From: Pocillopora damicornis
Lineage: Eukaryota
Length of the DNA: 64,000 bases
Assembly: GCF_003704095.1 (NCBI RefSeq)
Contig: NW_020847079.1
Location: 186,001 to 250,000, forward strand
Reading direction: 5' to 3'
In this document: positions 1 through 64,000 of the stretch, piece after piece
How the letters are laid out: the number at the start of each line of letters is the position of its first letter
How positions within the stretch are numbered: position 1 is the first letter of the stretch
Translations under genes and position numbers: made by a program
Notes under the pieces: generated by a model
Told to the model about the DNA's origin: nothing
The model's database searches: none
Seen by the model: the letters and a program-made list of their open reading frames with translations, nothing else

Positions 1-145
1 ATCATCAAACAAAGTCTCCTGATGTCAACACCACAGGAAATGGAAAGAGAAAAGTATAAAGAATATGAATATTAAAACTAGGGTCTACAGTTTTGCGAGG
101 TAAGGTAGCCTCATCACCAATTTTTGATAGTTATCCATTTACTCA

Positions 146-1179
146 CATATTGTTCTGAGTTTCTGCTTCTTCAATCTCATTACTGACCAACTCTTTATCT
201 TTCTGGAGTTCATCAATATGCTCTTGACATTTCTTATGCTCATCCCTAAAAATACAAGGAGACCAAATTGTCACCAGAGATTTGAGGCATTCATTCAGTA
301 CATCTTATTAGTGGTTCTAGTCAAACTTTCAAATAAAATGATATTCATTCATATTTGTTTACTACATTACCTGAACTGTGAAACAAGGTAGTCTTTCTCC
401 AACACTTGTTCACTCAGTTGGTCAAGATGACGTCTCAAAGCTAAACGCTGTAATTTCTCCTGTAAGAAGAATGTTTTTAGCGATATTTAAGGTACATGTA
501 GATCCCAATAATCACATGTATAATAAAACAACAACAAAAACAAATTCAGAATGAATGTGATAGAGTTTAACTCAATTCTAACTCTTCAAACAGAATTTCA
601 GTTAAGGAACAAGGCTGTAAAACATTTGTGACAGTCTGCTGAGAGAGTTCAAATACCAGCCAGTTCAACCAATTTCCAATCACATGCTTTTACCCTTTAC
701 ATACTAACATCAGTATCCATATCTGCCATACTCTTCTCTTTACATTGTCTTTGGTACTGACACAGAGAATTTGTTTAACAATCAAAGCTCTTTTGGTTGT
801 TCATCATTTCCCTTATTCTCATGAACTTAATAAATGACTCAACACTAAAACCGTAAGGAGAAATCAATTGATAGTCCCTCTTAGGGTTTAACCCTTTAAC
901 TCCTAAGATCTCATTAGTAATTCTCCTTACTGTCTGCCAAATGATTCTCNNNNNNNNNNNNNNNNNNNNNNNNNNNNNNNNNNNNNNNNNNNNNNNNNNN
1001 NNNNNNNNNNNNNNNNNNNNNNNNNNNNNNNNNNNNNNNNNNNNNNNNNTTTCTTCTACTTCACCATTGGTCACATTGCCGCTGGCATCGGCATTCACAG
1101 TTTCATCATTCGAGGTGTAAATACTATGATGTTCCATGGTGTCTTCAATAGCCTTTTTCTCTAAATCCACCACTTCCAT
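146..1179 (-). CDS. 5' part of an unidentified coiled-coil protein gene (runs off the left edge; interrupted by N gap 950-1049)
   Basis: ATG at 1179 (MEVVDLEKKAIEDTMEHH...). Downstream AG/GT-bounded exons at ~371-459 (EKLQRLALRRHLDQLSEQVLEKDYLVSQFR) and ~146-245 (DEHKKCQEHIDELQKDKELVSNEIEEAETQN) join in phase and have a heptad-like E/K/L/Q composition. Family not recognised. Confidence 0.6.
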
Positions 1180-1848
1180 GTCATTGACGGCAACTGGGCG
1201 CCTTTTAAAATCGTTTTTGTACCAATGTAGCGTTTTGTTTCTTTCCTAGACCTCGAAGTAACGTTAAATACTGGATTCTGCAAAATTAGATGGTCAATCT
1301 GTCTCCTATGACAACCATTCGCTTGTGTACATAGGATAAAAACTACACTGTCAATTACGATTTAAGACACGTCATAGAGTTCCTAAAATCACAATTCGAT
1401 AGAATATATTACAGCAATATGACGAGATCCACATTGTAAATACTGCTTGCGGGTATTCCTAAACCAAAGTCTGTACGGTCAAATTTTTGGACAGATTCAA
1501 GGACGTCTAAAACCTTGGCTACAAGCACAACTCTTGTCTAGAAATACCACAAAAAAACGTTGACGTTTCCATCATGAAACCAGAAAGGTTGGTCAACAGA
1601 GCATAGCCAGCTCAACAGGTAAAAACGCTGTTATTTACGAGCTGTCAGCCTACAACTCGAAATCACCCGCTAAACAACAAACGGCGGCCATGACAGCGGT
1701 TTGCTAAGTGACCACGGCTGTAGTGGACAGGATAGCTTAGTAGCCACGGCTTTTGAACAAACATGGCGGAATTTTTGAGCCATTAGCCTGAGAGTCTCTT
1801 TTCCTTCTCAAGTTTGGTTATCATCCAACTGTTTGGCAAAAATAAGTG

Positions 1849-4178
1849 ATGCTTAGACAAAGCTTCTTTCGGCTAAGGAGTCCTGAGACATACCTCAAAG
1901 TAGCTTGGCCAGGAAATTTAAAATTAGCGACTAATTACGAGGTAAACCTGTCTTATGTAATCGTTGGAGACCAAGTGTCACTGGCAACTTCTCTACAACG
2001 GGTTAATCACGTAATTATGCTTTATTGCAATATGAATATCGTTATCGGATGAAACTTATTACGGCGCCATCGATCAGACATGCCATCTTTTCCTCGTCGA
2101 GTTTTTGATGTGCCAAATATATTTAAACTGGATAAATGACCTGCTAGTACACTAACAACAAATTTTTATTTATGGTGTCGATCTCACTAAGAATTAAAAT
2201 TTCTTCGTGTTTAGGTGAAGCCAGTAAACAATTTCTCTCATGAAAGAACATTAATATCCTCTTCAAGACATGCATTGACACGTGCTGAACCAAAAGGTGC
2301 TCAAAAACCAGCTGAAGATGTTTTCAAGCGATCGTCAAAGAGGGGTCCTGTAACATGGGCTTCACTTGCTCTCTGTGCACTGGCTGGTGGGGGGCTGCTG
2401 CTCTATGTTCGTCATCTCAAAGAGGAAAAGGAACGAAGTAAGAAAATTAATTACACCATTAGCTAATTTTCCATTATGCTTGTCAGAGGTATAGCTGATG
2501 GTGGGAGTGAGAATAATCCCCCATCTTTGGGAAAAAAAACAAGAAAAGAAAAAAAAAATCTCACAACTGGAAAGCTCATCCTACAAGGAAATACAAAAAT
2601 GTCAGCCTTTTTGCTGCACATGGAGTCCCTATGTTTTTTTAAGTCTAAAGCCACCACACTGGGTAGAATATAAAAGGTAAACCTTTAGAGAAACCTTGGG
2701 GTAAACTTTGATGGATTAGAACCACTTAAAGGAAGAGTTGGAATATTTATGGTAATTTAATGACTATAATGACAGGAGTAAGATCTGAATGCAAAGCAAG
2801 TCAGTAAAAGGGAACTCAAGGAGAGCTTTTACATGGTTCATACATTGTCCCTGCATGCAAACTTGTCTACTACAAAGTTAGAAAATTCTGATCACTGAAA
2901 GTGTCATCCTTTTAGGATAAAGAGAAAGTGCCTTTTAGCTCAGTCAATGAAGAAATAAGGAAATGTTTCTGTTAACTTTGAGTTAAAGCTAAACTGAAAT
3001 CTTGATTTATTTAAATGTAGTGAAAGAGAAGCAGCAGAAGAGATCCATGGGGAAAGTTGCACTTGGTGGACCCTTCAGTCTCATAGATCATAACGGACAA
3101 GCTGTTACAGACAAGGATTTTCATGGCAAATGGATATTGCTCTACTTTGGTTTCACTCACTGTCCTGATATTTGCCCTGATGAATTAGAAAAAATGGGAA
3201 AAGCAATTGACCTTGTTGGTAAGCTGAACCAAAGCATGAGCACTGTTAACCTTTCACCCTCCATGAGTGACCAAGAGAGAATTTCTCCTTGTGATATCAA
3301 TAAAATATCAAGCATAGAAGTGACAAGAATGAATTAAAATATCAATTAAGGAATTATTAGGTGATCCAATACCAATTCTCCAAACTAACGTCATGAGAAT
3401 TGTATGGGAGATAGTAAGGAGGATTACTTGTGAGATCTTGGGAGTTAAGGGGGTTAACAGTGTATGTGTATATGTATATGTGCCAGACATCTTTTTAATT
3501 TAGTGGCATCTTGTGATCATGTTACTCATTCCATTTCTCTCCAAAGCAGTGCATTTATCAGCACATAAGCATGCTTTGCTGTCTACAATAAAGATTCCTC
3601 ATACCAACCCAACTTAATTAGTTTCCCTTTTTTTTTTTTTAAATCAGGAAAGACATCTCTTGGTCCAACTCCCAAGTTCCAATTAGCAATTCTCCACTCA
3701 CTTAACACAGTGACTATACAATTTCTTGTAAATTAGAGGGGAGATATTTTAGCGTACATCATGATGACATCCTCTGGCTGTTAAGCCTCTCTATTCCCAT
3801 AACCTATTTGCAAGATAACATTCTGGAATCACAAGGAAAAGTTAAATGTTGATCAAATCTGGGAATGAAAGGGTTAAACAGCATTTGTGTATTTGAAAAT
3901 AAAATGATAGTTCTTTGGCAAATTCTAGAACTGAAGTAACTTGATTGACCCTTTAACTCCCATGAGTGACCAAGACAGAATTTCTCCTTACAGTATCAAT
4001 ACAGAATCAAGCAGACTAGTGAGGAGAACATAGAAGAAAATTCAAGTAGGGGACTACAAGTTGATCTAATACCAAATTCTCCAAATTGAAATCATAAGTA
4101 TTTTATGGCAGATAGTATTGCTAATGAGATCTTGGGAGTCAAAGGGTTAAGAGTGTGTAGTTTCAGATTACAAAATTA

Positions 4179-4211
<33 letters not shown>

Positions 4212-5265
4212 GTTACTGTTTACATTTCTTCATTGTGTCCTTTGATGTTTATAGATGAGAGCAAAGATGCACTTGGTGCAGAGCTTCAACCCCTGTTCAT
4301 AACAGTTGATCCATCTCGGGATGATGTCAAGGCTGTGAAGCAGTATGTCCAAGGTGGATCTGATTATACATTTTATGGCAATTCCTTAGAAAATTTTTTT
4401 TTAAATTCTGTTTAAGATACCCACTGCTTTGTCCCTTATTAAATACATGTTCCTCCTGTTATAGAGTTTCATCCACGTCTCCTTGGTCTAACGGGATCAC
4501 CTGAACAAGTCCAACAAGTTTGCAAGGCTTACAGGGTATACTTCAGTGCAGGACCAGCAGATGAAGACAACGACTACATTGTATGTGAGCCATGTAATGG
4601 AAAAAGTATTTAAAACACAAACTTTGACTAGAATTCTGTAATGTCCTTGGTTGCCCTTTGACCCCTTCAAGTGACCAGAATCTAATTTCTCCTCACAATA
4701 TCACCCCTGAATCAAACATTTAAGTCACAAGAATAAAGGAAATGATTTTCAACAAAGGAAGCTCTTGATTGTTAGGAGAATTCTCCTTGTTAGCACTGTA
4801 GGAAATGTATGAGAACAGTATGGAGAATATGCACACTGATGATAGGGTGTAAGGGGTAACAGAATTAGATGGTTAACCCTTTAACTCCCAGGATCTGATT
4901 GTTAATATATTCTCCCCTCTTGCTGCGACACATTTCCTTGTTAATTAGTCACAAGAATTTGGTGTTAGATCAACACAACTACCTGATATATTTGAATACT
5001 CTCATTACCTGTTTGGTGGATAGTGGATGGATGTTGTAGGGAGAAGTTAAATGTGAATCACTTCTGGGAGTTAAAGAGTTAAGATGTAGTACAGGTTTAT
5101 TATAATTTATGAATTTTTTTCCAGGTTGATCACACCATTATTCAGTACCTTGTGGATCCTTCAGGAAACTTTGCAGAGTATTTTGGACAAAATAAGACAG
5201 CAGAGGACATTGCTGCAGGGATTGTAAAACACATGATGTCAAACAAATTCAAGCAAAAGAAATAA
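1849..5265 (+). CDS. SCO1: SCO1/SCO2 cytochrome c oxidase copper chaperone, 6 exons (1849-1941, 2215-2437, 3021-3218, 4255-4353, 4465-4580, 5125-5265)
   Basis: The spliced product has an Arg-rich mitochondrial-type leader, one TM ([22 protein letters not shown]), [12 protein letters not shown], the diagnostic [15 protein letters not shown] CxxxC motif, [17 protein letters not shown] and DYIVDH. All introns are GT-AG with matching phases. Confidence 0.95.
3246..3457. mobile_element. ~210-bp piggyBac-like MITE (representative copy; similar copies at ~888-949, 3948-4150, 4660-4860, 4873-5082, 9378-9588, 13387-13585, 15300-15511, 17578-17790, 18119-18330, 20325-20530, 21752-21968, 26260-26471, 33340-33550, 33826-34028, 38452-38660, 45068-45275, 54232-54444, 55342-55551)
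   Basis: Terminal inverted repeats TTAACCCTTT...AAAGGGTTAA (TTAA target plus CCC end, typical of piggyBac). Shared internal blocks such as GAGTGACCAAGACAGAATTTCTCC and ACCAAATTCTC. No coding capacity. Confidence 0.85.
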
Positions 5266-5551
5266 TTTTGCACAAAAATTTGTTCACATGAAGTACATCG
5301 AGTCAGGATGATCTGCAGGCACCACTGGAATTGACCCAGGCAAAAATTCGTCAAAAAGGCGGTCTAAAAACATTTTTGTTAAATTAATCTGTCAATCATT
5401 TTATTTACCTGTGTCTTATCTAACTTCATACTGTGCTGCTGATGTTTTTAACCAGGTCATTACACTAACAATATTGCAGTTGAATCCTGTCAATATGAAC
5501 ATTAAACTTAAAATCAAGTCGTTGTTTAAGATTTGGTAGAAATTATAATAG

Positions 5552-5682
5552 ATGCTGTGGCTTAGTGGTTAGAATGGTGGACTGCAAATCTAAAGTTCCA
5601 GGTTCAGACCTTGGCCTGGATCACTATGCAGTGTTCTTAAGGAAGACATTAAACTCTAAGTGTGTCTCTCAATCCAGGAGAG
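5552..5682 (+). mobile_element. tRNA-derived SINE (degenerate); a second copy on the - strand at ~53095-53220
   Basis: Pol III A box TGGCTTAGTGG and B box GGTTCAGACC, followed by a non-tRNA body (GTGTTCTTAAGGAAGACATTAAACTCT...TCTCTCAATCCAGGAG). No proper acceptor stem. Confidence 0.7.
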
Positions 5683-5879
5683 TGAGACATTTTCAAGTGA
5701 GTGTCAAAAATAACCAAGGATTGCTTTTGCTTTACTTACCTCTGTGATTGGTTCAGAAAAGCTTTACTACCCTCCTGTCCAATCAGAAACAAACCTAACA
5801 CCAGTCATGTGAATAAAGGGGGTAACTTTCCATGTGGTGGTGCATCAGTGAAAGAGTGTAACAAGAAATTTTGGTATGA

Positions 5880-6043
5880 TCAACTTAGTTGATGATGCAA
5901 ATTGGCCTCCGTAAAGAGTTTCAAAGCTGGCATTTTGAGGGTTAGCCCTTCATGAGAGAGAATGATGTAGGGCTAACACTCAAAATGTCAGCTTCGAAAC
6001 TCTTTACAGAGGCCAATTTAAGTTATCAACTCTGTTGATAATA
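5880..6043. repeat. Head-to-head inverted pair of degenerate hammerhead-bearing short repeats
   Basis: 5880-5955 is the approximate reverse complement of 5963-6043. Both halves resemble the element at 58881 (GGGCTAAC.CTC.AAA.GTCAGCTT...GGCCAATTTA...ATCAAC). Confidence 0.65.
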
Positions 6044-6248
6044 CTGACACCAATCATGACTTGGTCACTCATATTTTCTTATATTTCTTAACAGAAACAA
6101 AACTAACACCAATCATGACTTGGTCAGTCAAATTTTCTTATGCATCAGGCAGTTAGCTTGCTTTTACTTAAAGCACAGGTAGGCTGTCAGGTAATTATTT
6201 CCTTCCTTCTAATTGGCCACAGTGATTACTTCCAATCAGTTTTGTTTT

Positions 6249-6530
6249 AGAGCAGTTTTCAATTGATTGTCGTGAAACCAAAACCAAGTAATAACAACAG
6301 CCAATCATAACACTCTGCCTTGCATCATCATTTGCCATTAAGGATTTAAACTAATAGCAGCAAATTACCAAAAGCACAGGAAAATGCAGGTGACCAAGTC
6401 ACAATTGGTTTTTGCTTGGTGTCTGATTGGTGTAGTGCATGGCGCAAGTTTTCTAGACCAACCACAGAAGGAGGTAAAACAAAATCAAAGGAATTGCACA
6501 TTACTTTTGACATTCAATCGAGAATCACCA
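6249..6530. mobile_element. ~280-bp MITE family with GAGCAGTTTTCAATTGA-type ends (other copies ~50149-50430, ~60510-60770)
   Basis: The copy at 50149-50430 has inverted ends GGGCACTTTTCAATTGAG...CTCAATTGAAAATTGCTCC. Shared internal motifs ACCAAAACCAA, GATTGGTTT and CCAATCACAG recur across copies. Confidence 0.6.
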
Positions 6531-7882
6531 GCTACTTTAAAAAAGTAGTAACAAACATTCAAGGAAACTCTATGAATTGGTGGTTGGTTATCTGCAATGG
6601 ACTGTAAGCATCCTGGTAGCTTCCTTCTTTTGAAACTAGAATAAGCTTCAACAGTAATATAATGGTGAGTAAGTGCCTAAGTATCGACATGTGACAGAAT
6701 GCCAGCTTGATTGATAAAATTTATAAAAGTATGATCTTAAGGGACAGACATTCCCTGTAACCTGTTTATTTATTAATTGATGTAATAAAACACTGTGAAC
6801 TGAGATCAGCTCTCAATGGGTTTTATTTGAATACTTTTATCTGCAAAGTTTTGTATCTTACACTTCAAACAATTCAATCTACACCTGTTCTAGATACAGT
6901 GATGACAGTTTTACATGAAAATAAGCAGAAGCATTTGCAAGTACTTCAACCATCACAACTGTAACACTTTCTTTCAGTGAATTATGCATTTATTTTAATG
7001 GTAGTATATCTTGCCCCAGAAGAAGTGGTGCTACACCTATTTCCTCTGTGAACACTTTGCAAATAAAATGACCCCTTGAGTTACATCTTGATATCAAAAC
7101 CATTAATTAAAGTTTACACCAAGTAAATTGAAAATTCTGTCATTACTTACAGCTGTATTTTACAGCCTCACTTATCCACCTATCCTAAAATAACCAAGGT
7201 GAGCACTTAACACAATAACTACAGTACACTAAATAGGTACTACTTAATAGGTACTTCTGAAGCCTCAGTTACTGCTCTGTAAGACTGCCTTGCAGTCTTT
7301 TTTCTTTCCTTAATATGAGGTGAATGAGAAGATATTGGGAGTAAAGACTGGGTGTGTGAGATGCAAGTATCGAGCCCAACCCTTTCTTAAACATAATTTT
7401 AAGTGTTCCTCTCTTAGCTGGGATGATTCACATAGACTCACCCTAGAGAAAATTAATTTTTTGTACCAAAATTGTTAGGCTATTGCACCACAACCTTGTG
7501 CTAAAAGCAATTATAGTTACTGTTGGCGCATGATAGTGCAGTTATCAAACAGTATTCTAACAAAGCAATACTTTACCCCTTTCAGTATTCTTCAAAGATT
7601 AAATTAATATATACCAAATAAATGCTGTTTTTAAGTACTTGGTGTCTTCTTTACTGGTTTGATAGACTGTCTTGCAGTCAATATCTGGTGAATGAGAAGT
7701 GAAACAGGATGTGGCTAACACAGCTATCTCCCCCAACCCCTTTTCATTCATATTCTACATTTTCAATAAGCATTCCTCTATTTACTGGCATGAAATTGAA
7801 CAAGGATTCAGTCCTGAGAGACAAACGAGTTAAAGAGTTTGAATTTCTTAGGAAACCATACATTATTCAAAGTAACTTTGAG

Positions 7883-9271
7883 TTACCTCAGTTGTCCAAG
7901 GCAATAATTTGTTATAGACCATTTCTTTCCACTGATAATTGCCTGAATAAGCATCACAGGCATCTGAAAATGATTTAACATAAAGAACGGCACAGGATCA
8001 CTTGCATCCAGGACTGCATCTTTTCCATTCTGTAAAACCTGCATAAACTCTCCAAAACCTTGCTGGAAAAGCCCAACTTTGGCAATTTCATTGTATAACC
8101 AGTAGACATGGGTTGAAGAAGGGGAGGGCTGCACCGGAACCTCAAGCTGAAATTGAGTATCCATGGCCCCACGAATAGCTCTTTCAAGATCTGGCTGCAT
8201 GTCATAAGAGACAATAGCAGAATGGAGCCTTGGGTTGCACTCAATGCAGTAAACCTCTCTTGTTTCCTCATCTTCCAGGAAGTCAAAACAAACACAACCA
8301 GTGAGTTGCTTGGCTTTGCAAAACTCCTCTACCCACTGTTTGATTGCAGGGTGTTGGACAACATCATAATCAATTTGCATTGGCGAACAAGGGCATACTT
8401 GAAAGACTTGGAGACATCCATTCACAACAATGGCATTGGCTGCGAATTCCTTTCCCTTTATGAACTGGTGGATCAGGTAGGGATTATTACTGTTCACCTT
8501 TCTCTCATAGCAAGCAATATATTTATCAAATTCTTTTGCACTGCTTGGTATGCAAGTGAAGTTTAATCGGTCTTCAGAATATGGCATCAATGGTTTCAGA
8601 AAGTAGTGGCCTTTTGAGAAAAGACCCTTCTTAGCCATTTCCTGGACTTCACTTGTACTATCCACTTCCTTAAAGTATGGTACTTGAAGACCAAGCTCTT
8701 GGCATTCCTTTAGAAAAAGAACCTTATTGTCAAGAATAGTGGTCAACTTTGGGTCATCAAAAACAAGACATTTTATCATAGGATTTACTTCTGCCAGACG
8801 CTGTTTAATGATTGTGTCTGCTACAGCTGTCTTTGTGTGGCTAACTGGAATATACCAATCAATATTCTCAGCTTTTGCAACATTGATCATTCCATTGATA
8901 TAATCTTCTTTTCCACTGCAGGAATTTAAATTTGGCACTGTGTAGAATTTTGAAATGAAGTGAGACCATTGAACAGCAGAGCACCAAAAGTCTTCTGTGT
9001 CAGCCACAATAACTCTGTGACCAGCTTTTCCCAAGGTCTTGGCAAGGTGAAGGCCTTTGGTGTGAGCAACACCAGATACCAGCACAGTCTGCCTGAGAGC
9101 TTCTGTAATCTGTTGATCTTGCCTGGTCCTCCTTCCAAACAACCAACAGCTAACAGTGAACAGAAGACAGAATGGTGTCGTAGAGAGAAGCACCAATAAG
9201 TAGACAACAGCTTTCATTCTGTACCAGAGTTGGCCAAATTGCACAACAGGTTTTTGTCCAGCACTCCCCAT
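7883..9271 (-). CDS. mysC: ATP-grasp ligase, MysC (mycosporine-glycine synthase)-like, 462 aa, intronless CDS
   Basis: N-terminal hydrophobic segment, then TVLVSGVAHTKGLHLAKTLGKAGHRVIVADTEDFW, FYTVP, ENIDWYIPVS, LDNK..F, YFLKPL, QFIKGKEF, LTGCVCFDFLED, YCIECNPRLHSAI, YWLYNE and GKDAVLDASDPVPFFMLNHFQMP. These are collinear with cyanobacterial MysC (Ava_3856 type) as I recall them. Confidence 0.88.
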   Translation of the reverse strand: MGSAGQKPVVQFGQLWYRMKAVVYLLVLLSTTPFCLLFTVSCWLFGRRTRQDQQITEALRQTVLVSGVAHTKGLHLAKTLGKAGHRVIVADTEDFWCSAVQWSHFISKFYTVPNLNSCSGKEDYINGMINVAKAENIDWYIPVSHTKTAVADTIIKQRLAEVNPMIKCLVFDDPKLTTILDNKVLFLKECQELGLQVPYFKEVDSTSEVQEMAKKGLFSKGHYFLKPLMPYSEDRLNFTCIPSSAKEFDKYIACYERKVNSNNPYLIHQFIKGKEFAANAIVVNGCLQVFQVCPCSPMQIDYDVVQHPAIKQWVEEFCKAKQLTGCVCFDFLEDEETREVYCIECNPRLHSAIVSYDMQPDLERAIRGAMDTQFQLEVPVQPSPSSTHVYWLYNEIAKVGLFQQGFGEFMQVLQNGKDAVLDASDPVPFFMLNHFQMPVMLIQAIISGKKWSITNYCLGQLR

Positions 9272-9317
9272 TTGGTATCACAACTTGAGTTAAAATTTAT
9301 TGAAGACCAGGGGATAT

Positions 9318-10543
9318 CTAATAAGAACAGACAAAGTTGTCAGATGGAGTTTCAGTTTGATTCATCACTCATATCTCTTAACCCTTTCATCCCTAAGAGT
9401 GACCAGCATCTAATTTCTCCCTACAAAATCACCCCTGAATCTGACATTGAGTTAATGAGAAAAACAGAAATGATCACCAACTAAAGAGCCTCTTAATTGT
9501 TAAACAAATTTTCCCTTTCAGCACCTTAAGAAATTTATAGAGAACAGTATGGAGAATATGCAAAATGATGTTAGGGAGTAAAGGGTCAATTCATTTACAA
9601 GGAGATGTACAGTAATGCCAATAATCCAAACAGAAAGGGGAAAGACAGGTGGAACATTCTCTAAAAGTACCATAAACACCCTAGTAAGTTCCTTAGGGAC
9701 TTATCAATCTCAGGGGCCTCCAAAAAGTTGGCTCACTGGAGAGGTCTAGGGGGTTTATTGGAGAGGGGGACTCATGAATGATGAAGGGGAGGAGGGCACT
9801 TATCAAAAAATTATTTCAGGCCAAAATACTGTACACTATATTTCTTACAAATTATTACCCAAATTTAGAATGCTCAGTAAGCATTTCTTTGATTGAAAAC
9901 TGGCCCAAATGGATAAAGATCCCACTACTAAAAACACAAGTCAGTTTTTGTTCTAGGGTGAGGGGGAGGGTGGAGCTGATGAGACTCAAGGGGGGTTTTG
10001 CGCCACCAGTTGATCACAATGAATCGAATACATATTTTTCTTTCTAGAAATATAAACCCTACGCTTTTCAAAATTTGCAAAATTATTTCCGTGGTGTTCA
10101 CTGAGTTACATAATCGTTAAAATTTCATCTAAGTGGAAAAGAGTACTGCACACCTCAAAGGATGATTCTATCCTAATTCGCCAAGAGACGAGAAATCGAA
10201 ATCAAATTGGTACACTAATAAATTAAAACTAGGGTTTCTTGCGCTGAGTTTAGTGACACCCGCCGGAATAGCATACTTTGATACCTCATTACCTTGCTTA
10301 CATAACGGAATAACGGCATATTTTATACCGAAGTACACGTCTAAGAACAGAGAACAACAGCAATCTGGAATGAGCGCCGCAAAAGTATAACACCCAAATC
10401 AATACACTTCTTTCGTGGATTAACACAAGCTATCAAGAGGATTTCGAAGATTATGTGGAGATCTAATGTAAATGAAGTGGACAACAACGCGTATAAAATT
10501 ATGTGATCTTACATTACATTTCAGCGGAATAACAAATGCTTAC
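9318..10543 (-). other. Probable 5'-UTR intron of the mysC-like gene
   Basis: Minus-strand acceptor TTTGTCTGTTCTTATTAG ends 46 nt upstream of the ATG. Strong donor CAG|GTAAGC at 10543, with an alternative AAG|GTAATG at 10292. The sequence turns CpG-rich and promoter-like from ~10200 to 11500. Confidence 0.5.
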
Positions 10544-10909
10544 CTGTTCGATCAAGACACTTGTACGAAGAAAGACAGCCGCAGAAAATAGTAATCTGGA
10601 AGAAGATCCTCAAAAAATATATATCGCACAGGTTTACTCCTGTTTTGTACAAGACTTTATCGAATAATCCGTTGCAACGCGAAGTACAGTGTAAGTAACA
10701 AACACATGCTCCTGGCGTGACTTTGGCGTGACTGTTCTAGCTGGAGTTAGGGTCTCAGAAGGGTTCATCAATTAGCCAACAAATTCACCCTATAGCTTAG
10801 GGACTACTCTATTCTTCTCTTCTCTCTGACAGAGGGCTATCGTCATCTTTAGAAACTATTTTCGGCGGCCAATTTACGTTATCAAGAGAAACTTACCCAG
10901 CTACCCCCA

Positions 10910-10940
10910 CCCCACCCCATTGAGACTCAATGGGGTGGGG
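10910..10940. repeat. Perfect 15-bp inverted repeat with a 1-nt spacer in the divergent mysC / DCX-EMAP promoter region
   Basis: CCCCACCCCATTGAG-A-CTCAATGGGGTGGGG read directly. Confidence 0.9.
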
Positions 10941-11548
10941 AGTCACGCTTTGCTATGTCTGTCCCAAGCCTCTCTCATTGCTGCACTACTAAAGTCAAAA
11001 TGGCGGTCATGCATGCTTGCTTTGAAGAAACTGCATTTGCATTTGAATCATTTCTCTCATGTGGTGTCGAACACCTGCTTAGTTACGAGAGCTTGACGAC
11101 ACTGTTGATTACCTTAACAATGGAAGGGAAACTCTCAGAGATTAACAATCAATTTCGTAGGCAAGTAAACAAAAGGGTCCTCAGAATCGTTCAAGGATGT
11201 CTGCGTGACAATGCAAAACCACAACGAAAGTCGACAAGTTGTCTTAACTGTCAGTTCTGTGTACACAAGGCCGAGCTTAAAGAGATAAACGGCTTTATTA
11301 TATGAACATCGCGTGGTTGAATGGGATAAATGCTGAGTACGAAAGAGCTGAAAAAGGCTACTCCTGAATTGAAGTTTATTTAGTTATTTTAATTTCAATC
11401 ATCTCAGTCTTATCAGTTATTGGTGTATTTTCAATGGATTCACGCGATTTTTCTGACGAGCTTCTGGAAATTTCAATACTCGAAACTAATAAGAATCTTT
11501 ACCGTCTGCTTGAAAAGTGTTTAAACATGATGATTTCGTGGATTTAAC

Positions 11549-14500
11549 ATGTCTTATCGCGGACGAGGATACAGTAACCAACATCAACAACGTCGAGCGT
11601 TGGCTAATGGCTTGAGACAAGCACCGCCTTTTCCAGCCGATAGCAACAGCGATCTGGAAGACAACGATCATGTCAGATTTCCAGAAATTGACAGAGATAT
11701 CAGGGATAGAAAACCGCAAAAGAGAGATGGTAAACTTAACTACAATAGTCGCATTCCATTGCCAGCAAGGAGCAACGAAGGTGCAGCGAACGAGCTCACC
11801 GCAGGCGAGCCCAGAAACTTCAGAACACGAAATTTTAACTCATCAAATCCTGAATTTCCTAATAATTCTACCTCAGATCCAGCAGCTAGAGACCAGCGAA
11901 AAAGTAGAGTAAATGCTGTCAAGAAAATCACTTTCTATAGAAATGGGGACAAACATTTCAAAGGCGTCGAAATGGTCGTGACTAGGCAACGCTACCGATC
12001 TTTCGAGACTATTGTAGATGACCTTTCGAAGGCAATTCCACTTCCGTACGGAGTAAGAAATGTGTTCTCGCCAGGTGGAAGTGTGATTACAACTATCAAC
12101 CAGCTAGAGGATGGAAGGCATTATATCTGTTCTTCGGGAGACCAACTTATTAAAAATGTGAGCTACGGCGAAAAAATGAAGGATAAGCCTCGGTCGCTCG
12201 ATGTGGAAAGCTTCTCTGGAGGATCTTCGCATTCTTCCTCTAGCAGGGATTCAAAGTTTGGCGGGAATTCCGATAGAAATCCGAAACCGCGCGTTATAAC
12301 TATCGTGAGTGAGCGCGACAGAAACAAGAAATGCAAAATTTTGTTGAACACGAAAACCGTCAAAAGTTTTGATGCTGTTTTAAAGGACATTTCTGACATG
12401 TTGAAATACTCTGTCAAGGAACTGCGCAATGTAGAAGGTATCAAGGTGAGGCTTAAGTTAATTTTCGTTCATTCGGCAAGCTTCGCTGATTTCCTACGAA
12501 AACAAAATCATCACTGCCGCGTGAAAGATAGATTAACCGTTAAGAGTTACTCTTTTTCGTTCCGATTTAACGGAACTCTTGAGCGATTTTGATTTTCGTT
12601 TATTTTTTAGGTCATGGGTAGAATTTTTTTTTCGAAATCACAGAAAAAGGCTACGTGCAATAGGGAATTTAACCAAAATTATCCTAAACGTTGAAACCAG
12701 ATCGGTCTAATTTCGTTGACAAATATTGTCTACAAGACTTAATAGCCACCTGTCTGCTTTTGCACAATGCATCAAGCACCGTCCTCGAATAGATAGATAA
12801 ATGGACATTAAATTGGGTAAATCAAATTATGCTCTCTCTTATCTTGCCATATTTTTCCAAATTATTTTTTAACTATTTGATGAAAGCAGTTAGTCGGTCA
12901 AGAACTGAGGCAGGCGGGCCTTTTGACATTGTGGAATAGAGATGGCTGCTTATTATGAAATTACTTGTTTTTAATTATTAATAGTATTTGGTTGCTAGTT
13001 TTAATGCATGTTTTTTAGCACAAGTTTATTATTGATGTCTAGAAGATGAAGTGAATTTTGCAAAATTGATCTCTTACCTTGGAAAATTTTGATGATCTTT
13101 TGAAACATAATTATTATTATTATAAGTGGATAATTTCTTGAGGGAGTGTAATTAAATTAAATAAATTTGCATAATTCACCCCTGGGAGAGCTGGTATACC
13201 AGTGCAAAGAAGGGAGATTGTAATCTTTACAAAAAAGATGTGTGGAAATGGATAAACATTTAGTGGGAAAGGATTTAACTCAGTGACTCAGGGATTTCAA
13301 AACAAGCAGATGACTGCTGGAGTTCCACCAGCTACTTGATAACATTTTGCTGGTTACTCTAGTCAAAATAGTTACCTTTTGGCCCTTAACTCTTTAACTC
13401 CCAAGATCTGATTGTTAATTCTCCCCTCTAGCTGTCTCACATTTCCTTGTGAATTAGTTATGAGAACTTGGTGCTAGATCAAGGTAGCAGCTTCTACCTG
13501 ATAAGTTTAAATATTCTCATTACCTGTTTGCTGAATAATGTATAGATATCATAGGAAGAAGTTTAATGTTAATCACTTCTGGGACTAGACTATTGGCACT
13601 ACTTTGATGAAAATCCAGCTCTTTAATGGGCTGACAAACACTATCTGTATGGTCAAACATACCAATTAGTAGAAAGTTGTTTCTTCATGCAAATCTCTTT
13701 GAGTATATTAGTGACACACTGGGCTGCACCTGTGCCTCATTTTGTTCTCACCAGATTTTGACCTAATCTATGATATACTTTGAACAGATGTATGGCACCG
13801 TAGACTTTAATTGTTAAATAGGGTATTCTGTTTTCCAGGTAAAAAGTCTCTCACAGTTATATCGGGATGCTGATACATTTATTGCTAGTAGCACAGAACA
13901 AGGTTCTAAGAGAAACTTGTCTAATCCATCATCTAATAGTAGTAACCATTCAGGATCTCCACCTCAAAGAAATCGTTTTCAAAAGTCCAAGAAGAAACCA
14001 AGGGAAGAATCAACTGGTATGTGGCTCAACACCTTAACTGTAGGCTTCTTACATTTTTACTTAGATGCAGTGAAATAGTATTGAATGTAAAAGTTAGGTT
14101 TGGTCCGTTTCAATTTAGACTCCAAAGGGCATACATGCACTAGTGCAAGTCTTTCGGCATTTTGTCGCAGTTGAAAGGCATGTGAGATACTCTTGACCTT
14201 TTGACCTGTAAGAGTGACTAGCGTCTACTTTCTCTCTACAGTATTACCCCCTGAATCAATTATTAATGTCACAAGAATAAATGAAATGATTACGAACTTA
14301 AGAAGCTCTTGATTGTTGAACAAATTCTCCTTGTCGGCACCATAGGAATATATAGAGAACATTAAGGAGAATATACATACAGGTACTTATGTTCAAGGAT
14401 AATAGATAAAGAAGGGACAACCTTTTCCACATGCTTTGCAAATGTTTTTCACTTGCATTTCACTAAGAAAATTTCATATGCATGTTAAATTTTCATGTGA

Positions 14501-17500
14501 AATAAGTGTGAAAAGAATGCAAAGACTGTGCCAAGAATTTACCACTAGGAGCATCTCAGTATAAGAAACACTTGTCCATTGATATTGTAGTTATGTGCAA
14601 AAAATGTGTAAATAATATACATACATACACACATACATACATACACACATACATACATACACACATACATATATACTTTATTCATCCCAAATGGGCTTTT
14701 CAGAATAAAGAAATAATTAAAACTATATACTAATAAATTAATGGGCTAATTAACCAGTAAATAAATAACATAATCAAATTAATTAATCAATTAATTAAAT
14801 TAAAATAACAAAAGCAATTAAGTCTCTAAAAAGGTTTGAGGTAAGGCTTCTCTTCAGGCAAAGTTTGAAGTCCTTTAGTGTCGGTTTCAACTTAAGAGCA
14901 GAGTCCAATGAGTTCCAGAGTTTGTCCTGAAGTAGAAAGTTCTTTGTCCTGTGGCAGTTTTATACAAAGGAATATTTAGCATCTGGGAGTTCCTCATTGT
15001 ACACTTAGTGATGGTAGCTCTTTGGATTTACTTAGAAAATAAAGAGTCTAGAGCACACCCAGTCATGCATTTAAAGGCCATTATTGTATGGCAATAATGC
15101 AACTGCTGTCTTACATGTGATTCTCTCTTTTCAGTTAAAAGCCAAGTTGTGACCATAAAAGTAAAAGGACGTGTACATACTTATCATCACACATCAGATT
15201 TGGATAACTATACAATTGATGAGTCTCCAGTATCACCACCAGACTCCAAGCTGCAACTCTCTTGGGTGTATCTTTTCTATACTTAGACCATATATTACAT
15301 TAACCCTTTAACCCCTCAGAGTGACCAAAATCTAATTTCTCCTTAAAATATCACCCCTGAATGAAATATTAAGGTCATGAGAATGAAGGAGTTGATCACC
15401 AACTAAAGAAGCCCATGATGGTAGAACAAATTCTCCTTGTCAGCACCATAGGAAATGTATAGGGAGCAGTGTGGAGAATATGCATACTGATGTTATGGAG
15501 TAAAGGGTTAAGAGATGAAGTAACTTGGGACTAGTATAAAGAAACCAGTGAATGTCCTCCAGGTTGGAATAAAAAATTGAATGAGACTATTAAATTTTAG
15601 TTGGAGAATTCTCCTTTCAAGATAGACTGCCTCAAAGGTCAATGATATAACCTGTGACAAAGAATTATAAGTGCTGCTATATGACCCTTGACATTTGATT
15701 TAGATATGGATACCATGGCAAAGACAGTTATAATAATTTACACATCTTACCATCTGGAGAAATACTTTATTTTGCTGCTACAATGGTGGTCATATATAAC
15801 AAGTCAACAAACACTCAGCGGCATTACACTGGACATGCTGATGATATTAAATGGTATGCAATGTGCTGCAGGTTATACAGAAATCATGACATCTATTTTG
15901 AGCTTAAAACAGTCACCTACAATTGATAAATATTATATATTTCTAGAAAACTTGTTAACTCTGATTGGTTAACAATCTCTAATAGTGATGAAAAGTTGGT
16001 CTGAAAAGCACAGATTAAATGAAAATTGAGGTAACAAATAGTCAGCACAGTTTGGTGCAGGCAGATGGTGGTTTGTTGGTTAGCAAGCAAAAGTAATTTT
16101 CAATGAAGTGTTAAAAGTAATCAGGGATTGCTTTGGGTTCGCTTTCCCTTCTCTGTGTTTGGTCCAGAAAACTTGCACCATTTTCCTTTCAAACCAAATG
16201 CATAACTAAACCAATCACAACTAGAAGTAACTGATTAATATATCTGTAAATTTCTTCTACCCAGCATGGCTGTTCATCCCAATCAGTGGTATATTGCAAC
16301 AGGACAGGCATGTGGGCTATCAGTAGACCAAAATGAACTTGTAAGTTATAGAACTTTTAAAATGATTGAATGCTAATTAAAATTATCAGTAATTGTTGAC
16401 AAAATGTTATAACTTGTCCTTAGATAATTTATCAGTCACTTTGCTCCGATCTTCAGCAGTTAGTTACTAGGATAAATGTAGATGGGTTTCCCAGTCAAGG
16501 AGAGGTATTGTGGATAAACAGCCAAGTTGTTTTCCTTTTAGCTGGCTTTTCTCCAACAAATTATTGGTTTTAAAGTAAAATGAAGTTAGAAGTAGTTTTC
16601 ATAAAAGTTAAAACTGCCAAGACATTTATTATAAATATCTTTAATTTGCACAGAGTCATATCAGGATCTGGGATGCAGAGACACTAATCACATTAGCTGT
16701 TCTGGCCCTTCAGGAGTACAGTTTGAGTGTTTCCTCCTTAGCATTTTCTCTGCAGGTAATTTACTTTGTTTTCAGACTGTTATTCTGTCAGGCATGCAGT
16801 CACTGCCCCACAGCTAGCATTTTACTTGTTTTCTAAATCATTTTTGCTAAGCACCAACAAATTAACAACTCTCTCCACTTGACTCTGATGATGACCACTG
16901 CTTAAAATCCACTCTGTGTCAACAACAACAGTTGCTTTTTGCATCAGACTGTGCAATCAACCAACAAGAACTACAGACTATCGATGAAATTTTTGGATTT
17001 ACATAATTAAATTGAATTTGAACATCCTCACAGTAATGGAAACATTATCTTATGAAGAGTAGTTTCCCTATCAGTTGTGGAGGGGAAGTCATTTTCCTCC
17101 CCACAAATGTGTTCTCATCTGTGCTCATCATCTCTTTCAACTGCTTATCTGATTTTTTAATGAAAAATGAGTGAAATACTGGCAGGCATAAGGATGTTTT
17201 GCCAGTTAAGATGGTCAATGACACATAAAACTCAGTTTCTTACTTACCGGTTATTTTCAAATTGTTAACAGGATAATGGGAAACAACTGGCCTGTGTGGA
17301 TTCACTGGATGATGAGCATCATCTCACTGTGTGGGAATGGGAAGAAAGAGCAATAACACAACAGAGCAAGGTGCAAAGACGGAATTAATTTTTGCTTGTA
17401 CATCTTAAATTTTTTGGGGCATTGAAGAAAAATCAGAGTATCTGTAACTCCTGCTAGATCAACAAACTTAACTACAGAAAACTTAAGACCAAGTTAGGCC

Positions 17501-20500
17501 ATTCATTATGTTCATATGTTCAAACACTCTGCAAACTGTTAGACAGTGTAGAGTGGTCTAAAATAAGGTGATGACTGAACTCTTTGAACCCTAACAGTAA
17601 CTAGCATCTAATTTCTCCTTACAATATCAACCCTGAATCAAACATTGAGGTCACAAGAATTTAAGAAATGATCACCAACTAAAAAAGCTCTTAATTGTTG
17701 AGCAATTTAATGTCATTAGGGCCACCCCCACCACCCAGGAAATGTATACATAACAGTATGGAGAATTTGCATACTGATGCTAAGGTGTTAAGTATTGATG
17801 GGACTAAAAGAATTCCTTTTATGGAAATTAGGGTCAGTCTAATGCTATTGTGGCAGTCGTCTTTGATCCTGATGACAGCAAGACTCTTGTCACTTGTGGA
17901 AAGGAGCATGTCTATTTCTGGAGACTTCACAACACAAGACTAGAGAGGAAAAGTGGCTATTTTGAGGTGAATCTATTGGTACTCATTCAACGTGAACCTT
18001 TAATTTTAACTTGTATAGTGAACCCAAGGTTTCTTCTTGCTTGCAACTTGTAGTTATAAATTCTAAGACTGATTTGAATAAGTCGGTAATTTGGCCAGGC
18101 ATGGTATATACCAGCTACTTAACCCTTTAGCCTCTAAGAGTGATTAGCATCTAATTTCTCCTAACAATATCACCCCTGAATTACACATTAAGGTCCTGAG
18201 AATAAGGGAAATGATCACCAGCTAGAGAAGCTCTTGATTATTAAACAAATTATCCTAGTTGACACCTTGGGAACTGTATAGAGAACAGTATGGAGAATAT
18301 ACAAACTGATGATAGGGCGTAAGGGGTTAAAACTCCAAAAATGTTTTTTTTCACCTTAATGTTGAATTTTAATCATGTTTACCATTACAGAAATATGAAA
18401 TTCCCCAGTACTTTACATGCTTAGAGTTTTCACCCAGTGGAGACGTCATTACTGGTGACTCTAATGGTTCCATCACAGTTTGGGGAAAAGGTAACTTCTT
18501 ATAAAAATAGTCCAGTGCATTTTTTACTATTATTGCTATGAAGTTGAATCATCTCCACATATAGAATTGTAAAAAAGGACTAACTAAATTTGGGTCTTTT
18601 AATTTCATTGGATTTCAGTGTCAAAGAAGATCAAGTTTGTTGTTAGAAATGCACATGAGGTAAGATTTGTTTCCTTAGACTATAAATTTTGTCACTTTGA
18701 TAATTGAATTCACATAGAAATCCACCTTTCCTCGTGCCCATCTCAGTAGCTGTGATGTGACTACTTTATTTTCTTTGATCTCTCCTTTCCATCTCATTCT
18801 CCTTACCTTTCCTTTTCCCCTTTCATCTGCTGAATCATACCACTTAAGTTCCTTCCTGCCACCCTTATCCTCTCTCCCTTAGCTCCTCATCTTTTCACCA
18901 TCAGCATTCTTCCTCCTCCCTCTCTTCCTTCCTTCTCATTCAGCCCTCTGCCTTCCTTACTTCTCCCACTCCCTATCCTTCCCCCCTTACCCTCCCCTTC
19001 TCCTTCCTTTGTCATGTCTCCTTCCTCTCCATCCAATCTCTCCCCTCTGCTATCCAGATTGTCCATCTTCCATCTTCCCTCCCTGTTACCTTTTTTCCAC
19101 TTTTTTTTCATTATTGATTCTATTTTTCTGTTCTCTTGTCCTTCTTTTCTTCCTTTTTATGTTGCTTCTTTTTCTTTCTGCTTCTGTCCAAGGAATCATT
19201 TCCTTCATTCATCCATGAATAACAGTACTGTCAATACAGCAACTTAAGATTGTATTTTTCATTTTTATCTGCAGAAAAGTATTCTAAGTCTAAGGTTACT
19301 TGAAAATGGGACTCTGTTAAGTGGTGGCTTGGATGGCAGACTTGAAGCTTGGGATGCTAACAAATATTTTAATACACCACTACATGAAATTCAGGTGAGG
19401 AAAACACTTTCTATCCAACATGTTGTTCTTTCATAGGAAAAACTGTCATCACTAGAAGAGCATGTGGGGCTTATATTAAATGTTACTAGCTTTAAAATAT
19501 TTTGGTGTTATTTCTCAGCTTGATAGTAATTTTGGGGGAATCTGTGCTATTGAACCATTGCATTCAGGCCATGGAGATGACATCAGTGTTATTCTCGGAG
19601 TGACAAGTAATGATGTTGTAGAGGGCTCTCTGAATACTACCTATCATCCAATTGTTCAGGTATGAAACAAAACCCTTTTTAGGTATTACTGATTTGCCAT
19701 TGATAAATCTCAGAAAAATGGAGACACTAGTATCAATATGCAGAATGTGTGGTCCCTTGAAATTGCTTTCCTTGTGCAATATTTGGGGTTTACATCTATA
19801 TAGGAGCCAGTCTTTTTTCAAGTTGCTCTGCACAAATTCCTCAGGCTCTCTATTCATGCATTTCAAGCGGGTGATACTCTTGGCACTGATCACAGAAAAA
19901 TTTCCCAGTGTACTAGATATAGCAATTATGAAAAACCAATAATTATCTAACTTGTCATTTATCAAATTGTTAAATGTACAGGCACTTTCTTGTTTACCTT
20001 TTATGACAGTTTTAGACCAATCACACACAGCAAAAGTAATTCATGGACTGCAATTGCAGAAGATCAAAAATACCATAATGGAGATTTTTTCATTTGCAAT
20101 GCCTTGTTCATGTGGAAAAGATCTAGAGCTTAACAACAGCTTTTATATCTTCATGTAGAGTCATAAGGATGAAGTTCATGCCCTAGCGGTACATCCTAAT
20201 GAAACACAGTTTATCAGTGCATCTCTTGACCACACAGTCTCTTTGTGGGATGCTGAAACTCATCAGGTTATTTGGACGATCAGTGTGGAGGTAAGCTATC
20301 ACAGTTTCTGCTTGAGCCATGTTTATTCCTTTAATTCCTAGAAGTGATTAACAAGTTCTCCCCATAATATCACACATTATCCAGCAAGCAGGTAATGAAA
20401 ATACTTAAACTTATCTGGCAGAAGTTGTTATCTTGATCTAACACCAAATTCCTGTGACTAATTCACAAGTAAATGAGTAGCAGCTAAAGGAGAGAATTAA

Positions 20501-23500
20501 CAATCAGATCATGGGAGTTAAAGGGTTAAGTAAGAGTTAGTAACTTTTGTTTGAACCTTTTCACTCCCTTTTCATTCTCCAAACTGTCTGCCACACAATT
20601 CATATGATTTTATACTTACATCGTTTGGAGAATTTGGTATTGGATCAATTTTGGTATTGGATCAATTAATCAACATTTCTAAAATTAGGAAGTACCTCAC
20701 TGAGGAAACTACAGAAATTCTTGTTCATGCATTTGTTAGTTCAAAACTAGATTATTGTAACTCTTTATTGTATGGCCTCCCTAAGCATACAATTAGTAGT
20801 TTGCAGTCTGTGCAAAACACGGCTGCTCGTATCATTACTTTAACCAAGAAATCTGATTATATCACCCCTGTATTGATTCAACTGCATTGGTTACCTGTTC
20901 ACTTTCAGATTCTTTTTAAAGTTTTATTGTTAGTTTATAAGGCCCTAAATGGTATGGCACCATTATATATCACGGAATTACTTAGTTATCATACATGTTC
21001 ACGTATGTTACGCTCTACTGATCAAAAATTTCTGGTGGTTCCAAAGTCAAGACTTAAAACATACAGAGACAAGGCCTTTTCCGTTGCTGCACCTAAACTC
21101 TGGAATGAGCTGCCATTAGATCTTAGAAGTTTAGACTACACTTGACTATCCCTACTACTCTCTTTTCTCAAGAGTGAAAATGGGTATTAGTGCTCTTTTG
21201 ATGAAAGCTGATGAAATGCAGGGCAGAAGGGGAGAGGGTGCAAAACTTGTGATGGACTAAAATCTCTCCAGAGGAATTAAACAAACTGTGCGTAGTGCTG
21301 TAGAACTAGGATGAGCACCAGATGGATAGGCCTTTCAGCTTGTGTTTAGATTAAACCTTTAGATTAATTACCTTTTTCAGACATGTGGACTATCAACAGT
21401 TGAAGATCTCAAGCACTGAATGAATTATTAATTTTGATCTTCTTTATTCTAGTTTCCTGTCAAATCAGCAGCTTTCTATTCCACTGGTGATGTGTTAGCT
21501 TTGGGAACAACTGTGGGAAGGTATAAGTTAGAGTAAAATTAGACTTTTTGGTTGTTATTTAGAAACTGCTTAATCACCAAATTTTCAACTTTTTCAGGTG
21601 GATTGTGGTGTCGTGTGAATCAGGTATGCACATTGCTTCATTCCAAGATGGAACAGACCCTCTACCTGATCTGGAATATGCTAAAGGTATGGTTACTTTT
21701 CACCTGACTAAAACATATCATGGCTGCACCAATCCACGTGAGTTTATTGCTTTAAACCTTTAGCTACCAGAAGTGATCAACATGCAACTTCTTCCTATAA
21801 TATCCATATATTATCCAGTAAACAAGTAATGAGAATACTCAAACTTATCAGGTAGGAGTTGTTATCATGATCTAACACCAAATACTCATACAGTAGCAGA
21901 TTTACAGGGATATGTGTAGCAGCTAGAGGAGAGAATTATCAATCAGGTCTTGGGAGTTAGAGGGTTAAGAACTTGATGTTTGGAGAAGTTTCTTAGTTTG
22001 TTTTGTGACAGAGGCTGGTTTAATTTCTAAGCTCTTTAACTAGGAATAGGATTGACTTAATTCTCTGCTCACTAGTATTTTATGGACTAAGATAAATTTT
22101 TATGTAGTGTAAGTGTAATTAACTGAAAGCACTATTCTTAATCATCTTCAGTAGAACAACATTATTTCAATAACTCTTTTTGGATATGAAATGAGTGAGA
22201 AATGTGAGGTCATGGAACTTCAGTAATGATCCTGAATGATAAAACATGTTTAACTTAATAAATAAAAGTAAAACTGTTTGACTTTTTATCAGATGGAGAG
22301 CACATTGCTATTGCCTCTCAGGATGGCAATATTTCTGTTCATGCAGTCTATGATGAGGGTACAACTTACAGGAGAGTTGGCACATGTTCGGTAAGTCCAT
22401 ACACACTCAAGTCAGATGTAATTTATCATCACCAACTGAGTTGATGATATAAATTGGCCACATAAAGAGTTTTGAAGCTGACATTTCAAGCTTTAGCCCT
22501 TCATCAGACCAACTGGTGAAGGGCAAGTTGACCAAAAAGATGTTCAAAATTTCAATTTGTAGTTAGCTGTAAATTATAGTTGTTATTTTCTGAAAGAAAA
22601 GCATTTGAATTTTATTGGGAAGAATCCAATCATCTCTCTCTCTCTCTCCCAACAGGGGCATAGCGAACCAATTATGTTTTTGGATTGGTCTCTTGATGGC
22701 TGCTTCCTTCAGAGTTTGTCTGTTGACTACGAACACATTGTTTGTAAGTGAATCAAGTTTATCTATAATATACACCTCACCTTTACCATGGTGGTGTAAA
22801 CTCCCACCATGGTGTTTCAAACTTTTGCTGTGGCAATTAAAAATGTTTTTCTGTTCCTCCTCTTACCAATGCGAAAGTGAATGTTGCTCAGCATAAATCT
22901 TGTGGAATTAAGGAAACTTCATCTGCCAGTCCTTCCTAAAGTGACTGTCCAATTAACCTTCATTCAAGTGGATAAAGAAAATGAAAATAATATCACTGAG
23001 GGAATATCAGCTTGATTGAATAACAAAGAAATTTACCATACTCAGTTGGGAGAATTAACTTTATACCTTGGTTAATGTGCTTCTAATCCTCTTTTTCAGG
23101 GGAGATTGGTGGATTTCTGAGAGAAGAGTCACAAGATGTTATCCGCGATATTGACTGGTCCACAAGAAATGTCATGTTAGGATATGATGTAGCAGGTATG
23201 AAATGGGGAAAGTGGGTGCTGGATGAAAAATGTGAAATTGTGAGAAAAATTTTACCATTTTCCTAGCCTTCATATTAGACTACACAGATGGTAAGAACAG
23301 GAGGTCTTAGGTCAAAGCCAATCCAATGTCTCAGGTAAAGTGTATAACTTTGGAAAGGCAAAACGACAAAGATATTTATCAATAACATAGTTCAGTTTAC
23401 TGCTCTGAAAATGTGACAAAATGCTAGTACAAACCATTAATAAAGAGAATTATTGTAATGTACAAAGATCCAAGGGATGATACCTCTTTTAAGTTTATGA

Positions 23501-24970
23501 AACTCTGCACCAATGGCTGGCAAATTTTTGACAGCTGTAGAGAATATTCTTTAACAGTTGAAACATTTTTTTCATGATAATTCCTATATCTTTCATCACT
23601 TACTTATGCAGGAGTGTGGCCTTCTCAACCAGATGATGGAAATTTAGTGAATAGTTCTGACCTGTCATGGTCACGTGATATTTTTGCTGTAGGAGATGAG
23701 TTGGGATATATCCGTCTGTTTAGATTCCCATGCAGTCAACCAGGGGTGAGTGATAAGTCATTTATTGAAGTCTTTGTAACCATATAGTTTAACTAAGATG
23801 TTGAAGACTCCTTCAAGATGAGGATAAATTCAAAGTCTAGATCAAAATAAGACTTGGCGTATTTCTATACGTGTATTGTATTTTATCATGATGTTAGTAT
23901 TTCTTTTTCCTTGTAATTATTATAATTTTTATGAATAAAAGTGAAATTGCTGTTATCTAGTTAACAGGTGGAGTAACATTCAATGATTTCATGTGATTAC
24001 CTGCTAAATTATAAGGGTAGTCCAAAAAAAGGCTGTGTTGGGGACAGTAACTGATGCTTGTACAACATTTTATTTCAACTAATTGAAAATCAGTAGTTAT
24101 CAAAAACCAGACTCAACTCTTGACTTAAATGAAGACTTCTATCCAATCACATGTTATTGAAATTTTAGTCCCTGTCACTGACAACCCCTTTTCAATACCA
24201 TCTCACCTGGCCAATAGCACTTGTCAGTATTATTATTGTTCATTTATGATTATATTTTTTTGAAGGCTCACTATCACCAGTGGCGAGGTCATAGCTGTCC
24301 TGTCACACGGATGCTCTTCCTATCATCAGACACCTACCTCATAACAACTGGCAGTCGTGATTTCTGTATTCTTCAGTGGTCAGTAGAGGGAAAGGTTCCT
24401 GTCTTTCAGGAGGAGGAGGAGTATGGCATGGAAAACAACATGGTCCTGACTGGTGGGCGTCCAAAGGAAAGGCGAAGACTTTCAGACAATGAGAGCTACC
24501 ATTCTGATTATAGTGCTGAAGAGCAAGAGAACAATGACTATAATAAACGCTATACTAATGCAGCAAGAGGCAAACAAGTAATAAGGCGGCAACAGCCCAT
24601 TGAAGACAGGTATGCTGATGAGGAACCCCCCAATCAAATGCATCCAACAAGAAAGACACATCTCAGTCACCCAATGGATGATCCTAAACCTGGGGGAAGA
24701 AGTCCTAGACGCAATTTCCCAACCCAGAGCATCAGATCACAGCAAGGATCATATTCAGAGAAAATGACAAAAAATAAAGGTGTCAGTAATGCAAAGTGGA
24801 ACCAACAATCTCCTGATTATCCTGAGGAAGAGTCTGCAGACCTGGAACAATATTCTGATGAAGAAAGCCCAAGACAGCATCAAGGACATGGTGGTAGGGG
24901 TGGGGGTAGAAGCCACCACCCAATGGCAAGAGGACAGGATAGAGATTGGGACAGGAGGCAGCGGAGGTAG
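11549..24970 (+). CDS. Doublecortin-domain-containing EMAP-like protein (2 DCX + HELP + WD40/TAPE + disordered tail), 20 exons: 11549-12445, 13839-14016, 15135-15267, 15704-15853, 16265-16340, 16654-16755, 17272-17370, 17832-17966, 18391-18490, 18619-18659, 19275-19394, 19519-19659, 20159-20290, 21453-21520, 21598-21686, 22293-22390, 22656-22743, 23100-23195, 23612-23745, 24266-24970
   Basis: DCX1 is ITFYRNGDKHFKG...LPYGVRNVFSPGG...LEDGRHYICS, and DCX2 is KPRVITIV...KILLN...SFDAVLKDIS. The HELP motif reads PPDSKLQLSWVYGYHGKDSYNNL. EML-type WD repeats include HYTGHADDIKCMAVHP, TCGKEHVYFW, GDVITGDSNG, GHSEPIMFLDWS, GDELGYIRLFRFPC and GHSCPVT. Exon phases are consistent. Confidence 0.92.
14617..15115 (-). 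mobile_element. 3' end of a CR1/L2-like LINE with a (TGTA)n microsatellite tail
   Basis: The minus strand encodes a decayed RT C-terminus (IMAFKCMTGCA...RNSQMLNIPLYKTATGQRTFYFR...LWNSL). It is followed by an AT-rich 3' UTR and the TACA/CACA repeat at 14617-14670. Confidence 0.7.
15268..15703 (+). other. U12-type (minor spliceosome) GT-AG intron within the HELP motif
   Basis: 5' splice site GTATCTTTT (consensus RTATCCTTT). Branch sequence CCCTTGAC at 15685-15692, about 12 nt from the AG. No polypyrimidine tract. Splicing restores W-V-Y-G-Y. Confidence 0.75.
18770..19215 (+). repeat. Intronic polypyrimidine (C/T-rich) low-complexity tract
   Basis: About 450 nt almost entirely of C and T, with CCTT/CTCC motifs. 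It explains the spurious ORFs at 18887-19247. Confidence 0.85.
20668..21140 (+). mobile_element. L2/CR1-type LINE reverse-transcriptase C-terminal fragment in an intron
   Basis: ISKIRKYL...LVHAFVSSKLDYCNSLLYGLP...LQSVQNTAARII...ITPVLIQLHWLPV...AFSVAAPKLWNELP is the classic post-RT region of L2/CR1 ORF2. It is 5'-truncated and abuts a partial MITE. Confidence 0.88.
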
Positions 24971-25596
24971 CAGCAGAGTTACAAGACTAAAAAAGAAACT
25001 TTTTTGTATCACTGAAATGGGGGATGAAGACTAAGATTAGTAGTAAACATTAATTGCAAGAACTAAGAGAGACCTGTGTTCACTAAGCCTGATGGACACT
25101 TTCAGCCTACAGAAAAACAAACAAACAAACAAAAACCCAAGTTTGAGAAAATGAAAAGCAAATTGCTGGACATTGTTTGTCTACTGAGTTGCAGGCCACA
25201 TGCCAGGAAAACTAAGGCAATTTAGGAGGGGTGGGGTGGGGGGAATGTACAGAAATTTACATCATTCAGTTTTTCCACTGAGCCTTTGAACTAAGGTTTT
25301 AATATTAAGGATGACTTCGAAAACATAATAGATAAGTTAATCAATTTATCAAAGTACTTTTGGCTTATTTAACTTAATATTGTCTTTACATGGCAAGGAC
25401 TCCCCTAATATCAATGGCAAATGTGTTATTATCAGAGGTTATGGAATACACTCAACCTCATTGACAGCTTTGCAAGGCACAAAATATATTTCAAAATTTC
25501 TCACTCAAAATTTATGTAATTGTTTACTGGTATTGTAAGAACTTATGCAAAAATGCAAACAAAATCACTCCATAAATGTACATCTCCACCACATAG

Positions 25597-25855
25597 TACA
25601 AGTGGAACCCTGCTAACTCAAACTTAGTGAACTCAAACCCCCCAGTTACTCAAACAAGATCTAATTTCCTTCTACCTATTTTTTGGGTTATTTACTATCA
25701 GCTTACTCAAACCTGCACTAACTCAACCAATTTTTGTTCCCCCACTAACTCAAACAAGATCCAGTCTCCCTTGATCCCATTTTTCAGTCATTTCCTGTTA
25801 GCTTGAAATTCTGCTAACTCAAACAATTTTGTTTTCCTTGGGAGGCTCTACTGTA
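25597..25855. mobile_element. Tc1/mariner(pogo)-like MITE with internal TAACTCAAAC repeats
   Basis: Ends TACAAGTGGAACCC...GGGAGGCTCTACTGTA (TA-flanked, CAGT-like termini). About six internal (T)AACTCAAAC/TACTCAAAC copies. Confidence 0.55.
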
Positions 25856-26804
25856 TAATAATTATTTGTTGTAGATCCATCCCTGATAGGGATGGAAATA
25901 TTTTGATATACATAGTAAGTAGAAGTTATTAGAATGAAAAAAAAGGTAATAAAATGGAAGGGTAGAGAATTTCAATATGTGAATGTGAGAAGTATCCATT
26001 GTGAATAAACTTTTATTTAATATTTTATCAAAAGTAAAAGATTGCACAATTTACTAGAAAAGATATGGAAGGTTTATGATTGTGTAACATAATAATAACA
26101 AAGCCAAGAAAGTTTCAGCTGTTTATATTGAGCATTCTGCAGGAAAATTCTAATTTAAAATTTTTAAATCAACAGACCACAAAGTTCAATAAACATAATC
26201 TGAAAAATTGACTTGAAGTTTTTATTGTCCAATTCTTACAATTCCTAGTTTTTATTTACTTAACCCTTTAACTCCCAGAAGTGATTAACAAATAACTTCT
26301 CTATAAAATATCCAGACATTATTGAGCAAACAGGTAATGAGACTACTCAAACTTATCCAGTAGAAGTTGCTATCTTGATCTATCACCAAATTCTTGTAAC
26401 CAATTTACCAGAGAATGAGTAGAAGCAAGAGGGGAGAATCAACAATCAGATCTTGGGAGTTAGCGGGTTAACTGAAGAACAGGATATGAAAGACAACAAG
26501 TTCTCCAAAATACTCATTACTGATACATCCTTATAATTTTATGTCCATCCAAGCAAATCTTCATTGTTATTAGTTAAAAAGTCCCAACAATTTGAAAAGG
26601 TGACATTTATCTCATGACTCCAACTCCTCAAGAGTACATTTTATTCCAGCCCCAATCATTTCTTTGAACAAATAAAAATATCCCCTCCGATCAATAAACA
26701 ATTAAAAAATCTAACTGTCCCATAATCTTACCAAGAATGTGATCAGTATAAAACCATTGTATTTGTGTCAAACATTGCAAAAAACGCCATTTTAAATTTG
26801 AATT

Positions 26805-28827
26805 TCATGAGTAATGGAATTGCTGCATTAAGGATAAACTGCCATTTGTCATTGTATATACATTGACAATTTTCTGATTGTTTGACCACAGTCTGAACTG
26901 AATGGCAGAGAAAACTGCAATAGTTGACAAGAAGAATGCCAAAACAGCTTGCCAGGGACGTGCACCAGCACGCTGTTCCTGAAGAAACTGCATAATTTTA
27001 TCCCAGGAATCTTCTTGCTCTGACTTCCTCTGACGACTGACTTGGCGAACCAAGCGATTCCACAAGTAATCAACATCAACATTACCAAGAGAGATGATTG
27101 GCAGCATTAAAAAGAAGAGTAACAGAAATGAATGCACATATTGAAAAAAGGAAAGTGGATCAGTCTTCACAATCCACACATGCAACTCCAGAAAAAGACA
27201 GACTGTGCACAAAATTAGGTTCAGTGCAATCCAACCTGATGAAAATTCACGGAATATATGGTAGGCATCAAATGCTTCAGCCAAACGAGCTCTGCACAAA
27301 TCAATATTGTCAATATTTTCTTGAAGAAACTTTGTTACCAGTTTGATTTCCGACTCATAGCTGCAACGCAGAAGGTACACTATGTAGCAAAATCCACCAA
27401 AATTAATGTAACCTTCTACAATGACAAAAAAGTGAAGAGGAACTAAGGTTGTTAGACTAGAAAGTGTTTCATTAGCAACCATGGGCGAGACCAGCTCTGG
27501 GTCAAAATATGGTGCTGTTATCTTCAGACACTGGGTGCCCATCACAACAACACTCCCAAGAAAGAGGGCATAACCAGCAAACTGCTTATCCTTCATGTTG
27601 ACAAATCTCATCCGGTGGACAAGGAACTCTACAGCCAATGCATTTGACCAGCTCCCCATGAATACACTTGGCCATGTGGCGTGGACAACAGAAATGAAAC
27701 ATATGAATGGACCAATGTAGAGCAACAGCTTCATTCCAATCCAAGCAAGCACATGAACAATATCACAGCCAGAATTTGCATAGCTTGCAATCAACAGCAC
27801 AATGTTAGCCAATGTGACACCAGTTATAAGCAGGAGCCACATCAGTGAAAGAAATCCACTACCACAGTGGTTCAGAAATGATGAGCCTATTTCCTTGTCA
27901 GTGACAACAGTTGGCACACCCTTGTAATCCCAAGTCAGGCTGTTACACACCTTACACTGATTATCTGTGTAGTAGAAGGCAGTGTGTGTCTTTGACTTTG
28001 CACATCTGTTGCATAGTTTGGAACGAACCAGAAAACCTGAAGGGAGAAAGATAAATCAGATATAACACAACGGTATCAAAATGAACATGGAACCCATGAC
28101 ATGACTGACAAGGCATTCTGCTGTATTCAGAGCCCACAAGAATGATTAATAATTCATATGTTAACCTTAAGTGTATAACTATGTTGGTAATAATCCCTTT
28201 AACTCCCAAAAATGATTTACAAGCAACTTCTCCCTCACTAATCTATATTATCCTGAAAACAAAGTGATTAGAATAGAAATATTTGACGTTGGAAGGACAC
28301 TATTTTTTGGATAATATTACATTCTCTCAACTAATCTACAGGATATTATTATTGAAGGTAATAGGAGAATTACTAGTCAGATGACAATTAACAAGTAAAG
28401 GAAACCAAATAACAGATATTTTTAAGAAACAGGAAACATGAATGTACAGCTCAAAAAATTTAATTTCGTATGTTTAAATGGAATGACACTTATCAGGAAA
28501 CATCTTTGGTATTTTATGCCAAAAATCTGAGATCAGAGAAACTTGGCAAAAATAAAGTTTGAAGAATGCAATAGAATACCAATAGCATTAATTATAAAAA
28601 CAAGAAATATTTCATAAATATTTCAAGAAGAAGGAAACTTAAACCTTACTATGGAAGGCTTTAAAGGTAAAAAGGGAAGTTATGCCTTTACCAGAATGAT
28701 AAAGCCCCAATGTCTTCAAGTAGAACCACAATAATACTGGCCATCTTTCACCCACTTCAGTTGCTCTCAAAATGGGAACACTCACAGACTCACTACTGCC
28801 ACGGTGAATATCCAAAGCGCTGACCAT
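26805..28827 (-). CDS. Seven-TM membrane protein, gustatory-receptor-like / 7TM ion channel (7TMIC) candidate; 2 coding exons (28827-28692, 28036-26805), ~455 aa
   Basis: A phase-1 GT-AG intron joins ...LKTLGLYHS-G-FLVRSKLCNRCAK...CKVCNSLTWD in frame with the 381-aa ORF. There are seven hydrophobic segments, a long helical TM4-TM5 loop, and a C-terminal STIAVFSAIQF resembling the GR-family TYhhhhhQF motif. The gene call is strong; the family call is inference. Confidence 0.7.
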
Positions 28828-29522
28828 CTAAACGATCGAAAATAAGTGGGAAAAAGATCAGCAAATAAAATTAAACGCATTGAAAAAAAATTAAGACACT
28901 GAAAAAGAGATTAGGGAATTGCAACTTTATCAATAAGCCATAGGGTAAAAACAATTGTCAACCAGATTGAATCGGTTCTCTCAATTTTGCTCTGACTGGA
29001 ACAGAAACAACTAACTTGCTTTTATTAGAACCTTTTCCTTTTTCCGGGCAAATTTATCATCCAATCATTTATCTATTTTCAGAACATTGTCTCGCAGATT
29101 CCTGTACATAAATAGATTTAGAAGGGTGATCACGACCATTTCCTGTCACAAATTATTTTTTTTAATGTTGATTGTCCACCCAGGTAGATGGACTTGGAAA
29201 TTTTATCACTAAATATGGGCACAAATTGACCCGTTTAATACTTCGCAAACGCAAATTGCTGCTTTGAAGAGACAAAAAACAGGATTCGACTTCATGCCGT
29301 AGAAACCTCATGTTGCTTTGACATAAAGTTCTGGAAGTTCGAAACCGCCCCCTCACCTCCCGTACGACACATAAGCACGCAAAAACTCGAAGATCGCTAA
29401 GGCCTACAAATTCAACCGTATTGAAACGCGACGAAAGTAGATCTTATGCCTCGCTTTTTAAATTTGCAAAACAGTTTGAGCGAAAATGATTCAGTTTTTT
29501 GTACACACCGTTACGCAACCGT

Positions 29523-30478
29523 AACCGAGGTCAGAGTTCCACAATTATATATTTGCTTTTTTCCACCGTGACCTTTGAAGAAACATGAAGTACGTACGAT
29601 CGCTAGGACCAGCGAGGCTGAAGGTGAACGAGCATTCAACTCTAAAAGAGTCTTAACCAATAAAACGATCCTCGATCATTGCATCCACCACCAGCAATAA
29701 GCTTAGCTGTCCTCACGTCGTTAAGGTGCACGTGAAATGTTTCGTTTAGACCTGAAAATTTTAAAAATAACTACTAACCTTTTTATCAGAATTCACTGTT
29801 CCAGTCCATTCCGGCGAGGAAGACGTGGAGAAGATCGATTTATTTTGCATATTGCGACGAGAAGGTTTATTTACTACTATGCCAAGAAGCAGATCACTAA
29901 GAAAGGCAGGAGAAATGGTGTACAGTTCCCTTTGAACTTATCTCCTTACATAACGTAATAACAATCGAGAGGCTTGTCAACGGTCGTGTTATTTTGCCCA
30001 TGAGAAAACAGCAATCGATCAGAATAAGCAATGACGTAATTTTACTGATCACGCACCGAGTAGGGACCTCCAATTTCTTGAAAACTAAAAAGATGAGAAT
30101 AAAGAGAACTTCGTTTTTTTCTGTTTCCAGTGGAAAAAATGTCAAATGGAGAAAAATTGACTGGTGAAGCTTTATAGCTTGCAAAAGAAACTTCTAAGTT
30201 TTGATGCGTGTCAAGAAATTGATAAATTCTAGAATCGCACAGATCCATCAAAGATCGAGGCACGTTCGCTGCTTTCCACTTGAAATAAAAAGGTCTGTCT
30301 GAGTTTCTTTTCCTAAATCGTCCCATGAAATAAATTATTCATAAGTGGGAGAAAAAGAGTCCAATTTTCCCTAGATGACTTACCAGATCTTCACTGAATA
30401 TTATATGTCAGAGAAATCCACTCTGGAAGCAAACCGAGGTCAGAGTTCAACAATTATATATTTGCTTTTTTCCACCGT
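29523..30478 (+). promoter_or_regulatory. Duplicated 47-bp block (29523-29569 and 30432-30478) containing a DR1-like nuclear receptor element
   Basis: AACCGAGGTCAGAGTTC(C/A)ACAATTATATATTTGCTTTTTTCCACCGT, 46 of 47 bases identical. It contains AGGTCA-G-AGTTC(A/C). The regulatory role is inference. Confidence 0.45.
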
Positions 30479-30691
30479 CACACGAGCGTGATCCTGGCTT
30501 ACGTACCTGCACGCATCCGCGCGTAAACTCGCATGATACCCGCACGAGCCGCGCGCCGTTCGCGCATATTAACGCCATACCCACAAATCCTAGCGGAGTT
30601 CAGTTTCAGTTTACACGGCAGTTCTGTATAACAGATTCGAACGATTTTTAGAAATTCTGTTCCGATCTGTCGCTACAACAAACGTGTTATC

Positions 30692-33600
30692 ATGATCAAA
30701 GTCATAGCGTCGGTTGTCTGCGCCTTTGCAGCGATGCTGATGATCATTTTGAGCTTAGCCACGACCTACTGGCTGCAGTGGGTGATAGTTTCTCACAACA
30801 GAAACATCACTCATTACCGAGGTTTATTCAGACATTGTTGGGAATCAAGGGATAACGTTACAGACGAACTCATAAGCGCGGAATCTGACTGTTCCAATGA
30901 TAAGCACACGCTTCAAGATGTACTGAAATCAGGTGAGCAGTTGATTTGCCAACGTTTGAAAATGGTTACTAGTGTGAAGTAGGCGTCATACAGGTTTTTC
31001 TAGTCACTTGTGTTTTACTCCACAACCGAAAGGAGCAGCGATCGACGAAACTATCTGTCAGTGACGATTTCTTTCATTTGATTTCTGTGAGATAGCCAGA
31101 AAAAAGTTACTAATAATTGTAACTAGTGAACCACCGCGCAGTAATTTCTAAAATCATACGTATGTAAAATATTATGCGTGAAGTGAAGCGAACATAAATG
31201 AAAGTATGCATTGTAATCAAGCAGAACGCTACGTAAAGATTCTTTTCAAATTTCCATCGGCACACCCTGTGACTTCGTTCTTGGGAAAGCGAAGCTCTGA
31301 GAGAGCACGCGTTAATACTAAACAATGATCAAAGTCATAACAAGCTTTGTGAGCTGTTTAGCTGCAATTCTGTTGGGAATTTTGGCCCTTGCCACCGACT
31401 TTTGGCTAGTGTGGTGGAAAGAAGCGAAGGAAATCGGAGGTGTACAATACCACCATGAAGGCCTGTTTCAAACTTGTTCTGAATCCTCGATCAACAACAC
31501 TGTTGTTGCCGCAGATAGCTGCACTAAATTACACGATTTGGGAAGACCAGGTACATCTTTTTCTGATTTGGTATTTATAGTATGTCGAAGAAAAAATATT
31601 TGCGTGTCTTGTTTACATTTGTTTTGTTCATTACCTGACTGACTGTTAGGACATAAAATTTGCTTATAGACTCTCAACTTGACAAAGATCTCTGTAACAT
31701 CAAATTGACTTTACAGACTAACTTTTGTCAATGACAAATTTCTATTAACGTGGAGTTTAGAGATTGATTACGGCTCGAAACTTTAACTCATACCAATTAC
31801 AACCAGTTGTTTTGAATAATTATTCTAATTATGAACAGTTCTTATACATATTCTAAAGGTTTTTGGTTCTTTGTAACAATCTTTGTTGTTCAAAAAAACT
31901 TTTATGTTTCGAATTTTAGTTTAATGCCACGAGCTACCTTTAAATTATTGCCTAAAGCTTCTATATAACACATTAAACATACTCCTTTCTTAGAATACAA
32001 TCATGTTCTGGAATTTTCCGCAAATAGCGGTGATTCTTGTCAATAAATAATCTAAAGGTACAAGAGATATGATTTGCAACAGGAGGTTTTTAATTTTTCT
32101 GTTTCCTGGGACTTTCAAGTCAGTGTTGCTAAATTGATCAAGTTTTAATTTGCCACTAGCACTGGGTGAAGCATTTGAGTAAAGGCAGCACAGCTTGTAA
32201 CTGCTAAGTTAAATATTTATAGGCTTCTAGTATGATTTTAAGAAATCTTGAAAAAACAGCATAATCCGTTTTAAGTCCAGTTTTATGTGGTTTAAGTGTA
32301 ACATGCCTTTTCTTCGGTAACTTGTCCAGAAATTTTATTTGATTGAACAATTGTCCAATGCACTTTATTGTTCTTCTACAGAAGCAAATGATCTTGTTTT
32401 AATTGAATGTGTCAGTGTGTAATTTTCAGAAACTTCAGGGTTGATTTTTTGCCTAAAATATTTTATGGAGGAAGCACATATGCATTTATGTTAAAAATAA
32501 ACAGAGATATGATTGTTACAGAATCCTGCAATTGCCTACAACTATAAAGAAAGTAGTATACATCAAGTGATGCCATAACAAATAATATTCTGGCCTGAAC
32601 ATAAACAGTGATAGTGCATAGTATTACATATAATGCATTTCGATTTAACAGGAGCCTCAGTTTGCACTAAGACATGCTCTGACATTTGTGTAAAAACCTT
32701 TGTTATATTTTCCAAGAAGCAAACAAATTACAGACAGTGAAGTTCAAGGAAAACTGACCAACAACAAATGCTCATGCAAATAATGTGCAAGGAAATATAT
32801 TAAATATATTTTCCTTTTATTTGGAGGCTAGCTGATATCTTTATTATTCTAGAAACAGTCTTGTGCCTCTTGAGACCGAATATTTAAAAATGTTTTCCTG
32901 TCAAAAACATTCACTGTCTTATAATTAATCAGGAAAGGAGATTTTCCCTTCTTCTGAAACAACAGCAAACATTTTGTAATCTTGAAGTACATTTTGAACA
33001 GAGATCTCCCTGGTTTTGGATATGTTGTTTGAAAATAATAGTGAAAAAAAAGACTGGACATATCCCAGTTTTAGCTCGGACATATTCAGTCACATGCCAC
33101 TTGATAGCAACCCAACACAAATGTAGTTGATATTTTTTTGATTTACGAAATTGTGTTATGATTTACAAAATCTGTTTTATCATTTTATGATTCTGTGTAA
33201 ATAAATTTGTCTATGGGGGTCCATTAGGTTGACTGTTGACTCTGAAATTTAAAAAAAATCAAGCAGGTAGGCAGAGCAGAATTCAACCTTAGGACCTTTA
33301 TCTACTCCACACCACCATCATGTCCTGCCGTCATAAGCTTTAACCCTTTAACTCTCAAGATCCAAGTAGTTATTCTTCCAACTGACTGCTAGTTGTTTCC
33401 TTGTAAATTATACAGGAGAATTCTATGTTACATTAAGATAACAACCTCTTGCTGACAAGCTTTGCTATTCTCACAACCTGTTTTCAAGATCGTGTATTGG
33501 AATGGCAATGAGAAGTTAAAAGTTAATCAATTCTAAGAATTAAAGGGTTGACAAACATGGTTATCCATAGGAAGGGACGGAAATATTTACTGGCTCTCTA

Positions 33601-34257
33601 GCTCAAAGAATGAAAATGTTTTGAGTACTGATGGATGTTGTTTCTGTTTTTCAGACTGGAATGGAGCTGTGATTGCCTTGATGTTTCTGGCCCTTATCTG
33701 CCATTTAATTGCTTTTATCATAGCCATTGTGGCAGCAATACGAAAGGGACATCCTTTTCCATCCTTCACTGTAGGTGGATTCTTCTGTGCAGCAGGTATG
33801 CAATGACCATTAGATCTTGTTATTATCCTTTTAACTCCCAAGATCTGAATAATTCTCCTCTCCAGCTTCTAGTCATTCCCTTGTTAATTAGTTACGAGAA
33901 TTTGGTGACAGATCAAGATAACTTCTACCTGTCTAAGTTTAAGTATTCTCATTACCCGTTTGCTAGATAGTGTATGGATATTAAAGGGAGATGTTACATT
34001 TTAATCACTTCTGGGAGTTGAAGTGTTAACTTTCATGATGAAGGAGCACCTTAAGGCTTATAAAATTTGATTTTGATTTTTGTCTTAAACCATCTCCTCT
34101 ATTTTTGCATGTAGCCATTCTCGTGGTCATTGCTTTGTTGGTCTTCACATTTTTCAACTGGAAGGATGATGTGTTCTTCAGCTGGTCATATGGTGGAGGA
34201 TGGTCTACTGTGGCGTTGTCTATTATAGCATTTGTGTTAATAATGGCAGATCGCTGA
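30692..34257 (+). CDS. Claudin/PMP22/EMP-like tetraspan, isoform A (exons 30692-30932, 33655-33795, 34115-34257)
   Basis: TM1 then SLATTYWL...HYRGLFRHCW...SDC (W-GLF-C-C signature). TM2 DWNGAVIALMFLALICHLIAFIIAI, TM3, then FSWSYGGGW before TM4. Phase-1 junctions are consistent. Confidence 0.85.
31325..34257 (+). CDS. Claudin/PMP22/EMP-like tetraspan, isoform B (alternative first coding exon 31325-31550 spliced to 33655-33795, 34115-34257)
   Basis: Paralogous exon MIKVITSFVSCLAAILLGILALATDFWL...HHEGLFQTC...DSC with its own ATG and a phase-1 donor CAG|GTACAT, compatible with the same acceptor at 33655. Confidence 0.8.
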
Positions 34258-36745
34258 GGAATTGCTGAGCCCAGCTGACAAATCAAACAGCAAGTAGACC
34301 TCAAGACCAGATTGTACCAGTTGGAATTAACTTGTATTATGGACTCAAAGTCAAAAATAACAAGAACAGTTTCTAACTTAAGTGTGTAAAAATGTTATGT
34401 GAATTTGTCGCTGGGCTCAGAGCACTCTTAAATGCATATTTAATCCTTGTTTGTCATAACATAATCAACATCTTGTCCAAAAAAAATTTATTTCTAAAAG
34501 AGACTAGTTTGAAGGAAAAACAATGTTGAAAAAAGTAAATTGAAAATTGTTTTACTTGATAATGTTACCATCAAGGCATAAAAATGTTCAACAAATTACT
34601 TGGATGTCTCTTGTTAATAGTACTTTTTGCTTATGTTCCATGTTTTCTAGTTTTTATGACGGCAACACAATTCTCTTCTCCAGATAGAATTTAGACTTAA
34701 ACCTAGCAAAGTTTACTAATTGGCAACACTGATAGTTACACTTTTTGGGTATTTATTTATCGGCTTTAGCTAATAATTTTTTCATTTGATTAGAATGTAG
34801 AATTTAGAAATGTATAAGGTTAAAAATAATGCAACTAGTCCAGAACGTTTTAAGCCTAACATAAATTAGCACATAGAATTACAACTTACATAAGTTTTTA
34901 ACTAAATTTTGGATGTAAAAATTTTTCACCATGTAAGACATTTTTTTTGTTACCCATAATGCATATCAATGCATGCAAAGTATTTATGTTAGGACAATCT
35001 TGTACATAAGTAGAAATGGCTTGTTAAACTTTTTTTGTTCTGTTTTGCCTTGCTTTTTTTATTGCACATGCGAGTGAACTGTTAGTTTCCCTTTGAAAAA
35101 AATACCATAACCTTGTGTTTAAAAAGCACATTTTAGGTTATTTTGGGAATTTTTTTTAAAGGACGGTATTTCTCCCACCTCATGAATGCACAGAAAATTT
35201 AAATATATTTCAATAGGGCAAAATGTGTCTCCTTGCCTTTTGTCTGAGTGGAAAATGTGACAGTGTGGTATTGAATTGAATTTTCCAGTGACAGGGTCTC
35301 AAAATGGTTCCTTATTCTTTACAGAATATTGATTGAAGTGTCACTACAACCATTATGTTGCCTCACCTCAATAGTTGCCCTCGGCTTGATCACCAGCCGC
35401 TGTTCGTGAACGTGAGCCTGCGCTCTTCCTTCTCCCCACCCATTCTCCTTGAACGCACTCTCGGGAAAGAGCAAAGACTGGACACGAGAAAGCGGCGAAA
35501 ATCGAGCCCATAGTGGCACAAGTTTCCAATCATCGTTGCTAACTTAGCCAATTTAAGGTCTTTTACTTGCCTCAGTTAGTTGACACAGCAATACTACACC
35601 CTGTTTAAAACACTTATTTTCCATTTAATGTGCTCTTACGCGACTTCAGTGAATCTAAAATGTATGGTTCTTACCAAATTTGATGTAAACAAAATTTAAG
35701 TCTTCTTAGGAAATATCGATAATCACAAAAGATCTGCATTCTATCTTGTGGTTATCTCCACCCTGGAAATAAAGTACATCAGGTTTTTGAATGGGGTAGG
35801 GACACCTGTTTAAGCGTATCAAATACAAAAACAAACCTTTTCAAAACAGGGGTTCATCTATTGCGGGATGTTCCAAATACAACATCGTGAAACATCATAG
35901 GTTTCCCAAGTGACCAAACTAGACTCGCAAAGACACATGGAAGAAACAATGAGGAGAGGTTACGAATGCCGCCATGTGAGTAGGTCACGTTTGACCCGAG
36001 GACATTTTCTGAATTCTCCTCAGAATTCAAAGATACGAAAGAGACGCAAGCGATGAAAATACGAACGTAAGTATGAAAATAAAACGAAGATGTCTTTGGA
36101 ACGCAATATCTCAAGCAATAACCAAAAAAATTCCCGAAAGATAACCCTAAAAGTTAATAGTAAAGCCAAAAAACTTGCCAAACCACACTCATTCTATAGC
36201 GAGAAACTTTATTATGAAAATGTGCAGGATACTAAAAAAAACTATCAAAGAAAGAAACTGAAATGGATCACAATCAAAGAGAGGGGACTAAGAATGCAAG
36301 AGATACTAACGTAACAATCAAAGAGGGAAAACTAAAAATGCGCAAGATACTAACGTAACAATCAAAGAGTGGAAACAAAAACGCACGAGACTTTAACTTG
36401 AACGTAAAAATCAAAGAGAGGAAACAGAAAATGCGTAAGATAACAACGTAACAATCAAAGACAAGATACTGAAAATGCGTGCGATTCTGATGTAACAATC
36501 GAAAAGAGGAAACTAAAAATGCGCAAGATACCAACGTAACAATCAAAGCGTGGAAACAAAAACGCACGAGACTCTAACGTAACAATCAAAGAGAGGAAAC
36601 TGAAAATACGTAAGATAACGACGTAACAATCAAAGACAAGATACTGAAAATGCGTGCGATTCTGAAGTAATAATCAAATAGAGGAAACTAAAAATGCAAC
36701 AGATATACTAACGTAACGATGAAAGAGTGAAAACTAAAATGTAAA

Positions 36746-37296
36746 AGAATTTGAAGAAAGCGACAAAACTTTTGAGTCTGTAAAACATGTTCCTACAGAA
36801 ACTTCTGTCATCTTCAGTTAATTACTGTACAAAGCGTTGGAAGTTGAATTATATAGTAAGTAGAACAATGCTAATTATGATGAATAGTGACAAGAAGAAA
36901 AGAGATAAAGCATGAAAGTGTGAGAATTAAAAGGAAAGTTTTAGATTTACATGGTGTAATTGTTGATTCAAGGATGGTTGTTCTCTTTGAATGTGAATAG
37001 CCTCTTTTATCTTGCGTCTTGGAGAGCACTTAGTCAGTGACAGAGCCTCTCACATTTTCAAGCATCTGAAAGATTCTCCACATTGTCGCGCTTTGTGTTA
37101 AGCAGATAACTTCCATATTTTAGATCACGCCTCTAGCGGTTTTCTTATTGTCACTATTCATCATAATTAGCATTGTTCTACTTACCATATAATTAAACTT
37201 TCAACGCTTTGTACAGTAATTAACTGAAGATGACAGAAGTTTCTGTCGAAACATGTTTTACAGACTCAAAAGTTTTGTCGCTTTCTTTAAATTCTT
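36746..37296. mobile_element. Truncated, internally inverted Penelope-like retroelement (GIY-YIG fragment between ~155-bp inverted pLTR arms)
   Basis: Arms 36746-36900 and 37141-37296 are reverse complements. The spacer encodes EHLVSDRASHIFKHLKDSPHCRALC*ADNFHILDHASSGF on + (37024-37143) and its continuation KIKEAIHIQREQPSLNQQLHHVNLKLSF* on - (37013-36927), typical of a PLE GIY-YIG C-terminus. Confidence 0.8.
37215..37266 (+). ncRNA. Minimal type-I hammerhead ribozyme motif (PLE-associated)
   Basis: UAA-CUGAAGA-U-[GACAGA aguu UCUGUC]-GAAA-CAU-GUU-UUA. It has an intact CUGANGA and GAAA, a 6-bp stem II, a palindromic stem III (AAACAUGUUU), an NUH triplet GUU, and stem I UAA/UUA plus AGU/ACU. 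Confidence 0.7.
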
Positions 37297-39177
37297 GACT
37301 TGCCTGTGGAAACGATAAAATGTAAAAGATTCAAACGCAAAAATAAAAAAGACGAAACTAAAATGCGCCAAAATTGTAACATAACAATCAAAGTTAAGAG
37401 AATAAACTAAAACTGCACAAACTTCTAACGTGACAGTCAAAAACAGGAAACTAACAATGAACGTAATTCTGACGTAACAATCAAAGAGAGGAATCTAAAC
37501 ATCCACAAGATTTTAACGTAACAATCTGAGAGAGGAAATTGAAAATGCGCGAGATACAAATGTAACTACCAAACAAAGGAAACTACAATTCACGGGATCC
37601 TTAAGTTACAGTCAAAGAGAGTAAACTAAAAATGTGACAGATGCTAACATAACAATTGAAGAGAGGGAATCAAATATGCGCAAAATACTAACGAAACAAT
37701 CAGAAGAAACTTAAAGTGCACGAGATTCTAATGTAACAATCAAAGAGAGGAAACAGAAATCCGCAAGATACAAACGTTACCATCAAAGAGAGATAACAAA
37801 ATATGCACGAGATCTAAGAAAGTAAACTAAAAATACGCGTGGTTGTAAAGTAACAGTCAAAGAGACAAACTGAAAATGCGCGAAATTCTAACGTAACAAT
37901 TTAAGAGAGGAATCTAAAATGCACGGTTCCCCCGCTGTATTCTGTCAAATAAATTATGAATTGAAAACCCGAGAGGCAATTTGCCTGTATAAACGACTGC
38001 AACTCTCTAATACAACTTCCTCCTCGCCTCTTATCTTATAGAGTGTGGGTAAAATAGAAACCCAGGGTTCTAGAGTAGAGCTCTAAGGTAGCGCTTTCAC
38101 AGCTCGCGTTTCGGACGGCTTAGCTTAGAGAGGTTTTCACCTCCTAAAATTGATTAACGAAGTGTCATCCCCAAAACAGCTGCGTAAACCACAAACCACC
38201 AAACATTACACATCAAACTTTATCACGAAACAACAAACCACAAGCCTTGGGCTCTCAAGACGGTCGCGCCACTGGAACGCGCGCTAAAATTATTTTCACA
38301 CAGTCGTCGTCGGAAGGGGTATGAGTTCTGTCTCTTTATCCTCTCTAAATTATGAAATATTTTATAAAATGAATTTTTAGCACCACAACGTTACATCATA
38401 GTATTATGCAAATTACAAGATTGTTAGTAATTACAAGATTGTTAGTAATTACCCCTTTAACTCCCAAGATCTGATTGATAATTCTCCCTTTTAGCTGCTA
38501 CACATTTCCTTATTCATCAGTTACGAGAATTTGGTGTTCGATCAAAATAACAACTTCTACCTGATAAGTTTTAGTATTCTCAACACCTTTTTGTTGGATA
38601 ACGTTTGGATATCATAGGAAGAAACTACATATTTATCATCCCTGATAGCTAAGGGGTTAAACTTTTTCAAAATAGGATAACGAAAACACACGAGAAAAAC
38701 CGACATTTAGAGTCTCGCGAATAATGAATTCTCATTTTGAGAGCATCGCACCAACCGACTTGGGGGACAAAAGCCGATTTACAAATAGGTCGCTGTTTTA
38801 TTGACATCTTATGTCAAATAACCCTCAGGAAAAAGTAATTTCAATGCGCTATCGGCGATCTTTATTTATTTTTAGCATAATTGGCGATAAATAGACCTTT
38901 ATTTGCATTTCGAGAATTCAAAGAGCTTGATTAAAAATGATTTGAATCTTCAGAATTCGAAGGTTAACTCCGGTTCCGATCACATGTGCTTTAGTTCACA
39001 CTGAAACCGACATCTCTTTGTTAGAAAAAATGTCTTAACTCAGTGTTGCAAGAAACGGGTAAAAAACAGTGCGTTCTAGTGACGTGGAAGACATTGCTAG
39101 GCAAATAAGCCATAAATTTGTTGCTGCTCGGGGAGACAGAGGGGAACATTGCTGTTTAATTTTCGCAACAGTTCTTG

Positions 39178-40248
39178 ATGACGAGTTTTAAAATTTCCGA
39201 AATGGAGACTAGGGGGACAACGACGAGGACAAGAAAAATACCTCACAGAAACGGTAAAATAACAGGTGAAACGCTCAATTTTCGAAAAGTGGCCAGACAG
39301 GTCATGCTGGCAAACATGTTTACGAAAAGGCCGCTGCAGCAACCAAACGTGAAGAAAAATTCGACCTACAAAAGCACAGCCGTCGACCATCATGGACATA
39401 AGCCAAAGAGGGAACGAAAACACAATAATTCTGCGATGGAAAAGCCATCATTACATCGGAAAGGAACTCCAGAGCTGTTCCCAATGTCTGAGGAAATGAA
39501 ACAGACTATGATTTCACTTGGCAGGCTTGATCTTTTGCCAGAAGAAAGGAAGGCGCGGGGGAGTTCTTTCGCCGAGGAAGTGAAAGTACAAAAATCGCAA
39601 TCAAACGGTACATTTCGCGAGAAAACAAGACGAAGGATAATTCATCCCCAGAGGTTTATCCGCAACGTACAATCTTCTATTAGCAACGCGAAACGAATTC
39701 TCGAAGACAGCGAAGAGACTGAAAATGAAGAAATTTCGACGGAAAATTGTACGAAGAAAACTACATCAGAAGATGTCACAAACGGCATTAATTCTGCAGA
39801 TGAAAGTGATGCTAAATTGAACAGAATAAAAACAAACAACAACATTGTTCCAACACCGCAAACAAGTACGTACTGTAGCACAAAATCCGCTAGAAATCAA
39901 CGTTGTTCTTCATGTAACAAGCGACCTTCTTACTTATCAAGATTCAGTGACATTGGACCGCTTTCCGCTACCCAACCCAGAATTACTCAACTACGAACAT
40001 GGCCAACACGAGCACACGACACAACTCGTATGTGGACGCGAACAAATTATTTCCCTAAAATTTCGAGAAGGTACACATTTTCAGGGAAAGAGTGGGCAAA
40101 CTACAGCAAATCAGCGGAAATCGAAGAAAAAAATAATGACGAACTCTTGAGAACCAGGCAATGGAAAAGTGTGGAGAACCTCACACGAGAAATCGAAGAC
40201 AAATGTCTTACATGGCTTGAAAACCGCTACGGTTTACCTCAGTATTAA
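39178..40248 (+). CDS. Uncharacterised intronless basic, largely disordered protein (~356 aa)
   Basis: A 1.07-kb open frame in AT-rich DNA, with CpG-rich coding-like composition and a helical-looking C-terminus (WKSVENLTREIEDKCLTWLENRYG). No family recognised. Confidence 0.65.
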   Translation: MTSFKISEMETRGTTTRTRKIPHRNGKITGETLNFRKVARQVMLANMFTKRPLQQPNVKKNSTYKSTAVDHHGHKPKRERKHNNSAMEKPSLHRKGTPELFPMSEEMKQTMISLGRLDLLPEERKARGSSFAEEVKVQKSQSNGTFREKTRRRIIHPQRFIRNVQSSISNAKRILEDSEETENEEISTENCTKKTTSEDVTNGINSADESDAKLNRIKTNNNIVPTPQTSTYCSTKSARNQRCSSCNKRPSYLSRFSDIGPLSATQPRITQLRTWPTRAHDTTRMWTRTNYFPKISRRYTFSGKEWANYSKSAEIEEKNNDELLRTRQWKSVENLTREIEDKCLTWLENRYGLPQY

Positions 40249-42539
40249 ACATCAAAGATGATAAAGCACCTAATTTTTCCCAGGAACGAACATCTCACTA
40301 AACAAAGTTTACAACTTGAATTTGGCTTATGTTAAATCTACAAATTTCTTCTGGAAAAAATCATCTTTATTATGAAGAAATGCTAATTTCCCCTTAAAAA
40401 TCCCTGAGTTTTATTCAAAAAAACTAAGTTTAATTTCTGAACGTCATAAATTGAATCATAACCAGGAAATGTCGCAATTACCTTGAGAAAAAAATACAAG
40501 TGAAAACCAATTTCCATTTCACAAAGACAAAATATAAGCATAAAAATGAGCATTAAAAAAGCAGAAAAACTCAAAAGCTCCACGCAGGCATTTATGAAAA
40601 ACACAATTCTGTTTCTCTTTTGTAAGCAGCTGGTTTCGAAACTAATGTATGCATGCGAATTTCAGTTTGAAGCACTTTTAATCTGACTAGATCTTTGCCG
40701 CTATTTCTTAGCAGAATGTATGAAAAAATATACAATATTTCTTTAAATGGTGAAGAAGAAACGAGGTTTCTTCCCAAAGTTGTCATATTTCTGGTGAACT
40801 TTTACTTAACGAACAAACATCCTGAACAAACATTCGAACCGAATAAATTTGTCTGAAGGCAAATTATTTTCATCTGTGAAGAGGTTCTGCATAAAATTTG
40901 ACAACCAAAGACAATATTAAAAACTCACAACAATAGGATACCTAATATTCTCTTTTTCGGTCTCTTTACACGAATTAATAGTTTCGCAGCGTTCCGCAGT
41001 AGAATTAATTTGAAATTGCTTTTGGGTGCCGCACAATTGCTCGACACAATGGTCTCATAAAAATCAAAATGCTTCCTGAAATGTGCCAAAACTGTGCAAA
41101 CTGATCTGTTGTTTCCGCCATTAGGATCGGCCAATGAAAGGTTTCACTAACGCCCTATTCACACATCCTACGTGATGTTTGAAGCCGCGTTGTTGCCTTC
41201 TAAAGAAAAGATTATGGAAGAAAATATGTCATACCTAAATTCTAATAAGTGGGAGAACGATACAATGTACAAAAGTGCAAATATATTCGAAATCCTTCAA
41301 AACAGAGTTACGAACCTTAAAAAGGCGTTTTATTGAAAATTGTCCGGCAATCAAGTGTTGCCATGCAACCACTGCCTTGATTTTGCGAACATCCTCGAAA
41401 AGTTCAAATTACGATGTGATGTCCTTCAACAAGAAAAATTATGTAAATAACACTGGCTTAAAAAATTGGAAAAGGTGAAATTCATTTGTACAATGCCACA
41501 AGTTGTTTATTTTTTGCAAGTTAACTTATTCAAATTACATTATTCTAGCTGATGAGTTTTATACTCTAGACAACTATCGGTTGACATAAGTCGATAAATT
41601 TCTTATATTCTTCTGAAAAATAACGAGATAGAGATCTATAGTTACATACTAAATGAAATTCATTCAAAAACTGTCAAACACGTAAAATAACCACTATTGG
41701 TGCAGTTACAGGCTCTCAAAATTCGATGTCCATCATGTCTTACAAAAAATATGGAAAGCAGAAAAAGTAGAAAAAAGTGGTGGTGTTTCACAGATATTCA
41801 GCAAACATTAACGTGTTAAATACCCAACGACGAAAAAGTGTCAGCTCAAGATAACTGCATCTAGCCAATCACAGAAAAATGCCAATTAAATCAAGAAGCA
41901 ATCGAAACTCAAAGCTAGAGTTGCAACCCGCGTCAAAGGCGGGAAATTACAATGCAGAACGCGAAGTCACGAGTGGCTTTTCCATTGTTCCTAGCTGGTT
42001 AAAACTGCGGCCCTCTCTCTGATTGGTCGAAGGATACAAGCCGATTCTCCTCTTGACCAATGCAGAGCTACAATCAAGCTCGACAAACGAATTCAGAAAA
42101 CGGGAACAATTGCTCATTTAAAATGACTGAATATCAGCCTTGCCCCCCAAAAACTGTCGATGAATTGAATCATTAAAACGTCCATTAAAGCTGACGAATT
42201 TTACGAACAGGGGCAATCACTATCAACTTTCCAACTACATCATGTTCTTGTACGATAAGACTACTGAGAAATCACGAAAAAATTCTTAAGATCGAATTTA
42301 AAACTAACCACAGAGTGATAGAATCAGATCAACTTCAAATCTACTTTGAGAAGAAGCATTTTGACTGAATATCGCTAAATTCTGTATAAAAATTGGCTAG
42401 AAGCGACCCTTGCGGCGATATAAAACAATGCATTCTGCTCACTGGATGGCAGAACGATTGGGAAGGTAACATCCTCTCTCTAAGACAATCTAAATTTTCC
42501 CACAATAACTCGAGAACCTTGAGGACTATAACGGGAAGG

Positions 42540-45500
42540 TTAGCCACTGTCTTCAGCTTCAACATCATCCTCCTCATCATCAGCCTCACCCGGGCGAAAC
42601 TTCTTCCTCTTACGAATATCATTAAGAGTCTCCTCAATTGAACGTAAGTCCCGCTTGTTTTCGCTGGGAACTGCAAAAATACCAGCAAAATCCGGTTTAG
42701 ATTGTGATCTTCAGATTATCACAGAACGGTACAGTGGAAAGTGACATGTGTAACATGGCGTGGCTTTGCGTGAAGTGGCGTGAAGAAAAATTCAATGAGT
42801 AGAAAGACTTAGAAGCGAAATTCTTGTCCCATGTGGGGTGAAGTTGTCGTGGCAGGGGGGTCAACTCGCAGGGACGAGCTTGCAACAGAGCGAAACCTCG
42901 ACAAAACCCGTTTCAACAACCTGCGCGAGAGTCAGTATCGTAATCTAGCGGTGTCGTCCGGTAGACGAGTGTTATACGTCAGTTCCTTTGATTATAGAGT
43001 ATAAAATCAGCAAACAAGCAAGAAAAAAGATTGATATGCGTGACAGACAGTGTCATCCTTAACAAGTCATGGGTTTCTTTACAGCTCTCAAAGGCAGCGA
43101 GACTGGACTGACTAATCTAAGAATTACTCATTTTGCACGTGTCAAGTAAATGTCATACAACCTCTTGCTTTCAAATGTTGCAATCAGAGAGGGAATAAGT
43201 TTCTAAAAAACTGTGGTGCTGCGTCTGTGGTNNNNNNNNNNGGTTTAATAAACTGAGTTGATAAAGTAAATCGGCCACCGTAAAGAGTTTTAAAGCCGAC
43301 GTTTTGAGTGAAAGAGAGGTTGCACTACTTTTTCCTCACCAGAAACTTACCATAACCGTAAGCTGAGTTACTTTTAGTAGCCTTAGCAGCATCTTTGCCA
43401 CTGTCAGTACCAAGTAAGTGTCTGTACTTGTCTTTGTAAAATGTGGACGGTGCTTGTTTGGAAATTTTTGACGACCTGCACTGTGTTTCCTGACTGGGAC
43501 CATCAACATTACTCTGTACAATGACAAGGGTGGTAGAAAATGTTTAGAATGTGCTACATGCATGTTCGGTATGTCTAGGCGCGAGTCAGAAATCTGGGCC
43601 TAGTACATGAAATCGAGGGTTTCATTTGCAATAACAGCAAGAAATATTGAAACACAACAAACTCATTTCATAGATTGAAGCTTTTAATTGAGTGTTGGCA
43701 GTAATCTGCCGTTGCTTTAGTTGTGATTAGTCTAGAAAATTTGCGCTTCCCTCTAAAACAACCAAATGCAAAACTAAACCATTCACAAATTTGTCACATG
43801 ATTTCCCGTACCTTCAGAAATTTGCCTATTTTTCTTTGCCCTCTCATTGGCTTATGATGATTTAACCTTTATTCTGATTGGCCACAGTGATTACTACCTT
43901 TTGGCACAGCTCCAACTGCTGTTTTTACAAACTCCTATTACACCTCAAATGAGCATCTCATTATTTGAGGAAAACAAAAGCCAAACTGGGTAAATTAAAC
44001 TATGATAGAAAATGCACTTATTTGTTGACATATTTTTTGGGAAATTTTTCCAATGAGCCAGACTAAGTTCATCAGATGTGCATCCAATCACATTGAATGC
44101 TGGTGGAGGTAGAGAGACTGTAAGAGTAAAGTGTTCATGGAAAAACACAGCCAGGGTTTAACCTCATACCCTTTCTAGTAGTTAAAATACTCTTAATAAT
44201 TACGGTTAGAATTTTTTTCTTGATCTAATGCCAAATTTTTGTCAGACTAACTTGTGAGGAATGTTTAGCAGCTAGAGGGAAAAATAACAATGAGATCTTG
44301 GAGTTAAAGAGTTACATAAAAGCACTCCATACCTCAGATGCCTCCTTGAGCTTTTCTGCACTCTCCGGATCAAATTCCTATTAAAATGAAGGATACACCA
44401 CTGCTCAATTAAGTCACTGATATTAGAAGCACGAAGTTAAAGATAACTCCAAATCAAAATAGTGAGCATCATTTCTGGTAAATGTGACAATATCTGAATT
44501 AAATCATATAGCCAGTATGATTGTTCAGGTGATAATAAAAATGCCTGCATTCTGATTGGCTCAGAATTATGCAGCAGCTTGTAACAATGGGGCAATACTT
44601 TTAAAAATGGCTTCCACCTGGTTCTGATACCCACTTGAGTGACTAAACTAAAACAATTAGGCTTGAGGAATATTCTCAGAAAAATCCTGTCAACCTCATC
44701 ATCTAAACAATGTTCATTTAGTCTCCAGAGATTAATTCCTCAAGATAAATTGTATATAAATCTTATGTAATAATTTTTTACCTGTCCATTCCTGTATGCC
44801 TCAAGTTCTTCATCAGAAGGAGGAAATTCCTGGAAATAAAATAAACAAGGTAGTCGTAAGTACTTGGTAATCATAATATGTAAAGTTGTAACAAAGTTAT
44901 GTGTACAACAACAAAAAACATTACATTTTGAGATACTGGTATCTAACCCATCCAAAGGATATCCAATCACAGGAGTATAAAGAAATGAAGAAAAGAAACA
45001 GTAAACAGAAATCTCAAAACTTTAATTCACAATGCTGGAAAAATGTGTCTTAGCTACATGACACTTAAACCTATAAAATTCCCATGAGTGACCAAGACAG
45101 CATTTCTCCTTACAATATCAATACAAAATTAAACAGAAATGTGATAAAAATAAAGAAAAATATTACAAGGGGGATTATCAGTTGATCCAGTATCAAATTC
45201 TCGGAACTAACATCATACGAATTGTATGGCATACAGTATGGCAAGTTACTGATAAGATCTATGGAGAGAAAAGATCAAGTCTCCATTTGTAAATTAAGAG
45301 ATTACCTATGCAGAATTCCTTCCAAACCAAAATGAAATTAAAAAAATACAACAACAACCCAAAGCTTAAATAACTCTTTGTTATTTTACATGCATGTAAG
45401 AATATTTACCTTTTTAAAAAGCATAACATATCTGTCTACTTCATCTTCTCCAAAAGAAAATGTAGTAAGACCAGCAATCTCGGCAACATCATGACTAATG

Positions 45501-46937
45501 AAATGAAACACAGAGTTTTTATTTAGAAATTCAATATCAAGAGGATAGTGTAGTGTAGAATAGTCTAAACATCTGAGTGAAAAAAATTGAGTTAGGTATC
45601 CAAGTTTAGCTATACAAGTCTGTTTGGTAACCAGAGAATTCTTTGATCTCCCCCTACTAATGAACACCCAGAGAACAACAAAAAATAAATCAATGTCTCA
45701 TAAATTTCACAATACTAGGAAAGTATAATATAAATTACTATTTATCAAACATGGCATTCTCACTTTTTGCTAGAGGCAGGATCAGTTAATTCTTTTGATT
45801 AATTTCTAACAAACACAGATGAAGTTTTCCACAGTAGGTAAACTGACAATAAAACAATAAATGCCTATAAACTTACACAATACTCCTCTCCACTCTTGTC
45901 ATTGGTGGAAACTTGAGTCTTGTTTCTTTGGTATCTTTTATAAATTCATTGACTTGTTTTTCAGTCTTAATGCAAATCATAGAAATTCAAAACATTATAA
46001 AATCAATGATTAATTAGAATTACTTATGAGATCTTTGGAGAGAAAGGGGGTAAAAGATAACTCTATAATGACATTAGAGGAGTCCCTACCTTTGAACGGA
46101 ATTCTGCATTCTTCTTCTTTTGTTCCAACTGGAGCTTCTTTAATTTGGCTTTCTCCTCTGTAATTCAACAAAAATACTTATTAATGCTGGGGTAATTGTG
46201 AAGGAAAATAATGCTTCATTCTATCACTTGATCAAGCTGTGCATGTGTTTAGGCAAATGCAAGGAGCATTCACGATCTACCAAGGGAGGTGGGGGTTTCA
46301 GAACATTCACAGACTTCCCTTATAATGTGATCCATGATTGCTTATCTTCCATTTGCACACAAGTAAACCGATTTAGCTGTGCTTTTGAGTGAAAATCCCT
46401 TTTCCAATCATGTTTTCCAGGCCATTCAAGCTAATCTTCATGGATGAGACAAAAACTATTGAGCCCACAATTTATGAGAGAGGATTTTAAACTTGGTGAA
46501 GTGAGCAGGACTTGCATCTTTGTAGAAATTTATTTTAAGTAATTTGCACTTTTGAAATCTAAAATATATATCACCTACATGTTAAATAACGACAAAAACG
46601 ACTTGCTTTGTTTTTGTTTCTGTGTGACTAAATTCAGGATTTCTACCTGATTCCTAGCATTGTTGTAACAGCGATCAATCCTTGTCTAGACTCAGTGAGC
46701 TCAGATTCAAGTTCTAGCGCAAATCACACGTGAGAAAATATAAAAATGACAAAAAAATTGATCCAAATACCATTCGCAGAAAACAGGTATGTTAAAAATT
46801 TATATTTCATAACAAGTTCAGGCAAATTTCTTTGCGAGTAGCGGAAATCAACAAAGGAACACGATACCTTTGGCCTTCTTGTTTTCTGTAGATGGTGGAG
46901 CATCCATGCTGTTAAGAATTGATCCTAGGAGATCCAT
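42540..46937 (-). CDS. SPAG7: Sperm-associated antigen 7 homolog (R3H domain), 8 exons: 46937-46868, 46157-46090, 45965-45877, 45494-45410, 44829-44782, 44377-44333, 43513-43351, 42670-42540
   Basis: [115 protein letters not shown]. All are collinear with SPAG7. Confidence 0.93.
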
Positions 46938-47955
46938 TTTTATCTCTCACTCCTCACCAATATAATCAAAGGAATCGATGTTATGTATCGTGGTTAATAA
47001 TTCGTGAGCTCCTCCAAAACAATGAGTACCGCCTTCAGACAGAATTCGGCTGCCATCTTGAAACTTGCTAGAGCCAGGACTAAAGTTGGACGGAAAACAA
47101 GGCGTGGATCCTAAGGATTTGGAGTGACATACACGCACGAGTCCACGCACGCTCGTCATCTCGCGTCTAAAATTCGAAAAACTAAAGGAGCGAAAGTAAT
47201 GAAATTTCGAGAACAAGCCAGCGAAAGGAGAAAAGATATAGCTTAAAAAATGGAGCTACAAACTGTAGTAGCCATTTTACCGCCAACACTGGCCCGCCCG
47301 ACTAAAAGCAGGAGGCTCTTAAAAGGACGGCACGCCGCGTCGTTTCACACCTCCGTGAAACCGCTGTTGATTAACGTTGGATTTTCACTCCTTTCAGCAA
47401 AAAAAAATAAAAATTTCAGTGGAAAAATATGAACGATCTCAAACAAGTTTTTGAAAACCCAAAACAAGAAAAAAAATTGATCCAAAATACTCTGGAACTG
47501 GACTCTGGGTGATCCGGAATTATGCACTGATGCCTATGGCAACTGAATTTTTTGTTTAAAACTACGTTTTACGCCTTGGGGCGTCATACCAATCAGTCGG
47601 GTATTTTCGAACTCGTATTGTAGATAACCGGATTATTTGTGCATGTTTTTCTTTTTGCAGTAATTCTCTGAACTATTTTCACGGTCTGTTTCTAATTGTC
47701 ATAATTTTTTCCCTTATTGTAAACGTAGTCACCTTCTGTTTCTTTAAGATGACATGACTTTTGGCACATAATTGAGTTCTCATTGCATAACAACACCAGT
47801 TTAATTGGCGCATGCCTGAGCTTTAGTTTCTAAAAAGTTCTGAGGAGTCTTTTAGTGGAAAAACTTGAGACTGGGTTCACTAAATCAGAGCACTATTGTT
47901 CATCCGAGATTCCGTTGAGTGTCTTCCAAAAAAGAGGTAAACGTCCTAGACAATT

Positions 47956-48543
47956 ATGCTTTACGTGGATGATTTCGAGGAAGAACTTCAAGAGGAGTAC
48001 GGCAAGATTTTCCACAACATTGCGTACATCAGGGCTACAAAGCTGGGAGGCAAAGAACTGAACAACCCGAGAAAAGACAAAAAGGAGGACATTTTATCGC
48101 AAGCTACATCTCGCGAGAAAAGGTACGAAGAAGACATCGAGTTACGAAGAGACAAGTGCGCTGTACAGGGTACTAACAGATCAGAATCTGACATTATGTT
48201 AGAGGCGATGAACACCAAGCCGCTCAGTAACCCTAAAGCCGAAAGTACTAAAGTCACCAGTCCTTCAGAGAGTGAATCTCAAACATTTCGGTCAGATCCT
48301 ACGCTATACGAAAAGGTTGCGCAAGATTTGGAAACGCTATTCAGCGGATGCGCAATGTTGAATCCAAATGTTTACTCTTTCAACGAGGAGGGTGGGGAAG
48401 TTGAGAAAAATACCGAAAATAGTTTGGATCTCCCTCACAAAAATTGCGTCAAGATGAAGAGACGTACACCGAGAAACGAAATTGAGCACAAGATAGTTCA
48501 TACTAGAAATGATACGCTGCATATATGGACGGCGTACGTGTAA
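47956..48543 (+). CDS. Uncharacterised intronless protein, 195 aa
   Basis: ATG-to-stop frame with coding-like composition (MLYVDDFEEELQEEYGKIFHNIAYIRATKLGG...HIWTAYV), lying divergent from SPAG7. No family recognised. Confidence 0.55.
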   Translation: MLYVDDFEEELQEEYGKIFHNIAYIRATKLGGKELNNPRKDKKEDILSQATSREKRYEEDIELRRDKCAVQGTNRSESDIMLEAMNTKPLSNPKAESTKVTSPSESESQTFRSDPTLYEKVAQDLETLFSGCAMLNPNVYSFNEEGGEVEKNTENSLDLPHKNCVKMKRRTPRNEIEHKIVHTRNDTLHIWTAYV

Positions 48544-50441
48544 ATACCTGCCGATAACGAAGGAACGAAACCGTGAAATTACTCGAGACCATTATCGTAT
48601 ATATTTAAAGTGACATTTCTTTCAAACGGTGTGGTATGTGTGAGCAAACGAACATTAAGGGGGCATAGTTTGTTCACCTTGGCAAAATTGGGCTTTAGAA
48701 ATTCTTCATTTATTTTTTCATCCTAGTTCCCATTCAGTTTGCCAATGCTCCTTTTGATATCGTTACTACCAAATATTTTGTGGTATTTTTAATTTTTAAG
48801 TAGTATTGGACGTCACAAACAAAAGGAAATGATTGCGACTTAACTCACCGAAAAGGAAGAGAATTAGTCAACAAGAAGTTTCTCAGTGTGTATTTGAAAA
48901 GGAAGAATATGTGACTTGTATCTTTTGTAGCCGAATAATTGGTGTTCTTCAGTCTTTTGAAAGCGGCTAGATAAAAATTCTTGAAATTAATTAAGTGCGC
49001 AGTGAGAGGTGAAATCAAATTACTTTTTTTGTTTCAATAACAATGTGGTTACCTAATTCAAATTAAATGAATGTAGAGGCATGGTCTTCGAGATATTCTG
49101 GCGGAAACACATTTCGCGCAGGATTCTTAGAAGAGGCGTGTGAAGGACCGCAAAGCGTGTTCCCTCACGAACTATTAAGGAGTTGAAGGTGTTTAATGTG
49201 ATTATCCACGCGAGTCGCGAGTCACGCGAGACTTTGACTAATCCATTAGAAGCCTTTCAGCAAGAGCGTTTCTTCGCTCGTTGGATAGTATGAGGCAGCC
49301 GATAAGAGGTCTGGAAGGGTCTAGCACTGACATTAGTGCCAGACCCCGGCAAACCTCTCCCTGATTCGTCTAAAAATGTTCCCGCGGATGGAGTAACGTA
49401 ACTTCTGGAGCGTTGAAAATGAGGGAATGGGAGCAAGTCAGACGAAGAGTGCATTCAAAATACTGTACATAAACGGGGACATTTTGTGGAGGAATGTAGC
49501 AGCGACATATCACGGCCAACAACCTGGTTGCTCCTTTCTGTTAACTCATCATCTCCTTCGTCGAGATCACCTCCTTCGTTTACGCTAAAGGGCAATCACG
49601 CGCAAATTGAAGAGGCCGCGTCTTCTAATGGTTCCAATCAACAATTCTTAAGACTTGATACTTCGGTCAAGTGTACAGAATTTTAAGATAATAATCTTAA
49701 AAATAGCAAAGTTATGACAAACCCTTTGCAAACTTCGTAAAAATTGTCTCGAAACATCCCTTTTTTTAATTTTTTTTTATTTAAGTCTCGTATTATCAAA
49801 ATTTCCAAAGCTTCGCAAATGAATAAAATCTGTGCCAATAGCATCAGGGCCAACGAATTTGAGAGCCTAAAATATATCTGATGTTTTAAGACTAGTGCTC
49901 TTTTTACCATCCAACGTCCTCGTGTCACTCCTCCCTCGATGAAAATGTACGTCTAAGCCTTAACAACTCATAATGTGGATCAATCTCTCTCCATTTCTTA
50001 CCCTTTTTTCCTTCTTCTCTAGCTTCCAATCTTCGTCCTCAGAAATTCCTGTTTTGCGTTACTTTACCATCAACGATTCAGATTTTTTTCTTGCTGAAAA
50101 GCTGTAATTTTAAGTTTTTTGTCCGACTTTGTCCGTCGCAAGCAAATGGGCACTTTTCAATTGAGTTTCGAATACCAAATCCAAAATAATCACAATGGTC
50201 TATCGCATTAAAGGAAATATGACCAGGAGCCAGAAAGAACTCAAAACAAAAAAATACCACGAGCATGGAGCGCGGGAAAACACGAGCGATAAAGTCGTGA
50301 TTGGTTTTAGTTTTGACTCTGATTCGCTGACGAATTGGCTCAAGTTTTTTAGGCCAATCACAGAGCGTATTAAGGTAAATCTTATACAATCCTGGATTCG
50401 ACTTTCGCGCCTCAATTGAAAATTGCTCCAATTATTGTCTA

Positions 50442-64000: not shown

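What the first reader, a model, noticed from the sequence alone, without database searches (positions are those of the whole stretch)
7883..10543. Stand-alone, host-encoded MysC-like sunscreen ligase: intronless CDS inside an animal gene neighbourhood
Seen: a complete 462-aa intronless ATP-grasp ORF between intron-rich animal genes (SCO, DCX-EMAP), with a likely 5'-UTR intron that contains a host MITE. That setting argues for real integration rather than symbiont contamination. Established: MysC condenses 4-deoxygadusol with glycine to give mycosporine-glycine, usually clustered with mysA/mysB and mysD or an NRPS in microbes, and homologues are known from anthozoan genomes. No mysA/B/D/E is visible in this 64 kb, so the pathway is dispersed. 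Inference: this is an old horizontal acquisition domesticated by gaining a UTR intron. The N-terminal loop I recall as GGKMTKAL in cyanobacteria reads GVAHTKGL here, which might change the amine substrate towards cnidarian-specific mycosporines.
Basis: partly seen in the sequence, partly recalled or inferred. Interest (0 to 1): 0.72.

Follow-up and report, generated by a model that had tools for sequence, protein, structure and literature searches.

The report
Coral's own MysC sunscreen ligase gene
This stony coral carries, in its own genome and spliced into its own mRNA, an intact gene of the MysC family that likely makes the UV sunscreen mycosporine-glycine; such coral genes were reported in 2011, but the same animal branch also holds a sequence labelled as a copepod's, although copepods are thought unable to make these sunscreens.

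Summary
There is a 462-aa intronless ORF (7883-9271, minus strand), found once in the genome. Its 5'-UTR intron (9318-10543) is spliced out in RNA contigs and contains a high-copy host MITE. The SCO / MysC / DCX-EML order and the UTR intron recur in other stony corals, and dN/dS is 0.12, so this is a host gene. The protein is 34% identical to the MysC of a Nostoc mysABCD cluster and keeps the family's invariant residues. Anthozoan MysC homologues have been in print since 2011, so the core finding is known. The HTKGL loop is not cnidarian-specific: Nematostella lacks it and a Calanus-labelled clade has it. No donor is resolved: grouping with sampled cyanobacteria is rejected, and vertical descent with fungi is not. 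The remaining interest is in side leads. A 26-member plankton clade with one Calanus glacialis label sits inside the animal MysC branch. Elsewhere in this genome are two mysA-like genes without a fused methyltransferase and several MysD-like copies. No enzyme activity was tested.

The parts
7883..9271 (-). MysC-family ATP-grasp ligase CDS, 462 aa plus stop, no intron (P0001)
   Evidence: RNA contigs cover it unbroken; 34% to Nostoc cluster MysC over 441 columns
9050..9073 (-). GVAHTKGL loop (residues 67-74) between strand 62-66 and helix 71-82 of the pre-ATP-grasp domain
   Evidence: K72 in 94% of 299 MysC-like rows
8228..8242 (-). ECNPR motif (344-348); E-x-N as predicted Mg ligands and R348 near the phosphate site (roles recalled from the ATP-grasp family)
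   Evidence: 96-99% conserved in 299 rows
9272..9317 (-). untranslated start of exon 2
9318..10543 (-). 5'-UTR intron, 1226 nt, GT-AG
   Evidence: homologous intron in L035/L044 (2177 nt) and L037 (1018 nt)
9378..9589 (.). high-copy host MITE with terminal inverted repeats, inside the intron
10544..10906 (-). untranslated exon 1 (5' end approximate); holds short upstream ORFs of 12-44 codons
6480..7882 (-). 3' UTR (end approximate, from contigs), ending about 60 nt from the SCO transcript contigs
1818..6422 (+). neighbouring SCO gene, spliced, tail-to-tail with mysC
10953..12447 (+). first exon of the neighbouring DCX-EML gene, head-to-head with mysC; RNA contigs of the two genes begin about 50 nt apart

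Best explanation
This is a single, spliced, host-encoded gene of the MysC family, kept between SCO and DCX-EML in several stony corals, and its enzyme likely uses ATP to join glycine to 4-deoxygadusol, giving the sunscreen mycosporine-glycine. Shown here: gene structure, transcription, synteny, purifying selection, family placement and intact conserved residues. Inferred from Anabaena MysC (PMC10666671, passages): the enzyme phosphorylates the C3 oxygen of the ring, then the amine displaces phosphate. Inferred: the ring comes from one of two host mysA-like cyclases on other contigs; methylation would be done by an unlinked O-methyltransferase (tandem COMT-like genes on C3105 are the only candidates found); the second amino acid would be added by the MysD-like genes on C3296. 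The gene belongs to an old animal-wide branch whose source is unresolved.
For: Best plasmid hit is the third gene of a Nostoc mysA-mysB-mysC-(dioxygenase-like)-mysD cluster, 34% over 93%, E 3e-63; the other 11 long hits are at 22-26%. In the 80-row IQ-TREE the protein lies within the MysC-like set, separated from PRK06849-type ligases at 100/99. K72, K183, K226, R235, E275, D330, E344, N346, R348 and H350 match the residues held by 90-97% of 299 MysC-like rows. ESM Atlas top clusters are cyanobacterial ATP-grasp proteins (0.99). dN/dS 0.12 against L035. Both flanks on one genomic contig in L035 and L044. Two DDGS-like genes at 35-36% to Nostoc MysA and MysD-like exons at 37-43% are in the same genome. 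[quoted passage not shown]
Against: No activity was measured here, and none of the passages read reports one for any animal MysC. Both substrate-side loops differ from glycine-using cyanobacterial MysC1: GVAHTKGL for GG/AKMTKAL, and PVSHT for PVCSP/PVSSP. The first loop is closer to the common fungal form GVGMTKGL (6 of 8 positions), and fungal enzymes attach glutaminol (PMC10057719). MysC2/3 show that the family can change amine (PMC10510106, PMC10666671). No dedicated MysB was found: a Nostoc query and PF01596 hit only C3105 (4 and 8 candidates scored), and a 10-sequence MysB profile found nothing in 68 kb and 28 kb around the two mysA-like genes. NCBIfam PRK06849 scores 243.5 bits against a cut-off of 406.
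Confidence: 0.68

Rival explanations
1. Same ring chemistry but another or a broader amine (taurine, serine, glutamine-type, methylamine).
For: Both loops differ from cyanobacterial MysC1, and loop 1 resembles the fungal form. The family has switched amine before (PMC10510106, PMC10057719). The loop sits where PurD/PurK-type enzymes, among the closest folds, bind their non-nucleotide substrate (recalled).
Against: The loop is shared with the Calanus-labelled clade (25 of 26) and absent from Nematostella, so it does not track cnidarians. Mycosporine-taurine is an anemone compound, and the coral methylamine forms are explained in PMC3083659 mainly by later decarboxylation of glycine. The Nematostella-type subclade, with more varied loops, is the better candidate for a switch (inference).
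Confidence: 0.17
2. A salvage or desmethyl role: the host has no true MysB, so this ligase mainly re-aminates 4-deoxygadusol from symbionts, diet or breakdown of other mycosporines, or works on the unmethylated ring.
For: No MysB fused to or near either mysA-like gene. The only O-methyltransferase hits resemble general COMT-type proteins. The Acropora DHQS-like model is listed with the DHQ_synthase domain alone in PMC3640398 Table 1.
Against: The assembly is gappy (an N run lies upstream of the C897 gene) and the genome search scores only the best candidates. The C3105 genes are of the same Pfam family as MysB and are duplicated. Reviews state that a fused gene exists in Acropora and Nematostella.
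Confidence: 0.1
3. An ATP-grasp ligase that has left the mycosporine pathway and acts on an unrelated substrate.
For: It is unlinked to the other mys genes and only 30-34% identical to cyanobacterial MysC.
Against: MysC-wide residues are kept; mysA-like and MysD-like genes are in the same genome; no solved structure of another ligase matches by sequence at E <= 1.
Confidence: 0.04
4. Symbiont or bacterial contamination of the assembly.
For: The intronless CDS and the microbial gene family.
Against: Spliced UTR intron with a host MITE; the same neighbours in independent coral contigs; GC3 0.40 against 0.43 for the DCX exon; the tree follows coral relationships, with Oculina nearer than Acropora and Montipora.
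Confidence: 0.01
5. On origin only: the gene was inherited vertically from an opisthokont ancestor and lost in most animals, instead of arriving by one old horizontal transfer (my odds: old transfer into an early animal about 0.6, vertical about 0.25, transfers between animal groups about 0.15).
For: Animal-like plus fungal rows as one clade are not rejected (p-AU 0.082). The animal branch is not nested in any microbial group.
Against: The free tree is 26 log units better and places fungi near bacteria (86/97). The nearest sister is the Heterosigma/Fibrocapsa group, at 87/92 only. The coral CDS has no intron.
Confidence: 0.25

Closest known systems
MysC (Ava_3856) of Anabaena variabilis and Nostoc mysABCD clusters; here BBD63067.1 of Nostoc sp. 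HK-01 plasmid (L015)
   Same: Length and layout (hydrophobic N-terminal helix, pre-ATP-grasp domain, ATP-grasp core), 34% identity over 441 columns, ECNPR-x-H motif and the other invariant residues.
   Different: Stand-alone spliced eukaryotic gene; loops GVAHTKGL and PVSHT instead of GAKMTKAL and PVCSP; ends NYCLGQLR without the ELGGD tail; not in a clade with the sampled cyanobacteria. Ava_3856 itself was not fetched.
ATP-grasp homologue of the shinorine pathway reported in Acropora digitifera and Nematostella vectensis (Shinzato et al. 2011, seen through PMC10901607, PMC4083563, PMC3640398)
   Same: Orthologue or close paralogue: 63% to A. digitifera XP_015768220.1, 78% to Oculina XP_078374313.1, 39% to the Nematostella protein P0062.
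   Different: I could not check which gene model the 2011 paper used. This genome shows no mysA-O-methyltransferase fusion, has MysD-like genes, and its best NRPS-like gene has exons of an adenylation-carrier-reductase layout, not the A-T-TE of MysE. The Nematostella protein falls in a separate subclade (95/97).
Fungal ATPG of the Phaffia rhodozyma DDGS-OMT-ATPG cluster (PMC10057719)
   Same: Same family; similar first loop (GV-x-x-TKGL).
   Different: 25% identity to the Meira protein, different second loop (SCSGV), product mycosporine-glutaminol, clustered genes.
PRK06849-type ATP-grasp proteins beside FabH-like genes (Bacillus, L016)
   Same: Related fold and ECNPR motif; NCBIfam NF005315 hit at 243.5 bits.
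   Different: Below the cut-off of 406; 25% identity; no N-terminal helix; separated at 100/99 in the tree.

Membership tests
MysC (mycosporine ATP-grasp ligase) | ATP-grasp fold with pre-ATP-grasp domain | tested here: met
MysC (mycosporine ATP-grasp ligase) | Full-length similarity to a MysC defined by cluster context, above other ATP-grasp ligases | tested here: met
   34% over 93% to the Nostoc cluster gene; the other 11 long plasmid hits 22-26%
MysC (mycosporine ATP-grasp ligase) | Family-wide conserved residues intact | tested here: met
   All 35 columns conserved in at least 85% of 299 rows match the query; 99 of those rows are of the query's own branch
MysC (mycosporine ATP-grasp ligase) | Groups with MysC against PRK06849-type ligases | tested here: met
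   100/99 in the 80-row tree
MysC (mycosporine ATP-grasp ligase) | mysA in the same genome | tested here: met
   two DDGS-like genes, C897 and C3735
MysC (mycosporine ATP-grasp ligase) | mysB in the same genome | tested here: inconclusive
   only COMT-like tandem genes on C3105; gappy assembly
MysC (mycosporine ATP-grasp ligase) | Ligates an amine to 4-deoxygadusol with ATP | not testable with these tools
   needs an enzyme assay
MysC1 (glycine-specific subtype) | Groups with cyanobacterial MysC1 and has the GG/AKMTKAL loop | tested here: not met
   this lowers subtype membership, not the chance that it uses glycine
Clustered mys operon | mysC adjacent to mysA/mysB/mysD | tested here: not met
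   none in the window or the 10 kb before it; the others are on different contigs
PRK06849 equivalog (NF005315) | Score above the curated cut-off | tested here: not met
   243.5 against 406 bits

The most novel reading that the evidence does not exclude
Animal MysC is not confined to anthozoans. The coral gene heads an old animal-wide branch that includes a diverse, intron-bearing clade encoded by calanoid copepods, so copepods, which dominate ocean zooplankton and are held to get mycosporines only from food or gut bacteria, make or re-make their own sunscreen. That would explain reports of accumulation on mycosporine-free diets. The evidence is one species label (EukProt Calanus glacialis, P0176) in a 26-row clade; I put copepod origin of the clade at about 0.6, and own synthesis needs mysA/mysB too, which I could not test.
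Probability: 0.4. Interest if true: 0.78.

Novelty: new member of a known kind. Interest (0 to 1): 0.38.

Why it matters
Whether coral sunscreens come from the animal or its algae is still argued. This locus is a clean, single-copy, expressed target for the first assay or knock-down of an animal MysC. The gene itself is not a surprise. The surrounding data change two details of the published picture: this coral shows MysD-like genes and no mysA-methyltransferase fusion. They also raise a testable lead that copepods encode MysC, against the statement that these genes occur only in anthozoans among animals (PMC3640398, abstract) and that copepods cannot synthesize these compounds (PMC12306673, PMC7073964, passages).

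Tried and rejected
A possible splice donor at the stop (GAG|GTAAC): RNA contigs run through it, and coral relatives all end in GQLR, so it was rejected. N-terminal extension from exon 1: blocked by an in-frame stop; only short upstream ORFs. The 101-codon ORF at 11000-11305 in the DCX-EML leader: differences are even across codon positions (15/14/16, 15/15/18, 17/19/16), with no Pfam hit and an Atlas score of 0.79, so it was rejected as a protein. PDB by sequence: no match at E <= 1; no MysC entry appeared among the listed fold matches, so the amine site could not be mapped. Linkage of mysD to mysA on C897: only one decayed exon with a stop and a frameshift, so not an intact cluster. Cnidarian-type rows as one clade without the Calanus clade: neither shown nor rejected (p-AU 0.37). 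Naming the plankton clade: 30 clusters were looked up; among the 7 of that clade only one held a species label; the 6 plankton loci of the animal branch are short, transcript-like and without neighbours. A genome-wide search with a MysB profile could not be run, so a divergent MysB stays open. No earlier finding of this scan matched by sequence, by place or by the full word list. No long reads or raw reads were available, so expression level, UV induction and transcript ends are not shown. No complex prediction was run.

Full report
Observation. The minus strand holds a 462-aa ORF from ATG 9271 to TAA 7883, with an in-frame stop 9 nt before the ATG. It is found once in G000. Pfam gives ATP-grasp_3 just over its cut-off. 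The AlphaFold model is confident (pLDDT 91.8, pTM 0.90) and matches biotin carboxylase, PylC, PurK and PurD folds. The intron 9318-10543 has canonical ends. Of 7 RNA runs laid, 4 show the junction itself (X10; X2, X5, X12; studies P1, P2, P5) and 3 stop at 9317 and run on. Run X19, of unrecorded kind, passes through the intron. All are contigs, so level and ends of the RNA are not shown. The element at 9378-9589 has inverted ends and 3785 candidate copies, of which 40 were scored and gave 41 matches. The transcript lies tail-to-tail with SCO and head-to-head with DCX-EML, whose contigs begin about 50 nt from exon 1; a shared two-way promoter is an inference.

Host gene or contaminant. The metagenome scan returned 38 loci; I examined the 20 of the animal branch (L034-L053) for neighbours. 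Fourteen are coral-like at 60-76% identity. L035 and L044 carry SCO exons, mysC and the DCX exon on one genomic contig in the same order. L040 has DCX, L041 and L046 have SCO, and L037, L038 and L043 have both on transcript-like contigs; the remaining six (2.3-3.3 kb) show neither. These loci may stand for only a few species. The UTR intron is present in L035/L044 (2177 nt) and L037 (1018 nt); in L037 and the query the acceptor lies 90 and 91 nt before the same Trp codon (counted). dN/dS against L035 is 0.12. Named relatives are Oculina 78%, Acropora 63-64%, Montipora 62% and Nematostella 39%. Contamination is excluded.

Family. Among 72,556 plasmids the best hit is the gene after mysA and mysB in a Nostoc sp. 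HK-01 cluster that also holds mysD (34% over 93%, E 3e-63); the other 11 long hits score 22-26%. I aligned 302 of 325 collected sequences (those covering at least 330 profile positions). All 35 columns conserved in at least 85% of the 299 MysC-like rows match the query, including K72, K183, K226, R235, E275, D330 and ECNPR-x-H; their roles in ATP and Mg binding are recalled from the ATP-grasp family. An 80-row subset picked by hand was run in IQ-TREE with LG+G4, without the mixture model, which is more prone to long-branch pull. The query lies in a coral clade (11 rows, 100/100) inside an animal-like clade (36 rows, 100/100), apart from PRK06849-type ligases (100/99).

How it likely works. For Anabaena MysC, 18O labelling showed that the ring's C3 oxygen is phosphorylated and glycine then attacks (PMC10666671, passages; the original paper is not held). 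I infer the same for this protein. Two mysA-like genes with introns lie on C897 and C3735 (35-36% to Nostoc MysA). MysD-like exons occur in at least three copies on the gappy contig C3296 (37% N, GC 0.38), and a decayed MysD-like exon lies about 7.5 kb before the C897 mysA. No MysB is fused to or near either mysA. The only O-methyltransferase hits are tandem, intron-rich genes on C3105 whose one tested exon is closest to general O-methyltransferases, including the COMT-type entry 2avd. The best of 12 adenylation-domain matches (35 candidates) has exons resembling adenylation, carrier and reductase domains, read by eye, unlike the A-T-TE of MysE. So the host has candidates for steps 1, 3 and 4, while step 2 is uncertain.

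The loop. But HTKGL is in 50 of 52 coral-clade rows and 25 of 26 rows of a plankton clade, and Nematostella has GPFSKTL. The motif therefore marks two animal subclades, not cnidarians. Against my own reading, the coral loop shares 6 of 8 positions with the fungal GVGMTKGL, fungal enzymes attach glutaminol (PMC10057719, abstract and passages), and MysC2/3 use ornithine or lysine (PMC10510106, passages). For glycine: mycosporine-glycine dominates many corals, and the coral-typical methylamine and palythine forms are derived from glycine products in PMC3083659 (passages). I give glycine 0.68 and another amine 0.17.

Origin. The animal branch is not nested in any microbial group. Its sister is the Heterosigma/Fibrocapsa group at only 87/92. 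A clade with the 7 named cyanobacterial and actinobacterial rows is rejected (p-AU 0.0016); one with 9 fungal rows is not (0.082). No row was labelled as a dinoflagellate, so a symbiont donor was not tested directly. PMC6001144 (passages) also calls the ATP-grasp phylogeny unclear. An old transfer is plausible but not shown, and the UTR intron cannot be said to have domesticated the gene.

What is known. Homologues of all four Anabaena genes were reported in Acropora digitifera and Nematostella in 2011. I saw this through PMC10901607, PMC4083563, PMC9298759, PMC4878875 and PMC3640398 (passages), not the original. PMC7826186 and PMC10142268 were seen as passages and added no animal data. No supplements were read. 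The gene is thus a new member of a known kind.

The lead that goes further. The cluster of P0056 contains a EukProt protein labelled Calanus glacialis (P0176, 41% to the query). It sits in a clade of 26 rows (support 1.0 in FastTree; 10 rows at 100/99) from short marine contigs; a 97% identical copy occurs in an independent transcript-like contig (L048, 446 of 459). Fragments of this clade begin or end at shared positions with sequence typical of splice sites, which suggests introns (read by eye). GC3 ranges from 0.45 to 0.79 in five loci. Reviews say copepods cannot synthesize these compounds and that own synthesis has not been shown in zooplankton, yet note accumulation without a mycosporine-containing diet, which antibiotics reduce (PMC12306673, PMC7073964, PMC3083659; passages); the antibiotic effect argues for bacteria. 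No held paper contains mycosporine, copepod and MysC together, and the listings showed no such report; subscription journals are mostly missing. The lead rests on one label, and prey, parasites or co-sampled animals remain possible. A second EukProt gene model (P0190, organism not shown) groups with Nematostella. Likewise the listings showed no report of a coral MysD.

Verdict. Observation confirmed; interpretation partly supported. Real, expressed, conserved coral MysC, known in kind. Interest 0.38, carried mainly by the copepod lead (probability 0.4, interest 0.78 if true) and by the MysD-present, MysB-unclear layout of this genome.

Noticed in passing
P0176, P0056 cluster; loci L048-L052: A 26-row plankton clade with one Calanus glacialis label lies inside the animal MysC branch; fragments suggest introns. 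Possible copepod-encoded MysC.
   Followed up: partly
G000:C3296:13600-24630 (L021-L023): [quoted passage not shown]
   Followed up: partly
G000:C897:255884-256158 and 263458-266692: A decayed MysD-like exon (stop and frameshift) about 7.5 kb upstream of a mysA-like gene on the same strand; possibly the trace of a former linkage.
   Followed up: partly
G000:C897:263.5-266.7 kb and C3735:213.6-216.2 kb: Two mysA (DDGS)-like paralogues, 68-80% identical by exon, neither with a fused O-methyltransferase, unlike the fusion stated for Acropora and Nematostella.
   Followed up: partly
G000:C3105:160.9-169.9 kb: Tandem COMT-like O-methyltransferase genes of the same Pfam family as MysB; the only candidates found for the methylation step.
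   Followed up: partly
G000:C985:150.7-164 kb (L080, L081): Intron-rich NRPS-like gene with adenylation, carrier and reductase-like exons; an intronless PAICS-like ORF (recalled resemblance) lies about 3 kb upstream.
   Followed up: partly
window 10995-11295 (+): A 300-nt stretch of the DCX-EML 5' leader is 75-80% conserved in other corals while synonymous sites of mysC are near saturation (dS 1.3); differences are even over codon positions, so a conserved non-coding element beside the shared promoter region.
   Followed up: partly
P0062, P0055, P0061, P0050-P0052, P0070, P0327, P0054, P0190: A second animal subclade (95/97) with varied substrate loops, including Nematostella; a candidate source of anemone mycosporine-taurine (inference).
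   Followed up: no
window 26805-28055 (-): A 416-codon open frame with several hydrophobic stretches and no Pfam match.
   Followed up: no
window 30632-31642 (+): Two claudin/PMP22-like first exons in tandem.
   Followed up: no
window 39160-40248 (+), 47950-48543 (+), 20555-21145 (+): Long open frames without Pfam match; the last looks like a fragment of a LINE reverse-transcriptase C-terminus (recalled).
   Followed up: no
window 775-1245: Assembly gap (run of N) near the window start.
   Followed up: no

Follow-up and report, generated by a model that had tools for sequence, protein, structure and literature searches.

The window analysed here, 64,000 nt of Pocillopora damicornis DNA (contig NW_020847079.1, positions 186,001 to 250,000), carries on its minus strand a spliced gene for a membrane protein predicted to have the fold of insect OR/GR channels (Table 1). 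The gene has three exons. A sequence-only reading of the window had proposed two, with an exon at 28827-28692 (136 nt) joined to a coding part at 28036-26805 (1,232 nt) to give 455 stop-free codons. The open reading frame and both splice sites of that model are real, and every motif that it quoted is found in the translation, but RNA contigs reveal a third, upstream exon that it had missed. The 655-nt GT..AG phase-1 intron is precisely skipped by RNA contigs in four of four runs, which come from three studies, and the 951-nt intron at 28828-29778 is also spliced out, with position 29779 joined to 28827 in four of four RNA runs. These contigs are evidence of the spliced form; expression level and tissue are outside their scope. 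The transcript extends beyond the coding part of exon 3, to around position 26433. The earliest in-frame ATG, at 29850, gives a protein of 479 aa, and a close relative of 478 aa (P0063) shares that N-terminal start. Exon 1 (29779-30009, minus strand) also contains three out-of-frame ATGs with reading frames of 34, 1, and 7 aa, which could damp translation. In one alignment of the family (A1), 9 of 28 rows diverge from the other members exactly at the intron 2 junction, which suggests that this intron is shared. The gene is single-copy in the Pocillopora damicornis genome: one match was found in the 234-Mb assembly with the gene's own protein as the query, and one with a starfish relative as the query (E 1.7e-22).

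Table 1. Features of the coral gene, in window coordinates.
Feature	Position	Strand	Basis
Exon 1: 5' UTR and 24 codons, first in-frame ATG 29850-29848	29779..~30009	-	Contigs X5 and X9 reach 30008-30009
Intron 1: 951 nt, GT..AG, phase 0	28828..29778	-	RNA contigs
Exon 2: N-terminal tail and TM0	28692..28827	-	ORF, RNA contigs
TM0 / S0 re-entrant helix (WP..L..LG), predicted	28702..28743	-	Structural alignments, conserved residues
Intron 2: 655 nt, GT..AG, phase 1; separates TM0 from first CxxC	28037..28691	-	RNA contigs
Exon 3, coding part: Cys loop, TM1-TM7, and C-tail, without 3' introns	26805..28036	-	ORF, RNA
First CxxC (CNRC), residues 54-57 from ATG at 28827	28002..28013	-	Sequence, alignment
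Second CxxC (CKVC), residues 73-76	27945..27956	-	Sequence, alignment
Seven-helix 7TMIC core, TM1 to TM7b, predicted	26889..27860	-	AlphaFold2 model, VIA-align Z
Cytosolic TM4-TM5 anchor hairpin, predicted; includes fifth conserved Cys	27231..27383	-	Model helices 249-291 and 296-341
TM7b, predicted pore helix, QF gate pair (26900-26895) at its end	26895..26957	-	Conservation

The fold was predicted with AlphaFold2 on a full-length protein 98% identical to that of the coral gene (P0003), using an alignment of 58 rows. The model (pLDDT 75.8, pTM 0.77) has TM0 helices, TM1 to TM6 with long TM4 and TM5, and a TM7 split into helices 390-405 (TM7a) and 412-438 (TM7b). Among the Foldseek matches listed to rank 22, all are OR, GR, or Orco structures at probability 1.0, with modest E-values (1e-3 to 3e-2) and TM-scores of 0.40-0.57. 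VIA-align placed 20 OR/GR entries at Z 14.2-19.8 with 295-330 residues aligned, and the next entry reached only Z 8.2. When 48,161 representative chains were searched without bias, eight of the eight with Z of at least 8 were OR/GR. The listed GPCRs fall far below OR/GR (Z 5.8-6.3, rmsd 12-13), and these values, together with the charge bias described below, do not fit a GPCR. Neighbours in the ESM Atlas (0.92-0.93) carry 7tm_7, Trehalose_recp, or DUF267 on 10-32% of their members.

In the N-terminus and every second loop, lysines and arginines number 12, 4, 6, and 8, compared to 0, 1, 1, and 1 on the opposite side, and the sequons fall on the predicted outer side. Based on the fold match and the charge bias, the N-terminus and the TM0-TM1 loop would be cytosolic. 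The protein is thus predicted to have the fold of a seven-transmembrane ion channel (7TMIC), with its N-terminus inside and its C-terminus outside the cell. TM0 is modelled as helices 28-34 and 37-45, and the alignments to OR/GR structures start at model residues 25-36. Its residues W35, P36, L43, L46, and G47 are common to 68-76% of non-cnidarian rows, and TM0 is kept in the echinoderm and hemichordate relatives. As listed for 7TMICs by Himmel et al. (2023), the predicted loops on the outer side are the shorter ones, although IL1 is short (~26-34 aa), about equal in length to EL2 (~33 aa); without a long TM2-TM3 insert, the predicted architecture is Class-A-like, unlike that of the PHTF-like Class-B proteins. 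The fold, the N-in topology, the re-entrant-helix-like N-terminal segment, and the long charged TM4-TM5 hairpin had all been proposed by the sequence-only reading, and each is supported here, the structural match being colinear. The results that it had named as counting against it, namely a GPCR or other fold, an N-out topology, or loss of the cysteines among orthologues, did not occur.

Conservation among cnidarians is highest in TM5, IL3, TM7a, and TM7b, and conservation of the anchor and pore has been described as a pattern of 7TMICs in the available text of one structural survey (10.1101/2023.08.30.555482). TM7b, in which 11 of 23 columns are invariant in cnidarians, is among the most conserved regions. 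Its Q and F are both kept in 19 of 19 cnidarian rows, and the Q is kept in just 15 of 52 non-cnidarian rows. The end of this helix, STIAVFSAIQF, had been set beside a TYhhhhhQF-type motif of TM7b. Of the TM7 motif of GR/GRL proteins, (T/S)Yhhhhh(Q/K/E)(F/L/M), the QF half is present and the TY half is missing, with I-A in its place, such that two of four positions fit. The motif is termed diagnostic, not definitive, for GR/GRL in the portion available of PMC7746228. In BmGr9, the QF pair of TM7b has a role in the gate, according to the accessible text of PMC11100771.

Sequence similarity to known 7TMICs was sought with profiles. A Pfam search of the coral protein gave zero matches, none of 58 and none of 46 family proteins match Pfam 7tm_7, Trehalose_recp, or DUF267, and PDB sequence searches with two family profiles retrieved no 7TMIC. 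The Pocillopora damicornis genome contains two 7tm_7 matches that are classical GRL exons (L019 and L020; G000:C3382 and C280), neither of which is recognised by the family profile (E 0.89 and 2). The coral gene has TM1 through the stop codon in one exon, with no 3' introns. Judged by its introns and profile, the gene is not a classical GRL.

Compared to the insect OR/GR structures MhOR5 (7LIC/7LID), Orco (6C70), BmGr9 (8VC1/8UVT), Gr43a (8JM9), and Gr64a (8JME), the predicted TM0-TM7b fold is alike, including the long TM4/TM5 anchor, the split TM7, and the terminal QF. However, identity in structural alignments is 6-9%, and the coral protein differs in carrying two CxxC pairs on a TM0-TM1 loop of ~64 aa, in the absence of TY from TM7b, in an IL2 that is a short turn, and in the absence of a 7tm_7 or Trehalose_recp match. 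The classical cnidarian GRLs, namely NvecGrl1, NvecGrl2, two more Nematostella genes, L019, and L020, are likewise cnidarian N-in 7TMICs. NvecGRL1, the only Nematostella protein in the direct comparison, is a different protein that begins like LOC5512107, whereas the Nematostella orthologue of the coral gene is LOC5522307. L019 and L020 lack an N-terminal CxxC and their open frames end near TM6, in contrast to the single TM1-TM7 exon of the coral gene. Earlier surveys, as given in the available part of PMC5850775, recorded four Nematostella GRLs and no GR candidate in Hydra, whereas the family of the coral gene has a Hydra member. GrlHz and PHTF (Benton and Himmel 2023; Himmel et al. 2023) are likewise conserved, low-copy 7TMIC lineages discovered via structure rather than sequence; in PHTF a long insert occupies IL1, between TM2 and TM3, while the coral protein has a short IL1 and an insert ahead of TM1. 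The loci LOC5522307 (Nematostella) and LOC101238777 (Hydra) are missing from all 53 supplementary files of PMC9998090, four of which were available in shortened form, and six family locus ids are missing from its supplementary files 1-48; the datasets in these files may be redundancy-reduced.

In a word-based search, 54 proteins were recovered that share 42-98% identity with the coral protein; those with names come from Actinia, Nematostella, and Hydra, and Orbicella is the nearest named relative (80% identity). Searching 1.84 billion representatives with a profile yielded 98 matches. Twenty distant matches were looked up, and 15 are from echinoderms, covering all five classes, and five from hemichordates; the remaining distant matches carry no taxon and could include further phyla. 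A word-based search with the broad alignment added only four proteins, the named ones adding no phylum, and an Atlas search with the N-terminal part of the Hydra protein gave scores below 0.8. In a tree of the TM core (47 rows with 10 redundant four-Cys rows omitted, unrooted, SH-aLRT only), cnidarians are separated from all other rows by a branch whose support is 100. On the basis of these comparisons, the family is a separate lineage of Cnidaria and Ambulacraria that includes corals, anemones, Hydra, starfish, urchins, and acorn worms, and, assuming vertical descent, it dates back to the cnidarian-bilaterian split or earlier. The description of the protein as a divergent cnidarian 7TMIC therefore holds for the fold but not for the family, as it is a member of this broader lineage rather than a lone cnidarian GRL. 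In UniRef, the Nematostella entry and one Apostichopus entry are already labelled 'Gustatory receptor'.

Some locus tags are adjacent in Apostichopus and in Lytechinus, and Ptychodera has several paralogues, which suggests tandem expansion in these animals; the expanded sets of Ambulacraria resemble a repertoire of chemoreceptors. The single copy and high conservation in cnidarians would fit a role in some conserved signal, physiological or developmental, more than that of a tuned odorant receptor. One Apostichopus protein of 722 aa (P0144, XP_071813737.1) contains the series TM0, Cys loop, and TM1-TM3 twice, from either an internal duplication or tandem genes that annotation has merged.

The TM0-TM1 loop contains the motif C-x2-C-x15-C-x2-C. 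The gap had been given as 18 residues, which is incorrect for this gene (15 residues here, 15-18 in cnidarians), and the label 'zinc knuckle' is the wrong term for a split two-CxxC site, as this name belongs to CX2CX4HX4C. Two separate CxxC arise in 1,229 of 100,000 shuffles of the 64-aa loop; the conservation of the cysteines carries more weight. The four cysteines are kept in 32 of 32, 33 of 33, 35 of 36, and 41 of 43 of those cnidarian rows, among 58, that have a residue at the position. Of the 58 cnidarian rows, 32 show the full motif, among them every one of the 17 that extend to TM0. The cnidarian rows without the full motif appear to be N-terminally cut gene calls, as was seen for five of them. 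Downstream of the second pair, a conserved S..W...G and IG....NH stretch runs into TM1.

To extend this comparison, 58 distant rows with lengths of 330 aa or more were aligned and the 38 with a visible loop were classed by hand, excluding 20 with cut or aberrant N-termini, three of which show the second pair alone. These 38 non-cnidarian rows comprise 24 with CxxC and CxxC, five with CxxH and CxxC, eight with neither pair, and one with the second pair only; P0185 retains a single pair. The first pair, which is preceded by basic residues, begins 8-13 residues past TM0 in 29 of 29 distant relatives with both pairs, and the second pair lies 29-30 residues ahead of TM1 in 19 of these 29. The distances to TM0 and TM1 are held, while the spacer between the pairs ranges from 15 to 170 aa and is usually acidic. 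Loss is joint in eight of nine rows with any loss of a Cys pair (Fisher test, p 1.8e-7, a value that is no true probability because the rows are related). On the tree, the losses map to three to five separate points. The CxxH rows group as a single clade (SH-aLRT 100) that includes two rows labelled Ptychodera, and the Cys-to-His change is one evolutionary event. A swap of Cys to His retains a zinc ligand and breaks a disulfide. The fixed pairs, free spacer, Cys-to-His exchange, and mostly joint loss are as expected of a single four-ligand zinc site, and the two CxxC pairs likely bind one zinc ion in the cytosol. The eight relatives without the site indicate that it is dispensable for the fold. 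The loop has low confidence in the P0003 model (pLDDT 51-65), in which no metal geometry was seen, and when folded alone it gave a low-confidence structure (pLDDT 53, pTM 0.24) with no Foldseek match.

An origin of the Cys loop from the cysteine-rich domain of DHHC palmitoyltransferases (PF01529) was considered and rejected as no better than shuffles. Hydra members give a weak PF01529 match (best E 1.2e-4, 22.5 bits, against a cut-off of 28.7), profile comparison with 12 DHHC segments of the Pocillopora damicornis genome gave a probability of 1-2%, and CxxC-keeping shuffles score as high as the real loop in 18 of 60 trials. The DHHC tetrapeptide, the catalytic motif of that domain, is absent from the sequences inspected. 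Among the coral's own DHHC matches, two overlapping loci (L005 and L007, G000:C3244) have matches on opposite strands, ~1 kb apart.

We estimate a probability of roughly 0.68 for the following reading: this spliced, single-copy coral gene encodes a protein with the predicted OR/GR fold, its family is a lineage of its own that spans cnidarians, echinoderms, and hemichordates, and the two CxxC pairs of the protein likely hold one zinc ion. In such a protein, four subunits would assemble through the TM4-TM5/TM7a anchor into a homotetramer, with TM7b lining a cation pore and the terminal QF pair acting as the gate, as in BmGr9 in the accessible part of PMC11100771. The zinc clasp would be mainly structural, fastening TM0 at its end to the segment that leads into TM1, with the variable and probably disordered spacer projecting as a loop on the cytosolic side.

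Most zinc sites with four Cys ligands serve protein structure, and for this one such a role is no less likely than metal or redox sensing. If the site were instead a switch, oxidation, for example passed on by peroxiredoxin, or a change in free zinc would free the clasp, shift TM0/TM1, and gate the channel, which would make it a sensor of H2O2, light stress, or zinc; we consider this unlikely. The predicted cytosolic position of the site next to TM0 is compatible with such a role, as is the presence of a fifth cytosolic Cys at the tip of the anchor (27296-27294, DLCR). All 58 cnidarian rows have this Cys, as do 45 of 57 non-cnidarian rows; among the relatives, it is kept by 22 of the 24 that have four Cys but by only 4 of the 8 that lack the site. 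There is also a precedent in the superfamily: the available text of 10.64898/2026.01.22.701078 proposes that oxidation is passed on by peroxiredoxin to LITE-1 and GUR-3, two nematode 7TMICs, where it acts on cysteines that face the cytosol and so gates the channels. However, the cysteines of LITE-1 and GUR-3 are single residues rather than a four-ligand site and could not be aligned to the coral family. It is very improbable that the coral cysteines are lipidation sites, disulfides, or iron ligands rather than zinc ligands. Two CxxC pairs can also bind Fe in rubredoxin-like sites, where Gly is usual after CxxC, and cysteines in the cytosol near the membrane with basic residues ahead of them could be lipidated. 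Nevertheless, Gly after CxxC is rare in this family, and the strict CxxC spacing, the joint loss, and the CxxH clade fit tetrahedral zinc better.

A different interpretation is that the protein has the 7TMIC fold but acts as a scaffold, a transporter, or in lipid handling, or that the fold has merely converged. The low identity to OR/GR, the lack of a profile link, and the half-matched TM7 motif favour this interpretation, and Benton and Himmel allow for other activities of PHTF and GrlHz in the portion available of their 2023 study (PMC9998090). The invariant QF of cnidarians and the peak of conservation at TM5, IL3, TM7a, and TM7b, which is the 7TMIC anchor and pore pattern in the text available from 10.1101/2023.08.30.555482, argue against it, and we regard it as decidedly unlikely. 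A broader version of the channel interpretation is that the family represents a third animal 7TMIC lineage of ancient origin, alongside GR/GRL and GrlHz and already present in the common ancestor of cnidarians and bilaterians, with a single conserved cnidarian gene, an echinoderm and hemichordate chemoreceptor expansion, and a zinc clasp that serves as the gating switch. This combination is doubtful, but if true it would be the first insect-receptor-like channel under direct zinc or oxidant control, for example as a reactive-oxygen sensor in corals.

The lineage seems to have been overlooked in earlier surveys. The largest structural survey skipped animals, which it regarded as screened well enough, and noted in its accessible text no obvious new 7TMICs specific to animals (10.1101/2023.08.30.555482), and our literature search found no paper that names these genes and no mention of six family accessions. 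Few 7TMICs outside insects have a known function. Nematostella and Hydra each have one well-conserved gene, and since knock-out and single-cell work is feasible in both, an ancestral channel role is directly testable. Echinoderms and hemichordates gain a candidate repertoire of ionotropic chemoreceptors. A metal site in the cytosol would offer a means of regulation for which we found no earlier description in this class of channels.

The neighbourhood of the gene contains several other features. Two similar first exons of the claudin/PMP22 family (30632-30982 and 31322-31642, plus strand; Pfam E 7.7e-4 and 2.1e-5) start ~600 nt from the gene's 5' end in a head-to-head arrangement, in which a shared promoter is possible. 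On the other side, the last exon of an EML WD40 gene (echinoderm microtubule-associated protein-like; 24218-24970, plus strand; Pfam E 3.8e-10), with a charged low-complexity tail, lies tail to tail with the coral gene. A 228-nt element at 26252-26479 has 26-nt inverted ends that include TTAA, is very deep in RNA contigs, and looks like a high-copy MITE. The 3' end of the gene's transcript enters this element, and a partial copy lies inside intron 2 at 28188-28232. Degenerate repeats of ~100 nt with the core TAACTCAAAC occupy 25600-25840.
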